Positions 1 through 64,000 of a stretch of DNA of 64,000 nt are shown here, in pieces. Below the pieces are notes generated by a model that did not search any database, was not told the DNA's origin, and saw nothing but the letters and a program-made list of their open reading frames with translations. Source of the stretch: an uncultured Actinomycetota bacterium (lineage in GTDB: Bacteria > Actinomycetota > Actinomycetes > Mycobacteriales > Mycobacteriaceae); assembly GCA_963712615.1 (NCBI GenBank), contig CAVQIO010000005.1, forward strand, positions 924-64,923. The letters run 5' to 3'. The translations under genes and the position numbers were made by a program. How positions within the stretch are numbered: position 1 is the first letter of the stretch; every line of letters begins with the position of its first letter.

Positions 1-1122
1 AATGATTGAAGGTGATCGCGTGATTCTTCGACAGACCGACCAAAGTCACTCGAGCAAAGGAATCAACGCGATGACCACTGCCCACAATATCGACCTGCCT
101 GCCGCGCTGGCCGAACGACTCACCACCACCCACCCCGACGTGCTGCGCGAACTGTTGTCGACGTTCATCCACACCCTGATGGGTGCGGAGGCCGACGCCC
201 TGTGCGGCGCCGGATACGGTGAACGCAGTAGCGAGCGCATCAATCAGCGAAACGGCTACCGGCATCGCCAATTCGTACCCGCACAGGATCATTGGATCTG
301 GCGATTCCCAAGCTACGGCAGGGTTGCTACTTCCCGGACTGGCTGCTGGAACGCCGCAAACGCGCCGAGCGGGCCCTGACCACCGTGGTCGCTACCTGCT
401 ACCTACTCGGGGTGTCTACCCGGCGGATGGACAAGCTCGTCGAGACGTTGGGCATCACCAGCTTGTCGAAGTCTCAAGTCAGCGTGATGGCCAAGGAGCT
501 CGACGTCGCGGTCGAGGCGTTCCGGAGCCGGCCGCTGGACGCCGGCCCGTACACGTTCGTCGCCGCCGACGCCCTGGTGCTCAAGGTCCGCGAAGCCGGG
601 CGGGTGGTCAACGTGCACGCCCTGATCGCGGTCGGGGTCAACGCCGAGGGATACCGCGAAATCCTGGGCATCGACGTCAGCACCGCTGAGGACGGCGCCG
701 GGTGGTTGGCGCTCTGGCGGTCGCTGACGGCCCGGGGCCTGTCCGGGGTACGGCTGGTCACCTCCGACGCGCACGCCGGGCTGGTGGCTGCGCTAGGCGC
801 GACTCTGCCCGGAGCTACCTGGCAGCGGTGCAGAACCCACTACACGACCAACCTGATGGCGAAGACTCCCAAGAGTTCGTGGCCGTGGGTGCGTACCCTG
901 TTGCATTCGGTGTTCGACCAACCCGATGCGGAATCGGGTGCTGCTCAACATGATCGGATCACCGACGCACTATCGGACAAGCTCCCCAAGGTCGCCGATC
1001 ACCGAGAGGCGGCCCGACCGGATCTGCTGGCGTTCACCAACTTCCCCAAGCAGATCTGGCGCCAGATCTGGTCGAACAACCCCCAGGAACGGCCTCAACA
1101 AGGAGATCCGCCGCCGCACCGA
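1..1122 (+). mobile_element. IS256-family (IS1081-like) element, copy A; 5' tip off-window, 3' ~270 bp missing
   Basis: nt 1-1122 match the reverse complement of ~32469-33589 (copy B) with only scattered substitutions. Identity ends abruptly at 1122/1123 (ccgccgcaccga|atctatgt vs ccgccgcaccga|cgtcgtcg). Confidence 0.85.
71..1122 (+). pseudogene. IS256-family transposase, inactivated (1-nt deletion near 275, 1-nt insertion near 1091, 3' truncation)
   Basis: MTTAHNIDLP...NGYRHRQF, then the frame changes to RTRTGSLDLAIPKLRQGCYFPDWLLERRKRAE..., an IS1081-type motif series. After SNNPQER an extra g shifts the frame and homology stops. Confidence 0.85.
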
Positions 1123-1309
1123 ATCTATGTGCGCACCGATCGGACCTGTCCGTCTCTGCGCCCGACCACTGCAGGCCGCAATCGCACGCCTGTCCTCCAT
1201 TGCCTCTGGTGCACGCGGTGTACTTGCGCGGGACTGAAGAGTAGCGCCGGGCCCGCCTGATTCGCTGCGACCTTTCGTGCACACGGCCCCCGCGGAGTAG
1301 CGTACCGAC

Positions 1310-1978
1310 GTGAGAGTTTTGCTCGTTGAGGATGAGCCACGATTGTCGGCGACGGTATCACTGGGTTTGAAGGCCGAGGGCTTCGTCGTGGTCTCCGTCG
1401 ACACGGGCGTGGAGGGCCTGCGCGAGGCGATCGAGAACGCCTTTGACGTTGTCGTGCTCGACATTATGCTCCCGGGCCACAGCGGATATGAGGTGCTGCG
1501 TCGAATGCGGGCGCAAGGCGTGTGGACTCCGGTACTCATGCTGACTGCAAAGGACGGCGAGTACGACCAGACTGATGCGTTCGATCTCGGCGCGGATGAC
1601 TATCTGACGAAACCGTTTTCGTTTCGGGTGCTCGTGGCGCGCCTGCGCGCGTTGGTGCGTCGCAGCGCACCAGAGCGACCAGTTGTATTGACCGCTGGGT
1701 CGCTGTCACTGGATCCTGCTCGGCACACGGTCCAACGGGGTTCGACCCCGATCACTTTGACTCCTCGCGAGTATGGGCTGCTCGAGTTTCTGATGCGCAA
1801 CAAGGACATGGTGGTGACGAAGGCCGAGATATTGCGCAATGTGTGGGATGCGCACTATCAGGGCCCGGACAACGTTGTTGAGGTCTACATGGGGTATGTG
1901 CGCCGCAAGATCGACGTCCCCTTCGGTACCAACACCATTGAGACGATCCGAGGCGTCGGCTACCGATTGCTCTGTTGA
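1310..1978 (+). CDS. OmpR/PhoB-family response regulator
   Basis: 222 aa. Receiver domain MRVLLVEDE...VVVLDIMLPG...LMLTAKD, followed by a winged-helix output ending GVGYRLL. Confidence 0.9.
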   Translation: MRVLLVEDEPRLSATVSLGLKAEGFVVVSVDTGVEGLREAIENAFDVVVLDIMLPGHSGYEVLRRMRAQGVWTPVLMLTAKDGEYDQTDAFDLGADDYLTKPFSFRVLVARLRALVRRSAPERPVVLTAGSLSLDPARHTVQRGSTPITLTPREYGLLEFLMRNKDMVVTKAEILRNVWDAHYQGPDNVVEVYMGYVRRKIDVPFGTNTIETIRGVGYRLLC

Positions 1979-3366
1979 GGCAACGACACGATTATCGTGG
2001 TGCCGCCGCCGCAGCGGTCGTCAACATTGACGCTACCGTCGTGCGCGGCGGCGACCTCGGCGACGATCGCTAGGCCCAGGCCGGTTCCTCCACCACTGCG
2101 GGCGCGGCTTGAGTCTAGGCGCACGAACCGTTCGAAGACCCTGGCGCGGTCGGCTGGGGCGATGCCTGGGCCGTCATCGCTGACCATGAGGATAACTTCA
2201 TTGCCTCGACTGCTAACCGCGATATCGACACGAGATTTCGCATAATGGGCAGCGTTATCCACGAGGTTGCGTATCACCCGCGAGACGGCCGTGCGGTCGC
2301 CGACGATACGCGCCGCAGAGATTGCGGTGTGGATGTTGCAGCCGTCGCGCCGCACGCGAGCAGCCTCCGCTCTGGCGAGTTGATCGAGCGGCACCTCCTC
2401 TTTGCGCACCATGAGGCTTTGTTCATCGGCTCGGGCCAGCTGGAGCAGATCCTCGATCAGCACCCGCATCCGCTGGGCCTCGGGAAGCAGTATGTCCACG
2501 GCCAACTCCGCATTAAGCAGTTCTGGATGTGCTTCGGCGACTTCCAAACCGGAGATGATGGTGGCCAGCGGACTGCGCAGTTCGTGCGAGGCGTCGCTGA
2601 GAAACTGCCGTTGCGCTCGGTGGCCGGCTTCGAGGCGCGCCAGCATTTCGTTCATAGTGACTGCAAGGGCTGCGATTTCGTCACGGCGGGTGGACACTGG
2701 TACCCGCTCGGCCAAGTCGGAGGTTGAGATTTCAGCCACCCTGCTGCGGATGGCGTCCACCGATTGCAGTGACCGGCGGACCAGCCGGTAGGTGGCAGTT
2801 GCTGCTACCCCGACGATGACCGGGGCGCCGCCAGCCACCAGCAGCGCAACGATGCGTGCAGTAGACTCGACCGCCTCGCTGCCTCCGCCGACGAGCACTG
2901 TGTACTCACCGGATCCAGTGTTGACCCTTTGGCCGCTCACACGCATATCGTCGTTGGGCACAGCATCGTCTGGCATGCCGCGGCGCAAGTTGGAGTCAAA
3001 CTCACTGATAGGTACTAGAGGTGTCGCAAGCGCGGCCCCGGCTCGCTGCACCACCTTGCCGTCAGGGGCTATCAATTGGACTGCGACCACGCGCTGGTTG
3101 GTGGTGAGAAGCGCGCTATCGAGATTGTCGGGCGAATCCGAATGCAGGGCGTTAACAATGGTGCGAACTCTGCCCGCGCTGGCATCGTCGATACCGGCTA
3201 TCGACGACCGATATAAAGTCAGGTCAAAGGCCGCCCCCGCGAGAGTAAGTGCGACGAGCACGACTACCGCTGAGATCGCGGCCGAGCGAGCGGAGATACC
3301 CAAACTGGGCAGCCGCAGCCGATGCACGAGCTCACTTCGTCCCCGCAGCCAACAAGACACCCACAT
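1960..3366 (-). CDS. Sensor histidine kinase (start uncertain)
   Basis: H-box SHELRSPLATI, N/G boxes DNAAHYA...DDGPGI...GGTGLGLAIV, N-terminal TM segment and HAMP-like region. The 3' end overlaps the regulator 3' end by 19 nt. Confidence 0.85.
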   Translation of the reverse strand: MWVSCWLRGRSELVHRLRLPSLGISARSAAISAVVVLVALTLAGAAFDLTLYRSSIAGIDDASAGRVRTIVNALHSDSPDNLDSALLTTNQRVVAVQLIAPDGKVVQRAGAALATPLVPISEFDSNLRRGMPDDAVPNDDMRVSGQRVNTGSGEYTVLVGGGSEAVESTARIVALLVAGGAPVIVGVAATATYRLVRRSLQSVDAIRSRVAEISTSDLAERVPVSTRRDEIAALAVTMNEMLARLEAGHRAQRQFLSDASHELRSPLATIISGLEVAEAHPELLNAELAVDILLPEAQRMRVLIEDLLQLARADEQSLMVRKEEVPLDQLARAEAARVRRDGCNIHTAISAARIVGDRTAVSRVIRNLVDNAAHYAKSRVDIAVSSRGNEVILMVSDDGPGIAPADRARVFERFVRLDSSRARSGGGTGLGLAIVAEVAAAHDGSVNVDDRCGGGTTIIVSLPQQSNR

Positions 3367-3557
3367 AGTCTGATTGTGCAGGGCCACCGTCGCCTGAGAA
3401 CGGCGAGGCTGGCGTCTTGCCCGCACTGGGCACCGCAGCCCATCCCGTCCTCAGCGGCTTCTCAGCGACCCGCTCGTACCGTGGCGATCCATGTAGGCAA
3501 GCCAGATTGATTGTGCACAGACACCTAACGGCAATCCGGAGTACGAGCAGGGGAGAG

Positions 3558-4292
3558 ATGTTGACCCACCAAACCGACGCGGACCGCCAACCCATCGCGT
3601 ACGGACCGACCTCTGATGACGACACGGAGCGCTTAGCCGAGTCCGACGGCGTGCTGAGCAAGCCGCGGCTGCGCGGATGGATCCATCTTTATTGCGCCTT
3701 CGCGGCCCTCATAGCCGGATCAGCACTGGTAGCGGTGTCTTGGTCAGTGGCGTCGAAACAAGCGGGCTACGCAAGTTTGGCCTACACGCTGGCGCTCGTC
3801 GCGATGTTTACCGTTAGCGCAACCTATCACCGTGTCCATTGGGATTCCGTGGCCGCCAGAATTTGGATGAGACGGCTGGACCACTCGATGATCTTTGTCG
3901 TCATCGCTGGCACCTTTACCCCGTTCGCCAGCCTGGACATGTCACCTTCCACCGGGCACGTGGCGCTCGCAATCGTGTGGGGTGGGGCACTGGCCGGAAT
4001 TGCGCTGACGTTGTTCTGGCCTGACGCACCGCGCTGGCTGGGCGTGGCGCTCTATCTGCTGTTGGGTTGGGTAGCGCTGTGGTACACCGGGGTAATCCTG
4101 CACAACGCCGGCGTGGCCGCGGCGGTACTACTCGCTGTTGGCGGCGCACTTTACAGCCTCGGTGCGGTCTTCTACGCACTGCGCCGGCCTGACCCGTGGC
4201 CGTCGACATTCGGCTATCACGAGATATTTCACGCGTGTACTGCGCTCGCAGCGATTTGTCAGTTTGTGGCGGTCTGCATCGCGGTGTTGTGA
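3558..4292 (+). CDS. Hemolysin III / PAQR-family membrane protein
   Basis: ATG at 3558 behind gggagag. Contains [11 protein letters not shown]...SATYHRVHW...[11 protein letters not shown]...GYHEIFH, the typical HlyIII motifs, and 7 predicted TM segments. Confidence 0.85.
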
Positions 4293-4725
4293 GACAAGCG
4301 CTTTCTCAGCGGCACTTGTAAGCTGGCGCTGCCATGTGTACGTCGGATCCTCACACCTCTCGGGGCAGGAGTCGTGGAATCGGCCGCCGCTGACCGTGTT
4401 TCGTGCGGCGACACTTGCCGCGAGTGAGGTTTTCGCGCAGACTCCATCGAGCCGGCGGTCGAAAATGGCGTGAGTCTGTTCAGCGTCCTGGGCGACGTGC
4501 TTGCGCGATGGCTCGGCCGCGCGCCGCTGATCGCAGCGTCGTACGGGTACATCGTCCGTCCAGTGATCCCCGCGTAGTCATGGAGGTCGTTTCAGAAAAA
4601 TGGTGCGCTCACGGTCCGACGAGCGGATCGAGAAGCATAACTTCCTGCTCAGGGGCCGAACGCCTCCCTAGCTGCGCGCTCGATGATGTGCCGGCACTGG
4701 TGCGGTTCTGAAGAACTGCCGGCCG

Positions 4726-7587
4726 CTAGGTTCCCAACAGCAGTGCTGCTGCCACGGCCCCTGCGCACACTGCTGATGCGATCGAAAGTGCCGCCCAGTC
4801 AGCCCGCTTCGGCCGCGACTGGACCGCCGAAATCTGACCGGTGCCACCGCGGGCGGTGATCGCATCGCCCATCTCGTCGGCCCGTCGCAGTGTGACAGTG
4901 ATGACCGCGACCATTAGGTCGATCACCTCTGTCCCCAGTTGCCTGAGACGCGCTCTGCGGGTGGGCAGTTTCTCTCTGGGCCGTAACCGGCGAGCGGCGT
5001 GAAGCACCCGGAATTCGTCGATCAGCATCGGAAAGGTGCGCAGTGCCAGCGCCACTGCCACCGACCAGTCGTCGACCGGGATGTGCAGTCGTCGCAGTCG
5101 GCGACCCAAAGTGGCTAAGGCAGGCGCGATTTCGGCGACGTTGGTCGTCCATGATACGAGCGCGCCCATCCCGAGCAACACGACTGACAGCGCGGTAAAA
5201 CGCAGGAATTCCAAAAGGGCGCCGAGTCCGAGCGTGACGCCGCCGGCATGGATCTGCGGGCTGCCACCGGCGAGTGCCGCAGTTGTACCGGCGATGACCA
5301 GCATGATCCACAGCCATCGCGGTGCCGACGGCAGCGCGCCGCGGGGAATATGGGCGGCCCACGCTCCCGCCAGCACCAACAGGCCCATTAGTCCGATCGC
5401 CACCCATCCCGGGTACAGCGTTAACAGTATCGAAATACCAAAAGCAACAAGCAGTTTGGTGCCGGCCCACAGATCGTGGATCGCCGAGTACCCAGGTACC
5501 GGGCGCAGCAGTACAACGGGCCGACGCGCCCGGTGGCTTGGGCGTTCCCCCAGCGGAGTCGGCGCCAACTCATTCCTTTGGACCGAAACCGGCCCGGGTT
5601 CCAGCAGACCGTCGCGCAGGTGCAGGATGCGCGGGCACAGCTCCTCTAGCCCAGTGAAGTCGTGCGAAATGACCACGACGGTCAGACCGGTCTCACGGCG
5701 CCGGTCCGCGAGCAGGCGCACGAGACCGCGCTGGCTGGCGGCGTCTAGTCCCGCCAACGGCTCATCGAGGATCAATACGCGCGGTGTTCGCGCCAGCAAT
5801 CCGGCCAGGACCACGCGTCGCATTTGACCGCCGCTGAGCTGGTCGATGGGCCGGTTCGCCAATGCGGCATCCAGGCCGACAGCGGCCAGCGCTGCGGTCA
5901 CCCGGGTGTTGCCGTCAGGCGAAAACCCGCCCGCGGAAGCAACTTCCAGGTCGACGCGGCTGCGCATCAATTGCAACCGGGCTGCCTGGAACTGGAGCGC
6001 TACGACGCCGAGTTGCTCGGAGACCGGCCGCTCGTCGAGCCGACAGGTGCCGGTGGTGGGTACCATCAACCCGGCCATGATCCACGCCAGCGTGGACTTT
6101 CCGGAGCCATTTCCGCCGTGAATCAGAAGCCCGTCACCCTCGTGCACCACGAAGCTAATATCGCGAAGCGCGGTCTGCGACCAAGGGGTGCCACTGCCGT
6201 ATTCGTGGCCGACGCCTGCGAGTTCGAGGACCGGCGGGTGAGCTTGTTGGCCGACCGCGCCCGTCGATGCAGGCGCGGGTGCCGTCTGGACCATAGCGGT
6301 GTTGTCCAGCGAGTCGCTGAGATTGATCGTGCGGTCGGCATAATCAGCCTCGTTGTGGTAATGGGTGATGTGCACCAGAGCGGTTTGGTGGCGGTCGCGC
6401 AGACCGGACAGCACGGCCAGCAACGCGTCCCGGCCCTGCTGGTCGACCATGCTGGTGACCTCGTCGGCGATGAGCAGCGCCGGTTCCCGCGCCAGCGCCG
6501 CGGCCACCGCAAGGCGTTGCAGCTCACCGCCGGACAGGCTGCCGGTGTCGCGTTCGGCCAGGCCGGCCAGCCCGACTTCACTGAGTAGCCGGTTGACATC
6601 GGTGGTCTTGTCCGAAGGCAGTCCCCAGACCACGTCGTCGGCGACCCGCGTTCCCAGCACCTGGCTTTCCGGGTGCTGCATGATGACGGCGGTGCCACCG
6701 AGTTGACCGAGACCCACCGCTCCAAGGCGTTGGACCGTGCCGGAGGTTGGCTCGCGTCCGGCCAGAATCAGCATCAGCGTGGTTTTCCCAGAGCCGTTGG
6801 CACCAGTGACCGCCACGTGTTCGGCTGGCCACACATCCAGGCTGACCGCACGCAGCCCGTCGTGGTCGGTGTGCGGATAGCGGAGGCGAACCTCGTGCAG
6901 CCGCACGGGGACCGGCTGGATCGCCCGGCCGCTGGCCAATGCGTCCAGTTTGTGCACATCGGGAATGCCGCCCAGCCGCTTCAGCACGCGCGAGAGTGCC
7001 CACCAACCGATCAGCGAGGCGGCCATAATTACGACAATGGCGAATCCGAGGACCAGCAACTGCCAGAAATCCAACGCCTCGGCGAACATCCGCTTGAGGT
7101 CCTGCGCGACCGGCTGCAGGTGCGGCACCCACGCCAGGACTGTCACCACTCCGTTCGCGGCGGCGGTGACGGCGTGGAACATCAGCTGCCGGAGGGGCGC
7201 CAGGACCGTCAACCCGATGACTACCGCGGCGCCGACGGCCACGCCGGCGCCAAGAGATACCGCGACCACTGTCGGTGTGCGGTGGCCGCGGCGTTTCACG
7301 GTTCCAGCCAGCCCACCGACATAGGCGCACAGCCCGACCGCGCCAAAGCCGCTAAAGCCGACTACCAGGAATCCGATCACAGCGGCGGCGACCGTCGCAG
7401 TGATCAGCACGCGGATCCGATACCGATAGGCCAGCAGCCCCATCGGCACGGCGCCCAGCAGACCTAGCCCACCTACGTGCGGGAGCATGACTGCAATAAT
7501 CGCCATCGCCGCGCAGAGAGCACCCATTACCGATGCCTGCGCCAGTTCGCTGGGTTGTAGCGATCGACCCTGATCATGCCCGCTCAT
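4726..7587 (-). CDS. ECF-type ABC transporter fused in one polypeptide (N-terminal TM module + two ATPase domains + EcfT/CbiQ-like module); start uncertain
   Basis: Walker [10 protein letters not shown] and GGNGSGKST, signatures LSGGELQR and LSGGQMRR. The C-terminal ~270 aa are CbiQ-like ([14 protein letters not shown]...). Resembles Rv2326c+Rv2325c joined. Confidence 0.8.
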
Positions 7588-7801
7588 CGATAGCGTGTGA
7601 CAGTCGTCGGCATCATGCCGCTGATGCATCCAAACCATTTGCCGTTTCATCTCATTGAGCCCACGACGCGTATGGCCGGTAGGCGAAAGCAACGTGTCGT
7701 GAACATGGGAGCGCCAGCGTATTAACGGTCCGCTGAGAAGTCACTGAGAAGGCCGCTGAGCTCGACGTCCCCAGACGCAGCCCGCATCTGGACTGCCATC
7801 T

Positions 7802-7915
7802 TCAAGGCGGAGGCCATCACAACCCATTGTCGGGTTGCAGCCACTCAGTCTCAGGCAAACCGGGGTTGAGCACACAGACCGCAGCCGGATTACCAGTGAA
7901 GGGTCCCCGCCTCAA
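7802..7915 (-). other. Candidate structured RNA domain in the transporter 5' leader (possible riboswitch; class unresolved)
   Basis: On the minus-strand transcript UUGAGGCGG (7915-7907) pairs with CCGCCUUGA (7810-7802). Two of the pairs are G-U, so they form only on this strand. Inner hairpin CAACCC-GACAAU-GGGUUG (7837-7820). Confidence 0.3.
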
Positions 7916-8061
7916 GGTTTGGGTATCGCAGCACCGCATCCGAGCGTAGTTAGCACCTAATCGACCTAGCGTGCGAACCCCACTGGCACATTCTTGGCAC
8001 GACGGGGGTTTTACCGCCGAGCCCGATTGACGCCACCTAGGTGAGTGAGCTGCACGAATAT

Positions 8062-8136
8062 TGGTGGGCGCGGACGGTATCGAACCGCCGACCGCTGGTG
8101 TGTAAAACCAGAGCTCTACCACTGAGCTACGCGCCC
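8062..8136 (-). tRNA. tRNA-Val (anticodon TAC), CCA encoded
   Basis: The reverse complement folds as a cloverleaf: acceptor [15 protein letters not shown] arm GCTC-AGTGGTA-GAGC, anticodon stem CTGGT/ACCAG with loop TTTACAC, T loop TTCGATA. Confidence 0.95.
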
Positions 8137-8182
8137 TATGCCGGAGGCAGGTTACACGCCTGCAGGCCAAGCACTCAAAACG

Positions 8183-8644
8183 TCAGGTCCGCAAAGCCGC
8201 CAGCGCATCGGTCCACAAATGCTGATCGCGCGCTTCGCCGGGCTCTTTCATCTCGGCGAATTGGATGATCCCGGTGCGGTCGACGACGAAGGTGCCGCGA
8301 TTGGAATAGCCGGCCTGGTCGTTGAACACGCCATAGGCCTGGCTGACCTCGCCGTGCGGCCAGAAATCCGACAGCACCGGAAACGTGAACCCGCTCTCGA
8401 TGGCCCAAATCTTGTGCGTGGGCGGCGGCCCTACCGAGATCGCCAGCGCCACGCTGTCGTCGTTGTCGAATTCAGGCAGGTGATCGCGCAGCCGGTCCAG
8501 CTCACCCTGGCAGATCCCGGTGAACGCCAACGGGAAAAACACCAGCAGAACGTTCTTGTCGCCGCGGTAACTGCTCAGGGTGACGCGCTGCTGGTTCTGG
8601 TCGCGCAGAGTGAAATCCGGTGCCGTCGTCCCGACGGGCAGCAT
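8183..8644 (-). CDS. ahpE: 1-Cys peroxiredoxin AhpE
   Basis: 153 aa starting MLPVGTTAPDFTLRDQNQQ...FFPLAFTGICQGEL; near-identical pattern to Mtb Rv2238c as I recall it. The start overlaps the upstream stop (TAATG). Confidence 0.9.
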   Translation of the reverse strand: MLPVGTTAPDFTLRDQNQQRVTLSSYRGDKNVLLVFFPLAFTGICQGELDRLRDHLPEFDNDDSVALAISVGPPPTHKIWAIESGFTFPVLSDFWPHGEVSQAYGVFNDQAGYSNRGTFVVDRTGIIQFAEMKEPGEARDQHLWTDALAALRT

Positions 8645-9066
8645 TAACGCTTCCCGGCGCGCGACTTCGGTTGCACCAACCGGCTGGCGCTCCAATCACC
8701 CAGGCTGACCGACGAGGTCGGCATCAGGCCGGCGGTCGGAGCCGCCTCGGCGATCTCGGCAGGCAGCACGTGGCCAGGTTTGCCGGTCTTGGGTGTCAAC
8801 ACCCAGATCACGCCATCCTCGGCCAGCGGCGTGATGGCGTCCATCAGGGTGTCCACCAGATCGCCATCGCCATCTCGCCACCACAGCAGCACGACGTCGA
8901 CCACCTCGTCGGTGTCTTCATCGAGTAACTCGGAGCCACAGGCTTCCTCGACCGCACCGCGGATGTTGTCGTCGGTGTCTTCGTCCCAGCCCCACTCCTG
9001 GACAACCTGGTCTCGTTGGACGCCCAGTTTGCGAGCATAGTTCGGGGCGTCGTCCGCCTCGACCAC
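8644..9066 (-). CDS. DUF3052-family protein (Rv2239c-like)
   Basis: 140 aa acidic protein directly upstream of ahpE in the same order as Mtb; translationally coupled to ahpE. Confidence 0.75.
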   Translation of the reverse strand: MVEADDAPNYARKLGVQRDQVVQEWGWDEDTDDNIRGAVEEACGSELLDEDTDEVVDVVLLWWRDGDGDLVDTLMDAITPLAEDGVIWVLTPKTGKPGHVLPAEIAEAAPTAGLMPTSSVSLGDWSASRLVQPKSRAGKR

Positions 9067-9153
9067 CGTGAAGCCTCCTTACACCACAACAACCCTGCAC
9101 GCCATGCGACGGGGATTATCGTCGCACAGCCAGAACCTGGTCCACACGCCGCC

Positions 9154-9744
9154 TCAAAAGGACGACAGGCAGAGTTTCAGCGCCTTGGTCTTGGTGTCGT
9201 TGAGCTGATCGACCCGTCGGTTGAATTCGCCGGTCGCCGCGTGGGTGCCGATCGCGTTCGCCACCCCGTGAGCCGCGTCGATATAGGCGTTGAACGCGTC
9301 CTTCAGCTGCGACGACAGCGCATCGCTGAAACTATTGCTCACCGTCGACGCGCTGTTGTTGAGCGCAGCGACGGCCGGGCCCTCGAGCGGCCCGGTGCCG
9401 CGGCCCCCGTTGAACGCACCCACGAAGGCGTTCACCTTGTCGATTGCGTCCTTGCTGGTGGTGGCCAGCGAGTCGCACGAGCTGCGCACCGCCTTGGTCG
9501 TCAGCGACTGTTGCCGCTGGGACTCCCGGACGCTCGACGTCGCTACCGAGGCAGACACCGACGACGACACCGACTGCCGGTAGGCCGGGGCCATCTTCGT
9601 ATCGGGCGTAGCTGTGCCGTTGGTGACGGTGGTACACCCCACGATGCCCATCAGCAGGGTCGCGATGCAGCCGAGCGCCAGCACGCCACGCTTGGCGAAC
9701 TCTCCCCCATGCGTGCGAGGGACGACTTTCCATCCGATGAGCAC
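9154..9744 (-). CDS. Putative lipoprotein (Rv2240c-like); GTG start inferred
   Basis: Signal peptide with lipobox LMGIVGC, then a Ser/Ala-rich helical domain. The longer ORF-track start (10161) would overlap aceE and is rejected. Confidence 0.6.
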
Positions 9745-9917
9745 GGTTTCTGACGTTACCGGGTGGCGGTAGCTGGTGCCCTCGACGCACCGAGATTGGA
9801 TGCCGGTAGGTGAATCCTTCGAGAGCGAAGGGGTTGCGCCTACCCGCCCGAGGCGCCGGTACGGCACGATAGAGAGACGAACATGCATGCAGGTAACCGC
9901 CAACAGCAGGAGCGCAA

Positions 9918-12707
<2,790 letters not shown>

Positions 12708-12716
12708 CCGCAACCG

Positions 12717-12781
12717 CCGAGTGTGCGGCCAGCTTCACGTTGGGCTTCGAGTGTGCGGCCAGCTTCACGCTCGGCGCCGAG
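12717..12781. repeat. 30-bp tandem repeat, ~2.2 copies
   Basis: cgagtgtgcggccagcttcacg occurs at 12718-12739 and 12748-12769 (period 30), followed by a partial third unit cgagcattg. Confidence 0.9.
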
Positions 12782-12852
12782 CATTGAGACACCCCTAAGG
12801 CCCAGGACCTGCTTTGGCGGAAAGTTCTAGAATTCAGGCGTAGATTTTAGGG

Positions 12853-14175
12853 GTGAGTGACAACCCCTTCGCTGGCCCATTCGCCAAGCCGAGGTCGCCG
12901 CTGGGGCTGCTGGACTCGGTCCCGGAGACGCTGCTGCGCCGGTTGAAGCAACATTCCGGCCGGCTGGCAACCGAGGCCGTCTCTGCCATGCAAGAACGGT
13001 TGCCCTTCTTCGCCGACCTGGAGGCCTCCCAGCGGGCCAGCGTCTCGCTGGTGGTGCAGACCGCGGTGGTGAACTTCGTCGAGTGGATGAATGACCCCCA
13101 TAGCAACGTCAGCTACACCGCGCAGGCATTCGAGCTGGTCCCCCAGGAGCTGACCCGACGCATTCCCCTGCGCCACAGCGTCGAGATGGTGCGCGTCGCG
13201 ATGGAGTTCTTCGAGGAGGTCGTGCCGCTGGTGGCCCGCTCCGAAGAACAGCTGACCGCCCTGACGGTGGGCATTTTGAAGTACAGCCGCGACCTCGCGT
13301 TCACCCTGGCCTCGGCCCACGCCGAGGCGGCCGAAGCCCGCGGCACCTGGGACAGCCGGATGGAGGCCAGCGTCGTGGACGCCGTGGTGCGCGGCGACAC
13401 CGGCCCCGAGCTGTTGTCCCGCGCTGCCGCGCTGAATTGGGACACCACCGCGCCGGCGACGGTCATGGTCGGAGCCCCGGCCCCAGACCGCGGCAACACC
13501 AATGGCGAGGGCGCCAGCGAGCGGGCCAGCCAAATCGTCCGCGACACCGCCACTCGTCACGGGCGCGCGGCGCTCACCGACGTGCACGGCACCTGGTTGG
13601 TGGCAATCGTGTCGGGACAGTTGTCGCCGACCGACAAATTTCTGGGCGACCTGCTGAGGGCGTTTTCCGAGGGCCCGGTGGTCATCGGGCCCACCGCGCC
13701 GATGCTGACCGCGGCCTATCACAGCGCCAGCGAGGCGATATCCGGGATGAACGCCGTGGCCGGCTGGGCCGGAGCGCCGCGGCCCGTGCTGGCACGAGAG
13801 CTGTTACCGGAACGCGCCCTGATGGGAGATGCGTCGGCCATCGTGGCGCTGCACACCGACGTGATGGGGCCGCTGGCCGACGCCGGGCCCACGCTCATTG
13901 AAACTCTTGATGCTTACTTAGATTGTGGCGGCGCGATTGAGGCCTGCGCCCGCAAGTTGTTCGTTCATCCAAACACCGTGCGATATCGCCTCAAGCGCAT
14001 CACCGACTTCACCGGGCGTGATCCCACCCAACCCCGCGACGCCTACGTGTTGCGAGTGGCCGCGACGGTCGGCCAACTCAACTACCCCACCCACCCCTCT
14101 GGTGTTGGTAACAGCGCGATAACGGCGGTTCCACTGCCGGTCAGAGGGGGTTCCGCGGCGTCATCTGTGCGATAG
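12853..14175 (+). CDS. mabR: PucR-family transcriptional regulator of the FAS-II operon (Rv2242/MabR orthologue)
   Basis: 440 aa with C-terminal HTH FVHPNTVRYRLKRITDFTG. Sits between aceE and fabD, as in Mtb. Confidence 0.85.
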   Translation: MSDNPFAGPFAKPRSPLGLLDSVPETLLRRLKQHSGRLATEAVSAMQERLPFFADLEASQRASVSLVVQTAVVNFVEWMNDPHSNVSYTAQAFELVPQELTRRIPLRHSVEMVRVAMEFFEEVVPLVARSEEQLTALTVGILKYSRDLAFTLASAHAEAAEARGTWDSRMEASVVDAVVRGDTGPELLSRAAALNWDTTAPATVMVGAPAPDRGNTNGEGASERASQIVRDTATRHGRAALTDVHGTWLVAIVSGQLSPTDKFLGDLLRAFSEGPVVIGPTAPMLTAAYHSASEAISGMNAVAGWAGAPRPVLARELLPERALMGDASAIVALHTDVMGPLADAGPTLIETLDAYLDCGGAIEACARKLFVHPNTVRYRLKRITDFTGRDPTQPRDAYVLRVAATVGQLNYPTHPSGVGNSAITAVPLPVRGGSAASSVR

Positions 14176-14218
14176 TGATCCAAGCAACAGATCGCGGCCC
14201 GGTATCAAATACGTAGCT

Positions 14219-14299
14219 TGTGGAGCGGTTTTGTGGACTACCTACAAAAACCTAAGACGAGGTTCATAATCTGTTACACCCGCCAAAACCGTTTCCACA
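14219..14299 (+). promoter_or_regulatory. fabD (FAS-II operon) promoter/operator region with nested inverted repeats
   Basis: TTTTGT-N9-ACAAAA at 14229-14249. Outer arms tgtggagcggttttg (14219-14233) and caaaaccgtttccaca (14284-14299). A cataat -10-like hexamer lies at 14265-14270. Confidence 0.6.
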
Positions 14300-14315
14300 G
14301 TGTTCTCTTAGACAT

Positions 14316-15224
14316 GTGATTGCATTACTCGCGCCCGGACAGGGTTCACAGACCGAGGGGATGCTCTCGCCGTGGCTGGAGTTGCCCGGCGCGAGCGAGC
14401 AGCTGACCCTGTGGGCGAAGGCCAGCGGCCTGGACCTGGTGCGCCTGGGCACCACCGCGTCGACCGAAGAGATCACCGACACGGCGGTCACCCAGCCCCT
14501 GGTCGTCGCCGCCACCCTGCTCGCGCATCAGGAGCTGACCAAGCGCGGCGTGCTCGCCGGCGAAGACTTCATCGTGGCCGGCCACTCGGTCGGCGAGATC
14601 GCCGCCTACGCGATCGCCGGTGTGATGGGCGCCGATGACGCCGTCGCGCTGGCCGCCACCCGTGGCGCCGAGATGGCCAAGGCGTGCGCCGCCGAGCCGA
14701 CCGGCATGTCCGCGGTGCTGGGCGGAGACGAGACCGAAGTCCTGGCCCGCCTCGAGCAGCTCGACCTGATCCCCGCCAACCGCAATGCCGCCGGGCAGAT
14801 TGTCGCCGCCGGCGCGCTGACCGCGCTGGAAAAGCTCGCCGAAGACCCGCCCGCCAAGGCCCGGGTGCGCGCTCTCGGTGTGGCCGGAGCGTTCCACACG
14901 AGGTACATGGCGTCCGCCCTGGACGGCTATGCCGCCTCCGCCGCCGCGATCGCGACCGCCGAGCCCACTGCCACGCTGCTGTCCAACCGCGACGGAAAGC
15001 CGGTCACCACGGCGGCTGTGGCGATGGAAGCGCTGGTCGCTCAGCTGACCCAGCCGGTGCGCTGGGACCTGTGCACCGCGACGCTGGCCGAGCACGATGT
15101 CAAAGCGATTGTGGAGTTCCCCCCCGCGGGCACCCTCGCCGGCATCGCCAAACGCGAGCTTCGGGGGGTGCCGGTACGTGCCGTCAAGACGCCCGCAGAC
15201 CTGGACGCGCTAGCTGACATCTAA
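14316..15224 (+). CDS. fabD: Malonyl-CoA:ACP transacylase
   Basis: MIALLAPGQGSQTEGM...GHSVGEIAAYAIAG, collinear with Mtb FabD. Confidence 0.95.
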   Translation: MIALLAPGQGSQTEGMLSPWLELPGASEQLTLWAKASGLDLVRLGTTASTEEITDTAVTQPLVVAATLLAHQELTKRGVLAGEDFIVAGHSVGEIAAYAIAGVMGADDAVALAATRGAEMAKACAAEPTGMSAVLGGDETEVLARLEQLDLIPANRNAAGQIVAAGALTALEKLAEDPPAKARVRALGVAGAFHTRYMASALDGYAASAAAIATAEPTATLLSNRDGKPVTTAAVAMEALVAQLTQPVRWDLCTATLAEHDVKAIVEFPPAGTLAGIAKRELRGVPVRAVKTPADLDALADI

Positions 15225-15305
15225 CGCCGGTTAGCGGCCAGTACAACCGCATAAGAGCACATCAATCCGATTTGCACACAACACATTACGAAGGGAACAA
15301 AGGCT

Positions 15306-15649
15306 GTGTCTGTTAGTCAAGAAGAAATCATTGCCGGTATTGCTGAGATCATCGAAGAGGTCACCGGTATCGAGCCTTCCGAGGTCACCCCGGAGAAGTC
15401 GTTCGTCGACGACCTGGACATCGACTCGCTGTCGATGGTCGAGATCGCCGTGCAGACCGAGGACAAGTACGGCGTGAAGATCCCCGACGAGGACCTCGCC
15501 GGTCTTCGTACCGTCGGCGACGTCGTCTCCTACATCCAGAAGCTCGAGGAAGAAGACCCCGAGGCGGCCGCCGCGCTGCGCGCCAAGCTGGAGACCGAGA
15601 ACCCTGACGCTGTTGCCAACGTCAAGGCGAGGCTGGAAGCGGACAGCAA

Positions 15650-15653
<4 letters not shown>
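15306..15653 (+). CDS. acpM: Meromycolate-extension acyl carrier protein
   Basis: 115 aa with the [12 protein letters not shown] phosphopantetheine site and the long C-terminal extension typical of AcpM. Confidence 0.95.
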
Positions 15654-16900
<1,247 letters not shown>

Positions 16901-16926
16901 GCACGAGAGGAACGTCCGTCAGTCCC

Positions 16927-18180
16927 ATGACAGAACTGGTTACCGGGAAAGCCTTCCCCAACGTCGTCGTCACCGGCGTTGCCATGACGACTGCCCTGGC
17001 ACCCGACGTGGAAAACACCTGGAAGTTGTTGCTAGACGGCCAGAGTGGGATCCGCACCCTCACCGATCCGTTCGTTGAGCAGTACAACCTGCCGGTTCAC
17101 ATTGGCGGCCATCTCGTGGAGGAGTTCGACAGTCAGCTCACTCGTGTTGAGCTGCGTCGCACCAGCTACCTGCAGAGAATGTCCACCATCTTGGGCCGCC
17201 GCGTGTGGGAGAACGCGGGTTCACCCGAAGTCGACACCAACCGGTTGGCGGTGTCGATCGGCACCGGCCTCGGCTCGTCCGAGGAACTGGTCTTCAGCTA
17301 CGACGACATGCGCACCCGCGGCATGAAGGCGGTCTCCCCATTGGGCGTGCAGAAGTACATGCCTAACGGTGCGGCCGCGGCGGTCGGCCTGGAACGGCAC
17401 GCCAAAGCCGGTGTGATGACCCCGATTTCGGCGTGCGCGTCCGGTTGCGAGGGCATCGCCCGGGCTTGGCAGCAGATCGTGCTGGGTGAGGCCGACATGG
17501 CGATCTGCGGCGGCGTCGAGACTAAAATCGAGGCGGTCCCGATCGCGGCCTTCGCCGCGATGCGCATCGTGATGTCGACCAACAACGACAACCCCGCCGG
17601 TGCCTGTCGCCCGTTCGACAGAGACCGCGACGGTTTCGTGTTCGGCGAGGCCGGCGCGCTCATGGTCATCGAGACCGAAGAGCACGCGAAAGCGCGGGGC
17701 GCCAACATCCTGGCCCGCATCATGGGAGCCAGCGTGACCTCGGACGGATTCCACATGGTGGCACCGGACCCCAACGGGGAACGTGCCGGGCATGCGATGA
17801 CGCGTGCGATCCAGCTCGCGGGCATCACCCCTGCCGAAATCGACCACATCAACGCCCACGCCACTGGCACCCAGGTCGGCGACCTCGCCGAAAGTAAGGC
17901 CATCAAACGGGCTTTGGGCAACAACCACCCCGCGGTCTACGCGCCAAAGGCGGCGCTCGGCCACTCGGTGGGTGCGGTGGGTGCGTTGGAGTCGATCTTG
18001 ACGGTCCTCGCGTTGCGGGAGCAGGTCATCCCGCCGACACTGAATTTGGAAAACATCGATCCAGAAATCGATTTAGATGTGGTAGCAGGTAAGCCACGAT
18101 CCGGTAACTACCAGTACGCGATCAACAACTCGTTCGGATTCGGCGGTCACAATGTGGCGATCACCTTTGGACGGTATTAG
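16927..18180 (+). CDS. kasB: Beta-ketoacyl-ACP synthase KasB
   Basis: 417 aa paralogue of KasA ([30 protein letters not shown]) in the canonical operon position. Confidence 0.95.
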
Positions 18181-18228
18181 AACCCAGCGGCATTGATCCC
18201 GAGCTTCACCTGAAACAGGAGATCTGCG

Positions 18229-19650
18229 ATGACACTCATGGCCCCCGACGCGGTCGGCGAGTCGCTCGACCCGCGCGACCCGCTGCTGCGGCTGAGCAAT
18301 TTCTTCGACGACGGCAGCATCGTGCTGTTGCACGAGCGTGACCGCTCGGGTGTGCTTGCCGCGGCGGGCACCGTGAACGGTCTGCGCACCATCGCGTTCT
18401 GCACGGACGGAACCGTGATGGGTGGCGCGATGGGCATCGACGGCTGCACGCACATCGTCAACGCCTACGACACCGCCATCGAGGAACAGAGCCCGATCGT
18501 CGGCATCTGGCACTCCGGTGGTGCCCGGCTGGCCGAAGGCGTCAAGGGACTGCACGCGGTGGGCTTGGTGTTCGAGGCCATGATCCGAGCGTCCGGCTAC
18601 ATTCCGCAGATTTCGGTGGTCGTCGGCTTCGCCGCCGGCGGTGCCGCCTACGGGCCGGCGCTGACCGACGTCATCGTGATGGCGCCGGAAAGCCGGGTGT
18701 TCGTCACCGGGCCGGACGTGGTGCGCAGTGTCACCGGCGAGGACGTGGACATGTGCTCGCTCGGTGGGCCGGAAACCCACCACAAGAAGTCCGGCGTGTG
18801 CCACATCGTCGCCGACGACGAGCTCGATGCCTACGAGCGCGGCCGCCGACTGGTCGGATTGTTCTGCCAGCAAGGGCATTTCGACCGCAACAAGGCCGAG
18901 GCCGGAGACACTGACATCCACGCGCTGCTGCCCGAATCGGCGCGGCGCGCCTACGACGTGCACCCGATCGTGACCGCGATCCTCGACGACGACGCACCGT
19001 TTGACGAGTTCCAGGGCCACTGGGCGCCGTCGATGGTGGTCGGGCTGGGCCGGCTGTCCGGCCGCACGGTCGGCGTGCTGGCCAACAACCCGCTGCGGCT
19101 GGGCGGCTGCCTGAACTCCGAAAGCGCGGAGAAGGCAGCACGTTTCGTGCGGATGTGCGACTCATTCGGGATTCCGCTGGTTGTGGTTGTCGACGTTCCC
19201 GGCTACCTCCCGGGTGTCGACCAGGAATGGGGTGGCGTGGTGCGCCGCGGCGCCAAACTGCTACACGCCTTCGGCGAGGCCACCGTTCCGCGCGTCACGC
19301 TGGTCACCCGAAAGACCTACGGCGGGGCCTACATCGCGATGAACTCCCGTTCATTGAACGCCACCAAGGTGTTCGCCTGGCCGGACGCCGAGGTCGCGGT
19401 CATGGGCGCCAAAGCCGCGGTCGGCATCCTGCACAAGCGCAAGCTGGCCGCCGCGCCGGACGACGAGCGCGAAGCGCTGCACGAAGAGTTAGCCGCCGAA
19501 CACGAGCGGATCGCCGGCGGCGTGGACAGCGCCATCGAGATCGGCGTGGTCGACGAGAAGATCGACCCGGCGCACACCCGCAGCAGGCTCACACAGGCGC
19601 TGGCCCAGGCACCGGCACGTCGCGGGCGCCACAAGAACATTCCGCTGTAA
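18229..19650 (+). CDS. accD6: Acyl-CoA carboxylase carboxyltransferase beta subunit
   Basis: 473 aa carboxyltransferase; last gene of the FAS-II operon, as in Mtb Rv2247. Confidence 0.9.
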   Translation: MTLMAPDAVGESLDPRDPLLRLSNFFDDGSIVLLHERDRSGVLAAAGTVNGLRTIAFCTDGTVMGGAMGIDGCTHIVNAYDTAIEEQSPIVGIWHSGGARLAEGVKGLHAVGLVFEAMIRASGYIPQISVVVGFAAGGAAYGPALTDVIVMAPESRVFVTGPDVVRSVTGEDVDMCSLGGPETHHKKSGVCHIVADDELDAYERGRRLVGLFCQQGHFDRNKAEAGDTDIHALLPESARRAYDVHPIVTAILDDDAPFDEFQGHWAPSMVVGLGRLSGRTVGVLANNPLRLGGCLNSESAEKAARFVRMCDSFGIPLVVVVDVPGYLPGVDQEWGGVVRRGAKLLHAFGEATVPRVTLVTRKTYGGAYIAMNSRSLNATKVFAWPDAEVAVMGAKAAVGILHKRKLAAAPDDEREALHEELAAEHERIAGGVDSAIEIGVVDEKIDPAHTRSRLTQALAQAPARRGRHKNIPL

Positions 19651-19724
19651 ACCGGCCTCCGGCCCGCTTCTCCCCCACGAACCTAACCAGGCTGCGAATT
19701 TTCGTGCGGAATTCCGCAGTACGG

Positions 19725-21097
19725 TTAGGCTCGCGAGCCGCTCGCTAATTCGCGAGCCTCCTCCTCGGTCTCGACCGCGGGACCGGACCCGGGCAACGGC
19801 TTGCCGGCGACCTCCGGCATGAACAGCAAGGTGATCACCCCGACCAGGCCCGCGACCATCAGCATGTAGGCCGGCACCATGTCATTGCCGGTACCCACCA
19901 CCAGCGCTTGAGCGATCAACGGCGTGACACCGCCGACGGTGGATATCGACAGGTTGTAGGAAATGGCCAGCGCCCGTAGCGCACCCTGGTGGGAAACAGT
20001 GCCGGCAACGCCGAGGGCGTCGTGCTGTCGAAGCAGAGTTCCATCAGCCCGATCAGCAGCACACCCAGGAAGATCACCGGATAGCCGCCGCCGAGGCGCA
20101 TCAGCAGAAACGCCGGGATTGAAGCCACGATCAGCAGGACGCAACCCGTCCGCATGATCGGTTTTACGCCGATGCGGTCAGACAGCTTCGCGACGAACAC
20201 GATCGTGGCCATCAGGATGGCCAGGGTGACCACGATCAGCACCACTGCCGGCGTTTCCCCAAGGTGCACAACCGTTTTCAAGTATGTCGGCAGGTAGCCG
20301 GTGACCATGAAGTCGGCGACTTGTGAGGTCAACACCAGGGCGGCGCAGATCAGCATCGGCCGCCACTGCTCCACGACGGTGTGCCGGAATTGGTGACGGC
20401 CGTCCTCTTTGGCGGCATCCGCGCTCTGACTCATGTGCGTGAACGCCGATGACTCCTCGAGTCGCAGTCGCATGTACAACGCGATCAGACCCATGGGCGC
20501 CGCCAGCAGCAACGGGACCCGCCAGCCCCAGGCCAACCAGTCGTGACGCGGCAGCCACGCCTGCAGCCCGGTCACCAGGAAGCCGGCGACCACAAAGCCG
20601 ATCAAGTTGCCCAACGGCAGAAACCCGACCAGCATGCCGCGCTTACGGTCCGGAGACTGCTCCACCAGGTAGGTCATCGCACCGACGAATTCGCCGCCGG
20701 TCGACAACCCCTGGAAGACTCTGGCGACGACGAGCAGGACCGGCGCCCAGATGCCGATGGCGCTGTAACCGGGCAGCAGGCCGCTCGTCGTCGTCCCGGC
20801 GGTCATCCTCAGGATCGTGATCACCAGCACCCGCTTGCGGCCGATCCGGTCACCGAGCGGCCCGAAGATCACGCCGCCCAGCGGACGCACCACAAACGCC
20901 GCCGCCAGGGTGCCGAAGGTGGCGATCAGGTGCACAGCACTCGCGCTGTTCCCGGGATAGAACACCTGCGCGATGGTGGTGGCGATGTAGCCGTAGACCC
21001 CGAAGTCGTACCACTCCATGACATTGCCGATCGCGGTGCCCGTGATCGCTTGGGACATCACGCTCGGATCGGTGACCGTGATCTCTTCACGCGCCAC
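19725..21097 (-). pseudogene. MFS (MHS/ProP-like) metabolite:H+ symporter with one frameshift
   Basis: Two ORFs (19916-21097 and 19725-20144) join as ...ALFPTRVRYG|ALAISYNLSISTVGGVTPL. The shift maps to a G-run (coding strand) at 19972-19974. Confidence 0.75.
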
Positions 21098-21244
21098 TTC
21101 TGCCGAGCGACTTCAGTGCCCATCGACACCCTGTTACCCGAACTTCGTCGGGTCGAACCGGGGAACGCGGGTTAGCCCACGCCCGGGCGCTCGCAGCTGG
21201 CGGCGATGACGTAGGGCACCGGGGCGCGGTAGCGGGCCACGCCT

Positions 21245-21323
21245 CACACCCGCAGCAACCTCACCCAGGCGCTGGCGCAGGCACCGCACGTCGCGGACGC
21301 CACAAGAACATCTCGCTGTAAAC
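21245..21323 (+). pseudogene. Relic copy of the last ~80 nt of accD6, including its stop codon
   Basis: Aligns with 19573-19652 with 8 differences (one 1-nt gap): cacacccgcagca...caggcgctggc...gccacaagaacat..cgctgtaaac. Confidence 0.85.
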
Positions 21324-21479
21324 ACCACACCTTCTCGGGACCTAGCGGCAGAGGATCGTCGACACTGCTTGTCGTAGAGCGCTTTCCGGATTATCGGGAA
21401 GCATCTCGGCACGCCAGCCGACGAAATCGTCGGGACGGACGAGCAGCGCACCGCTTGGCCCGAGTCGAGTAATCTCCGC

Positions 21480-22889
21480 CTACTGTTCGCTGTCGACGCG
21501 GTGCGCACTGACAGACGCCGAAGCCGCTGCGGCACACCATCGTTCGTCACCGCTCAGCAACGTAAACCCGGGACCCAGCAGGTCCAGTGTCGAGACTCGA
21601 TCCGCTACCCACGCATGCGGAACACGCGTTCCCGGTTGGCCGCGCAACTCCATCACCAGCTCGCTCTCGTCGGCCGAGCCGTCCAGAACCGCGGCCGAGT
21701 GGTAACGGTAGCCGACGAGCAACGCAAACATCGAGCACTCCTCGTCGGGCGGCAAGCGCGGGCGATCCTCGTCCAGCCGGAGCAACGGAATCGTCGGGCC
21801 CGTTAGCGATTGACGGGCGGCGAAGCGCCCGACCGGATGCCGCTCGGCGTGAAAGGTGTCAAGCAACGCCGAGCCCGCCGAGCCCTGCAGGACGGCGGCC
21901 AACTTCCAGGCCAGGTTGTGCGCGCTTTGGATCGCGGTGTTGGCTCCCCCGGCCTTGAACGGCGGCATGGTGTGCGCCGAATCGCCGACGAGAAATGCTC
22001 GCCCGCATTGGAATTGGTCGGCTACCTGTTCATACGGTTGCCAAGCCACGGCCTCGATGATGTCGAGCTCGATGCGCTCGCCGATCGCCTTGGTCAGGAT
22101 CTCGCAGCAGCGCTGTGGCGTGAACTCTGCTGCAGACTCGCCCTCGCCGGGCAAGTAGGTGGCGATGAACATGCCGAGGTCGCCGTCGGCCGGAATGAAA
22201 ATACCTTGCGCGTCGGCATTATTGACTTGCACGCCATCGCCTTCGCCCAAGTCGGCGACGAACTTGCGCCAGGGTCCTCGAAAGTAGATGAAGACAACGA
22301 AGATGGGCAGCGCACCGTAGCCGGAGGTAGTGATCCCCAGCGCGTTACGAATCGGACTGTGCACGCCGTCGGCGCCGACGAGATAGTCCGCCCGCACTGT
22401 CTGCGACTCACCGGAGTCCCGATCGCGCACGACGGCCGTCACGCCGGATCCGTCGGAATCGAACGAGCAGAGTTCGGTTCCGTAGCGCACTTCGCCGCCA
22501 CGGCGTCGGGTCTCGGCGACCAGCATCGGTTCGGACCTACTCTGCGGGCAATACTGGATGGTCGGCTCGGGGCTGAACTCGCCCAGGCCGGCGAAGATCC
22601 TATCCAGGTCGATAGCCGGTTTTTCTTGTGTGCTGTTCAGCGTCGACCGGGCCACCACAGTCGATTCGCGCTGGCTGATCGCGTGGATCTCATCGCTCAG
22701 GCCAAGGCCGCGCAGGATCTCCAGGCTGCGGAAGCTGAGATTCCGCGCTTTCGGATACAGGAAGACCTCGCGCCGCTTCTCCACCAGCAATGAGCGAACC
22801 CCATGCTTGCCAAGCAGCGCGGAGGTCGCCAGTCCGGCGGCACCGGCGCCGACGATCAGCACGGGGACGTGCGGGATGTTGACGCTCAT
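21480..22889 (-). CDS. FAD-dependent aromatic-ring monooxygenase (PheA/TfdB-like)
   Basis: 469 aa. N-terminal GxGxxG (VLIVGAGAAGLATS), a DG motif and a GD motif (FLVGDSAHTMPPFKAGG). Confidence 0.8.
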   Translation of the reverse strand: MSVNIPHVPVLIVGAGAAGLATSALLGKHGVRSLLVEKRREVFLYPKARNLSFRSLEILRGLGLSDEIHAISQRESTVVARSTLNSTQEKPAIDLDRIFAGLGEFSPEPTIQYCPQSRSEPMLVAETRRRGGEVRYGTELCSFDSDGSGVTAVVRDRDSGESQTVRADYLVGADGVHSPIRNALGITTSGYGALPIFVVFIYFRGPWRKFVADLGEGDGVQVNNADAQGIFIPADGDLGMFIATYLPGEGESAAEFTPQRCCEILTKAIGERIELDIIEAVAWQPYEQVADQFQCGRAFLVGDSAHTMPPFKAGGANTAIQSAHNLAWKLAAVLQGSAGSALLDTFHAERHPVGRFAARQSLTGPTIPLLRLDEDRPRLPPDEECSMFALLVGYRYHSAAVLDGSADESELVMELRGQPGTRVPHAWVADRVSTLDLLGPGFTLLSGDERWCAAAASASVSAHRVDSEQ

Positions 22890-22984
22890 GCTCGCTCCTC
22901 AATCCGAAACGAGTCAGTTCCGTTCTATCTCAGGCTGGCATTCACTTCAGTGGTATGCAAGCGCCCGTCCTGAAGGCCCGCGCG

Positions 22985-23611
22985 CTAGTAGGCCGTGAGC
23001 GGCAGCAGGACCTGTTCTAGCGCGCGTCGCACGTAGACGCGATCGATCGGTCGCCCCGTCATCAGGCGCAGCACGTTGAGCCCCAAGAGGGCATCGGGTA
23101 TCAGTGACGTGTCCCGGCCGGCCGGAATCTCGCCCCGGGCCACCGCCTGGTCGACGACCGCGTTGACCACCTGACGGGGGATCGACAACACCAGGTCGTC
23201 CAACGCGGCGGCGAGCACGGGATGATGCACCGCCGCCGTAGCCACGCCGAGAATCACCTTGATCGTGCTCAGCGCGGCTTCATCCAGCTCTGGCACAGCC
23301 GCCACCAGGGCGCTGATGTCGCCGCTGATGCTTCCCGTATTCGGCGGCTCCACGGGTCCAAGTCCTCGTCGCCAATGGGCGATTGCCTCGGCGACCACCG
23401 CAGCCTTTGACGGCCAGCGTCGGTAGATCGCCGCCTTCCCGACGCTCGCGCGGGACGCGACGTCGTCCATGCTCATCCGGTCGTAGCCCCGTTCACCCAC
23501 CGCCTCCAGCGCGGCCTGGAGGATGGCGGCGTCAAGCGACGGATCGAAGCGTCCGGGATTTCTACCCAATGACCGGCGCGCTGGACGCGCCGCTCGGTCA
23601 CCCTCAACCAC
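22985..23611 (-). CDS. TetR-family transcriptional regulator
   Basis: HTH region MSMDDVASRASVGKAAIYRRWPSK; lies upstream of the monooxygenase on the same strand. Confidence 0.8.
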   Translation of the reverse strand: MVEGDRAARPARRSLGRNPGRFDPSLDAAILQAALEAVGERGYDRMSMDDVASRASVGKAAIYRRWPSKAAVVAEAIAHWRRGLGPVEPPNTGSISGDISALVAAVPELDEAALSTIKVILGVATAAVHHPVLAAALDDLVLSIPRQVVNAVVDQAVARGEIPAGRDTSLIPDALLGLNVLRLMTGRPIDRVYVRRALEQVLLPLTAY

Positions 23612-23692
23612 GGCAAATTTCCTTCGTTAAGGCGAGACGCATTGGTTCCGATTAATCTACTCGGATCGCAAACCACGCCGCAACGACGCGGA

Positions 23693-25222
23693 TCAAGGCA
23701 ACAGAGCCAGGAACTCCGCCACCTCGGCCACTACCCGCTCGCGATCGCGGGGCACCAGGCCGATGCGGGTCCGGCGATCGAGGATGTCGTCGACGTTGAG
23801 CGCGCACTCATGGGTGACGGCGTATTCGAACTCCGCGCGGGTCACGTCGACGCCCTCGGCGACCGGCTCGGCCGGGCGCCCGCAGGTGGCAACCGCGATC
23901 ACATTGGGCGCCTCGGCGCCATAGCGGGCCACCAGTGACGCGGGCAGCCCGGCCGTCGAACCTGCGACCGGCCCGGGGTTGGCCGGTGACCCGATCAGCG
24001 GCAGATTGCGGGTCCGGCAGCGCGCAGCCTGCAGCCCACGCAGGCCGACGGCTTGGTCCAGCACATCCTCTGCCATGAAGCGGTATTCGGTCAGCTTGCC
24101 GCCGATCACGCTGATGACTCCGGACGGCGATTCGATGACGGCGTGCTCGCGCGACACGTCGGCCGTGCGACCCTCGCCGGTGTCGATCAGCGGCCGCAGC
24201 CCCGCGTAGGCGCCGACGACATCGGTGGGCAACAGCGCGGTTCCCAGCGCCGTGTTCACGGTGTCCAACAGGAAGGTGATTTCCTGGTCGGACGGTTCCG
24301 GCACATCGGGAATCGCACCGGGGGCCGCCTCATCGGTGAGACCGAGATAGACGCGGCCCAGTTGTTCGGGCATGGCGAACACGAAACGGTTGAGCTCGCC
24401 GGGAATCGGAATCGTCAGTGCCGCAGTCGGATTGCCGAGTGCGCTGGCATCGAAGACGAGGTGGGTTCCGCGGCTGGGCCGCAACCGCAACGAGCCGTCG
24501 ATCTCACCCGCCCACACCCCGGCGGCGTTGATCACCGCGCCGGCCGTGACGTCGAACGACTGCCCCGTGCGCTGATCGGTCAGCCGCACCGAAGTGCCGG
24601 TGGCCTCGGATGCCGCGACGTAGGTGAGGATTCGGGCGCCGTGCTGAGCGGCGGTGCGCGCGACCGCGGTGACCAGCCGGGCGTCGTCGATCAATTGCCC
24701 GTCGTAGGCCAGCAGACCGCCGTCGAGGCCGTCGCGGCGCACCGTGGGCGCCATCTCCACCACCCGCTGTGCGGGCACCCAGCGGGATCGGGGCAGGGTC
24801 GACGACGATGTTCCCGCAAGCATCCGCAACGCGTCGCCTGCGACAAACCCCGCGCGCACCATCGCACGCTTGGGGTGGCTCATCGACGGCAGTAACGGGA
24901 CCAGTTGCGGCATCGCGTGCACGAGATGAGGGGCGTTGTGCGTCATCAGGATTCCGCGCTCGATGGCGCTGCGCCGGGCGATTCCCACGTTGCCGGTCGC
25001 CAGGTAGCGCAGACCGCCGTGCACCAGTTTGGAACTCCAGCGGCTGGTGCCGAACGCCAGATCGTGCTTTTCCACCAGCGCCACCCGCAGGCCGCGCGAG
25101 GCGGCGTCCAGGGCGATCCCGACCCCGGTGATGCCGCCTCCGATCACGAGCACGTCCAGCGGCTCGCCGTCGGCGAGGGCGTTCAGATCGGCGGTGCGGC
25201 GCGCGGCGTTCAAGGCGGTCAT
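23693..25222 (-). CDS. glpD: FAD-dependent glycerol-3-phosphate dehydrogenase
   Basis: Start MTALNAARR at 25222; DVLVIGGGITGVGIALDAASRG...SSKLVHGGLRYL. Position equals Mtb glpD1 (Rv2249c). Confidence 0.9.
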   Translation of the reverse strand: MTALNAARRTADLNALADGEPLDVLVIGGGITGVGIALDAASRGLRVALVEKHDLAFGTSRWSSKLVHGGLRYLATGNVGIARRSAIERGILMTHNAPHLVHAMPQLVPLLPSMSHPKRAMVRAGFVAGDALRMLAGTSSSTLPRSRWVPAQRVVEMAPTVRRDGLDGGLLAYDGQLIDDARLVTAVARTAAQHGARILTYVAASEATGTSVRLTDQRTGQSFDVTAGAVINAAGVWAGEIDGSLRLRPSRGTHLVFDASALGNPTAALTIPIPGELNRFVFAMPEQLGRVYLGLTDEAAPGAIPDVPEPSDQEITFLLDTVNTALGTALLPTDVVGAYAGLRPLIDTGEGRTADVSREHAVIESPSGVISVIGGKLTEYRFMAEDVLDQAVGLRGLQAARCRTRNLPLIGSPANPGPVAGSTAGLPASLVARYGAEAPNVIAVATCGRPAEPVAEGVDVTRAEFEYAVTHECALNVDDILDRRTRIGLVPRDRERVVAEVAEFLALLP

Positions 25223-25791
25223 CAGGACAGGTATCCGTTCAGTGAGTAAGCGAGTTCGGCGGCCAGCGCGTCGGCATCGAGGATCGGGCGCACGATCTGC
25301 TCGGACTGAATGGTCGACTGGGCGATCAGCAACACCATGGTGGCCAGCTGCCATGGGTCACCCGCCCGCACGCTGCCGTGGCGCTGAGCCGCCCGCAACC
25401 GGTCGGCAAGGGCCTCGATCAACATCTGCTGGCTGGAACCGAGGCGTTCGGTGATGTAGATCGGCGCGAGGTGCGAGTGCATCACCGACATGATCAGCTC
25501 GTCGTGCCGCAGCAGGTTGGCCACCGCAACAATCTGGCGCACCAGCGATTCGCGGTCGTCCCCCAGCAGCGGCGCATCGCGCATCACCTCGGTGATGCGC
25601 TGGGTCAGCAGCGACGCCACGATCGACGGCGTATCCGGCCAGCGCCGGTACACGGTCGGCCGGCTCACACCAGCGCGCCGGGCGATCTCCGCGAGGGTCA
25701 CCCGGTCTACGCCGAAGTCGACGACGCAGCTGGCCGCCGCCGCCAGGATCCGGTCACCCACGTCTAATCCTGCGTTACTGATTGACAGCAT
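25222..25791 (-). CDS. TetR-family regulator (Rv2250c-like)
   Basis: 189 aa from MLSISNAGLD...; HTH TLAEIARRAGVSRPTVYRRWPD. Its stop overlaps the glpD start by 1 nt. Confidence 0.85.
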   Translation of the reverse strand: MLSISNAGLDVGDRILAAAASCVVDFGVDRVTLAEIARRAGVSRPTVYRRWPDTPSIVASLLTQRITEVMRDAPLLGDDRESLVRQIVAVANLLRHDELIMSVMHSHLAPIYITERLGSSQQMLIEALADRLRAAQRHGSVRAGDPWQLATMVLLIAQSTIQSEQIVRPILDADALAAELAYSLNGYLS

Positions 25792-25808
25792 ATGTAATAC
25801 TGTAACGC

Positions 25809-27419
25809 ATGACGCAATCCGAGGCACTTCTTCCGCCGATGAAATGGAACGCGTGGGGAGATCCTGCCAGCGCCAAACCACTCTCCGACGGCATCCGATC
25901 ATTGCTGAAACAGGCTGTCGGACTGGAAGATTCGCAGCACGACGAACTCGCCGCGGACCAGGTACAGCTGCGCCCGTCGGCGCTGTCGAAGGCGGATCGG
26001 GACGCGCTCGCCGGGATCGTGGGCGCCGAGTATTGCCGCACCGACGATCGCGATCGGCTGCTGCACGCGGGCGGCAAGTCCACCCTTGACCTGCTCCGCC
26101 GCAAAGACACCGGCGTACAGGATGCGCCCGACGCCATCCTGCTGCCCGGCGAAGAGGAGGCCGTCGCCGCGATCCTGCAGTACTGCTCCGAGCACCGCAT
26201 CGCCGTGATCCCGTTCGGCGGTGGCACCAATGTCGTCGGCGGTCTCAATCCCACCCGCGGCGACTTTGGCGCTGTCGTCTCCGTTGACCTGCGTCGCTTC
26301 GACCAACTCATCTCGCTCGACGAAGTCTCCGGCCAGGCCGTCCTGGGCGCGGGCCTCACCGGTCCGGACGCAGAACGCCTGCTCGGCGAACGCGGCTTCT
26401 CGCTCGGGCACTTCCCGCAGAGCTTCGAATACGCCACCATCGGCGGTTTCGCCGCGACCCGTTCCTCCGGTCAGGATTCGGCCGGCTACGGCCGGTTCAA
26501 CGACATGGTGCGTGGGCTGCGGATGATTACCCCGGCGGGAACGCTGGACCTGGGCCGCGGACCGGAATCGGCCGCAGGCCCCGATCTGCGGCAGCTGGTG
26601 ATCGGGTCGGAGGGCACCTTCGGCGTCATCACGCAGGTGCGGCTGCGGGTACACCGGGCACCCGAAGCCGTCCGCTACGAAGCCTGGTCGTTTCCCGATT
26701 TCGCGACCGGCGCCGCGGCGCTGCGTGCTGCTACCCAGAATGCGACCGGCCCCACCGTCATTCGGCTCTCCGATGACGTTGAGACCGGGGTCAACCTGGC
26801 CACCACCGAGGCGATCGGCGAAAACCAGATCACCGGCGGCTGCCTGGGCATCACCGTCTTCGAGGGCAGCAAGGACCACGTCGAGAGCCGGTACGCCGAG
26901 ACCAGCGCCCTGCTGACGGCCCAGGGCGGCACGTCGTTGCGCGAAGGTCCCGCCCAGGCCTGGGAGCGCGGCCGGTTCGGCGCGCCGTATCTGCGCGACT
27001 CGCTGCTGGCCGCGGGTGCGCTCTGCGAGACGCTGGAGAGCGCCACCGACTGGTCCAACATCCCGACGCTCAAAGCCGCTGTCACCGAAGCACTCACCAC
27101 CGCGTTGGCAGAAACCGGGACACCGGCGCTGGTGATGTGCCACATTTCGCACGTGTACCCCACCGGCGCGTCGTTGTACTTCACCGTCGTCGCGGGGCAG
27201 CGCGGCAACCCGATCGAGCAATGGCAGACCGCCAAGAAGGCCGCATCCGACGCGATCATCGCCAGCGGCGGCACCATCACCCATCACCACGCGGTCGGCG
27301 CCGACCACCGGCCCTGGATGCGCGACGAAGTGGGCGATCTGGGCGTGCAGGTGTTGCGCGCGGTCAAGGCGACTCTGGATCCGGCGGGAATCCTCAACCC
27401 CGGCAAGCTGATTCCGTGA
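25809..27419 (+). CDS. FAD-linked oxidase (alkyl-DHAP-synthase-like, Rv2251-like)
   Basis: 536 aa with an FAD-binding PCMH-type domain (IPFGGGTNVVGG) and a C-terminal HHHAVGADH motif. Confidence 0.85.
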   Translation: MTQSEALLPPMKWNAWGDPASAKPLSDGIRSLLKQAVGLEDSQHDELAADQVQLRPSALSKADRDALAGIVGAEYCRTDDRDRLLHAGGKSTLDLLRRKDTGVQDAPDAILLPGEEEAVAAILQYCSEHRIAVIPFGGGTNVVGGLNPTRGDFGAVVSVDLRRFDQLISLDEVSGQAVLGAGLTGPDAERLLGERGFSLGHFPQSFEYATIGGFAATRSSGQDSAGYGRFNDMVRGLRMITPAGTLDLGRGPESAAGPDLRQLVIGSEGTFGVITQVRLRVHRAPEAVRYEAWSFPDFATGAAALRAATQNATGPTVIRLSDDVETGVNLATTEAIGENQITGGCLGITVFEGSKDHVESRYAETSALLTAQGGTSLREGPAQAWERGRFGAPYLRDSLLAAGALCETLESATDWSNIPTLKAAVTEALTTALAETGTPALVMCHISHVYPTGASLYFTVVAGQRGNPIEQWQTAKKAASDAIIASGGTITHHHAVGADHRPWMRDEVGDLGVQVLRAVKATLDPAGILNPGKLIP

Positions 27420-28348
27420 CACCCGCGGCAGGGCAACTGCGCCAGCGCGAGATCAGCAAGGTGACCGTGCTGACCAATCCCCTGTCGGGGCACGGCGCCG
27501 CCATCCATGCGGCGCAGGCCGCCATCGCCCGGCTACACGCTCGCGGCGTCGAGGTCGTCGAGATCATCGGCGACGACGCCGAAGACGCCCGTCATCTCGC
27601 GGCCGCCGCTCTCGACCGCGGCACCGACGCGCTGATCGCCACCGGCGGCGACGGCGTCATCTCCAATGCGCTGCAAGTCTTGGCGGGTACCGACGTTCCG
27701 CTGGGCATCATCCCGGCCGGCACCGGCAACGATCACGCACGCGAATTCGGCATTCCCACAAAGTATCCCGAGGCCGCCGCAGATATCGTCGCCGACGGTT
27801 GGACCCAAACGATCGATCTGGGTCGCATCCGCGATGCCAACGGTGTCCACAAGTGGTTCGGCACCGTGGCGGCCACCGGATTCGATTCCCTGGTGACCGA
27901 TCGCGCCAACCGGATGAGCTGGCCGCATGGGCGGCTGCGCTATTACGTCGCGATGCTCGCCGAGCTTTCGCAATTGCGGATGTTGCCGTTTCGCTTGGTG
28001 CTCGACGGCACCAAGGAGATCGACGCCGATATCACGCTGGCGGCCTTCGGAAATACCCGAAGCTATGGCGGCGGGCTGCTGGTCTGCCCCAACGCCGACT
28101 ACACCGACGGCCTGCTCGACATCACCATGGCGCACGGCGCATCCCGGACGAAACTGATCCGGCTGTTTCCGACCGTGCTGAAAGGCACGCACGTCGAGCG
28201 CGACGAAGTGAGCACGGCGCGCGCCACCACGATCCATGTCGAATGCCCCGGTATCAACGTCTACGCCGACGGCGACTTCGCGTGTCCGCTGCCCGCCGAA
28301 CTCTCCGCGGCACCCGGGGCATTGCAGATTCTGCGGGCGGGCCGGTGA
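27416..28348 (+). CDS. dagK: Diacylglycerol/lipid kinase (Rv2252-like)
   Basis: GTG at 27416 overlaps the upstream stop (GTGA). VTVLTNPLSGHG...TGGDGVISNALQ...GIIPAGTGNDHAREFG is collinear with Mtb DagK. Confidence 0.9.
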   Translation: MTPAAGQLRQREISKVTVLTNPLSGHGAAIHAAQAAIARLHARGVEVVEIIGDDAEDARHLAAAALDRGTDALIATGGDGVISNALQVLAGTDVPLGIIPAGTGNDHAREFGIPTKYPEAAADIVADGWTQTIDLGRIRDANGVHKWFGTVAATGFDSLVTDRANRMSWPHGRLRYYVAMLAELSQLRMLPFRLVLDGTKEIDADITLAAFGNTRSYGGGLLVCPNADYTDGLLDITMAHGASRTKLIRLFPTVLKGTHVERDEVSTARATTIHVECPGINVYADGDFACPLPAELSAAPGALQILRAGR

Positions 28349-28359
28349 CGAACTGGGCC

Positions 28360-29625
28360 TTAGATGGTCTGGTGGCGTCCAAAGAATTCGTGGTCTTCGT
28401 TGTAACCACCGTAACCGCTACCGAGCTCGGAGTAGTGCGCCACAAACTCAATTCCCTTGAGCCACTTCACATGCCGGAAGCCGTGCTGTAACTCGTTGCG
28501 CAGCCGCAGTGGCGCCCCGTGCCCGTAGCTCACCGGTTCACCGTTCATGTCGTAGGCCAGCATGGTCAGGTGGTTGTTCATCTGCTCGATCGGGTGCGCG
28601 ACGTAGTAGATCCCGCCGTCGGCGCCGGGGCCCAGGGAGTAGAACACCACCCATTTGGCATCGGGCAGCGGTTGGACGATGTCCATGATCGTTCGCATCG
28701 ACACGCCACCCCATTTGGCGACACCCGACCAGCCCTGGATACAGAAGTGCTGGGTGATCTGTTCGTGGTACGGCAGGTCATGCAACTCGCCCAGCGAGAA
28801 CTCGGTCGGGTGCTCGACGAGGCCGTAGATCCGTAGCCGCCAATCCACGAAGTTGTTCTTCTCCAACTCTTCGTACTCAACGGTTTCCGGGTAGGTGCCG
28901 TTGTGCCAGAAGTAGGGCGAGATGTCTTTCTCGGTGAACGCGCCGGGCTTCGGGTTGGTGTACTCGAACAGCCGCTGCAGCGGCCCGACGAGTGCGTAGC
29001 CGACGCGCTGCACCAGCCGCGGGTGACGAAAGGTGAGCGGGGTGGCGGCCACCCAGCCGACAGCCACCACCACCATGGCCGCCGCGAAGATCCAGAACCC
29101 GACCCAGCTGTTGTCGTCGCGGGCGGCGAACATGTGGTTGAGGTTGCGCAACGCCTCGGTGGCGAAGACCAGCGTCACGTGGACAACGATGAAGAACAGG
29201 AAATAGATCAGCACCAGGAAATGCAGCGAGCGCGCGGCCTGGATGCTCAGCCGCTTGCTGATCACGGTGAGGCGCATCGACAGCGCCGGCGACATCCCCA
29301 GCCCGGTGATGACCGCGAGCGGGGCGGCAATGAAGACGGTGGCGAAGTACGCCAGCAACTGCATCCCGTTATAGGCCACCCACGTGCTATCGGTCGGCCA
29401 GTCCAGCGAAAGGTACTGAATGCCTATCGATACCGCGTTGGGAAACACGTCCCAGCTGGTCGGTACGATGTGGCGCCACTGCCCGGTAGCAAATAACAGG
29501 ACGTAGAAGACCGCGCCGTTGAGCAGCCACAAGACGTCGACGCCGAGGTGCCACCACCGAGCCAGTCCAATGGAATGGCGCAGCCCCGGCAATCCCAACT
29601 GAGCGGGTAGCCCCACCGAATCGTC
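28360..29625 (-). pseudogene. Molybdopterin-dependent oxidoreductase (cytochrome-b-like TM + sulfite-oxidase-family Moco domain), C-terminal part, split by an IS
   Basis: The frame continues upstream of the ORF-track start as ...DDS-VGLPAQLGLPGLRHS. The Moco domain shows HFCIQGWSGVAKWGGV...GAPLRLR. Confidence 0.85.
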
Positions 29626-31099
29626 GAGATATTGTCAAGACCTGTGGATGAGGTTGTTTCAGGCGACCTCCGTTTCGGTTGATTCGCTGGTTTCGGCGGG
29701 TGTGATATCGACGGGGCGTTCGAGCAGTTTGCCTTTGTGGAACACCGCGCCGGCACGGACCAGGGCGACCAAGTGCGGGGCGTTGACGGCCCGCCACCGG
29801 GCCTGCGCGGCGTCGATCAGCTTGTAGGCCATCGCAATTCCCGCGGCGCGGGAGCCGGGCCCCTTGGTGACCTTGGTTCGCAACCGCACGGTCGCAAAGG
29901 TCGACTCGATGGGGTTGGTGGTGCGCAGGTGGATCCAGTGCTCGGCCGGGTACTTGTAGAACTCCAGCAGCACGTCGGCGTCGTCGACGATCTTGGCGAC
30001 CGCCTTGGGATACTTGGCACCGTAATCGACCTCGAAGGCCTTGATCGCGATCTGCGCCTTGTCGATGTCCTCGGCGTTGTAGATCTCCTTGATCGCCGCC
30101 AACGCAGCTGGGTGCGCTGACTTCGGCAGTGCAGCAAGCACATTGGACTGCTTGTGAAACCAACACCGCTGCTCACGCGTGTTCGGGAAGACCTCGCGGA
30201 CCGCCTTCCAGAACCCCAACGCACCGTCACCGACAGCCAGCACCGGGGCTGCCATCCCGCGCCGGCGGCAGCTCCGTAGCAGATCGGCCCACGATTCGGT
30301 CGATTCCCGGTAGCCGTCGGCCAAGGCGACGAGCTCCTTGCAACCATCGGCGCGCACCCCGATCATCACCAACAAACAGAGCTTCTCCTGCTCGAGACGG
30401 ACCTTGAGGTGAATGCCGTCGACCCACAGGTAGACGTAGTCCGTGTCCGAGAGGTCACGGACTTGGAAGGCCTTGGCTTCGTCTTGCCACTGGCTGGTGA
30501 GCCGGGTGATCGTCGTGGCCGAGAGACCCGCACCCGAGCCCAGGAACTGCTCCAACGCCGGACCGAAGTCACTCGTCGACAGGCCATGCAGATACAGCAG
30601 CGGCAGAACCTCGCTCATCTGCGGTGACTTGCGCGCCCACGCTGGCAGGATCGCGGAGGAAAACCTTTGCCGCTCTGCGGTATCGGCATCGACGCGCTTG
30701 TCGTTGACGCGCGGCGCGGTCACCGTGACCGCGCCCGACGCGGTCAACACCTCACGCTCCCGGTGGTAGCCGTTGCGGACCACCAGGCGCCGTCCGTTGT
30801 CGTCGACCTCTCCGGCATGGGCGTCGATGTAGGCGGCCACTTCGGCCTGCAACGCCGCCGCAAGCATCTGTCGGGCGCCGTCGCGGACGATCTCATCGAG
30901 CAACGACCGACCGACACCGTCGTTCTTCTCGTTGGAGCATTCCGCGTCGTGAACTACCGTGAGCATGGGCGTACCTTCCCAACCAGCGCGCCAACGCCGG
31001 TCTTGATCAGAGAACCTTGGACTTCAGATCATCCTCGGGAAGGTGCGCCCACTTTCACACCACCTCGCCAAGGCTCATCCACAGGTTCTGATCATTGCT
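29626..31099 (-). mobile_element. IS256-family insertion sequence (IS1245/IS1311-like by recollection), apparently intact
   Basis: Imperfect ~26-bp terminal inverted repeats (..tcaagacctgtggatgag / ctcatccacaggttctga..), flanked by the direct repeat ccgaatcgtc at 29616-29625 and 31100-31109. Confidence 0.85.
29659..30966 (-). CDS. IS256-family transposase
   Basis: 435 aa uninterrupted ORF: LLDEIVRDGARQMLAAALQAEVAAYI...YLWVDGIHLKVR...GDGALGFWKA...RCWFHK...NPIESTFATVRLR. Confidence 0.9.
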   Translation of the reverse strand: MLTVVHDAECSNEKNDGVGRSLLDEIVRDGARQMLAAALQAEVAAYIDAHAGEVDDNGRRLVVRNGYHREREVLTASGAVTVTAPRVNDKRVDADTAERQRFSSAILPAWARKSPQMSEVLPLLYLHGLSTSDFGPALEQFLGSGAGLSATTITRLTSQWQDEAKAFQVRDLSDTDYVYLWVDGIHLKVRLEQEKLCLLVMIGVRADGCKELVALADGYRESTESWADLLRSCRRRGMAAPVLAVGDGALGFWKAVREVFPNTREQRCWFHKQSNVLAALPKSAHPAALAAIKEIYNAEDIDKAQIAIKAFEVDYGAKYPKAVAKIVDDADVLLEFYKYPAEHWIHLRTTNPIESTFATVRLRTKVTKGPGSRAAGIAMAYKLIDAAQARWRAVNAPHLVALVRAGAVFHKGKLLERPVDITPAETSESTETEVA

Positions 31100-31607
31100 C
31101 CGAATCGTCCTTGGCCGTCCACAGCGGGTCGTCCGGGACGGGCTTGGCCACCCTGAGCCACTCGTCCTTGCCGGGCGTCGCGTTGCGACTGAAGTAGAGC
31201 CGCGGATGATCGCAGAGGATCTGTATCCCGGACCGGATGATGAACGTCATCAAAAACAGGTTGAAAAAGTGGGCCCACCCGATCCAGGCGGGGATGCCCG
31301 GGCTGGCCCCGGCGGGCACCACGGTACCCGGATGACGCTGAATGAATGCCTGCACCGACGGCATATTGTGCAGGCCTTTGCCCACGGCCACCGCCGCTAC
31401 AAGTACGGCGAATCCAATGGGAATCAGCCACAGCAGGTTGAACCACTTGTCCCGGCCTACCCGCAGTCGGGGCGCAATAGCCCGCTTGTCCTCTAGCCCG
31501 CCGGCCCACGTCTCGGGGTCGACGATGTCTTCAGCAAGGCACAGCTCGGTGCGATACTCCGGGCCACTACTTTGGGCCTGCCGGGCGTCGAGTTGATGGT
31601 CGGCCAT
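31100..31607 (-). pseudogene. Molybdopterin-dependent oxidoreductase, N-terminal part (upstream of the IS insertion)
   Basis: MADHQLD...FNLFLMTFIIRSGIQIL...DPLWTAKDDS. The reading frame rejoins the 28360-29625 fragment once the IS and one repeat copy are removed. Confidence 0.85.
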
Positions 31608-31646
31608 GCCGTCTCGGACCTACTTAATTTTTACAAACCTGCTTGT

Positions 31647-32135
31647 CTAAACTCTAGCGCATAACGTACCTGATCGGGAAGGGTCACGACGGGTGACTCG
31701 GCCCACCGCGTCTACAGACCGAGCACTTCCGCTTCGGCAGCGACCGCCCGCCAGTAGGTCGCCGGGTCTAGTTACGAGGCGTCGCTGCTTGTGGTCGAGT
31801 AATCCACCCACGTTGGTGATCTCAGCAACGAGGGCCCCGTCGGCGTGGCGCAGTTCCTGCTCGACGCGGAAAGTCTTCCCATCACCCCACATGTAGGTGC
31901 AGGAGACATCGATCTCTTCGCCGGCACGCACCTCACGGTGGAAGCGAATACGCTCCTCCAGGCTTACCGGGCTAACTCCCGACGCCAACAGGTCCGATGG
32001 GTCGACGCCGGCGGCGCGGACGCACTCGAATCGGGCGTGCTGACCGTACTGCAGAAGCACCGTACCCGCGGCGTGGCCGTTGAAGTCCACCTCGAAACCG
32101 CGCACCGCGACCCGGACGCTGAAGACCTCAGACAT
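31647..32135 (-). CDS. Hotdog-fold acyl-CoA thioesterase (4HBT/YbgC-like); C-terminal tail atypical
   Basis: VAVRGFEVDFNGHAAGTVLLQYGQHARFE...RIRFHREVRAGEEIDV is a typical 4HBT core. The last ~45 aa are Arg/Ser-rich and may be out of frame. Confidence 0.65.
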   Translation of the reverse strand: MSEVFSVRVAVRGFEVDFNGHAAGTVLLQYGQHARFECVRAAGVDPSDLLASGVSPVSLEERIRFHREVRAGEEIDVSCTYMWGDGKTFRVEQELRHADGALVAEITNVGGLLDHKQRRLVTRPGDLLAGGRCRSGSARSVDAVGRVTRRDPSRSGTLCARV

Positions 32136-32193
32136 CGCGTTCCTCCTGCTTGGCTACCCACTGGCGCGACCGTTCAGTGACGTAGCGGCGGCC

Positions 32194-32259
32194 GTGGTCA
32201 AGTCCAGGGACGTGGTGTACGAGCTAGTGGTCAAGTCCAGGGACGTGGTGTACGAGCTA
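32194..32259. repeat. Perfect 33-bp tandem duplication spanning the flank/IS-end junction
   Basis: gtggtcaagtccagggacgtggtgtacgagcta occurs twice in tandem (32194-32226, 32227-32259). Each unit contains the IS terminal motif gtggtgtacgag. Confidence 0.95.
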
Positions 32260-33637
32260 GTCGTGTGATTCTCCGAGGTTTGGTTCAGGCGGTCAGTGCC
32301 GCGGGGGTGTCCTCCTGTTCAGTCGGTGAGTTCTGATCTGCTCGGGATTTGCTGAGGACGTCGAGGCCGAGGTAGCGCCGGGATTCGGCCCATTCGTCGT
32401 GTTGTTCGGCCAGCACGGCACCGACGAGGCGGATCAGCGCGTTGCGGTCGGGGAAGATGCCGACGACGTCGGTGCGGCGGCGGATCTCCTTGTTGAGGCG
32501 TTCCTGGGGGTTGTTCGACCAGATCTGGCGCCAGATCTGCTTGGGGAAGTTGGTGAACGCCAGCAGATCCGGTCGGGCCGCCTCTCGGTGATCGGCGACC
32601 TTGGGGAGCTGGTCCGATAGTGCGTCGGTGATCCGATCATACTGAGCAGCAACCGATTCCGCATCGGGTTGGTCGAACACCGAATGCAACAGGGTACACA
32701 CCCACGGCCACGAACTCTTGGGAGTCTTCGCCATCAGGTTGGTCGTGTAGTGGGTTCTGCACCGCTGCCAGGTAGCTCCGGGCAGAGTCGCGCCTAGCGC
32801 AGCCACCAGCCCGGCGTGCGCGTCGGAGGTGACCAGCCGTACCCCGGACAGGCCCCGGGCCGTCAGCGACCGCCAGAGCGCCAACCACCCGGCGCCGTCC
32901 TCAGCGGTGCTGACGTCGATGCCCAGGATTTCGCGGTATCCCTCGGCGTTGACCCCGACCGCGATCAGGGCGTGCACGTTGACCACCCGCCCGGCTTCGC
33001 GGACCTTGAGCACCAGGGCGTCGGCGGCGACGAACGTGTACGGGCCGGCGTCCAGCGGCCGGCTCCGGAACGCCTCGACCGCGACGTCGAGCTCCTTGGC
33101 CATCACGCTGACTTCAGACTTCGACAAGCTGGTGATGCCCAACGTCTCGACGAGCTTGTCCATCCGCCGGGTAGACACCCCGAGTAGGTAGCAGGTAGCG
33201 ACCACGGTGGTCAGGGCCCGCTCGGCCCGTTTGCGGCGTTCCAGCAGCCAGTCCGGGAAGTAGCAACCCTGCCGTAGCTTGGGAATCGCCAGATCCAATG
33301 ATCCTGTGCGGGTACGAATTGGCGATGACGGTAGCCGTTTCGCTGATTGATGCGCTCGCTACTGCGTTCACCGTATCCGGCGCCGCACAGGGCGTCGGCC
33401 TCCGCACCCATCAGGGTGTGGATGAACGTCGACAACAGTTCGCGCAGCACGTCGGGGTGGGTGGTGGTGAGTCGTTCGGCCAGCACGGCAGGCAGGTCGA
33501 TATTGTGGGCAGTGGTCATCGCGTTGATTCCTTTGCTCGAGTGACTTTGGTCGGTCTGTCGAAGAATCACGCGATGACCTTCAATCATTCGGCTACGACA
33601 CGCCGGTACCGCTAATCAGGTCCGACTCGTACACCAC
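32245..33637 (-). mobile_element. IS256-family (IS1081-like) element, copy B, full length
   Basis: Terminal inverted repeats gtggtgtacgag (32245-32256) and ctcgtacaccac (33626-33637). The interior equals copy A plus the 3' part that copy A lacks. Confidence 0.85.
32285..33519 (-). pseudogene. IS256-family transposase with the same 1-nt deletion frameshift as copy A
   Basis: The N-terminal ORF (..NGYRHRQF) and main ORF (LDLAIPKLRQG...) are out of frame at ~33312-33318. The C-terminus LNKEIRRRTDVVGIFPDRNALIRLVGAVLAEQHDEW is intact. Confidence 0.85.
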
Positions 33638-33884
33638 CTAGATGGACGCAACCGCGGCCGTCGTCGCGACTCTCGATCCACTGCCCGCGTGCCCAACCGC
33701 CGGCCGCTTGTGGCGCCATCCCGTGTTTGCGGAACAACGCACTCGCCTCGGCGCGGCTCAGGCCGCGCTCACCCCACTCACGCAATATCGCCAATTCGCG
33801 GTGGCCCTCGGCATAAGCAATCGTTGGCGATTGCAAAGAAATGTGCCGGCGCCGACCCACCGTTTTTCTCTCGCACTCCCCCAT
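33612..33884 (-). CDS. Hypothetical small protein; 3' end runs into the IS copy B terminus
   Basis: 90-aa ORF divergent from the PucR-like gene. Its last ~8 codons are IS-derived. No family recognised. Confidence 0.3.
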   Translation of the reverse strand: MGECERKTVGRRRHISLQSPTIAYAEGHRELAILREWGERGLSRAEASALFRKHGMAPQAAGGWARGQWIESRDDGRGCVHLGGVRVGPD

Positions 33885-33945
33885 TCAATGGAACCCACTT
33901 GATTTCTGATTACGCTGGCGATCAGTTCGGGATTGGGAGCGGCTC

Positions 33946-35468
33946 GTGATCACTTTGGACCGCATGGTGAACGTGCTGGGTAGCTATGGGGTCCGCCTGC
34001 GTTGGTCCTCGGTGCCAAGGTCGACTGAACTGCGCAGCGTAGCGATCCACGAGGCTGCCGGCCGTCGCCCCGTGGTGGGCGATGTATTGCTGGCAATTGG
34101 TGCTGGCTCGCTCAGAGAAGCGGTGCAATGGGCGGCGTCGGCGAGTGCTGTGGTGGTGTTGACGCGCGACGGTGCGGAGCCGACAGCGTTCGACGGTGAC
34201 ACCGGGGCTGGCGCGGTGATGGTGGTCGACGAGACGCTGTCGTGGAGCGAGCTGGCCGCGGTGGTCTACGGGCTGGTACTCGAAGGCCGCGAGACGGAGG
34301 CGGGCCGTGGTCCCACCGATCTGTTCGCGCTGGCGGACAGTCTGGCCGAGGCCATCGGCGGCGCACTAGTCATCCACGATCGACTGTTGCGCGTGCTGGC
34401 GTATTCGAGGCAGCAGCAGCACGCCGACGCTGCGCGGGTGGCGACAATCCTGGAACGACAGACACCGGAACAGCTGCACGCGTTGTTCGAGGCCCGCGGA
34501 GTCTTCGCCCACTTGGCGGTCTCCGACGAACCACTGTTCGTCCCCGCGGAAGCCGAACAAGGCATGAACGGGCGCATGGTGGCGGCGGTGCGCTCGGGAC
34601 GAGAACTCATCGGGTCGGTGTGGGTTGCGTGCTCGGCGCCACTGGAAGGCGCCGCTCTCCACGCCTTGGCCGATGGCACCCATACGGTGGCCCTGCATCT
34701 GCTGCGATCACGAGCCAGCGCCGACCTCGAGCGCCAGATCGAATCCGAATTGGTGATCCGGTTGTTGGAGGGCACCGCTGACGCCGCCACCGTGGCCAGC
34801 AGACTCGGCCTGTCGCACAGCGGGTTGAGGGTGATCGCACTCCAAGCGTTCACCGGCGCAGAACGCGACGCCCCTCTTCTGTTGGCGTTCGAGCGTGCCA
34901 CCACCGGGTTCGGTTGGTCACGTCCGGGCCGCAGCGCCTTGCGGGCAACACCGTATACACCGTGCTTCCCGGCGACGAGGTAGCGACGGCGCGACGCTGG
35001 ATCACCGGTTTGCGGGCAGCCATACCCGAACAGGTCACGGTGTTGGCCGGCATCAGCGGGGCGGCCACGGTGACGGAACTCGCGGCCGCCCGCCACGAGG
35101 CCGACGAGTGCCTGGCGCTACATGAGGTGACGTCTCGGCCCACACCTCCTGCCTACGACGAGTCATGGGATGAAATCCTGCTGCAGCGGTTGCGCACCGC
35201 GTCACGATCAGGTCGGTCCTCAAACCGTGGACCGGTGGCCGAGCTGCGCCGCCACGACCGCGCCAACGAGACCGACTACGTGGCGACATTGCGGGCCTGG
35301 CTGGAGGCCCAGGGCGACCCGGCCGAGGCCGGTCGGTGTTTGGGAGTACACGAAAACACCGTGCGCTACCGGCTACGCAAGATGACCGAGATCACCAGCC
35401 TGCCGTTGGATGACGCCAGAAAGCGGCTGGCCATGATGATTGAACTTGCGGCGACAGACCACGACTAA
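33946..35468 (+). pseudogene. PucR/CdaR-family transcriptional regulator with one frameshift
   Basis: ORFs 33946-34983 and 34914-35468 join near 34905-34916. C-terminal HTH GVHENTVRYRLRKMTEIT. Confidence 0.75.
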
Positions 35469-35588
35469 CCATCGGCGCTGTCGAAAGTCAACAAAGCAGC
35501 ACGCCGCCATTGTCGAATTTCCGCAAAACTTACCGGGCAACCCACGCGAAAATGAAGCCATAGCGACCCGTCGATAGGAAATGGCCCG

Positions 35589-36236
35589 ATGACTACCCCA
35601 CATCCCGCTTTTCAGCGGCCTCCGGATCCGCCGGAGGAGGACAGCGCTTCGGACACCTTCACCGTGCGCTTGCCGCGGTGGCGATTTGCGCGGTTGTTTA
35701 GCCTCAACCCACTAGTACGCATGAGCGATCGGGTCGAGGCACTGGTTGTGGTGCTGGCCATGGCGGTGGCGCTCGCTGCCGTGCCGATCGCGGCCGCCGT
35801 GGGCACTTCGGTGTACGACTCCCGCAGCCGCCTCTACGCCGAGCAGGCCCAGAACAGTCGCGTGGAATCCGCGACAATCACCGACCACAAGGTCATCCAC
35901 CGTGAATCGTTAGGCCCGATGGTCACCGTAATTGGCCAATGGTCGGCTGCCGGAAACGAACATACCGGCCCGGTCTCGGCGCCTCCAGGAGTCAAAACTG
36001 GTGAGTCGATTGACATTTGGGTAGGTAAAGACGGTTCGCATGTCGGCCCGCCACCGAAGACCGCTTACGACGAGGCGGTGGCATTCGCAGCAGTGACCTG
36101 GGTGGGCTTGGCCCTCGCGGCAGGCGCATTGGTCGCCGGTACCCGCGCTGCCCTTAACCGGGCCCGCCACGCGCGATGGGAAGATGACTTGGGCAAGCTC
36201 ACCGGCGACCGCGACGGGCACACCGGCCGGCCTTAA
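35589..36236 (+). CDS. Rv1733c-family two-TM membrane protein
   Basis: FSLNPLVRMSDRVEALVVVLAMAV...YDSRSRLYAEQAQ...GESIDIWV...ALNRARHARWEDDL parallels Mtb Rv1733c as I recall it. Confidence 0.7.
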   Translation: MTTPHPAFQRPPDPPEEDSASDTFTVRLPRWRFARLFSLNPLVRMSDRVEALVVVLAMAVALAAVPIAAAVGTSVYDSRSRLYAEQAQNSRVESATITDHKVIHRESLGPMVTVIGQWSAAGNEHTGPVSAPPGVKTGESIDIWVGKDGSHVGPPPKTAYDEAVAFAAVTWVGLALAAGALVAGTRAALNRARHARWEDDLGKLTGDRDGHTGRP

Positions 36237-36282
36237 AGATCTGCCCGAATCACCCGCTTCAGGCCCCGTAGACTCCGGCGGC

Positions 36283-36927
36283 ATGGCGGATGTTCCGCTC
36301 GACACGCAAGAGCGCCTTGCGCTGTGTGATCTCCTCGACGAGCTCGGTCCGTCCGTTCCCACGCTAATCGAGGGCTGGACTGCTCACGATCTCGCCGCCC
36401 ACATCGTGTTGCGCGAACGCGATCTCGTTGCCGGCCCTTGCCTCGTTCTACCTGCTTCCTTCCAGCGGTTCGCCGAGCGGCGCAGGGCCAGATTGGCCGA
36501 GAGCAAAGAATTCGCGTGGCTCGTCGCGCGGATCCGGTCCGGCCCACCGATCGGGTTCTTCCGCATTGGATGGGTCCGCTCAGTCCCGAATCTCAACGAG
36601 TTCTTTGTTCACCACGAGGATGTTCGCCGCGCGAATAGGCATGGGCCCCGGAGCCTTACGCCTGCAATGGATGCTGCCTTGTGGCGAAACGTTCGGGGCG
36701 GCGGCCACTACCTGAGTCGCCGACTCAAGGCTTGCGGGCTCGAGATTGAGTGGGCCGGAACCGACGAGCGGGTGACGGTGCGACCAGGCCGGCCGACGGC
36801 TCGACTCAGCGGTGCGCCGGGCGAGCTCCTGCTCTACGTTTTTGGGCGCCAGGACGCAGCGCGGGTCGAGGTGAGCGGACCACCGGAGGCCGATGCGGCG
36901 GTGCGTCGCACACACTTCGGCATGTGA
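36283..36927 (+). CDS. DinB/mycothiol-maleylpyruvate-isomerase N-terminal-domain protein (TIGR03085-like)
   Basis: ERLALCDLLDELGP...GWTAHDLAAHIVLRE...FFVHHEDVRRAN is typical of this actinobacterial family. Confidence 0.7.
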   Translation: MADVPLDTQERLALCDLLDELGPSVPTLIEGWTAHDLAAHIVLRERDLVAGPCLVLPASFQRFAERRRARLAESKEFAWLVARIRSGPPIGFFRIGWVRSVPNLNEFFVHHEDVRRANRHGPRSLTPAMDAALWRNVRGGGHYLSRRLKACGLEIEWAGTDERVTVRPGRPTARLSGAPGELLLYVFGRQDAARVEVSGPPEADAAVRRTHFGM

Positions 36928-37037
36928 GTCCTTCGCTGGCTTGGCTCTGAAGGCGTTGTCGGAAGCCGACAAGAGCCCACTGCGGCATTGTCCGGTGAGG
37001 GCAAGCGGTCAGGCAGTCCCCCACGGCACCATGGGAA

Positions 37038-38336
37038 TTGATAACTAAAGCTCAGCTACGGAGGTATGTGATGGTCGGCATCGAGAAGATTGACGGCGGA
37101 CCGCGGTCGGTGATCGTGGTCGGTGCCGGCATCGTCGGATTGTCGACGGCGTGGTTCCTACAGGAACGCGGAGTCGACGTCACGGTGGTGGACCGCACCG
37201 GCGTGGCCGCCGGCGCCTCCTGGGGCAACGGCGGGTTGATCGCCCCAGGGCTGACCCTCCCGCTGAACTCCCCGGCGGTGCTGCGCCATGCGCTTCGCTC
37301 CGGGTGGGATCCGACCGCCCCCTTGCACATCCCGTTGATCGCCGACGCGGGACTCCGGGCCTTCCTGATTCAGTTCGCCGCCAACTGCCGGCGATCGTCG
37401 TGGAAGCGGGCGATGCGGGCCAATGTAGCCCTGAACGAGGAATGCCTCGAAGCCTTCGACGTGCTCGCCGCCAACGGGGTCGATGTGCCGATCACCGACG
37501 CACCGATCACCGCGGTGTTTCGTACCACCGAGGAGACGGAACGCATGCTGACGGAGCTACGCGAGCTCGAAAAGGCCGGCCAGACAATGCATGTCACCGC
37601 GTTGTCCGGCGAGGCGCTACGCGAACAAGTACCCCTGGCCTCGCCGGCGGTCACCGCCGGGCTGAACATCAACGCGCAGCGCTTCGTCGACCCGCAACGA
37701 TTCGTGGAGGCCCTGGGCCGCTCAGTGGTGGTCCGCGGGGCAACGATCCACAGGCTGGAAATCCGCGACATACTCACCTCGGGCAGCGGCGTTGCGGTGT
37801 ACCCGCGCAACGGAAAACCGCTCACCGCGGACGCCGCGGTGAGCGCCACCGGCGCACGGTTATCGCGGCTGGCGGACCGCTGGCTGCGCGTCCCGGTGCA
37901 GGCCGGTCACGGCTACTCGTTTACCGTGCCCGTGGACCGCCCGATACCTACCCCCATCTACCTGCCGGACGCGCGGGTGGCGTGCACGCCCTACAAGGGC
38001 GCAATCCGTGTTTCAGGCACCATGGAATTCCGCCACCTCCCTGAGCGGGTCATACCAGAGCGGGTGGAGACCATCGTCGCCTCGGCCGGTCCCTTGTTGG
38101 ACGGGGCGCGCTGGGCCGAGCGCAGCAACGTGTGGGTTGGCGCCTACCCGGTCACCCCCGATGGCCGTGCCCTGATCGGCGAAGTATCACCGGGCGTCTA
38201 CGTGGCGGGCGGACACGGCATGTGGGGATTGGCGCACGGCCCAATCACCGGGCGGCTGTTGGCCGAACAGATCACGACCGGCAAGCAACCCCAAGCCCTG
38301 CGCGAGTTCGATCCGCTGCGCAGGAGCGGCCGCTAG
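37038..38336 (+). CDS. FAD-dependent oxidoreductase (D-amino-acid dehydrogenase/DadA-like)
   Basis: VIVVGAGIVGLSTAWFLQERG dinucleotide fold; C-terminal GGHGMWGLAHGPITGRLLAE. The start could instead be 37071. Confidence 0.8.
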   Translation: MITKAQLRRYVMVGIEKIDGGPRSVIVVGAGIVGLSTAWFLQERGVDVTVVDRTGVAAGASWGNGGLIAPGLTLPLNSPAVLRHALRSGWDPTAPLHIPLIADAGLRAFLIQFAANCRRSSWKRAMRANVALNEECLEAFDVLAANGVDVPITDAPITAVFRTTEETERMLTELRELEKAGQTMHVTALSGEALREQVPLASPAVTAGLNINAQRFVDPQRFVEALGRSVVVRGATIHRLEIRDILTSGSGVAVYPRNGKPLTADAAVSATGARLSRLADRWLRVPVQAGHGYSFTVPVDRPIPTPIYLPDARVACTPYKGAIRVSGTMEFRHLPERVIPERVETIVASAGPLLDGARWAERSNVWVGAYPVTPDGRALIGEVSPGVYVAGGHGMWGLAHGPITGRLLAEQITTGKQPQALREFDPLRRSGR

Positions 38337-38397
38337 CGCTCCCGATAGCCGCGAATCCAAAGCGCGGCGAACTCTCGCCCACCACGGGCTCCGCGTT

Positions 38398-38434
38398 GCC
38401 AGGGGCGGTTGCTGTGCTCCGGTCCGCCCCTGGC
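38398..38434 (+). other. Perfect 11-bp-stem hairpin between the DadA-like and GreA-like genes
   Basis: gccaggggcgg (38398-38408) pairs with ccgcccctggc (38424-38434) around a 15-nt loop. There is no U-tract. Confidence 0.6.
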
Positions 38435-38464
38435 GACACCCTCATCGACACGAAAGGCATCAAA

Positions 38465-39079
38465 ATGACTAACACGCAACGTATCTGGATGACACGACAG
38501 GAATACGCTCGACTGCACAATGAACTTGCCGCGCTGCGCTCGCGGCGCAGTATCGAAGTTCCCGACGACTTCATGGATTACGACGCGAATCTCACCGCGG
38601 GCTACTCAGCGCGACGAGCACGCATCCGCGAGATTCAGGATCTGCTGACCAACGTAGTCGTGAGTGAGGACGCCGTCGGCGGCGGCATCGCCGAACCGGG
38701 CATGGTTCTTACCATCCGCTACGACGCCACCGGTGAGACCGAAACCTTCCTGCTCGGTCGGCGTTTCGGCGAGGGCGCCGATGTCACGGTCTACTCGACG
38801 CTGTCGCCGCTGGGCCACGCGATCGCGGGCGCACGTCCTGGCGACCAGCGCATCTACTCCATCCCCAATGAAACGCGCCCCCTGCTCGTGACACTCCTAG
38901 AGGCCGTGCCCTCCGGAATACACGTTGCGAAAAGCCCTGGGCCGCAGTCTCCCCAGCGCGACGCAACGGTGACCGCCGGGTACCAAAGACCACAACAACA
39001 GACAGCGGCCGGAATGAAACGCGCGCCTACGACAAGCGTCGCGCCGCGGCGGGTCGTGACGACCGCGGGCGCATCATGA
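38465..39079 (+). CDS. GreA/Rnk-like transcription factor paralogue 1 with a basic/Gln-rich tail
   Basis: N-terminal coiled coil MTNTQRIWMTRQEYARLHNELAAL; C-terminal Gre domain GIAEPGMVLTIRYDATGETETFLLG...LSPLGHAIAGARPGD. Confidence 0.75.
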   Translation: MTNTQRIWMTRQEYARLHNELAALRSRRSIEVPDDFMDYDANLTAGYSARRARIREIQDLLTNVVVSEDAVGGGIAEPGMVLTIRYDATGETETFLLGRRFGEGADVTVYSTLSPLGHAIAGARPGDQRIYSIPNETRPLLVTLLEAVPSGIHVAKSPGPQSPQRDATVTAGYQRPQQQTAAGMKRAPTTSVAPRRVVTTAGAS

Positions 39080-39090
39080 AAGGCACAGAC

Positions 39091-39573
39091 ATGAACAGCG
39101 CGCAACGCGTGTGGATCTCGCCGCAAGCCTACGAGCGGCTACAAAGGGAGTTGGCCACGCTTCGTGAGTTGTGTACCGCCGCAGCCGCCGGCGATACCGA
39201 CGAAAACAGTTACGCTCTCCAACAATGGTGGCAGGCGCGGATTCAACAGATTCATGATCTGTTGCTCAATGCCGTGGTTGGCGAGGACCCACCCGACGAC
39301 GGGATCGCCGAACCCGGAATGGTTTTGACCATCCGCTACGACGACACCGGGGACATCGAAACCTTCCTACTGGGTGTGCGCGGCGCCGAATACGGCGACA
39401 TAGAGGTCTACTCCATCCAATCCCCGCTGGGCGCCGCGATTGCAGGCGCACGCCCCGGCGAACGACGGACCTACTTGCTGCCCAGTGGCGCCGCACTCAC
39501 GGTCACGCTCCTCGACGCCGTGCCCCATGGCATTCACGCGCGGGCGCGGCGACGCAGGGGGGCGATCGCATGA
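39091..39573 (+). CDS. GreA/Rnk-like transcription factor paralogue 2 (alternative start 39076 overlapping the upstream stop)
   Basis: MNSAQRVWISPQAYERLQRELATL...GIAEPGMVLTIRYDDTGDIETFLLG...QSPLGAAIAGARPGE is collinear with paralogue 1. Confidence 0.75.
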   Translation: MNSAQRVWISPQAYERLQRELATLRELCTAAAAGDTDENSYALQQWWQARIQQIHDLLLNAVVGEDPPDDGIAEPGMVLTIRYDDTGDIETFLLGVRGAEYGDIEVYSIQSPLGAAIAGARPGERRTYLLPSGAALTVTLLDAVPHGIHARARRRRGAIA

Positions 39574-39662
39574 TGTATGACCTCATCGACCCGGTCGCGA
39601 TGATATTTCTCCTGGTTGCGGTGTTGGGCCTCTTCGTCGCCGTCGCATATGGGCGAAAATAA
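39570..39662 (+). CDS. 30-aa hydrophobic micropeptide ORF (below the ORF-track cutoff)
   Basis: MMYDLIDPVAMIFLLVAVLGLFVAVAYGRK. Its ATG overlaps the GreA-like stop (ATGA). One predicted TM helix. Uses rare A/T-ending codons. Confidence 0.35.
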   Translation: MMYDLIDPVAMIFLLVAVLGLFVAVAYGRK

Positions 39663-39679
39663 GCACCTATGACCGCAAA

Positions 39680-39852
39680 TTAGTCGATGCCGCCGCTCCG
39701 GCGAACCCGCCAGTCCTTTGATGGTCGCGACGCGCTGCGCCCGGCTCCGCCTCTTCCCCACCGTGATCAAAGGCACTCACGTCGAGCTCGACGACGTTCG
39801 ATATGCCGGTATCCGCCGCCCCGGCGAACCCGCCGGTCGTATAACCGTCTAG
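39680..39852 (+). pseudogene. Relic of the 3' end of a dagK-like lipid kinase gene
   Basis: 39748-39798 translate to RLFPTVIKGTHVELDDV, against DagK RLFPTVLKGTHVERDEV (28160-28210): 14/17 aa and 40/51 nt identical, with differences mostly at third positions. The relic's stop TAG is at 39850-39852. Confidence 0.75.
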
Positions 39853-40361
39853 CCGACACCCCGGTTGAGCCAGGTCAATTCGCCGGCGTCGCCACCGTCG
39901 CGATACACCTCGAGCGCCTCGTCCCACGCCGTTCCCAGCACGGAGTCCATCTCGGCGGCCAGCGTGTCGACACCTTGCGCCATCATCGACCGCAGCCGCA
40001 TCTCGCCGACCATGATGTCGCCGTTGGCACTCATCGCCCCGCTCCACAAGCCCAGTTGCGGGGTGTGGCTGAATCGGAAACCGTCGACTCCGGGGCTCGG
40101 ATCCTCAGTGACCTCGAACCGCAGCACCGACCAGGACCGCAGCGCGTTGGCCAACCGGGCACCGGTACCCACCGGACCGCACCAGTTCGTGACGGCACGC
40201 AGCTGCCCGGGCATCGCCGGCTGCGGTGTCCAGACCAGGTTGGCCTTGGACTGCAGGGTCGACGACAACGCCCACTCGACATGCGGGCATACCGCCGCGG
40301 GCGAGGCGTGGACATACACCACACCAGCCGTGCCGTCGGCGAATTGATTCGTCGCACGCAT
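39849..40361 (-). CDS. DUF3145-family protein (Rv2256c-like)
   Basis: 170 aa from MRATNQFADGTAGVVYVHASPAAVCPHVEWAL...; position relative to the Rv2257c-Rv2260 orthologues matches Mtb. Confidence 0.75.
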   Translation of the reverse strand: MRATNQFADGTAGVVYVHASPAAVCPHVEWALSSTLQSKANLVWTPQPAMPGQLRAVTNWCGPVGTGARLANALRSWSVLRFEVTEDPSPGVDGFRFSHTPQLGLWSGAMSANGDIMVGEMRLRSMMAQGVDTLAAEMDSVLGTAWDEALEVYRDGGDAGELTWLNRGVG

Positions 40362-40508
40362 ATTGTTGCTCCTTCGGTTCCACGAGGGACGTCTTCCCCA
40401 ACGACCTGGTGAACCCGACGAGCGGCATGCTCGCATCAAATTTTGTGTCTTGCGTGTCTATTGTGCCCTGTGATGCCTATGTTGCGCTAGTGTGCATTTT
40501 CCTTAAAA

Positions 40509-41321
40509 TTACTCACCGAGCACTCGGTCCGAGACTTCCGGCCACCGATCCAGCGCCCAGTCGCCGAAATCGCGGTCCGTCAGCACGACAAAGGCCAGCT
40601 CAGCGACGGGATCTACCCAGATAAAGCCCCCCGCTTGGCCAAAATGCCCGAACGTGCGCGCCGAGTTGCGCGCCCCCGTCCAGTGCGGCGATTTGGAATC
40701 CCGGATCTCGAAGCCCAGCCCCCAGTCGTTGGGCCGCTGCACGCCGTAGCCGGGTAGCACCCCGTCCAGCCCGGCGAACTGCACGGTCGTCGCGTCGTCA
40801 TGCATCTGCCCCGAGACCAGCGCCGGACGCAGCAACTCGCCGGCGAACGCCGCCAGGTCGCTCACCGTGGAGGTGCCGCCGTAACCTGCCGTCGAAGCGC
40901 CGCCGTCCAGCTGAGTCGAGGCCATCCGCAACGGCTCACACACCGCCTCGCTGAGATAGCGGGCGAACTCGATGCCCGACTCCCGCTCCACGGTCTCGGC
41001 CAGCACGGCGAAGCCGTAGTTGGAATACATCCGCCGGGCGCCGGGCTCGGCCAGCACCCAATCGGAGTGCATCGCCAGACCCGAGGCGTGCGCCAGCAGG
41101 TGACGGACCGTGGATCCGGGCGGGCCGGCCGGGGTGTCCAGATCGACGACGCCCTCTTCGATGGCGACCTGCGCGGCCCGGGCCACCAACGGCTTGGTGA
41201 CCGACGCCAATGCGAACACCCGCTCGGTGTCGCCGTGGGTGGCCAGCATCCCGGCGGGTCCGACCACCGCGGCGGCGGCAGCCGGGACCGGCCAGTCATC
41301 GAGAGCGTCGAGAGCGGCCAT
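40509..41321 (-). CDS. Serine hydrolase / beta-lactamase-family protein (Rv2257c-like)
   Basis: SxxK motif ALASVTKPLVA, plus YSNYGF. Start MAALDAL inferred. Confidence 0.8.
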   Translation of the reverse strand: MAALDALDDWPVPAAAAAVVGPAGMLATHGDTERVFALASVTKPLVARAAQVAIEEGVVDLDTPAGPPGSTVRHLLAHASGLAMHSDWVLAEPGARRMYSNYGFAVLAETVERESGIEFARYLSEAVCEPLRMASTQLDGGASTAGYGGTSTVSDLAAFAGELLRPALVSGQMHDDATTVQFAGLDGVLPGYGVQRPNDWGLGFEIRDSKSPHWTGARNSARTFGHFGQAGGFIWVDPVAELAFVVLTDRDFGDWALDRWPEVSDRVLGE

Positions 41322-41334
41322 CAGGTCGGGCGCG

Positions 41335-42390
41335 TCACTTCGTGGCGATGTAGTAGTTGTTGATCGGGTCCGACTCGATCTCTGCCACGCGCACGTCGGC
41401 AAACCCGGCGTCGACGAGCATCGAGGTGGCCAGCTGATGTCCCCACACCGCGCCCAGTCCGGCGCCGTCGAACGCCAGCGACACCGTCATGCAGTGCATC
41501 AGCGACGTCGTGTAGAGGTAGGTGCTCATCGGTGCGTCGACGTTGTCTTCGAGTCGGCTCGACGCCTTGATGTCGGCCATCAGCAAGACACCGCCGGGCC
41601 GCAGCGCGCGACGCATGTTTTCCAGCACCCGGGCCGGCTGGGCCTGATCGTGAATGGCGTCGAACACGGTGATCACGTCGTAGCTGTCGGTCTTGTCCAA
41701 CGCGGTCAGGTTGTGGCTTTCGAAGGTCGCGTTCGTCAGGCCGAGGCGTGCCGCCTCCTGGACGCCCGTGGCGATGGCCTCGTCGGAGAAGTCGATGCCG
41801 GTGAACCGGCTCGCCGGGAAGGCCTGCGCCATCACGTTGATCGCGTGACCGCTGCCGCAGCCGACATCGGCGACGTCCACGCCCGATCGCAGGCGTTGGG
41901 GAAGGCCGTCGACCAACGGCAGCACGACGTCGACGAGCGCGGCGTCGAACACCGCGCCACTCTCCTCGGCCATCAGTGTGTGGAAGCGCGGAAATTCGCT
42001 GTAGGGCAGCCCGCCGCCGGCTCGGAAGCAGCCGATGATTTTCTGCTCGACCTCGCCCAGCAACGGAACGAACTGGGCCACCACCCCGAGGTTGTGCGGA
42101 CCCGCCGCACGGGTCAGCACAGCGGCGCGGTGAGCGGGCAACACGTAGGTTCCGGTGTCGGCGTCGTAGTCGACGATGTGCCCGGTGGTCATGCCGCCCA
42201 GCCACTCCCGGACGTAGCGCTCGTTGAGGCCCGCGGCCTCGGCGATCTGCACGCTGGTTGCCGCCCCGCGTTCGGCCATCGTGTCCAGCAGGCCGGTCTG
42301 GTGCCCGATGCTCACCAGGATCACCAGGCTGGCGCCGTCGAGGGTCGCGACCATTCGTTCGGCGAATTGTTCGGCAGTCTCCAAAGCCAT
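41335..42390 (-). CDS. SAM-dependent methyltransferase with N-terminal winged-helix domain (Rv2258c-like)
   Basis: Motif [14 protein letters not shown]; start MALETAEQF gives 351 aa. Confidence 0.85.
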
Positions 42391-42472
42391 CACGCCCACG
42401 GACGCTACACGCCGGCCCGTGGGTGGACGGGCCAGCAACTGATGTATGGCGGCGAACAGTAGGTTAGAACCC

Positions 42473-43558
42473 ATGAGTCAGACAGTGCGCGGAGTGATTT
42501 CACGCAAGAAGGGTCAGCCCGTCGAGCTGGTGGACATCGTCGTCCCGGACCCCGGCCCCGGAGAGGCACTGGTCGATGTCATCGCCTGCGGGGTGTGCCA
42601 TACCGACCTGACCTACCGCGAGGGTGGCATCAATGACGAGTATCCGTTCCTGCTCGGCCACGAGGCCGCCGGCACGGTCGAAGCGGTCGGGCCGGGCGTC
42701 ACCGCGGTTCAGCCGGGCGACTTCGTGATCCTGAACTGGCGCGCGGTCTGCGGCCAGTGCCGGGCATGCAAACGCGGCAAGCCGAGCTACTGCTTCGACA
42801 CGTTCAATGCCACCCAGGAAATGACGCTGACCGACGGCACCGAGCTCACGCCCGCGCTGGGCATTGGGGCGTTCGCCGACAAGACGCTGGTGGCCGCCGG
42901 CCAATGCACCAAGGTCAACCCCGAGGCCGACCCCGCGGTCGCCGGGTTGCTGGGCTGCGGCGTGATGGCCGGTATCGGCGCCGCGATCAACACCGGCGCT
43001 ATCGACCGTAACGACACCGTCGCGGTGATCGGCTGCGGCGGCGTCGGGGATGCCGCGATCGCGGGGGCCGCGCTGGTCGGCGCCAGGCAGATCATCGCCG
43101 TCGACACCGACAACACCAAACTGGACTGGGCCCGCAAGTTCGGTGCCACCCATACCCTTAACGCCCGCGAGTTCGATGTCGTCGAAACCATCCAGGACCT
43201 CACCGGGGGCTTCGGCGTCGACGTGGTGATCGACGCGGTCGGCCGCCCCGAAACGTGGAAGCAGGCCTTCTACGCCCGCGACCTCGCCGGAACCGTGGTG
43301 CTGGTCGGTGTGCCGACACCGGATATGCGCCTGGACATGCCGCTGGTCGACTTCTTCTCCCGCGGCGGGTCGCTGAAGTCGTCGTGGTACGGCGACTGCC
43401 TGCCCGAACGCGACTTCCCCACCCTGATCGATCTGTATCTGCAGGGCCGGCTGCCGCTGGAGAAGTTTGTCTCGGAGCGAATCGGGTTAGACGCCATCGA
43501 GGAGGCGTTCGAGAAGATGCATGACGGTGCGGTGCTGCGCTCGGTGGTGGTGATGTAG
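42473..43558 (+). CDS. mscR: Mycothiol-dependent formaldehyde dehydrogenase / S-nitrosomycothiol reductase (Zn-ADH class III)
   Basis: 361 aa with [16 protein letters not shown] and the structural-zinc motif [15 protein letters not shown]. Collinear with Rv2259. Confidence 0.9.
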
Positions 43559-44181
43559 TGGTTGACATCGATCGCGTGGTGACCCACGGGACCTTCGAAC
43601 TCGACGGTGGCAGTTGGGAAGTCGATAACAACATCTGGCTCATAGGCGATAACTCCAATGTCGTGATTTTCGACGCCGCTCACGACGCGGCACCGATCAT
43701 CGAGGCCGTCGACGGCCGCCACGTTGTGGCGGTGGTGTGCACGCACGGCCACAACGACCACATCGGTGTGGCGCCCGAACTCGGCGAGACACTCGACGCA
43801 CCGGTGCTACTGCACCCCGCAGACGAGGTATTGTGGCGAATGACCCACCCGGACAAGGAGTTTCGCACCATATCCGATGGGGAGAAGTTGAAAATCGCCG
43901 GCACCGAGTTAACCGCGCTGCATACCCCCGGCCACTCCCCCGGTTCCGTGTGCTGGTACGTGCATGACCTCGGTGTCGTGTTCAGCGGCGACACCCTGTT
44001 CTCCGGTGGCCCCGGCGCGACGGGACGCTCGTACTCCGACTTTCCGACGATCCTGAACTCGATCTCCGAACGGCTCGGCAAGCTGGCCGACGAGACCGTC
44101 GTGCACACGGGCCACGGGGACAGCACCGTCATCGGCGACGAGCTCGTCCACTACGAGGAGTGGGTGGCGCGGGGTCACTGA
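43558..44181 (+). CDS. Metallo-beta-lactamase-fold hydrolase (Rv2260-like)
   Basis: THGHNDH metal motif; start overlaps the mscR stop; HTPGHSPGS. Confidence 0.85.
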   Translation: MVDIDRVVTHGTFELDGGSWEVDNNIWLIGDNSNVVIFDAAHDAAPIIEAVDGRHVVAVVCTHGHNDHIGVAPELGETLDAPVLLHPADEVLWRMTHPDKEFRTISDGEKLKIAGTELTALHTPGHSPGSVCWYVHDLGVVFSGDTLFSGGPGATGRSYSDFPTILNSISERLGKLADETVVHTGHGDSTVIGDELVHYEEWVARGH

Positions 44182-44217
44182 CCCCGTCACACGCGTCCCA
44201 CAAATTAGGCGAGACAC

Positions 44218-44314
44218 TTTTTGCCCGCCTCACAGCGACAAGGCTCTCTCCCGCATTTTCCGCGCTCTACTCCCGCGTTTCCGCTACCAGTTGTCGCTCA
44301 GAGGCGGGCAAAAA
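44218..44314. repeat. Long imperfect inverted repeat (14 + 8 bp stem, ~50-nt loop) between convergent genes
   Basis: tttttgcccgcctc..agcgacaa (44218-44240) pairs with ttgtcgct..gaggcgggcaaaaa (44291-44314). The loop carries a direct repeat ctcccgc-N-tttccgc twice. Confidence 0.8.
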
Positions 44315-44324
44315 CCCGCATCCC

Positions 44325-45068
44325 TCAGTGCCCTTCGAGGATCCGCTGCTTCTCGGTCTGAAACTCCTGCTCGGTCAACGCTCCGGAATCGCGCAGCGCC
44401 GCCAGCGTTTTGAGCCGCTCGAGCCGGACGCCCTCGTCGGTGGGTTCGTGTGCCGTGACGGGCGGCGTGTAGGCCGGCGCCACCGACACCGCCGGCGACA
44501 CTCCATGTACGAAGGCCGCTGCCGCTTTGCGCCGGGTGCGAGCCAACCACCACCCTGAGAAGATCGAATCGACCAGGCCCACAACGAACATCGCCACGAA
44601 CACCCAGACCAGATAGCCGTGGGAACTCGAGTGGCCGAACGCCAGTTGAGGCGCGATGAATCCGTTGACCTGCCCGTCCGTCGTGATGTTGTACGTGCCC
44701 GCGGCGGGGACCTGAGCCACCCACACCCGCACATGCGCGTCATTGTTGACTGTTGTTGTGCTGCCGATGTTTTCGCTCATCGTCGGCTGCGCCAGTCCGT
44801 CGGGCGGGGTGATCGTGATCCCGAGCGGCGGCACCGGCAGGCCCCCGCCGTCGGGGCCGCTGATCACGACGGTGTGCAAGCTGACGGTGACTTCACCGGC
44901 GGGCAAGTACAGGCTGCCCGACCCGGGGATCGGCACCTCGCCGTACGCGTTGTACTTGTCCAGGAAAAACGTGTTGAGCACCAGCGCGAAGATGAAACCG
45001 CCGACTGACACGATCATCATCACGATGGCGGCGGCCAGCGAAATCTTCGCAACTCGCCTGCTGCTCAT
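44325..45068 (-). CDS. Membrane protein with C-terminal SHOCT domain
   Basis: Two TM segments and the C-terminal RLERLKTLAALRDSGALTEQEFQTEKQRIL motif typical of SHOCT. Confidence 0.7.
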   Translation of the reverse strand: MSSRRVAKISLAAAIVMMIVSVGGFIFALVLNTFFLDKYNAYGEVPIPGSGSLYLPAGEVTVSLHTVVISGPDGGGLPVPPLGITITPPDGLAQPTMSENIGSTTTVNNDAHVRVWVAQVPAAGTYNITTDGQVNGFIAPQLAFGHSSSHGYLVWVFVAMFVVGLVDSIFSGWWLARTRRKAAAAFVHGVSPAVSVAPAYTPPVTAHEPTDEGVRLERLKTLAALRDSGALTEQEFQTEKQRILEGH

Positions 45069-45189
45069 CCACGCAGTGTGTCACCGCGAGCCACCTCCGT
45101 GCCAGCGAAACAATTTGCCATGAGGGTTCGCTGACGGTGGCACAAAGAGCACACTAGGACGAAGCTCATACCGAAGAAGGGTGATACGC

Positions 45190-46149
45190 ATGGCCAACGA
45201 TCTCGTCGCCACCGTGCCGGACCTGTCCGGGAAGCTGGCGATCGTCACCGGAGCCAACAGCGGTCTGGGTTTCGGGCTGGCCAGGCGGCTCTCCGCCGCC
45301 GGCGCCGATGTCGTCATGGCGATCCGCAATCGAGCCAAGGGCGAAGCGGCGATCGGCGAGATCCGCAGCGGCGTGCCCGACGCGAAGCTGACCATCAAAT
45401 CCCTCGACCTGTCGTCGCTGGCCTCCGTCGCGGCGCTGGGTGAACAACTCAACGCCGAGGGCCGCCCGATCGACATTCTGATCAACAACGCCGGGGTCAT
45501 GACGCCGCCGGAACGCGACACCACCGCCGACGGCTTCGAATTGCAGTTCGGCAGTAACCATCTCGGGCACTTCGCGCTGACCGCGCATCTGCTGCCGCTG
45601 TTACGCGCCGCGCAACGTGCCCGCGTCGTCTCGCTGAGCAGCCTCGCGGCCAGCCAGAGCGGCAAGATCCACTTCGACGACCTGCAGTTCGAGAAGCCCT
45701 ACGCGCCGATGTCGGCCTACGGCCAGTCAAAGCTGGCGGTGCTGATGTTCGCCCGCGAATTGGACAAACGCAGCCGCGCCGGCGGCTGGGGCATCGTCGC
45801 CGGTGCGGCACACCCCGGCCTGACCAAAACCAACCTGCAGGTCAGCGGGCCGTCCTACGGCCGCGAAAAGCCCGCGCTGATGGAGCGGTTGTACAAGGCG
45901 TCGTGGCGTTTCACGCCGTTCCTGTGGCAGGACATCAACGAAGGCATCCTGCCGGCTCTCTATGCGGCCGCTACGCCGCAGGCCGAGGGCGGCGAGTTCT
46001 ATGGACCACGCGGATTCATGGAGCTCGCCGGCGGCGGCGTCAAGGTAGCCAGCACCCCTTCGCGTGCCCGCAACGACGATGACTGCCGGCGGCTGTGGGA
46101 GATTTCCGAGCAACTCACCGGCGTTAGCTATCCAGCAATCAACGGGTAA
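45190..46149 (+). CDS. Short-chain dehydrogenase/reductase (Rv2263-like)
   Basis: [10 protein letters not shown] cofactor motif and YGQSK catalytic motif. Confidence 0.85.
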
Positions 46150-46296
46150 CTGGCACAAAGCTTTTCCCGTCACACCCTCCGAGTGACCGCTGGTCAGGCT
46201 AAAAAGATTGCGGTAACGAGAGTTTCGACACAGCGCGGCAGCGGGTAACCGGGATCAAGCTGCAGTCGAAGCTGCAACTCAACAGGGGGTAGCTAA

Positions 46297-46680
46297 ATGA
46301 GCGTGCAGGACGACAAAACAGCTGGTCAAGAAGAAGATACAGCTGGTGGGGAAGACGATAAAGACCGCGTAGAAGGCGATCAGCAACTCACGGAGAAGCC
46401 AGAGCCGGACGAGGACGCCAAGGGGAAAGCCGCCGAAATGATGACGGCCTACGAGGACAAGCCCACATTGGTGCTCCCCGGTTCCGGTGGGGCGGTGTCG
46501 GGCACCGCGATCGGTGCGTGGCTGGACGACGACGGCAATCCGAAGAACAGCGAAGACGCCGACCGCGACGACGACGAAAAGCAGGAGCAAGTCGAGAAGG
46601 ACAAGACTCTGAACGACAAACTCCGCAAGCTCGCGGCCGAGGACAACAAGGGCGAAAAGCGCGGACCCGGCACCACATAG
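46297..46680 (+). CDS. Highly acidic, probably disordered hypothetical protein
   Basis: ATG preceded by caggggg. 127 aa rich in D/E/K with no recognisable domain. Confidence 0.55.
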   Translation: MSVQDDKTAGQEEDTAGGEDDKDRVEGDQQLTEKPEPDEDAKGKAAEMMTAYEDKPTLVLPGSGGAVSGTAIGAWLDDDGNPKNSEDADRDDDEKQEQVEKDKTLNDKLRKLAAEDNKGEKRGPGTT

Positions 46681-46699
46681 CCCGTACCGCAAATAGCCC

Positions 46700-48487
46700 T
46701 TACGGGCCACCAAAACCGGGAATTGGCAAGCTGATTCCCGGGATGCGCGGGATGCCCGGAATCGCCGGGATCGGCGGAACCCGAGGTGCGGGCGCTGGTA
46801 TCTGAGGCACCGGCGGCGGAGCCGGAGCGTCAACCGGGGGCGGCGGGGGTGCCGCCGGGACCGGCGTATCCACGGCCGCCGGCGGCGGCACGTCGACTGG
46901 CGCGGGAGCGTCAGCGGGTTGCGGCGGTGGAGCGGCCGGAGTCCCGGCCTGGCCCGTGACCGGCGCCTGGCTCGGCGGTGCGGATTGCGGAGCTCCGCTG
47001 GCAGGGGGCGCGGAAGCCGGAGTCGTGTTCACGCCCGGGGCCGGCGCCGGTTTGTCGTCGGAGAGGCCGATCGCCAACGCGATGCCCACCAGCAGCACCG
47101 CTACCGCCGTGCCGATGATGAACAGGGCCGGCACCCGATACCAGGGAATGACCGGTTCCTTTTTCTCCCGGCGTGGTGGCTGCGCGGGCTGTTGGAAATT
47201 CAAGGCGGGGCGCGCCGACGTATAGCCCGAACCGCCGGGAACCTGCCCCGCGATGGGCATCGCGCGCGAATGGTCGTCGGTCTCCGACCAGGCCAGCGCG
47301 GGCATCAGGCTCGATACCGGCTCCGAGGGCGGCGCCTGGGTCAGCACCAACTTTCGCTCCTCCACCGCAACAGGTGCTACCGCCGCCGCCACTGCGCCCG
47401 CTCGGGCCGCGGCCGGGGTGAGCAGGGTCGCGCTGGTCTCCCCCGGCCCACGCGTCACGCGCAACGCTCCGCCGATGGCCGGGGCCAAGTACGGACGCGG
47501 CGTCGTCACGACCGGAACGCGCAGGTGCCCGGACAGCATCGTGGTGACCGCGGGGATGCTTGCGCCGCCGCCGACCGAAACCACCGCGACCAGGTCGCGA
47601 ATCCCGTTGCGCGCCAACGTTTCATCTAGCACCGCCACGAATTTGACTAGCGATGCATGGATCGCGTCGGCAAGTTCGTTCCTGGTGATCCGGATTTCGC
47701 CGGGGATGCCCGGCAACTCCTCGGCGAGCGTGGCAACCGTGCTCGACGAGAGCTGCTCCTTGGCGCTTCGGCATCGGGTCCGCAGCCGGCTCAGCGGTCC
47801 GATCGCCGAGGTGCCGGACGGATCAAACGAATCGGCGCTGGGCAGGTTGGCCAGGACGGTCGTCAACAGTGCCTGGTCGATCAGGTCGCCGGAGAAGTCG
47901 TGGTGCCGCACGGTCGCGGCGAGCGGGTGATAGTCACCCGCGGCGTCCATCAGCGTGATGCTGGTGCCGCTGCCGCCGAAGTCGCACACCGCCACGGTCC
48001 CCCGCGCCGGGATGCCGGGGTTGGCCCGCACGGCGAACAGCGTCGCGGCAGCATCGGGGATCAACGTCAGCGGCTGGGCGCGCTTCGACCATTCGGGCAC
48101 CCGGCTCAGCGCGGAACCCAGCGCGTCGACCGCGTTCGATCCCCAGTGCGCGGGGTGGGTCACCGCGACGTTTTCGGGAAGCCCTCGCCCGACGGTGGCG
48201 GCGAAGGCCAGCGCACGCAACCCGTCGGCGGCCAATACCTCGCTCTGGTGCACCGTGCCGTCGGCCGCCACGATGCCAATCGGGTCGCCGACCCGGTCCA
48301 CGAAGTCGGTGATGACCAGGCCCGGTTGGTCCAACCGGGGGTTCTCGGACGGCACCCCGAGCTCGGGTAGGCGCTCGCGGTAGAGCGTCATGATGGGCTT
48401 ACGGGTGATGGCGTGGTCCGCGGTCACCGCGGCGAAGTTGGTCGCGCCAATCGAGAGCCCCAGCGCAGGCGTAGCTCCGTCTGACAT
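46700..48487 (-). CDS. Hsp70/actin-fold ATPase-like protein with TM segment and proline-rich tail (Rv2264c-like)
   Basis: GLSIGATNFAAV...VCDFGGSGTSITL...VSVGGGASIP phosphate motifs, then a TM helix and a PAPAP-type C-terminus. Confidence 0.75.
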   Translation of the reverse strand: MSDGATPALGLSIGATNFAAVTADHAITRKPIMTLYRERLPELGVPSENPRLDQPGLVITDFVDRVGDPIGIVAADGTVHQSEVLAADGLRALAFAATVGRGLPENVAVTHPAHWGSNAVDALGSALSRVPEWSKRAQPLTLIPDAAATLFAVRANPGIPARGTVAVCDFGGSGTSITLMDAAGDYHPLAATVRHHDFSGDLIDQALLTTVLANLPSADSFDPSGTSAIGPLSRLRTRCRSAKEQLSSSTVATLAEELPGIPGEIRITRNELADAIHASLVKFVAVLDETLARNGIRDLVAVVSVGGGASIPAVTTMLSGHLRVPVVTTPRPYLAPAIGGALRVTRGPGETSATLLTPAAARAGAVAAAVAPVAVEERKLVLTQAPPSEPVSSLMPALAWSETDDHSRAMPIAGQVPGGSGYTSARPALNFQQPAQPPRREKKEPVIPWYRVPALFIIGTAVAVLLVGIALAIGLSDDKPAPAPGVNTTPASAPPASGAPQSAPPSQAPVTGQAGTPAAPPPQPADAPAPVDVPPPAAVDTPVPAAPPPPPVDAPAPPPVPQIPAPAPRVPPIPAIPGIPRIPGISLPIPGFGGP

Positions 48488-48620
48488 GGTCCATCCCCGT
48501 TATCGAGCGGAATGCCCCCGCACCCGCCTATGCCCCTATTTTGTCGGATATACCTATAGCCAATCTCTGCGCTAGCTATGCGCTAGCTGTATAACGAATC
48601 GGCCACATTATCCACCCTGG

Positions 48621-49712
48621 TCAGCGTATGTTACCCGCCCCGGCGATCAGCGGCAGATCCAACGGGGTAACCCAGCCCGGCCGCAAGTCGTTGACCGCCG
48701 GCACCGCATTCAATGCCCGCAACCCGGTCGCCAGGCATCCGGCCGCGGCCGCATCCCGGCCGGAACCGTCGGTGAACCGGAACGCGGTCTCCTGGAAGAT
48801 GCTCGGCGTGCCTTCGATGTCCACCCGGTAGACGTCGTTGTCGTGGCCGGTCGGCCAGTCGGGGGCGGCGTCAAGCCCGATGCGGTTGACGTGCTCGAGC
48901 TGGATGCGGGTTTCGCCCTTGTAGACGCCATTGATGGTGAACCGGACGGCGGCGACGTGACCGGGTTTGATGACGCCCCGGGCGGAGTTGCGCTCGGTGG
49001 GTGTCACCCACTTGTCCCAGGTGGTGGTCATCTCGTCGAGCATGATGCCCGCGGCGTGCGCGATCATCGGGATGGTGGCGCCCCACGCGAAGATCAGCAT
49101 GTCGCGGTCTTCCAGCATCGGCTTGAACTCGGGCTCGCGGCCGATGCCCATCTCGAATTCGTAGTCACCCTCGTAGTTGGTGTAGTCCAGCAGCTCCGAG
49201 GCCCGGACGCGCTTCACCTCCGAGGTCAGGCCCATCAGCGTCATCGGGAACAGGTCGTTGGCGAAGCCGGGGTCGATGCCGGTGGTGAAGCAGGACGACT
49301 CGCCCAGCTCGCAGGCTTCGGTGATCGGCTCGATCCAGTTCGGCGGGTTCAGGTGCATCGTCGGCCATACCCACGGCGTCATCGCCGTCGAGCACACATC
49401 GATGCCGGCCCGCAGAAAGCGAGTGATCAGCGAGATGTTCTCTTTGGCGTGCATCGCCGTCGGGCCGTAGTGCACCAACGCGTCGGGCTTCAAAGCGATC
49501 AGCGCGTCGACGTCGTCGGTGGCGACAACACCCACCTTCTCCGGCAAGCCGCAGATCTCGCCGACGTCGCGGCCAACCTTGTTCGGATTGCTGACACCGA
49601 CGCCGACCAACTCAAACAGCGGGTGCTTGACGATCTCGGGGATCACCATCCTGCCGACAAAGCCAGTGCCATAAACCACTACACGCTTTGAGCCATGTTC
49701 CGGCTTGCCCAT
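48621..49712 (-). CDS. NAD(P)-binding DapB-N-like / amine-dehydrogenase-family oxidoreductase
   Basis: VVVYGTGFVGRMV Rossmann start; 363 aa, as in the mycobacterial 'dihydrodipicolinate reductase N-terminus' family. Confidence 0.65.
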   Translation of the reverse strand: MGKPEHGSKRVVVYGTGFVGRMVIPEIVKHPLFELVGVGVSNPNKVGRDVGEICGLPEKVGVVATDDVDALIALKPDALVHYGPTAMHAKENISLITRFLRAGIDVCSTAMTPWVWPTMHLNPPNWIEPITEACELGESSCFTTGIDPGFANDLFPMTLMGLTSEVKRVRASELLDYTNYEGDYEFEMGIGREPEFKPMLEDRDMLIFAWGATIPMIAHAAGIMLDEMTTTWDKWVTPTERNSARGVIKPGHVAAVRFTINGVYKGETRIQLEHVNRIGLDAAPDWPTGHDNDVYRVDIEGTPSIFQETAFRFTDGSGRDAAAAGCLATGLRALNAVPAVNDLRPGWVTPLDLPLIAGAGNIR

Positions 49713-49769
49713 TCTCGAAACTCACTTTCTCGATCAGCAGCCCCCCGCTCCGGGATTCACACTAAGCCC

Positions 49770-50213
49770 TCAATCGTTCGGCGCCGCTTCCAGGTTTTCG
49801 GCGCAGATGATGAGCAATGCCGCGAGTTCTTTGCGTGCCGCGGCGGGGATGCCGCGCAACATGTCCGCTTCGACGTGTGCGACCGCGGCGTGGCTGTCCT
49901 GCAGGCGCCGCAGCCCAAGCGGGGTGAGGACCAGTGCGCGGGCACGACCTCGCCCCTGGCTATCCGAGGGGGCAACGAGATCGCCCGTTCGCAGTCCGCT
50001 CAAGACGTCGGCCAGCGACTGGCGAGTGACGAAGCACAGCCTCGCGAGTTCGGCGGCCGACGCGTCGGGATGATCGTGCAGCGCCCGCAGCAGCGCGTAC
50101 TGCGACATTGACAACCCGGTGGCTTTCAGCCCCGCATCGCACTGGCGTCGCAGCGCTTGCTGAACCCGCTTCACCAAATAGCCCGCGCCACTCTCGATCG
50201 GCGCTTGACTCAT
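49770..50213 (-). CDS. MarR-family transcriptional regulator
   Basis: 147 aa; winged HTH LSMSQYALLRALHDHPDASAAELARLCFVTRQSLADVLSGL. Confidence 0.85.
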   Translation of the reverse strand: MSQAPIESGAGYLVKRVQQALRRQCDAGLKATGLSMSQYALLRALHDHPDASAAELARLCFVTRQSLADVLSGLRTGDLVAPSDSQGRGRARALVLTPLGLRRLQDSHAAVAHVEADMLRGIPAAARKELAALLIICAENLEAAPND

Positions 50214-50215
50214 GA

Positions 50216-50258
50216 CAGGAACCTTACATCATGTTAGGGTTGAATTGTAAGGTTCCTG
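50216..50258. promoter_or_regulatory. Perfect 13-bp inverted repeat in the MarR/ABM divergent promoter (probable MarR operator)
   Basis: caggaaccttaca (50216-50228) and tgtaaggttcctg (50246-50258), separated by 17 nt. It begins 3 nt from the MarR start codon. Confidence 0.7.
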
Positions 50259-50275
50259 ACAATGGAGGTCCGACG

Positions 50276-50608
50276 ATGACCACGATCCAAGAGCACGCCC
50301 CGATCGCCACCCTGATCAATGTCTTCACCGTGGCACCCGAGCGGGCGTCGGAACTGGCTGAACTGCTGGCCCGGGCCACCGAAGAGACGATGCGGCTTGT
50401 CCCCGGCTTCATCTCGGCCAACATCCACGTCAGCACCGATGGCACCCGAGTGGTCAACTACGCGCAGTGGCAAAGCGCCGAGGCGTACCAAGCGATCTTC
50501 GAAGACCCGCGAGCGCGTGAGCACATGAGCGTGGCCGCCGGGATCGCGACCAGCTTCGAACCGCACCTCTTCACCGTCGAATCGGTGCACCTGGCGCCCA
50601 ACATCTAG
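50276..50608 (+). CDS. Antibiotic-biosynthesis-monooxygenase (ABM/Dabb-fold) protein
   Basis: 110 aa; TLINVFTV...FISANIHVSTDGTRVVNYAQWQSAEAYQA is a typical ABM pattern. Confidence 0.75.
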   Translation: MTTIQEHAPIATLINVFTVAPERASELAELLARATEETMRLVPGFISANIHVSTDGTRVVNYAQWQSAEAYQAIFEDPRAREHMSVAAGIATSFEPHLFTVESVHLAPNI

Positions 50609-50646
50609 GTGCGAATCGCTTCCCTACCGCCGCCCGCAGTGACACG

Positions 50647-51003
50647 ATGCAATTCATGACTAAGCATCTCGCCGGACCCGCGGCCCTGTTTGCTATCGGT
50701 ATCGGGTTCGCAAATGCCTGCGGTGTCGCCCACGCCCTACCCGAGATGCCCCAGGTTCGCTACGAGGTCAATGGGCCCGCGGTCGCCCAATTCATCTACT
50801 ACCAAACCGAGGCCGGGCAGCTGCACCAGGTAAATGCGCCGTTGCCGTGGTCGACGGAATTCACCGGCTTCGGGGGCCAGGTGTTCACCCTCAGCGCGCA
50901 GGGGCCGGGTCCAATCTCCTGCAAGATTTTCATCGACGGCAACGTGGTCAGTGCCGCGACGGCGACGACGGGCGTGCCAGCCAGAACCGCTTGTACACAC
51001 TGA
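50647..51003 (+). CDS. MmpS-domain secreted/membrane-anchored protein
   Basis: Signal/TM segment, then VRYEVNGPAVAQFIYY...APLPWSTEF...LSAQGPGPISCKIFIDGNVV...TAC, the MmpS C-terminal pattern with two Cys. Confidence 0.6.
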   Translation: MQFMTKHLAGPAALFAIGIGFANACGVAHALPEMPQVRYEVNGPAVAQFIYYQTEAGQLHQVNAPLPWSTEFTGFGGQVFTLSAQGPGPISCKIFIDGNVVSAATATTGVPARTACTH

Positions 51004-51055
51004 TCCGGGTCTAGACACCCCGGTGTCACCTCATTCAATGGCGAAGGATGGTTAA

Positions 51056-52351
51056 GTGAGCCTCACGACGGGCATCGAAACACGACCGAATGGGACGCCA
51101 CCGCCCGAGATCCCGCTTGCCGATATCCATCTCGAGTCACTCGATTTCTGGGTGCGTAACGACGACGTCCGAGACGCCGTTTTCGCCACCTTGCGCCGGG
51201 AGGCCCCGATCTCGTTCTGGCCCCCGATCGAGTACGAGGGATTTGAGACCGGCAACGGGTATTGGGCGCTGACCAAGCTCGACGACATCAACTTCGCCAG
51301 CCGTCATCCCGACATCTTCAGTTCCGCCTGCGGCATCACGGTCAACGACCAGACACCGGAGTTGGCCGAGTACTTCGGCTCGATGATCGTGCTCGACGAC
51401 CCGCGGCACCAGCGGCTGCGCGCGATGGTCAGCAGGGCCTTCACCCCGAAAGTGGTTGCCCGCATTGAGACTTCGATGCGAGAGCGGGCCCATCGGTTGG
51501 TTACCTCGTTGAAAGCGAACCATCCCGACGGCCAAGCCGACCTCGTCACGGAGCTCGCCGGGCCGCTACCGCTGCAGGTCATCTGCGACATGATGGGCAT
51601 TCCCGAGGAGGACCATCAGCGAGTCTTCCACTGGACCAACGTGATTCTCGGGTTCGGCGACCCCGATCTGACGCTGGATTTCGAAGAGTTCATGCAGGTT
51701 TCGATGGACATCGGCACCTATGCCACCGCGCTGGCCGAAGACCGCCGGTGCAATCACCACGACGATCTGACCACCGCTCTGGTGGAAGCCGAGGTCGACG
51801 GTGACCGGCTTACCTCCCAGGAGATCGCGTCGTTCTTCATCCTGCTGGTGGTGGCCGGCAACGAAACCACGCGCAATGCGATCAGTCACGGCGTGCTGGC
51901 GTTGTCCCGCTTCCCCGAGCAACGCGAAAAGTGGTGGGCCAACTTCGAGGAGCTGACGCCCACCGCGGTCGAGGAGATCGTGCGCTGGGCCTCACCGGTC
52001 ATTTACATGCGACGCACCCTGACGCGGGACTTCGAGTTGAGCGGCGTCAAGATGGCCGCCGGCGACAAGGTCGCGCTGTACTACAACTCGGCCAACCGAG
52101 ACGAGTCAAAGTTCGCCAATCCATGGGCTTTTGATGTCGCGCGCGACCCCAACCCGCATCTGGGCTTCGGCGGCGGCGGCGCGCATTTCTGTTTGGGGGC
52201 CAACCTGGCTCGTCGTGAGATCCGGGTCATCTTCGATGAATTGCGCCGGGAAATCCCGGACATCGCCGTGACCGGCAGACCAGCGCGACTGCTGTCGCAA
52301 TTCATTCACGGCATCAAGAGCCTGCCGGTCGCCTGGACTCCGCCGGCCTAG
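51056..52351 (+). CDS. cyp124: Cytochrome P450 CYP124-like (methyl-branched lipid omega-hydroxylase family)
   Basis: 431 aa collinear with Mtb Rv2266 as I recall it. Heme loop FGGGGAHFCLGANLARRE; AGNETTRN I-helix. Confidence 0.85.
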   Translation: MSLTTGIETRPNGTPPPEIPLADIHLESLDFWVRNDDVRDAVFATLRREAPISFWPPIEYEGFETGNGYWALTKLDDINFASRHPDIFSSACGITVNDQTPELAEYFGSMIVLDDPRHQRLRAMVSRAFTPKVVARIETSMRERAHRLVTSLKANHPDGQADLVTELAGPLPLQVICDMMGIPEEDHQRVFHWTNVILGFGDPDLTLDFEEFMQVSMDIGTYATALAEDRRCNHHDDLTTALVEAEVDGDRLTSQEIASFFILLVVAGNETTRNAISHGVLALSRFPEQREKWWANFEELTPTAVEEIVRWASPVIYMRRTLTRDFELSGVKMAAGDKVALYYNSANRDESKFANPWAFDVARDPNPHLGFGGGGAHFCLGANLARREIRVIFDELRREIPDIAVTGRPARLLSQFIHGIKSLPVAWTPPA

Positions 52352-52352
52352 C

Positions 52353-53714
52353 ATGGCTGACGTCGCTGTGTGCGTGGTGGGTGCCGGCTTCGCGGGTCTG
52401 ACTGCCGCGCTTCGACTCAAGCAGGCCGGCCATTCGGTGGCGTTGCTGGAGGCACGCGATCGCGTCGGTGGCCGGACCTTCACCGTGCCGCGCGACGACG
52501 GGTCGTGGATCGATCGCGGGGGCGCGTGGGTCGGGCCGACGCAGGACCGGATCCACGCGCTGATGGACGAGTTCGGCGTCAAGACCTTCAAGCAGTACCA
52601 CGACGGCGAGGCCATCATGGTCGTCGACGGCAAACAGCATCGCTACGGCGGCATGATCCCGTGGACCATGAGCCCGTGGGCCTCATTGAATCTGGGCGCG
52701 GCGATGCTCGAGCTGGGCCAGATGTGCAAGTCGATCCCGCTGGACGCGCCCTGGGAAGCCAAGAATGCCGCGAAGTGGGATCGCATGACGCTGGCTCAGT
52801 GGCTGGACAAGAACGTCGCATCCAAGGCGGCGCACGCCCTGCTGGATACGGCGATCTCCGGTTGTTACACGTCGGCTGCCTCCGAGGTGTCGATGCTGTT
52901 CATGCTTTATCAAATGGGATCCGCCGGTGGTCCGAGCTGGGTGCTCGGCGGCAAGGACGCCTCCCAAGACTCGCGCGTCGTCGGCGGCATGGGGGCGATC
53001 TACCAACCAATGGCCGCCGAGCTCGGCGACGCGATCCAGCTCTCGCAACCGGTCCGCTCCATCACGCAGGACGCCGAGGGAGTGACCGTTCGCTCCGAAA
53101 GCGACAGCATCCGGGCGCGACGGGTGATCGTCGCGGTTCCGTTGGCGATCGCCAGCCAAATCATTTACGAGCCAATGCTTCCCACCGATCGGTCACTCCT
53201 GCACCAGCGGATGCCGAGCGGCGCGATTGTTAAAATCTCGATCGTCTACGATGAGCCGTTCTGGCGGGCCGACGGTTTGTGCGGCCAGTCCGCCGCGCCG
53301 GGATCGCTCGCAACGGTCACCATCGACGCCTGCACCGACACCGGGACGCCGGGCATCCTGTGCGTCATCATCGAGGGCCCCATCGCCCGGCAATACGAGC
53401 GCCTCGAAGAGGGGGAACGCCGGCAGGCGGTACTCGATGCCCTCGTCGAGCGATTCGGCGCGAAGGCCGGCAAGCCGGTCGAATACCACGAACAGAACTG
53501 GACCCGCGAACCCTATTCCGGCGGTGGGATGCTCAGCCACGCGCCGCCCGGTGTGCTCACCGAGTTCGGCCATGCGCTGCGTGAACCGTGCGGCCGTATT
53601 CACTGGGCCGGCACCGAGACCTCGCCGAAGATGTGCGGCTGGATCGACGGCGCGATCAGCTCCGGTGAACGGGCCGCTCCCGAAGTGATGGCCGGCGGGG
53701 CCCTCCGCGAGTAG
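52353..53714 (+). CDS. Flavin-containing amine oxidase
   Basis: VCVVGAGFAGLTAALRL...LLEARDRVGGRT dinucleotide motif; C-terminal WAGTETS. Confidence 0.8.
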   Translation: MADVAVCVVGAGFAGLTAALRLKQAGHSVALLEARDRVGGRTFTVPRDDGSWIDRGGAWVGPTQDRIHALMDEFGVKTFKQYHDGEAIMVVDGKQHRYGGMIPWTMSPWASLNLGAAMLELGQMCKSIPLDAPWEAKNAAKWDRMTLAQWLDKNVASKAAHALLDTAISGCYTSAASEVSMLFMLYQMGSAGGPSWVLGGKDASQDSRVVGGMGAIYQPMAAELGDAIQLSQPVRSITQDAEGVTVRSESDSIRARRVIVAVPLAIASQIIYEPMLPTDRSLLHQRMPSGAIVKISIVYDEPFWRADGLCGQSAAPGSLATVTIDACTDTGTPGILCVIIEGPIARQYERLEEGERRQAVLDALVERFGAKAGKPVEYHEQNWTREPYSGGGMLSHAPPGVLTEFGHALREPCGRIHWAGTETSPKMCGWIDGAISSGERAAPEVMAGGALRE

Positions 53715-53724
53715 CGGCTATCCG

Positions 53725-54321
53725 GTGCGGCGACTGCGGCTTATCGTGAACACCGTGACCACTCCCACGTTTCCCCCTCTCGAGGTGCTGGCGGCGCGCC
53801 AGAAACTCGTGCTCGACCATTTCCATGACGAGGTCCGCCAAGACTGGGACGAGGTGTTGTCGACGTTCCCGCACCCGCACTATGAGCTGATCCCGCAGAT
53901 GGTCATCCACGACGGAAACACCGCGGTGCGTGGCTACTACGACTACACGCGCACCGCGTTCCCCGATCAGGACCACGAGATCATCGCGCTGCGGCACAGC
54001 GCCGACGCGGTGATCGCCGAGTTCTGGTTGATGGGCACGCATCGGGGCTATCTGGGCAAGGTTCCGCCCACCGGCAGCCGGTTCCGGGTCCGTATGACCG
54101 CCTACTTCGTTTTCGACGACGCGGAAACGCTTGTCTGCGAACGCATTTACTTCGACACGCTGACCATGATCAAACAGCTGCTGGGCGGGCTGAACCTGAA
54201 GAAGCCGTCGAACTGGCTGCTGGCCGCGCGCTGTGTGCGGGGGTTGCTGTCGATGGCGTCGGAAAAGCCGGACCCGACGCTGACCAACACCGCGCCGCCG
54301 GCGTTCACCGCAGCGGGCTAG
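53725..54321 (+). CDS. SnoaL-like / ester-cyclase-family protein (start uncertain)
   Basis: VLDHFHDEV...[12 protein letters not shown]...[19 protein letters not shown]...[14 protein letters not shown]. Confidence 0.6.
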
Positions 54322-54331
54322 GGAGGCTGCC

Positions 54332-54784
54332 ATGCGGACGCGAAGCCTTCACGCGGTATGCGGGCTGACCGCCGTCGCACTGCTGGGCGCCTGCGCCACA
54401 GCCACAGCCACAGCCGCACCACTTGGCTCACACACCGAGAAGTGGATCAACCTTCAAGTCGGCGATTGCGTCGCTGACCTTCCACCGGCCGATCTCAGCC
54501 GGGTGACAGTAACCGTTACCGATTGCGCCACAGCGCATTTAGCCGAGGTCTACCTGCGCGCGCCGATGGCCGTGGACACCGCCATCTCCAACATCGCCAA
54601 TCGCGACTGCGCCGCCGGGCTTACTCCCTACACCGGCAAGCCGCTGGACAGCGGCGCGTTTTCGGTCACGTATCTCATCGACTCGAACCAGGATCGCACC
54701 GGCGCCGATCCGACCCCGAGCACCCTGATCTGCCTGCTGCAAGCCGCCAACGGTCAACCATTGACCGGATCCGCGCATCGCTGA
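54332..54784 (+). CDS. Putative lipoprotein
   Basis: Signal peptide with lipobox LLGAC; four further Cys in the mature part. Confidence 0.6.
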
Positions 54785-54794
54785 CGCGGCACTC

Positions 54795-55520
54795 TTATGA
54801 CGGCCAGCGGGCGCCCAGTTGATCGGCAAGGTCCAGGAAGTCGGACGCGTTGATGTCGAACTCGTCAGAATAGGCGACGTCGGCGTCGCCGTCGGCCCCG
54901 AATTCCAGTGGGCGCGCGATGAAGGCCGTGCGAAAGCCGAGGGCGGCCGCCGCGCGGATGTCGTATTTGTGGCTTGCCACCATCATGATGTCGGCGGGAT
55001 CCAGACCCAGGTAAGTCGCGGCCATCCGATAGATCGCCGGGTCGGGCTTGAAAACCCCCGCCATTTCCGCGGCGAAGATCGCATCCCAGGGCAACCGGGC
55101 CCGCTTGGAGATGTTGATGACCGCGGACACGTCGGCGTTCGACAGCGTCGCCAACGTGAACTCGTCCTTCAGCCAGGACAGCCCGGGTGCCACATCCGGC
55201 CAGGGCTCGAGTCGTTGCCAGGCCAGGGTGAGTTCCTCGCGCTCGGCATCCGAAAAGTCCGTGATGCCCGATTCGCGCAGGACGGTTTCCAGTGCGTCGC
55301 GATACACCGAGTGCACCGAAACCCATCCGTCGTGGCCACTGCGCGCAGCCTCCAGCGCGGTGAAGTAACCCGCGCGCCAACGTCGGACCAGGTCGGGCCA
55401 ATCGACGCCCGGGTGGCGTCCGGCGCTGACCCGTTGCGCCTCGCCGCAGACGGTCGAATGGAAATCGGTCGCCGTGCCCTGCACGTCGAACAACAACGCC
55501 TTAACCACAAGCTCAATCAT
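54795..55520 (-). CDS. Haloacid dehalogenase type II / HAD-superfamily hydrolase
   Basis: N-terminal ALLFDVQGT nucleophile motif, LSNAD, FKPDP. Confidence 0.8.
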   Translation of the reverse strand: MIELVVKALLFDVQGTATDFHSTVCGEAQRVSAGRHPGVDWPDLVRRWRAGYFTALEAARSGHDGWVSVHSVYRDALETVLRESGITDFSDAEREELTLAWQRLEPWPDVAPGLSWLKDEFTLATLSNADVSAVINISKRARLPWDAIFAAEMAGVFKPDPAIYRMAATYLGLDPADIMMVASHKYDIRAAAALGFRTAFIARPLEFGADGDADVAYSDEFDINASDFLDLADQLGARWPS

Positions 55521-55615
55521 GCCGAAGGATCTGGGCCACGGCGCAGCGGTGCCACACCGTGAGTTAAAATCATGGCTATCTAAATCATTGTTCGCATACG
55601 CCTTGCGAGGTAATC

Positions 55616-56008
55616 GTGCCCGACAGCACCATCACGCCGACCGGCGAACGTCGCGCCGACAGCGCGCAAGAGAGCGAACCCGACTACCGCTTCACGATGG
55701 CCAACGAGCGGACCTTCCTGGCCTGGCAGCGCACCGCGCTGGGGTTGCTCGCTGCGGCGGTCGCCCTCGAACAGCTCGTTCCCGAGATGACGGTGCCCGG
55801 CGCCCGCCGACTGCTCGGTGTGGGTCTCGCGGTGCTGGCGATCCTCACCAGCGGGACGGGGCTGCTGCGCTGGCAACAAACCGACCACGCCATGCGCCGC
55901 GGCGACCCGTTGCCCCGTCACCCCTCACCGGCCTACCTCGCGGTCGGACTCGGCCTTTTCGGGCTGATCGCGCTCGGGTTGGTCATTCTCAAGGCGGTCT
56001 CGGGTTGA
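55616..56008 (+). CDS. DUF202 (YidH-like) membrane protein
   Basis: [17 protein letters not shown] motif and 3 TM segments. Confidence 0.7.
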
Positions 56009-56337
56009 CCCAGGCGGCGGCCCGCGATCCGTCGGCGAGCACGTTGACGGCAGAACGCACGACGCTGGCCTGGACCCGGACGTCGTTCGCGTTCCTGGCC
56101 AACGGTGTGTTGTTGGCCATCAAAGAAATGCACGGCGCGAAGGGGCTGACGCCGCTGATCCCGGCGGTGCTGGCGCTGGCCGCGGCGTTGTGTACCTACC
56201 TGATCGCGTTTAAGCGGCAACGAACACTGCAGCAGCGGCCACTGCCGGCGCGAATCACTCCCCGTCGCCAGGTGTTCGTCGTCGGGATCGCCACCTTGCT
56301 GCTGATCGTCATGGCCACCCTCGCGCAGCTGATCTAG
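56004..56337 (+). CDS. DUF202-family membrane protein, second subunit (TTG start overlapping the upstream stop)
   Basis: [21 protein letters not shown] motif; TTGA overlap with the preceding gene. Confidence 0.6.
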
Positions 56338-56349
56338 TCGAAGCGGCTG

Positions 56350-57138
56350 CTAGCCGGGCGCTTTCGCATTCAGAAACGCGCCGATCCCCTGCGTGACCGC
56401 TGCGGCGTACTTCGCCTGGCCGTCCGGGCTTTCCATCCGCGCGGCCTCGTCCGCGTTTTTCATGTTGCCCAGCTCGACGAGGACCGCCGGGTACTGGGCC
56501 AGGTTCAGGCCGGCGAGGTCGTCGCGGCCGTAGAGGCCGTCCGAACCGAGGTAGGTGGACGGGTGAAATCCCGCCTGGACCAAGGCATCGCGGATCGTGT
56601 GCGCCAGTTGCACGGCCGGGCCGGCCTGGACGTCGTTCAGCGGCGGGCTCGAGTAGTTGACGTGAAATCCACTGCCGGCGGCAGCGCCACCGTCGGCGTG
56701 AATGCTCACGATCGCATCGGGGTGCATCGCATTGGCTTGCGCAGCACGCTGGTCGATGCACGGTCCGACAGAGTTGTCGTTGTCGCGAGACAGCGCGGTG
56801 GTCACGCCCATTTGTCGCAGCGATTCGTTGATGAGTCCGACGACGGCCCAATTGAACGCATGCTCCGGATAGCCGCTATTCGTGGCGGCGCCCGACGTTT
56901 GGCAGGGTTTCGTGCCGCCCCGACCATTCGGAACCTGCTGGTTTATCGACGCGTCGTTGACGGCGTTGTGGCCCGCGTCGAGGAAGACCGATGTGCCGGC
57001 GACGCCGGCAGATGCCCGCGCGACATCGAGCGTTGTCATGCCCAGCAGCACCGGCGCGACAGCGACACGTTTCAAGACTTCGCGTCTAGAAACAGATTTC
57101 GGCCGGCCGCACCCACCTGGCACCGGCGGATCGCTCAC
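56350..57138 (-). CDS. N-acetylmuramoyl-L-alanine amidase (Ami1/Rv3717-like) with Tat-type signal
   Basis: SRREVLK twin-arginine motif and the amidase_3 pattern FLDAGHN...SIHADGG...VLVELGNMKN. Confidence 0.8.
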   Translation of the reverse strand: MSDPPVPGGCGRPKSVSRREVLKRVAVAPVLLGMTTLDVARASAGVAGTSVFLDAGHNAVNDASINQQVPNGRGGTKPCQTSGAATNSGYPEHAFNWAVVGLINESLRQMGVTTALSRDNDNSVGPCIDQRAAQANAMHPDAIVSIHADGGAAAGSGFHVNYSSPPLNDVQAGPAVQLAHTIRDALVQAGFHPSTYLGSDGLYGRDDLAGLNLAQYPAVLVELGNMKNADEAARMESPDGQAKYAAAVTQGIGAFLNAKAPG

Positions 57139-57349
57139 CGCGCGATGGTAACAATCACCCTGCTACCCTGAGCATCAAGCCGATTGATTTGCAATGGCAC
57201 GACGTCGGGACCGGCCAGCAAACAATCGGTATTTGACCGGGGAAACGGGCCAAATAAGATCACTTCTGATCGTCTGCGTGTCGGATTTTGTGGTCTGCGG
57301 CAGCGGTGGTGAACTGGTCTAGGAACTCATAGGTTTGGGATGGGCTTCA

Positions 57350-58102
57350 ATGGGCATTAATTTCGACATGATCACCGGTCACGTCATTCGTTTAGTTGGT
57401 CCTGCGGCAGTAGCCGCGTTGGGCCTTGGTAGTTCTCTCCTTGTCGCGCCGACGGCGTCGGCCGAGCCGTGCCCGGACGCTCAAGTGGTGTTCGCCCGCG
57501 GCACTGGTGAGGACCCGGGGCCCGGCCCAACCGGACAGGCATTCATCGACAACCTGCGCGGGCGTGAGGCTGGAAAGTCCGTCGACGTCTACGCCGTCAA
57601 CTACCCGGCCAGCGATGAGTGGTCCACCGGGCTTGACGGCATCCGCGACGCGAGTAATCACGTCATCTCGATGGCCGGCAGCTGCCCCAAGACCAAGATG
57701 GTGCTGGGCGGTTTCTCCCAGGGCGCGGCCGTGATGGGCTTCGTCACCTCGGCCGCGGTACCCGATGGCGTCGACCCCAACACCGTGCCCAAACCACTGG
57801 CACCCGAGATCGCCGATCACGTCGCCGCGGTGGTGCTGTTCGGCATGCCCAACGTGCGGGCGATGAACTTCCTGGGCCAGCCGCCGGTCGTGATCGGACC
57901 GACCTACGTAACCAAGACCGTCAAGGTCTGTGCCACCGACGACCCCGTGTGTTCGGACGGCATGAACTTCTCCGCCCACAACACCTACCCCGAAAACGGC
58001 GACTGGATCGACAAAGGCGCGTCCTTTGCCGCCAACCGCCTGAACGGGGGCCCCATCCCCCCGCCGCCGCCACCACCCGCCCCCAGCGGCTTCGGCAACT
58101 AA
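57350..58102 (+). CDS. Cutinase-family secreted esterase with Pro-rich C-terminus
   Basis: CPDAQVVFARGTGE...GGFSQGAAV (GxSxG)...VCATDDPVC...; tail PPPPPPPAPSGFGN. Confidence 0.85.
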   Translation: MGINFDMITGHVIRLVGPAAVAALGLGSSLLVAPTASAEPCPDAQVVFARGTGEDPGPGPTGQAFIDNLRGREAGKSVDVYAVNYPASDEWSTGLDGIRDASNHVISMAGSCPKTKMVLGGFSQGAAVMGFVTSAAVPDGVDPNTVPKPLAPEIADHVAAVVLFGMPNVRAMNFLGQPPVVIGPTYVTKTVKVCATDDPVCSDGMNFSAHNTYPENGDWIDKGASFAANRLNGGPIPPPPPPPAPSGFGN

Positions 58103-58144
58103 GCCTGAGGTCCTGATCAAGCCGGTCTAACCCGCGCTGACATC

Positions 58145-58190
58145 GGCGGGCCGCGGCGAAGAACTCCACTTCGCTGCGGCCCGCCGTTTT
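58145..58190 (+). terminator. Intrinsic-terminator-like hairpin downstream of the cutinase gene
   Basis: ggcgggccgcggcgaag / cttcgctgcggcccgcc form a 17-bp stem with 1 mismatch and the loop aactcca, followed by gtttt. Confidence 0.7.
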
Positions 58191-58255
58191 ACTGCCCGCA
58201 TTCACCGGCTTCGGCAACTAGTCGACCATACTAAAAAGTATGTTGCGGTGACCGG

Positions 58256-59425
58256 ATGTCCGCGGTTGAGACCCGCTCGCTGCACGGAATCACCGACGAA
58301 TTCGTCGCGCGGCTGGGCGAGCGCGCCGAGGAGGCCGAGCGGCTGCGCCGGCTGCCCGCGGCGACGGTCGACGAGTTCAGGCAGACGGACCTGTTCCGGC
58401 TGTTGCTCCCGGCCCGGTTCGGCGGTATCCAAGCATCGTTTCCCGAACTGCTGGAACCGATTCGGCGGATGGCGCTTGGCTGCGCGTCGAGCGCGTGGAC
58501 GCTCGGGTTTTATGCACTGCACAACTGGATGCTGTCGTTGTTCGATCCGCGGCTTCAGGAGGAAGTCTTCGCCTCGGGCCCGGTGCTGGCGCCGGCTCCG
58601 CTGGCTCCGACCGGACGTGGCAGTGCAGCCGACGGCGGGGTGCGTCTGACCGGCAGGTGGTCGTGGGCGACGGGCGCACTGGATGCCGATTGGGTGATCG
58701 TGGGCGCGCTGATCGAGCGAGAAGATGGCATCGTGCCGGCGCTCGTGGTGGTGCCGGCCGACCGGGTCGAGGTCGACGATGTGTGGCACACCGCGGGCAT
58801 GCGGGGAACCGGTTCCCACGACGTCGTCGTCACCGATGTCTTCGTGCCCGAGCACCGCATCGCCAGCGTGGCCGACATCTACGGCGGCACCGCACCCGGA
58901 GCGGCTGCCCACGGGGTGTCCACCTACCGGTGGCCGCTGGTGCCCGCGCTGGCGCTGACGGCGTCGATGCCGGTGCTCGGCGCCGCCGAACGGGTGACCG
59001 AGCTCTTCGCGGAACGGCTCGGCGGCCGGGTCCTGGCGTATAGCGGTGTAGCGCAGAAGGATCAGCCCGCCGCGCAGATCCGGCTCGGTGATGCGACGGT
59101 GCGGTTGCGCGCGCTGCGTGCGCTGATCGCCGAGACCGCCGAGGGGATCGACGAACTCGTCGTCAGCGGTGAACGCGTGCGGCGATCGGTGCGGGCCGAC
59201 GCGCGGCTGGTGGCCGCCTACACGGTGCACGAGTGCCGGGCGATCATCGCCGATCTGATGGAGGCCGCCGGTGCCAGCGCACACTTCTTGTCGAGCCCGT
59301 TGCAGCGCGCCAAGCGCGATGTGGACATCGCCGCGGGCCATGTGGTGTTCGATTACGACGTAAGCCGGGAGTTGGCCGGGGCGTTGGCGATTGGAGCAAA
59401 GATCTCGCCGATCGCGATGGTGTGA
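58256..59425 (+). CDS. Acyl-CoA-dehydrogenase-fold flavin-dependent monooxygenase (HsaA/aromatic hydroxylase oxygenase component-like)
   Basis: 389 aa; WSWATG...WHTAGMRGTGSHDVVV...RAKRD pattern of group D two-component monooxygenases. No reductase partner is visible. Confidence 0.65.
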   Translation: MSAVETRSLHGITDEFVARLGERAEEAERLRRLPAATVDEFRQTDLFRLLLPARFGGIQASFPELLEPIRRMALGCASSAWTLGFYALHNWMLSLFDPRLQEEVFASGPVLAPAPLAPTGRGSAADGGVRLTGRWSWATGALDADWVIVGALIEREDGIVPALVVVPADRVEVDDVWHTAGMRGTGSHDVVVTDVFVPEHRIASVADIYGGTAPGAAAHGVSTYRWPLVPALALTASMPVLGAAERVTELFAERLGGRVLAYSGVAQKDQPAAQIRLGDATVRLRALRALIAETAEGIDELVVSGERVRRSVRADARLVAAYTVHECRAIIADLMEAAGASAHFLSSPLQRAKRDVDIAAGHVVFDYDVSRELAGALAIGAKISPIAMV

Positions 59426-59430
59426 TCGCG

Positions 59431-60000
59431 CTACTTCGGATCACCCAGCATCAGGTCCAGAAAGCGCTCGTGTTGAGCCGCCTGCTGCGCCTGGCCCGCC
59501 GAGCCGGTGAGATGCAATAGTCCGATTCCGGCCGCGAAGGTCAGCTCCGCACGCAGCTTGGCGTCGTCGGGACTGAAACCGCAGTCACGGTAGGCCTTGG
59601 CGACGGAGCGAAGTAGGCGTCGGTCCGCGTCGCGGATATTGGCGGCGGCAGCCTCGTCGGTGCGGGCCCACTCCCGCATCGCGCGTTCGAGGATCCAGTG
59701 TTGCGGCCCGACCAAGGAAATCATCATGGCGGACAGCCGTTCCCGGGGCGGCAGGGTGTCGATCTCGGCCAAGGATTGCCGATCCTGATCCCGGAACGCA
59801 TTCCACGATTCGACCAGCGCGGCACGGTAGCCGTCCATGTCCTCGAAGTGCCAGTAGAAGCTCCCGCGGGTGGCGCCGACCTGCTGGCACAGCCGCTCGA
59901 TCTTGAGTGCGCGGGCCCCCTCCTCGGCGAGCAGGGTGTACCCGGCCTGCAACCAGTCGTCAGCGGTCAGACGCGTCGAGGGGGGCTTCCGCGAGGCCAC
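59431..60000 (-). CDS. TetR-family transcriptional regulator
   Basis: HTH ALKIERLCQQVGATRGSFYWHFEDMD. Confidence 0.85.
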   Translation of the reverse strand: MASRKPPSTRLTADDWLQAGYTLLAEEGARALKIERLCQQVGATRGSFYWHFEDMDGYRAALVESWNAFRDQDRQSLAEIDTLPPRERLSAMMISLVGPQHWILERAMREWARTDEAAAANIRDADRRLLRSVAKAYRDCGFSPDDAKLRAELTFAAGIGLLHLTGSAGQAQQAAQHERFLDLMLGDPK

Positions 60001-60016
60001 GTCGTAACGTTACGAC
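60001..60016. promoter_or_regulatory. Perfect 16-bp palindrome abutting the TetR start codon (probable operator)
   Basis: gtcgtaacgttacgac is identical to its own reverse complement. Confidence 0.7.
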
Positions 60017-60049
60017 TAATCGGCACCGCGTCGTTAGACCTGTGTGAAA

Positions 60050-60605
60050 TTAACTCCGAGTGTCGCTAGGGATCGTTGGTAGCCGCGCGGTTTCGTCGAG
60101 GTCGACGTCGAGCGCATTGAGCATCAGCGCCAGACCGGCGTAGCGGCCGATGACCATCAGTACTTCCACGGTGGCCTCCGGACCCAAGTCCGCGCGCACC
60201 TGGTCGAAGAGCGGGGCCGCGACCCCGCGTGTGTTCAGCAGCTCGGTGGCCAGTTGCAGGACTGCGAGTTCGGTCGCATCGAAATAGCCGGTTTGCCAAT
60301 CGGACTCGGTGGTCACGGCGGTGATCTCGTCGGCGCTGACACCGGCCGTGCGGGCGACGTCGCGGTGCTGGCCGAGCTCGTAGCTGCAGTTCCATCAGGT
60401 AGGCGGTGCGCAGGGTCACCAGTTCGCGCAGCCGCCGCGACAGCACCGGACTGGTCAGGGCGTCGCGGCCGGCCAGCATCCAGCCGGTGAAGGCGTTCTC
60501 GGCGTTGGCCAGCGTGCGGTAGACGTTAAGATTGCCGCGCTCCGCGGTCAATTCGCGGGCCTGCTCGGTCATGTCTTCGGGCAGGCGGTACGGAATTCGC
60601 GTCAT
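60050..60605 (-). pseudogene. Carboxymuconolactone decarboxylase (CMD/AhpD-like) family gene with a 1-nt insertion frameshift
   Basis: The N-terminal ORF (..LRTAYLM) and C-terminal ORF (TTESDWQTGYFDATELAVL..) rejoin as LMNCSYELGQHR if one c at 60391-60392 is removed. Confidence 0.75.
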
Positions 60606-60617
60606 CGGGTTTCTCCT

Positions 60618-61154
60618 CTAGTCCTGGAACCGCGCCGCGGTGTCGATGTCCAGATCGGCCGCGTTGAGCACCAGCGCCAGCCCGTAATAACAACTGACGA
60701 TCATCAACAACTCGGTGAGCGCCGCGTCGCCGAAGACGGCCCGGGCGTTGGCGAAGGACTCGACGCGCAGGTGGTGGGTCGTGCACACCTCGGTGATGAC
60801 GTCGAGTGTGGTGGTTTCGTCTGCGCTGAAGCCGGCTCCGTCGAGATCACCGGCGGCCAGCGCGTCGAGCTGTTGCTCGGTGAGCCCGGCGGCGCGGCCC
60901 AGCGGCAGATGCTGGGCAAGCTCGTACGGTGAGCCCTGCAGGTGGGCCACCCGCAGCACGATCACTTCCCGCATGCGTGCACTGAACGTCGAGCTGGCGT
61001 ACAGCTCGTCGACCATGTGCGACCAGCCGGGAAACACGTTGGGCGCGTTGGCCAGTAGCCCGAAGACATTGAGGTTGCCGCGACGGTCGGCCCACTCACG
61101 AGAATCGGGCTGCTGTGCAAGGTCGGCGAGCGCGATTCTGGTCATGGTCTGCAT
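60618..61154 (-). CDS. Carboxymuconolactone decarboxylase (CMD/AhpD-like) family protein
   Basis: 178 aa; RGNLNVFGLLANAPNVFPGW...VLRVAHLQGSPYELAQH. Paralogue of the adjacent pseudogene. Confidence 0.8.
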   Translation of the reverse strand: MQTMTRIALADLAQQPDSREWADRRGNLNVFGLLANAPNVFPGWSHMVDELYASSTFSARMREVIVLRVAHLQGSPYELAQHLPLGRAAGLTEQQLDALAAGDLDGAGFSADETTTLDVITEVCTTHHLRVESFANARAVFGDAALTELLMIVSCYYGLALVLNAADLDIDTAARFQD

Positions 61155-61158
61155 CCTT

Positions 61159-62028
61159 TCATTCGCCGACGAGCGTGAACGTCCAGTCCAGCGTGACGAA
61201 GGGTTCGTCGACGGTGGTTCCGTTCGGCGCGGTGCCCGTCTCGTGGCGCCCGAAGTCGGCCTGCAGCGAGGTCTGGTCGGCGAACACCGCGTCGCGCCCG
61301 ATGTAGGGATCGTCTTTGAGGAACAGCTGGGTGATCAGTGAGTGGTAGCCGTCGGCGTGGAACCAGAAGTGCACGTGTTGTGGTCGCATGACGGATCGAT
61401 TTGCCCCGCGCATGATCTCCCCGCAGGGGCCGTCGGTGGGCACCGGGTAATAGCGAGGGGTGATCGAGCGGTACCAGAACTCGCCTTTGTCATTGGTCGT
61501 CAGCAGGGCGCGCATGGCGAACTCGTTGTGTAGCTGCTCGGTCTGCTGAACGTCGTAGAACCCTTCACCGTCGCTGTGCCAGGTGTCGACGTGGGCGCCG
61601 GCGATCGGTTCGCCCTGCTCGTTGACGACACGGCCGGTGACGAACATCGGTGTGCCCGCAACGCCATTGGAGATGTCGTCTCCGTTGTTCGCCGTCGGGC
61701 GGCCTTCGACGTAGAACGGGCCGAGTAGGGCCGAGTCGGTGGCGGATCCCCCGGGGTTCTCGTTCATCGTGTCCAGCAGCATGGACAGACCGAGGATGTC
61801 GGAGGCCAGCACCACCTCTTGGCGCGTGGGGCTGGAGATTTTGCCGAGCCGTTCGAGGAAGTCCATCGCGGTGAACCACTCGTCTCCGGTCAGCCGCACC
61901 TCGCGGGCGAAGTCGTGCATGTGCTGCACCAGGCTGACCATCAATTGCTTGAAACGCTCGTCACTGGATGTGTCGAAAGTCCGTTGCACGGCCTCGGTAA
62001 TGGTTTGTTCGGTCAGATTGGTTGACAT
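61159..62028 (-). CDS. Intradiol ring-cleavage dioxygenase (hydroxyquinol/catechol 1,2-dioxygenase)
   Basis: 289 aa; LGPFYVEG...GRVVNEQGEPIAGAHVDTWHSDGEGFYD...RPQHVHF iron-ligand pattern. Confidence 0.85.
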   Translation of the reverse strand: MSTNLTEQTITEAVQRTFDTSSDERFKQLMVSLVQHMHDFAREVRLTGDEWFTAMDFLERLGKISSPTRQEVVLASDILGLSMLLDTMNENPGGSATDSALLGPFYVEGRPTANNGDDISNGVAGTPMFVTGRVVNEQGEPIAGAHVDTWHSDGEGFYDVQQTEQLHNEFAMRALLTTNDKGEFWYRSITPRYYPVPTDGPCGEIMRGANRSVMRPQHVHFWFHADGYHSLITQLFLKDDPYIGRDAVFADQTSLQADFGRHETGTAPNGTTVDEPFVTLDWTFTLVGE

Positions 62029-62049
62029 GTCTGTGCCTTTCTTGAGGAT

Positions 62050-63021
62050 TCAGGGGTTGATCACGACGCGGCCGGCGAGGTTTCCGGCGACCGCTTCGTA
62101 GGCGGCTGCGCTCTCGTCGAGGGAATAGCGGGCGGCGGTGGGAAGTGGCCGAAACTCTCCGGATTCGAAGTAGGGCAACATCTTCTGCAGCAGGTGCGCG
62201 GAGTCGACGACGCTGAGTTTGCCGCTGTCGGCGCCCAGGATGCGGGTTTCGTTGTGGTACAGGTCTTTTAGATCGATGTTGACTGTTGGCGAGCCGATGG
62301 CGCTGATGACGACCAGCCTGCCGCGGTGCGCGAGTGCGGCAAGGGCGGCCGCCGTGGTCACGCCGCCGACCGCGTCGTACACGACCTCGACGCCTTTGCC
62401 GTTGTTGGCTCGTTTGATTTCGGCAGCGACACCGGCGTCGGGATCGAAGACGACGAATTCGTCGAGGATGTGGGCGGCGGGTGTTTCCGGGGCGGGTTTG
62501 CGACGATCCACGCCGATCACCGTCGCGCCGAGCGCGTGCGCGATCTGCGCGACGGCGCCGCCCACTCCCCCGGAGACGCCGAAGATCGCAATCGTCTCGC
62601 CGGCGTTGAGTTCTGCCGTTTCCACCGCGCCATGCCAGCCCACGACGAAGTTGACGCCGACGGTGGAGGCCTGGTCAAAGGTGAGTGCTTCGGGCTTGCG
62701 GGCCAGCGCTTCGACCGGCACCTCGATGAGCTCCGCGTGAGGGCCGTCGCGGGTGAACCCGACGTCGCCGCCGGTGCCCCACACTTGGGCGCCTTCCCAT
62801 TCGGGTGGACCGCCGACGACCACTCCGGCGAAGTCCCGCCCGGGGGTTCGGGGCACCACCGTCCAGTCCATCTGGCCGGCAACGTTTTTCACGTCGGAGG
62901 GATTGACCGATGCGGCTTCGATGCGGATCACCGCTTCCTGGGCTGTGGCGTGCGGGTCGGGCAAATCCGCGACGTGCAGGACTTCCGGCTCACCAAACTG
63001 GTCGAAGCGTAAAGCCCTCAT
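62050..63021 (-). CDS. Zinc-type alcohol dehydrogenase / quinone oxidoreductase family protein
   Basis: Start MRALRFDQFGEPEVL at 63021; GVSGGVGGAVAQIA cofactor motif. The upstream part of the ORF-track frame is rejected. Confidence 0.8.
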   Translation of the reverse strand: MRALRFDQFGEPEVLHVADLPDPHATAQEAVIRIEAASVNPSDVKNVAGQMDWTVVPRTPGRDFAGVVVGGPPEWEGAQVWGTGGDVGFTRDGPHAELIEVPVEALARKPEALTFDQASTVGVNFVVGWHGAVETAELNAGETIAIFGVSGGVGGAVAQIAHALGATVIGVDRRKPAPETPAAHILDEFVVFDPDAGVAAEIKRANNGKGVEVVYDAVGGVTTAAALAALAHRGRLVVISAIGSPTVNIDLKDLYHNETRILGADSGKLSVVDSAHLLQKMLPYFESGEFRPLPTAARYSLDESAAAYEAVAGNLAGRVVINP

Positions 63022-63103
63022 CTTGGGTCCTCCTGTGAACTGATGGTCATCGGCTGCCGCCCTCAACACAACACCCAAAGACTGATCGCATCCAACGGAG
63101 GAA

Positions 63104-63118
63104 ATCGATCGCAACGAT
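63104..63118. promoter_or_regulatory. LysR-type T-N11-A box in a divergent promoter
   Basis: ATCG-atcgcaa-CGAT at 63104-63118, 25 nt upstream of the LysR start. Confidence 0.5.
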
Positions 63119-63142
63119 CGCCATTCGCGATAGATTGCTCGG

Positions 63143-64000
63143 ATGGAGTTGCGGCAGCTGGAGTACTTCGTTGCGGTGGCCGGCGAGCTGAACTTCTCCC
63201 GGGCCGCCCAGCGAATCCACGTCGTGCAATCGGCGCTGTCGGCGTCGGTGGGCAGGCTGGAAAAGGAATTGGGCGTCGAGCTGTTCGACCGTTCCAAGCG
63301 CCAAATCGTGCTCACCGCGCCCGGCGAGGTCTTCCTGCAGCATGCCCGGCAAGTCATCCACACGGTTCAGCGGGCACGGTCCTCGGTGGCGGACTACCGC
63401 GATCAGCTGACCGGCACCGTCACCCTGGGCACCCTGATGTCGTGGGGTGCATTGGACTTGGCGGCCGTCCTGGAGGAGTTCCGGCGCGTCCACCCGATGG
63501 TCACCGTTCAGCTGCGACAAAGCCTCACCGGCTCGGCCGGGCATCTGGACGCGATTGCCGACGGCAAGATGGACCTCGCCCTGGTGTCCATTTCCTCGGC
63601 GCCGTCTCGGCTTGTCGCCGTGCGGGAATTTACGCACGAGCACATGGTGTTCGTCTGCGAATCCAGCCATCCGCTGGCGCATCGCGACCGCGTGCAACTC
63701 GCCGACCTTGACGGGCAGGACTTCATCCAGTTCCCACGGGGGTGGGGAATCCGCCAGCGCCTCGACGCGGGTTTCGCCGCGGCCGGGGTGCAGCCGGCCA
63801 GCGCCTACGAAGTCGCCGACTACGCGATCGCCGCCGAGCTCGTTCGACATCGGCTGGCGGCGACCGTGCTGCCCATCAGCGCGGCCAACCGGTTTCCCGA
63901 TTTACGCGTCATTCCCTTGAACCCGCCGCTGACGTGGACGCTGTATCTCGCCTCCGCCGAGTCGCAGACTGCCGCCGGCGCCGTCAAAGCACTCGTCGAC
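63143..64000 (+). CDS. LysR-family transcriptional regulator (3' end beyond the window)
   Basis: MELRQLEYFVAVAGELNFSRAAQRIHVVQSALSASVGRLEKELGVELFDRS... It is absent from the ORF track because no stop lies inside the window. Confidence 0.85.
   Translation, partial: MELRQLEYFVAVAGELNFSRAAQRIHVVQSALSASVGRLEKELGVELFDRSKRQIVLTAPGEVFLQHARQVIHTVQRARSSVADYRDQLTGTVTLGTLMSWGALDLAAVLEEFRRVHPMVTVQLRQSLTGSAGHLDAIADGKMDLALVSISSAPSRLVAVREFTHEHMVFVCESSHPLAHRDRVQLADLDGQDFIQFPRGWGIRQRLDAGFAAAGVQPASAYEVADYAIAAELVRHRLAATVLPISAANRFPDLRVIPLNPPLTWTLYLASAESQTAAGAVKALVD

Follow-up and report, generated by a model that had tools for sequence, protein, structure and literature searches.

A second accD6 end behind a mycobacterial FAS-II operon forms a recombination scar with a glpD remnant

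In a genome of an uncultured member of the Mycobacteriaceae, the end of accD6, with which the FAS-II block kasA-kasB-accD6 closes, is found twice, once in the gene itself and once on the far side of a transporter gene of the major facilitator superfamily (MFS) on the opposite strand. How did the end of a conserved gene come to lie there? A sequence-only reading of the 64,000-nucleotide stretch of DNA that was analysed (hereafter the window) had proposed the precise insertion of a cassette with the MFS gene at the accD6 3' end, which would have left a displaced or duplicated gene end as a scar. We have followed this proposal by comparing the interval between accD6 and glpD with 80 related loci (designated by L numbers), 72 of which reach glpD.

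The repeat itself was reproduced exactly by local alignment. The segments 19573-19652 and 21245-21323 are identical in 72 of 80 columns and separated by seven substitutions and one 1-nt gap, and the same pair was recovered by a repeat search of the window (D4/D5). Homology of the second copy, which we refer to as the ghost (accD6'), possibly reaches 3-4 nt further left, to about position 21241. The alignment score of 118 lies about 35 standard deviations above shuffled sequence (mean 20.7, standard deviation 2.7, maximum 34 in 500 dinucleotide-preserving shuffles) and the ghost is 80-92% identical to the accD6 tail of each of the 80 relatives, which makes chance similarity, with nothing but the high genomic G+C content in its favour, a practically negligible explanation. 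The same applies to the variant in which the segment would be part of another conserved gene: it has no match in Pfam or Rfam (the latter in a search of 19000-22000), Pfam likewise has no match to the sole open reading frame that spans it (21134-21550, minus strand), and it lies outside any conserved gene, between the start of the MFS gene (21097) and the native stop of a gene for a FAD-dependent monooxygenase (FADmo, 21342). The features of the interval, with coordinates and strand, are:

18229-19650, plus: accD6, intact, 473 amino acids (Pfam Carboxyl_trans, E 9e-126)
19573-19652, plus: first repeat copy, the true end of accD6 (its 3' 78 nt with the TAA, and 2 nt beyond)
19677-19734, where accD6 and MFS converge: long imperfect palindromic hairpin (from folding)
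19725-21097, minus: MFS transporter pseudogene (Pfam Sugar_tr, MFS_1; metabolite/H+ symporter family, ProP-like)
21098-21171, no strand: spacer 5' of MFS (spB), which aligns collinearly with its MFS-glpD counterpart in L001 and L007
21172-21240, minus: glpD remnant (glpD'), from alignment to L001, L007 and L005
21241-21323, plus: accD6' ghost, the last ~80 nt of accD6 (TAA at 21319-21321)
21342-22889, minus: FADmo, a FAD-dependent aromatic-ring monooxygenase, RdmE/DnrF-like (Pfam, NCBIfam)
22985-23611, minus: TetR-family regulator (Pfam TetR_N, TetR_C_11), part of the FADmo-TetR cassette
23612-23715, minus: TetR-glpD spacer with the last 7 glpD codons, of the TetR-haplotype type (alignment with L062, L069 and L025)
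23693-25354, minus: glpD, full length (Pfam DAO, DAO_C)

The locus order is thus accD6, hairpin, MFS(-), glpD'|accD6', FADmo(-), TetR(-), glpD(-). The ghost contains only the last ~27 codons of accD6, with a 1-nt deletion opposite position 19614, and it is non-coding because this deletion breaks the frame and because the sequence upstream of it is not accD6 but the glpD remnant on the other strand. Similarity to its parent, lack of coding capacity and neutral decay are the marks of a gene remnant, and in this part the proposal is supported: the ghost does derive from a displaced accD6 end and, together with the true tail, brackets the MFS gene. Among the eight differences between the two copies, three are private to the ghost (two substitutions besides the 1-nt deletion) and fall on sites that are invariant or nearly so across 80 species, or free of indels, whereas the other five fall on sites that are polymorphic among species. 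At the latter, the ghost carries the majority states, and the derived G19586 and T19641 of the tail are common only to L001 and L002. Since the tail shares the states of these relatives at sites of natural variation, the two copies look like different alleles rather than the product of a recent self-copy, a pattern which may point to another lineage as the source of the added DNA.

The stretch between the two copies had been described as holding only a hairpin-rich spacer and the MFS gene. The hairpin and the MFS gene are indeed found there, but so is the glpD 3'-end remnant at 21172-21240. The proposed frameshift of the MFS gene is real: a 1-nt deletion at 19973, located in a CCC run, leaves it one base short of nine out of nine related MFS genes, and an extra C is found at this site in contigs of the runs X2, X3 and X4. 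When read through the deletion, the gene encodes 457 amino acids that match NCBIfam TIGR00883 and PRK10642, in both cases below the cut-offs. FADmo is interrupted by an in-frame TAG at 21480-21482 (W470*) ahead of its native stop at 21342-21344, and a tblastn search with P0002 aligns 515 amino acids through this codon free of gaps; homologues are 505-540 residues long with a C-terminal PF21274 domain, and in a sister haplotype a T>C change at 21481 restores TGG. Judged from their sequence, both cargo genes of this strain, MFS and FADmo, are pseudogenes and, with both of them broken, there is no sign of selection to keep the displaced module.

A comparison across relatives places these genes in two different contexts. 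The accD6-glpD interval ranges from 58 to 8695 nt and occurs in five architectures among the 72 related loci that reach glpD; in slow-growing mycobacteria, it contains an MFS gene (type A), FADmo with or without TetR (type B), both or neither. The FADmo-TetR type is found in 14 other species, and the order MFS, FADmo, TetR in none of the 72 loci. The closest relative, L001, is collinear with the window over 8246-21159 (95.2%) and 23706-29625 (93.6%), with an accD6 that is 96% identical at the nucleotide level (an exact-sequence look-up of the accD6 protein of the window gave no record), and what the window has in addition, 21160-23705, comprises exactly glpD', accD6', FADmo, TetR and spacer. 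L001 shows the same accD6-hairpin-MFS junction without a ghost, and in L003 and L005 the MFS gene also directly follows accD6 with no second copy, which speaks against an MFS cassette whose insertion at this point left the ghost. Cultivable relatives such as M. sherrisii and M. montefiorense share the accD6-hairpin-MFS layout. Instead, the ghost adjoins FADmo: its TAA is separated by 20 nt from the native FADmo stop, in type-B relatives this stop is found 14-22 nt from an intact accD6 stop, and the spacing of about 20 nt is matched in L039, L004, L010 and L061. From this spacing, we take the ghost to be the native left flank of the FADmo cassette and not a scar of MFS insertion. The remaining native borders also have counterparts in other genomes, the accD6-hairpin-MFS and MFS-spacer-glpD borders in L001 and L007 (with spB collinear in pairwise alignments and at 79-86% identity in blastn) and the TetR-spacer-glpD terminus in L062, L069 and L025, so that all four are accounted for.

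The direct repeats of a gene 3' end around a 1.6-kb insert do resemble the ends of an integrative element, and the MFS gene might in principle be a mobile cassette that was integrated site-specifically at the accD6 3' end, with the 80-nt copies as attL- and attR-like sites. We regard this as highly improbable. Besides the relatives that carry the MFS gene behind a single accD6 end, neither an integrase or other recombinase gene nor a transposase reading frame or inverted repeats bounding the insert were found between or near the copies, where MFS, FADmo and TetR are the only genes; the repeats hold no identical core longer than a 14-nt run within their 90% match, and the duplicated ~80 nt greatly exceed the length of a target-site duplication. 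The right copy adjoins a glpD remnant on one side and, as in genomes of type B, runs on directly to the FADmo stop on the other. A plasmid search with 19500-21500 returned no match and thus gave no sign of a mobile cassette.

The left side of the ghost is as informative as its right side. The glpD remnant starts with a stop codon (TTA on the plus strand at 21172-21174) and three codons, to 21183, followed after a deletion of ~165 nt by an internal piece at 21184-21240 that originates ~190-250 nt from the glpD stop and is similar to 23895-23948 in the full-length glpD of the window (repeat D3). Its terminus, GGGTTAGCC, is of the L001/L007 type and differs from the end of the window's own full-length gene. 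The junction between glpD'(-) and accD6'(+) at ~21240/21241 can be localized to about 4 nt (GCCT, 21241-21244), with an ambiguous microhomology of at most 2-3 nt, blurred by decay and by a strain difference at 21243 (C/G). As in the joints of tandem duplications or single crossovers, the downstream gene (glpD') abuts the upstream gene (accD6') with flanks in direct orientation, and the junction is of this kind. Ghost and glpD remnant together form one recombination scar, glpD'|accD6', itself a known kind of thing.

This junction was found in none of the 80 related loci and a second accD6 tail in none of the 72 that reach glpD, and exact-pattern scans of JGI metagenome contigs for the glpD'|accD6' and the ghost-FADmo joints gave no matches. 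The source of the window is a soil metagenome with several related strains, from which an assembler could have wrongly joined co-occurring MFS-type and FADmo-type strains. Such a chimera is hardly credible, as the join passes through decayed and deleted remnants that are found in neither parental type. Moreover, the identical junction is present in the contigs L081 and L082, assembled independently from two different runs, and a haplotype that is 2-3% diverged (runs X3, X22 and X24) contains it in X3 and X22, root-metagenome runs of other studies. This haplotype differs from that of the window at three positions within the ghost or on its border (21243, 21278 and 21314) and at three in glpD' (21190, 21213 and 21218). 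The recurrence in independent assemblies including a diverged haplotype shows that the junction is not an assembly artefact.

With the ghost placed beside FADmo as in type B and fused leftward to a glpD remnant, the arrangement appears as two whole interval haplotypes stacked on each other. We thus think it likely that two complete alternative versions of the accD6-glpD interval were joined in tandem, rather than one replacing the other. A type-A unit (hairpin, MFS, spacer and glpD end) is followed by a type-B unit (accD6 end, FADmo, TetR, spacer and glpD), each with both of its native borders. In the proposed sequence of events, DNA of the other haplotype would have entered the cell by horizontal transfer, for which conjugation is a possible route in this environmental Mycobacterium, and would have undergone homologous recombination at one end, probably within glpD. 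The join at its other end would have been illegitimate, made by homology-facilitated illegitimate recombination, by end-joined circularization ahead of a single crossover, or through the later trimming of a larger merodiploid duplication. Any of these courses would leave duplicates of ~83 nt from accD6 and ~235 nt from glpD. These non-functional stubs then decayed, accD6' by its 1-nt deletion and private substitutions and glpD' by the ~165-nt deletion and substitutions. As the two accD6 ends now share no identical stretch beyond 14 nt, the arrangement is probably stable against loop-out.

The crossover in glpD is only suggested by the identity profile. Sliding and regional identities show that glpD is L001-like (93-95%) from ~24061 onward, with a mosaic in its 3' 370 nt; at 23693-23715, the identity to L001 falls to 52%, compared to 91% between L001 and L007. 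A search for a clean crossover point returned a mosaic profile, and the stretch in question is hypervariable across all species. The stretch 23660-23692, initially considered as a second copy of the MFS-side spacer, was recognized in alignments with L062 and L069 as the normal TetR-glpD spacer. Similarly, an anomalous divergence of the FADmo-TetR block as sign of foreign origin was considered and dropped, as FADmo is generally fast-evolving: it is ~80% identical to its counterparts in L007 and L002, with residuals within about one standard deviation in a regression across all locus pairs. This divergence is as predicted from its general evolution, so that a recent foreign origin of the block is not required. 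TetR is 84% identical to L039 and 82% to L062. A search among 5.8 billion proteins for a FADmo donor found nothing closer than a homologue of 83% identity and, together with the JGI metagenome scans, revealed no genome of a donor type close to the FADmo-TetR block. The event could be either a gain in the lineage of the window or a loss in L001 by loop-out between glpD' and glpD, and the resident haplotype may have been either the MFS or the FADmo-TetR type.

The two units could also have arisen within one genome, if an L007-like ancestor (order accD6-FADmo-MFS-glpD) had duplicated in tandem the segment from accD6 (-83) to glpD (+235) and the copies had then lost complementary genes and diverged. 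In favour of this possibility, glpD'|accD6' is a classic tandem-duplication junction, the close relatives L007 and L002 hold FADmo and MFS together, and the divergence of FADmo from L007 is compatible with vertical descent. We nevertheless consider it unlikely. It requires at least two further precise deletions, which by coincidence would need to restore the accD6-hairpin-MFS border of L001 and the TetR-spacer-glpD border and terminus of L062 and L069; L007 has no TetR and no scar comparable to the ghost in its FADmo-MFS spacer, and tail and ghost differ at five naturally polymorphic sites, with tail states common to L001 and L002.

The sequence-only reading had further suggested that transcription termination of the FAS-II operon could be altered. 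The sequence lends no support to this idea, since accD6 keeps the hairpin that it shares with relatives: at least 38 of the 80 related loci have a homologous hairpin 3' of this stop. In the window, the hairpin starts 27 nt past the end of accD6 and extends across the MFS stop at 19725-19727. Folding of 19645-19770 gives z-scores of -2.4 on the plus and -4.1 on the minus strand, and both arms were recovered by a pattern search. A stable hairpin just past a stop codon, often between convergent genes, is one trait of intrinsic terminators and of mycobacterial TRIT hairpins, for which a covariance model has been described (PMC3152330). The U-tract that follows the stem of a canonical terminator, or a similar T-run, was not found behind it, and a scan of 19400-21700 for sigma-70 promoters and U-tract terminators detected nothing. 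The hairpin has no Rfam match, the strong hairpin of L069 yielded only sub-threshold chance matches to miRNA and snoRNA families in Rfam, and a search of the window for further copies of the hairpin motifs returned this one hairpin only. The true accD6 thus retains its conserved post-stop hairpin, untouched by the event; kasA and kasB upstream are intact.

The locus offers a concrete, datable footprint of remodelling just downstream of an essential operon in mycobacteria, where whole interval haplotypes would be exchanged between conserved flanks and occasionally added instead of replaced. For annotation, the accD6-like 80 nt and the fragment of glpD should be treated as debris, neither as genes nor as regulatory RNAs, next to cargo genes that here appear as pseudogenes and an operon with its own 3' hairpin intact. 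With somewhat less than even confidence, we propose that the accD6-glpD interval serves as a cassette-exchange slot in slow-growing mycobacteria, with its flanks as homology arms for horizontally acquired alleles and the window as a rare additive intermediate. If so, it would provide direct sequence evidence for chromosomal DNA transfer between lineages of environmental mycobacteria with one homologous and one illegitimate join, and either single-cassette state could segregate from the stacked intermediate by loop-out.

The scar resembles several known systems. Homology-facilitated illegitimate recombination adds a foreign segment instead of exchanging it, and the scar would agree with it in one border within shared homology (probably glpD), another join with little or no microhomology, and short duplicated stubs of flanking genes; unlike in that process, the anchor is here duplicated and kept, no recipient DNA is deleted, and the course of events is reconstructed from the scar. 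For incoming linear DNA, this process and circularization with a single crossover are reportedly treated in work of de Vries and Wackernagel and of Prudhomme and colleagues, both from 2002. The novel downstream-upstream joint with direct flanks is shared with the junctions of merodiploid tandem duplications, whose units are mutual copies, whereas here they contain different genes and different flank alleles. As in attL/attR duplications, the 3' end of an intact host gene occurs twice in direct orientation around an insert, but here without a recombinase or an identical core, and with the second copy joined to a remnant of another gene. Both illegitimate recombination facilitated by homology and circularization followed by a single crossover have been documented in bacteria, including a case in E. 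coli (PMC3240628), and we regard the locus as a real but ordinary footprint of recombination that reveals no new molecular system. A further parallel is found in the orphan-module arrays at T6SS effector-immunity, Rhs and CDI loci, which arise by displacement and not by replacement (Kirchberger et al., 2017, PMC5361080). In both cases, a variable slot lies beside a conserved gene, the incoming module brings a copy of the end of this gene, and the resident module is displaced but not lost, with stubs of the conserved gene between the stacked modules; unlike the toxin-immunity pairs of those arrays, the cargo of the window consists of metabolic and transport genes (MFS, monooxygenase and TetR), stacked in a single event.

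The accD6-glpD interval was annotated from Pfam, NCBIfam and ORF lists, which place no integrase or transposase at the locus. To the right of the MFS gene, which codes for a metabolite/H+ symporter, the sequence was resolved by aligning the window with its closest relatives, among them the accD6 loci L001 and L007. This region leads into the ghost (accD6′), a second copy of the accD6 3′ end. The features are:

15650-16900, plus strand: kasA
16927-18180, plus strand: kasB
18229-19650, plus strand: accD6
19725-21097, minus strand: MFS metabolite/H+ symporter gene, split into two ORFs
21098-21171: ordinary spacer upstream of the MFS gene, like that of L001 and L007
21172-21183, minus strand: glpD stop codon and final three codons (GGGTTAGCC..., terminus type of L001 and L007)
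21184-21240, minus strand: internal glpD piece with homology to L001 13164-13223 as well as to 23895-23948 in the full-length glpD of the window (repeat D3)
21480-22889, minus strand: ORF of FADmo, a FAD-dependent aromatic-ring monooxygenase
22985-23611, minus strand: TetR regulator
23693-25354, minus strand: glpD

The sequence-only reading had paired the end of accD6 with a copy beyond the MFS gene, and our alignment reproduces both segments and their differences exactly. The segment 19573-19652, which comprises the final 78 nt of accD6 including its TAA and 2 further nt, differs from 21245-21323 by 7 substitutions and a single 1-nt gap (repeats D4 and D5). The repeat is genuine and holds up against shuffled sequence, with a local score of 118 compared to a mean of 20.7 (sd 2.7, maximum 34) in 500 dinucleotide-preserving shuffles. 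Three of the eight differences are private to the ghost (G to C opposite 19587, a 1-nt deletion opposite 19614 and C to T opposite 19642) and look like decay, affecting positions that vary little or not at all across 80 species, or that are free of indels. The remaining five fall on sites that are polymorphic between species. At two positions the functional tail carries derived states common only to L001 and L002 (G19586 and T19641), whereas the ghost shows the majority state. Small as this sample is, it indicates an origin of the ghost from an accD6 allele not belonging to the group of the window, L001 and L002.

A genome scan with AccD6 provided 80 Mycobacterium loci with flanks, onto all of which the window segments were mapped. 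The closest is L001, from a soil MAG (98% amino-acid identity in AccD6), and the M. simiae group supplies the next closest. Between accD6 and glpD these loci are hypervariable, and the interval measures 58-8695 nt in the 72 that reach glpD.

Gene content of the accD6-glpD interval (72 loci reaching glpD)
FADmo only: 40
FADmo then TetR: 14
MFS only: 7
FADmo then MFS: 1
No MFS, FADmo or TetR: 10

Neither a second accD6 tail nor the window's order of MFS, FADmo and TetR was found in any of the loci mapped.

Several features of these loci stand apart. The longest interval, of 8.7 kb in the Mycobacterium MAG locus L079, holds two tandem FADmo paralogues (15514-18355) with 75% and 71% identity to the window gene. 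L002 (MAG SMAG_U4301), compared over window positions 16177-19650, is 97% identical in accD6 but just 85% in kasB, while L001 shows about 96-97% in both, which suggests a recombination breakpoint between the two genes in the L002 lineage. L001 has a 17-nt tandem duplication (AGCAGACCGGGTTAGCC, two copies) that takes in the glpD stop codon (12950-12997). It also has several 1-nt indels relative to the window, including one at 16320 within kasA, whose window copy is intact; these are probably assembly errors of that MAG. The segment 23861-24060 in the 3′ third of glpD proved hypervariable throughout the species compared, at 70-86% identity as against 83-95% elsewhere. L005 has indels there, and the final 7 codons vary by haplotype. 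The longest ORF of the window gene encodes 553 aa and the gene call on an identical Logan contig 509 aa (L081 3668-5197); translation probably starts at a codon downstream of the first ATG.

The window and L001 are collinear over 8246-21159 (95.2%) and 23706-29625 (93.6%), and the surplus of the window, 21160-23705, corresponds exactly to glpD′-accD6′-FADmo-TetR-spacer, with glpD′ denoting the remnant of the glpD 3′ end. The accD6-hairpin-MFS and MFS-spacer-glpD borders are matched in L001 and L007, the accD6′-20 nt-FADmo border in genomes with the FADmo version of the interval (type B), and the TetR-spacer-glpD border, including the final seven glpD codons, in loci that carry TetR (for example L062, L069 and L025). 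Judged by these matches, the half of the MFS type (type A) and the type-B half each keep their native borders at both ends. Within glpD′ about 165 nt are absent between 21183 and 21184, and the remnant, in minus-strand sense, is fused to the ghost, in plus-strand sense, at about 21240/21241. Its terminus is of the L001/L007 type, unlike the TetR-type terminus of full-length glpD, where 23693-23715 is just 52% identical to L001 compared to 91% between L001 and L007. On the evidence of these alignments, two alternative interval haplotypes have been concatenated via the glpD′/accD6′ joint, with decay of the stubs.

The window originates from a soil metagenome. The Logan contig L081 (SRR28061255) differs from 19762-28889 by 3 mismatches without any gap, and L082, assembled from another run (ERR11593391), is identical over glpD′-ghost-FADmo. 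The same junction recurs, at about 97-98% identity, in contigs that other studies obtained from root metagenomes (runs X3 and X22) and that cover 20843-21600 and 21040-21700. This recurrence, and a joint made of decayed remnants found in neither parental arrangement, argue against an assembly artefact.

The proposal of a cassette inserted at the accD6 3′ end, with the gene end left as a scar, was correct in its observation and partly right in its interpretation. L001, L003 and L005 contain the MFS gene directly 3′ of accD6 yet lack the repeat, which speaks against an MFS insertion as its source. The same loci disfavour att duplication by an integrative element or transposition, which we rejected also for want of a recombinase, an identical core and inverted repeats. 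The hairpin spacer and frameshifted MFS gene do lie between the copies, but not exclusively, since glpD′ (21172-21240) is also present. A purely intragenomic duplication in an L007-like ancestor would be less parsimonious, because it must recreate two borders present in other species and because L007 contains neither TetR nor any scar. The 80% identity of FADmo to L007 is by itself no evidence of foreign origin, since this gene diverges fast in all pairs compared.

In the concatenation of two haplotypes, DNA of the second would have entered by horizontal transfer and been added instead of exchanged. This could have proceeded by a single homologous crossover in glpD paired with an illegitimate join (homology-facilitated illegitimate recombination), by end-joining circularisation and a single crossover, or by the trimming of a larger merodiploid, the first two routes being documented (PMC3240628). 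A crossover inside glpD is compatible with its identity profile, where the TetR-type terminus is followed by 81% identity to L001 over 23861-24060 (85.6% between L001 and L007) and then by 93-95%, although this is not decisive. The block may either have been gained in the window lineage or lost in L001 by loop-out between glpD′ and glpD, and either haplotype may have been the resident one.

The 72-nt spacer 3′ of accD6 contains a long imperfect palindrome (19677-19734), and the fold of 19645-19770 has z-scores of -2.4 (plus strand) and -4.1 (minus strand). Comparable near-perfect palindromes, about 55-65 nt in length, are present just after the accD6 stop in at least 38 of the 80 loci independent of the downstream gene, with folding energies of up to -66 kcal/mol in relatives (for example L069 11426-11493, L005, L007 and L034). 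One family (GAGCAGACGC...) is found in 27 loci and another (GAGC[CG]TAAC...) in 11; the window and L001 have degenerate copies of the latter. No U-tract was found at the window hairpin, and no Rfam family in searches of 19000-22000 and the L069 hairpin. Going by the description in PMC3152330, these elements may be the mycobacterial TRIT terminator motif. The ghost is without hairpin, as are type-B genomes with FADmo adjoining accD6. Since the functional accD6 keeps the element that relatives carry, there is no sequence reason to expect the altered FAS-II operon termination that had been suggested.

In this strain the stacked cassettes have both cargo genes inactivated, MFS by a single-base deletion and FADmo by the W470* mutation. 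The MFS frameshift had been recognized at the outset; it reflects a base missing from a CCC run at 19973 that is present in all 9 related MFS genes and in contigs from three metagenome runs (X2, X3, X4), and reading through the site restores an intact 457-aa ProP-like transporter. In FADmo, a tblastn alignment with the nearest homologue extends ungapped over 515 residues through an in-frame TAG (21480-21482), located where homologues have a conserved Trp, and the frame is open from there to the native stop at 21342-21344. The homologues all have about 505-540 aa and a C-terminal PF21274 domain, which is absent from the 469-aa ORF; W470* removes the C-terminal ~46 aa, where this domain lies. 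A sister haplotype from other metagenomes (2-3% diverged) has C for T at 21481, resulting in TGG. As placed by the alignment and the homologue lengths, the real end of FADmo is 20 nt from the ghost TAA (21319-21321), and the same spacing is found behind intact accD6 in relatives such as L039, L004, L010 and L061. Because the essential neighbours kasA, kasB, accD6, fabD and acpM are intact, the lesions do not represent general assembly noise.

The ghost is a recombination scar and as such a kind of feature already known, whose modest interest lies in the clean case of additive haplotype stacking that it provides beside the FAS-II operon in environmental mycobacteria. Its closest conceptual parallel is found in the orphan modules of T6SS, Rhs and CDI loci, where an incoming module carries its own conserved-gene end and displaces the resident downstream (PMC5361080). 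Unlike in those loci, the cargo in the window is metabolic, there is one stacking only, and both cargo genes are broken.

Follow-up and report, generated by a model that had tools for sequence, protein, structure and literature searches.

A leftover piece of dagK at the right edge of an 11.5 kb patchwork in an environmental Mycobacterium

Gene content between dagK and DUF3145

The window, by which we mean the whole 64-kb stretch of DNA that was analysed, comes from an environmental Mycobacterium and carries, between dagK and the convergent DUF3145 gene, an 11.5 kb patchwork whose right edge is marked by a leftover piece of dagK (Table 1). Relatives show the ancestral order to be dagK, a promoter-like motif, an Rv2253-family gene and then, on the opposite strand, DUF3145. 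In 40 of 78 loci dagK is directly convergent on DUF3145 within 150 nt, an arrangement that the earlier note had proposed to look for, and the gap measures 150-900 nt in 16 further loci, mostly with just the Rv2253-family gene inside. Positions 28339-39845 are missing from the relative L001. The view that a dagK fragment marks the far edge of an island absent from relatives is thus upheld, and island DNA adjoins DUF3145 in none of 80 loci (species representatives).

The closest relative, L164, matches the window at 23706-29625, 31100-31683 and 39798-47384; its share of the island is the first 1.9 kb only, and between its matched segments lies an intact 171-aa Rv2253-family gene and no relic. 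On the far side of this module L164 retains the native last 15 nt of dagK (CTGCGGGCCGTGTAA), a remnant that has the same sequence as the end of dagK in L001 and leads into the native intergenic motif, with an overlap of 5-8 nt, CTGCG(GGC). The island as one unit occurs at the same site in 0 of the 80 species representatives. In an independent assembly, L081 (Logan SRR28061255), window positions 37374-40408 recur with 2 mismatches over 3035 nt, which shows that the arrangement around the relic is not an assembly artefact.

Table 1. Features of the dagK-DUF3145 interval, in window coordinates
Feature	Coordinates	Strand	Evidence
Resident dagK (Rv2252-type diacylglycerol kinase), intact	27416..28348	+	Pfam DAGK_cat and YegS_C; NCBIfam NF008882, 569 bits
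Relic-homologous segment of resident dagK, codons ~335-358	28139..28209	+	blastn, tblastn, alignment
Left junction: new dagK tail GGGCCGGTGA plus 8 nt	28339..28356		Matches neither L001 nor the homologues of the Mo-oxidoreductase source
Layer 1a: Mo-oxidoreductase gene, 418 aa, cytochrome b561-like and Oxidored_molyb domains	28357..29625	-	Pfam; common to L164
IS256-family element 1 (IS666-like), 10-nt target duplication CCGAATCGTC	29626..31099	-	Pfam Transposase_mut, inverted repeats
Layer 1b: 171-aa gene upstream of the Mo-oxidoreductase gene, with its upstream region	31100..31683	-	L164 homology ends at 31683
Layer 2: acyl-CoA thioesterase block, resuming at 33655-33813 beyond element 2	31712..32200	-	Pfam 4HBT_2
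IS256-family element 2	32201..33654	-	Pfam; uninterrupted homologues L169/L170
Layer 2: PucR-family regulator pseudogene and Rv1733c-like gene	33900..36237	+	Pfam HTH_30; 80.6% nt to L082/L083
Layer 2: DAO-family oxidoreductase and two GreA/GreB-like genes	36952..39540	+	Pfam; 91% nt to L082/L083
Layer 2: 30-aa membrane-peptide ORF (39570-39662)	39542..39672	+	Last L082/L083-homologous sequence
Rv2253-family 3' end, copy 1: VDAAAPANPPVL, stop TGA 39719-39721	39674..39721	+	Sequence comparison
dagK relic: internal fragment encoding ATRCARLRLFPTVIKGTHVELDDV, core 39746-39797	39727..39797	+	blastn, tblastn, alignment
Rv2253-family 3' end, copy 2: DMPVSAAPANPPVV, stop TAA 39842-39844	39798..39844	+	Native; collinear with L164, L165 and L167 from 39798
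DUF3145 gene (Rv2256c-like), convergent, stop codon 39849-39851	39849..40361	-	Pfam PF11343, E 9e-68

The island is built of blocks with different relatives

The island is not one event, because L164 has just the first 1.9 kb of it: it comprises at least five blocks with different relatives, acquired in at least two steps. The Mo-oxidoreductase gene is 82-91% identical at the nucleotide level to metagenome loci L084-L092, with homology stopping at 28357, and it is collinear with L164 at 93.6%, an identity that falls to 89.4% across the module in a trend that is suggestive only. In 79 of 80 loci it is paired with the 171-aa gene, and the thioesterase gene is their neighbour in 0 of 80. The thioesterase block is instead 87.5% identical in nucleotide sequence to L169/L170, where it is uninterrupted and sits in its own context, and the cluster running from PucR through the GreA-like genes to the 30-aa ORF occupies a different locus in L082/L083, where PucR is intact (507 aa); homology to that cluster ends at 39672. 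A DinB-like gene also belongs to layer 2. Some 8 kb, comprising the thioesterase block, the PucR-GreA cluster and the relic block, are specific to the window lineage, and the block-to-block junctions have 2-4 nt of shared sequence.

The two IS256-family elements are later simple insertions, as judged from target duplication and from uninterrupted homologues in relatives. Element 1, which has plasmid matches at 84-89% and is absent from L164, lies between the Mo-oxidoreductase gene and the upstream 171-aa gene with a 10-nt target duplication, and so does not split the Mo-oxidoreductase gene as had been described. At the left end of element 2 (32194-32259) there is a perfect 33-nt tandem duplication. 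A composite IS256-family transposon was considered and rejected: both elements are internal, each splits sequence that is contiguous in relatives, and element 1 has its own 10-nt duplication.

The relic is an internal dagK piece between two Rv2253-family gene ends

By blastn, the sole non-self dagK match in the window pairs 39746-39797 with 28158-28209 (43/52 nt, 82.7%, E 5.7e-9), and tblastn lengthens it to 39727-39807 (27 aa, 63%, E 4e-5). Aligned with dagK of relatives, a comparison that had been suggested earlier, the 52 nt match in 78 of 80 related loci at 79-92% identity. The earlier note had described 39680-39852 as a decayed second dagK 3' end. Its dagK homology stands, and so does the core match, exactly at 14/17 residues and, on recount, at 41/51 rather than 40/51 nt; the nucleotide changes are indeed mostly third-position (8 of the 10 differences from resident dagK over the 51-nt stretch). 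The dagK-derived part amounts to ~71 nt (39727-39797), covers just codons ~335-358 of a 403-codon ORF and stops 137 nt, or 45 codons, short of the dagK stop, and we therefore reject its identification as a DagK C-terminus and stop.

What had been read as indels and an in-frame TAG around the core is instead two Rv2253-family 3' ends (Table 1): by comparison with relatives, the sequences flanking the relic are 3' ends of an Rv2253-family surface protein gene. On the right, DMPVSAAPANPPVV matches the C-terminus of the L002 protein at 14 of 14 residues (window 39800-39841), and that protein belongs to the Rv2253 family (NF052301, 231 bits, cutoff 150). On the left, 39683-39721 encode a degraded Rv2253-family gene end, VDAAAPANPPVL and stop, in a copy that has lost 9 nt in frame and whose tail, TTTGATGGT, is L040-like. 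Together the two copies form a 37-nt direct repeat with 81% identity and 123 nt spacing.

The resident alleles of the window and L164 are identical at 50 of 52 positions of the relic core. Since the relic carries the consensus base at each of the five sites at which this resident allele is derived, an outcome whose chance under random decay is estimated at ~1e-4, it is not a recent duplicate of resident dagK, as had been argued before. The relic-specific core changes relative to the inferred ancestor fall at third codon positions in 4 of 4 cases. The dagK piece would come from a non-resident allele, and would therefore be of foreign origin or else have been copied long before the split from L164. 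L050 (48/52) and L004 (47/52) match the core best, but by no significant margin over many other loci, and assignment to a lineage is weak because 52-71 nt survive and the stretch is oddly variable between close relatives: the relic-homologous part of resident dagK is 80% identical to L001, versus 94% in the flanks. Another orphan dagK 3' remnant is present in L076.

A local replication error could in principle produce such a composite, if a polymerase at the end of the Rv2253-family gene switched template to codons 335-358 of the genome's own dagK and then back ~50 nt upstream. The product would be a templated insertion of 123 nt with a short duplication on its flanks, since decayed in place. 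This would account for a 37-50-nt direct repeat around a 71-nt piece of a gene then <1-3 kb away, for the 2-4 nt shared at junctions and for the similar divergence of both repeat pairs (17-19%). However, the Rv2253-DUF3145 junctions of L164, L165 and L167 are clean and without insertion, and the relic lacks all five derived bases already present in the resident allele of the common ancestor with L164; the error must therefore predate those changes and have been lost precisely in several lineages. The third-position changes in the core, relative to both the inferred ancestor and the resident gene, are also unlike neutral decay, and we consider this explanation quite unlikely.

The resident dagK 3' end and the case against site-specific integration

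Comparison with relatives indicates that the resident dagK 3' end was vertically inherited, because 28213-28338 match L001 at 94.3% up to 10 nt before the stop and because the nearest neighbours are alike in every dagK segment (L164, then L001, then L167/L165); no allele switch in dagK or upstream was detected in this comparison. Collinearity with L001 extends to 28338, and with L164 it covers the whole gene. Its final ~10 nt, including the TGA stop, are unlike the native tail of relatives, and the left junction is identical in L164 and the window. The suggestion that the relic is the old resident allele is accordingly not shown by these data, the resident end itself being the vertical one.

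An element that targets gene 3' ends and carries its own dagK 3' end had also been proposed; a mobile or integrative element would have inserted into the end of dagK with a replacement end, leaving the relic as the displaced original, attR-like allele. A dagK-derived direct repeat does lie on both island sides, dagK remains whole although the insertion lies 10 nt ahead of its stop, the insert having contributed a stop codon of its own, and L076 too holds an orphan dagK 3' remnant. Yet the geometry is not that of attL and attR, in that neither repeat directly adjoins an island end: the left homologue lies 130 nt inside dagK from the junction at 28339, and on the right Rv2253 copy 1 stands between the homologue and the last island block, whose end is at 39672. 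Because of this and the vertical resident 3' end, which matches L001 to within 10 nt of the stop, att-type integration is not supported. The repeated piece is moreover internal and not a gene terminus, and the island is a patchwork of at least five blocks, acquired in two or more steps.

A Pfam scan of all large ORFs in 25.8-42.5 kb found no integrase or recombinase in or beside the island, in agreement with the earlier note, and just two Transposase_mut genes, those of the secondary IS256-family insertions. No tRNA or RNA structure was found at the island, and megablast against 72,556 plasmids matched just the two IS256-family elements. The integrative-element reading is already largely refuted, and we regard it as highly improbable.

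Discussion

We propose, with a probability of roughly 55%, that chromosomal DNA of other mycobacterial loci or lineages makes up 28339-39797 as a layered patchwork, the scar of multi-step illegitimate recombination, in which the relic is the composite right-end junction. The patchwork most likely built up at a hypervariable spot between the convergent dagK and DUF3145 genes, and the dagK leftover is most likely an ordinary recombination scar rather than a trace left by an element that moves and targets gene ends. Mosaic recombination, the other option that had been raised for this locus, is the better of the two.

In a first step, common to L164, the 1.9-kb Mo-oxidoreductase module would have inserted 10 nt before the dagK stop, bringing a new stop codon and thereby leaving dagK intact, and would have displaced the native last 15 nt of the gene to its far side with a 5-8-nt overlap. 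In a second step, confined to the window lineage, ~8 kb may have taken the place of this displaced dagK tail along with the promoter-like motif and ~470 nt from the start of the Rv2253-family gene. This DNA would have comprised the thioesterase block, the PucR-Rv1733c block, the DinB-like gene, the DAO-GreA-GreA block and the 30-aa ORF, with a second Rv2253-family 3' end and the 71-nt internal dagK piece at its right end, in non-native order and derived from a dagK/Rv2253 locus; the junctions linking these pieces to the native Rv2253-family 3' end would share only 2-4 nt. In a third step the two IS256-family elements presumably inserted and PucR decayed. We infer that the mechanism was not site-specific integration but an illegitimate process at the level of microhomology, either end joining or template switching, in the course of uptake or repair.

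Several observations stand against this best explanation. The order of events is inferred from just two lineages, and the left breakpoint of the second step (31683/31684) is the exact right end of the first, a coincidence unless the junction is recombinogenic. The junction between the Rv2253 stop and dagK codon 335 would be expected from a tandem duplication or a circularised fragment, not from plain end joining. Among the loci compared, no donor with the same arrangement was found, and the lineage of the dagK piece is weakly assigned.

A different account is a single duplicative integration followed by independent erosion. Here a donor fragment that began at dagK codon ~335, spanned the whole island and finished at the Rv2253-family stop would have circularised, thereby creating the junction of that stop with codon 335, and entered by one homologous crossover of Campbell type in the conserved dagK 3' region; a tandem duplication of the span would be an equivalent route. 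Downstream of the island the ancestor would then have had a second, full dagK 3' end. Later the window would have deleted dagK codon ~358 to Rv2253 codon -15, and L164 would have lost everything from 31684 to a point 15 nt short of the displaced dagK stop. Such a history accounts for the non-native piece order and the circle-type junction, for the non-resident relic allele, for the divergence of copy 1 (81% identity with copy 2, and an L040-like tail), for the TGA-type new resident dagK tail, which resembles the L018/L028 dagK ends, and for the retention by sister lineages of different pieces of the displaced dagK 3' end. The sequence at 28253-28281 hardly varies between species, which would favour a crossover on the right-hand side of the relic segment. 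However, the L164 remnant begins exactly where the match between resident dagK and L001 ends, with an 8-nt overlap (CTGCGGGC), and such an exact start and overlap are predicted by simple insertion, not by an arbitrary deletion endpoint. The duplicative account further needs a donor with the whole patchwork at the same locus, of which none was found, and ~216 nt of homology at ~85% is a poor recombination substrate. We therefore hold it to be doubtful.

Integrative elements that insert into gene 3' ends leave attL/attR duplications, classically at tRNA or tmRNA genes, as in mycobacteriophage L5-type integration and genomic islands. The present locus is like them in having part of a gene 3' region on both island sides and a target gene kept intact by an insert-supplied end, here just the last ~3 codons and the stop. 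It is unlike them in having no integrase or tRNA, repeats off the island ends, an internal repeated piece, a native resident 3' end and an island built in at least two steps.

The layered patchwork that we favour has closer parallels in illegitimate and homology-facilitated illegitimate recombination and in Ku/LigD end joining, which are routes of foreign DNA into bacterial chromosomes. As in these, the junctions are without mobile-element ends and share 2-4 nt, gene fragments remain as scars, and native sequence is replaced and not merely interrupted; the locus differs in that no homologous anchor is demonstrable and, from simple end joining, in that the junction has a duplication and a reordered piece. 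FoSTeS/MMBIR-type templated insertions arise by microhomology-mediated template switching, and they resemble the relic block in placing a short piece of a nearby gene between two copies of a ~40-50-nt duplication with few-base junctions; unlike them, the copied piece here is not the resident allele, and sister genomes are without it. Finally, distributive conjugal transfer in mycobacteria yields mosaic genomes by swapping homologous segments, and the island likewise holds mycobacterial chromosomal DNA of another lineage without phage or plasmid hallmarks, but that process alone neither reorders pieces nor stacks unrelated blocks, as seen here.

Setting and architecture of the dagK-DUF3145 interval

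The host is placed in Mycobacterium, in the M. montefiorense / Aquia_213 neighbourhood, and its DagK protein is 92-93% identical to those of M. montefiorense and Aquia_213 and 95% identical to one from an ENA contig. The gene order is that of M. tuberculosis Rv2251-Rv2258c, with additional DNA lying between dagK and the convergent DUF3145 gene. Exact-protein look-ups of DUF3145 (two start codons) and of the long GreA ORF returned no record, and literature searches on Rv2252/Rv2253 and on homology-facilitated illegitimate recombination yielded nothing specific to this locus.

Features of the dagK-DUF3145 interval and its flanks, in listed order
Feature	Window positions	Remarks
FAD-linked oxidase	25809-27419	
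dagK (resident)	27416-28348	
DNA other than the conserved gene order		11.5 kb, between dagK and DUF3145
Layer 1 (Mo-oxidoreductase gene and 171-aa gene)	28357-29625, 31100-31683	
First IS256-family element	29626-31099	
Layer 1 / layer 2 junction	31683/31684	GGGAAGGGTCACGACGGG
Second IS256-family element	32201-33654	
DinB/MDMPI-like gene	36184-36927	
Two GreA/GreB-like genes	38132-39573	
Rv2253-family 3' end, copy 1	39674-39721	VDAAAPANPPVL then stop
Rv2253 stop / dagK codon 335 junction		CCTTTGATGGTCGCGACGCGC
dagK piece	39727-39797	
dagK / Rv2253 copy 2 junction		GAGCTCGACGACGTTCGATATGCC
Rv2253-family 3' end, copy 2	39798-39844	DMPVSAAPANPPVV then stop
DUF3145	39849-40361	minus strand
Beta-lactamase-like gene		after DUF3145
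Rv2258c-like methyltransferase		after beta-lactamase-like gene

A reordered fragment at the far edge of the island

The earlier note had reported dagK-like sequence at the far edge of the island, and this is borne out. Searched by blastn against the whole window, dagK gives a single non-self match, 39746-39797 to 28158-28209 (43/52 nt, E 5.7e-9), which tblastn lengthens to 39727-39807; since the same 52 nt also match the dagK gene in 78 of 80 related loci, at 79-92%, the homology is real. Chance similarity is ruled out by the E value of 6e-9 together with these orthologue matches, and an assembly artefact by L081, an independent short-read assembly (Logan SRR28061255) that reproduces window 37374-40408 with two mismatches (99.93% identity).

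The fragment is not, as had been supposed, a decayed DagK C-terminus. Only ~71 nt derive from dagK, corresponding to codons ~335-358, and homology stops 45 codons short of the dagK stop. What follows encodes the last 14 residues of a protein that a related locus, L002, carries between dagK and DUF3145, and that belongs to the Rv2253 family (NF052301, 231 bits); once it is read in this way, the in-frame TAG noted beyond the core has no meaning. Shortly before the dagK piece comes a second, degraded copy of this Rv2253-family gene end, whose stop codon occupies 39719-39721. Because Rv2253-family ends flank that piece on both sides, the block reads: Rv2253 3' end copy 1, TGGT, internal dagK piece, Rv2253 3' end copy 2, DUF3145 stop.

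The CCGGCGAACCCGCCGG hairpin in this block was considered as a dispersed REP-like repeat or terminator and rejected, as it has only two copies in the 64-kb window, both of them Rv2253-family coding remnants. Its folding does not exceed that of shuffled sequence (z = 0.48), a search for terminator-like sites came up empty, and an Rfam search of the block matched no family.

Ancestry of the resident dagK and of the relic

The resident dagK 3' end had been suspected of arriving with the island; it did not. Positions 28213-28338 are 94.3% identical to L001, a related locus, the same as upstream, and the nearest neighbours rank L164 > L001 > L167/L165 in every dagK segment and in the upstream gene. 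Neither sliding identity to L001 nor per-segment neighbour ranking revealed a sustained recombination breakpoint inside dagK, and novelty is limited to its final ~10 nt.

At the core, the resident allele of the window and that of L164, the closest relative found, agree at 50/52 positions, so this allele predates their split. The relic differs from it at 8-9 core positions, almost all of them third codon positions, and wherever the window/L164 allele is derived, at five sites in all, it matches the consensus base of other mycobacteria. Random decay of a resident copy would be expected to give about 0.26 right-base changes at derived sites, and we estimate the probability of at least four such sites at near 1e-4. 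Because of these consensus bases, and because the Rv2253-DUF3145 junctions of L164, L165 and L167 are clean, the relic is no recent copy of the resident gene. It either arrived as foreign DNA with the ~8-kb block that adjoins it (layer 2) or is an old copy requiring several precise losses. A stretch of 52-71 nt is too short to name a donor lineage: the best match, L050, agrees at 48/52 positions and many others at 44-47.

Within the resident gene, the most protein-conserved stretch (28133-28212, RLFPTV.KGTHV) has a nucleotide identity of 80% to L001 and 77.5% to L165, with flanks at 90-94%. This divergence is far above expectation for such close relatives, and short-patch conversion or lineage-specific codon changes are possible causes.

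Probable stepwise growth of the island

L164 (key INTERMEDIATE), a 55-kb ENA contig, matches the window at 23706-29625 (93.6%), 31100-31683 (89.4%) and 39798-47384 (90.9%). The left junction of the Mo-oxidoreductase module is exactly alike in the two, with the dagK stop followed by ~8 nt and then the Mo-oxidoreductase gene stop; L164 is without IS elements and without the remaining 8 kb of the island. On the right side of the module, the L164 sequence continues with CTGCGGGCCGTGTAA, which matches the native end of dagK in L001 exactly, then the native intergenic motif TGTAACAACTCG...CGACATC, an intact Rv2253-family gene of 171 aa, and DUF3145. The resident dagK match to L001 ends at ...CTGCGGGC (28338) and the displaced tail of L164 begins at CTGCGGGCC, an overlap that suggests a simple insertion 10 nt ahead of the dagK stop, with a 5-8-nt target duplication and a stop supplied by the insert. 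Since the insert supplies a new stop codon, dagK, an essential-looking flanking gene, has stayed intact throughout. The idea that an insertion displaced the old dagK 3' end thus holds in a limited sense in L164; the displaced piece is 15 nt long, is absent from the window, and is not the relic. Across the dagK tail and junction, 6/29 positions differ between window 28339-28367 and L164 10920-10948 in a region otherwise 93-98% identical, which suggests relaxed constraint or repeated change.

Beyond the part shared with L164, the island is confined to the window lineage and is in turn a patchwork. The Mo-oxidoreductase gene is paired with its 171-aa partner in 79 of 80 metagenome loci. We rejected the thioesterase as a natural neighbour of this module, an arrangement seen in 0/80 loci; because the two never adjoin, the boundary between layers 1 and 2 is a real junction. 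The thioesterase block has a context of its own in two further loci, L169 and L170, where the sequence split by the second IS element is contiguous. In L082 and L083, a conserved cluster found at another locus has the order PucR-Rv1733c-DAO-GreA-GreA-STAS-30-aa-ORF. The window copy is 80-91% identical to it, with homology ending at 39672; by comparison it is missing the STAS-domain gene, which in L082 and L083 separates the second GreA-like gene from the 30-aa ORF, and contains an additional DinB/MDMPI-like gene. The first IS element has a 10-nt target duplication and is missing from L164 and from all Mo-oxidoreductase homologues. A plasmid origin of the island was rejected, as a plasmid search matched only the two IS elements.

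In a metagenome contig (Ga0134125_10002057; L090 3110-10674), the PucR-Rv1733c-DAO-GreA cluster lies ~1.3 kb from the Mo-oxidoreductase module, in a relative orientation opposite to that in the window. These two blocks may share a common source neighbourhood in some mycobacteria. The adjacent GreA/GreB-like genes of the window are paralogues (~72% nt), and L082 holds the whole DAO-GreA-GreA cluster twice (7977-10489 and 18392-20489).

A hypervariable intergenic spot

We compared 80 loci around DUF3145 from species-representative genomes. dagK is convergent on DUF3145 in all 80, two of them partial cases, and the window's island DNA was absent from every one. The gap is <150 nt in 40/78 loci, 150-900 nt in 16 (with an Rv2253-family gene as nearly constant content) and 0.9-7.9 kb, with varied content, in 22; with gap size and content differing so widely, the spot is hypervariable. 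L001 aligns to window 23706-28338 and 39846-41351, and everything between is missing from it.

The Rv2253-family gene has undergone repeated loss or decay among relatives. In L001 (reverse complement, 4713-4790) a clean deletion runs from just past the ribosome-binding site up to the last 9 nt; in L004 a remnant of 37 residues persists; and the copies in L012 and L016 are fragmentary, as tblastn recovers the protein only in part, and a full-length ORF was not found in L016. A conserved motif, TGTAAC-N18-CGAC[A/T]TC, lies just downstream of dagK and upstream of every Rv2253-family gene (seen in L001-L003, L010, L012, L016, L018, L020, L022, L025, L026, L028, L035, L040, L044, L164, L165 and L167). 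L001 keeps it despite deletion of the gene; the window has lost it (0 matches at up to 3 mismatches). In pattern it is like an ECF-sigma promoter, such as that of M. tuberculosis SigD, whose consensus is GTAACG-N17-CGAT.

In L076 (MAG nzgw95), a further lineage whose dagK 3' end has been displaced or truncated here, an orphan remnant of the last 35 codons and stop (18386-18490) sits directly 3' of an unrelated gene's stop, 7.8 kb from DUF3145; the next 2 kb beyond it contain no dagK 5' part or Rv2251 homologue.

Origin of the scar

The similarity and the island described in the earlier note are real, and the mechanism it proposed is mostly unsupported: no integrase or tRNA was found in the island and the resident 3' end is native, which does not support an att-type integrative element at the dagK 3' end. 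The feature amounts to an ordinary recombination scar, if a well-resolved one, in a variable spot between two genes. We infer that the junction of the Rv2253 stop with dagK codon 335 is the one that would result if the span from dagK codon 335 to the Rv2253 stop were duplicated in tandem or circularised as a fragment; that of dagK codon 358 with Rv2253 codon -15 has the look of a deletion of ~690 nt. The junctions share 2-4 nt.

We favor a stepwise history in which layer 1 would have entered by simple insertion, and layer 2 would then have taken the place of the dagK tail, the motif and most of the Rv2253-family gene, its end bringing short reordered pieces of a foreign dagK/Rv2253 locus. Two points favor it: a simple insertion would leave just the 8-nt overlap seen in L164, and the relatives differ from one block to the next. 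Its cost is one coincidence of breakpoints, since layer 2 must start on the left exactly where layer 1 ends on the right. An alternative that also fits is one Campbell-type (duplicative) integration of a donor fragment, after which the window and L164 lost different parts by deletion. It too needs a coincidence, namely that the deletion in L164 stops exactly at the point where native sequence ends in the resident dagK.

The main value lies in annotation and method: the dagK-like fragment should not be taken as an att site or as the sign of an element targeting gene ends, nor the island as having been acquired in one event. Set beside L164, the window shows with unusual clarity how unrelated chromosomal blocks stack, step by step, at one mycobacterial intergenic spot. 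A broader and, in our judgment, improbable idea is that the final ~70 dagK codons serve repeatedly as a docking site that needs no integrase, where circularised or broken pieces of chromosome carrying a dagK 3' segment recombine in the near-invariant INVYADGDFACPLP-coding block and duplicate the 3' end, which deletions later erode. If true, it would explain why three lineages (the window, L164 and L076) have displaced pieces of the dagK 3' end and why the interval has 0-8 kb of variable content in about a quarter of species, and the synonymous hypervariability of codons 335-358 between closely related genomes would reflect conversion from ectopic copies. If real, such a hotspot would point to island growth in mycobacteria by homology or repair, with no need of an integrase.

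Two smaller observations concern the IS elements. Window 31002-31075 matches the actinobacterial sRNA family Ms_AS-8 in Rfam (81.5 bits, E 7e-16), inside an IS256-family element and in antisense orientation to the beginning of its transposase gene. At 32194-32259, a perfect 33-nt tandem duplication includes the left terminal inverted repeat of the second element.
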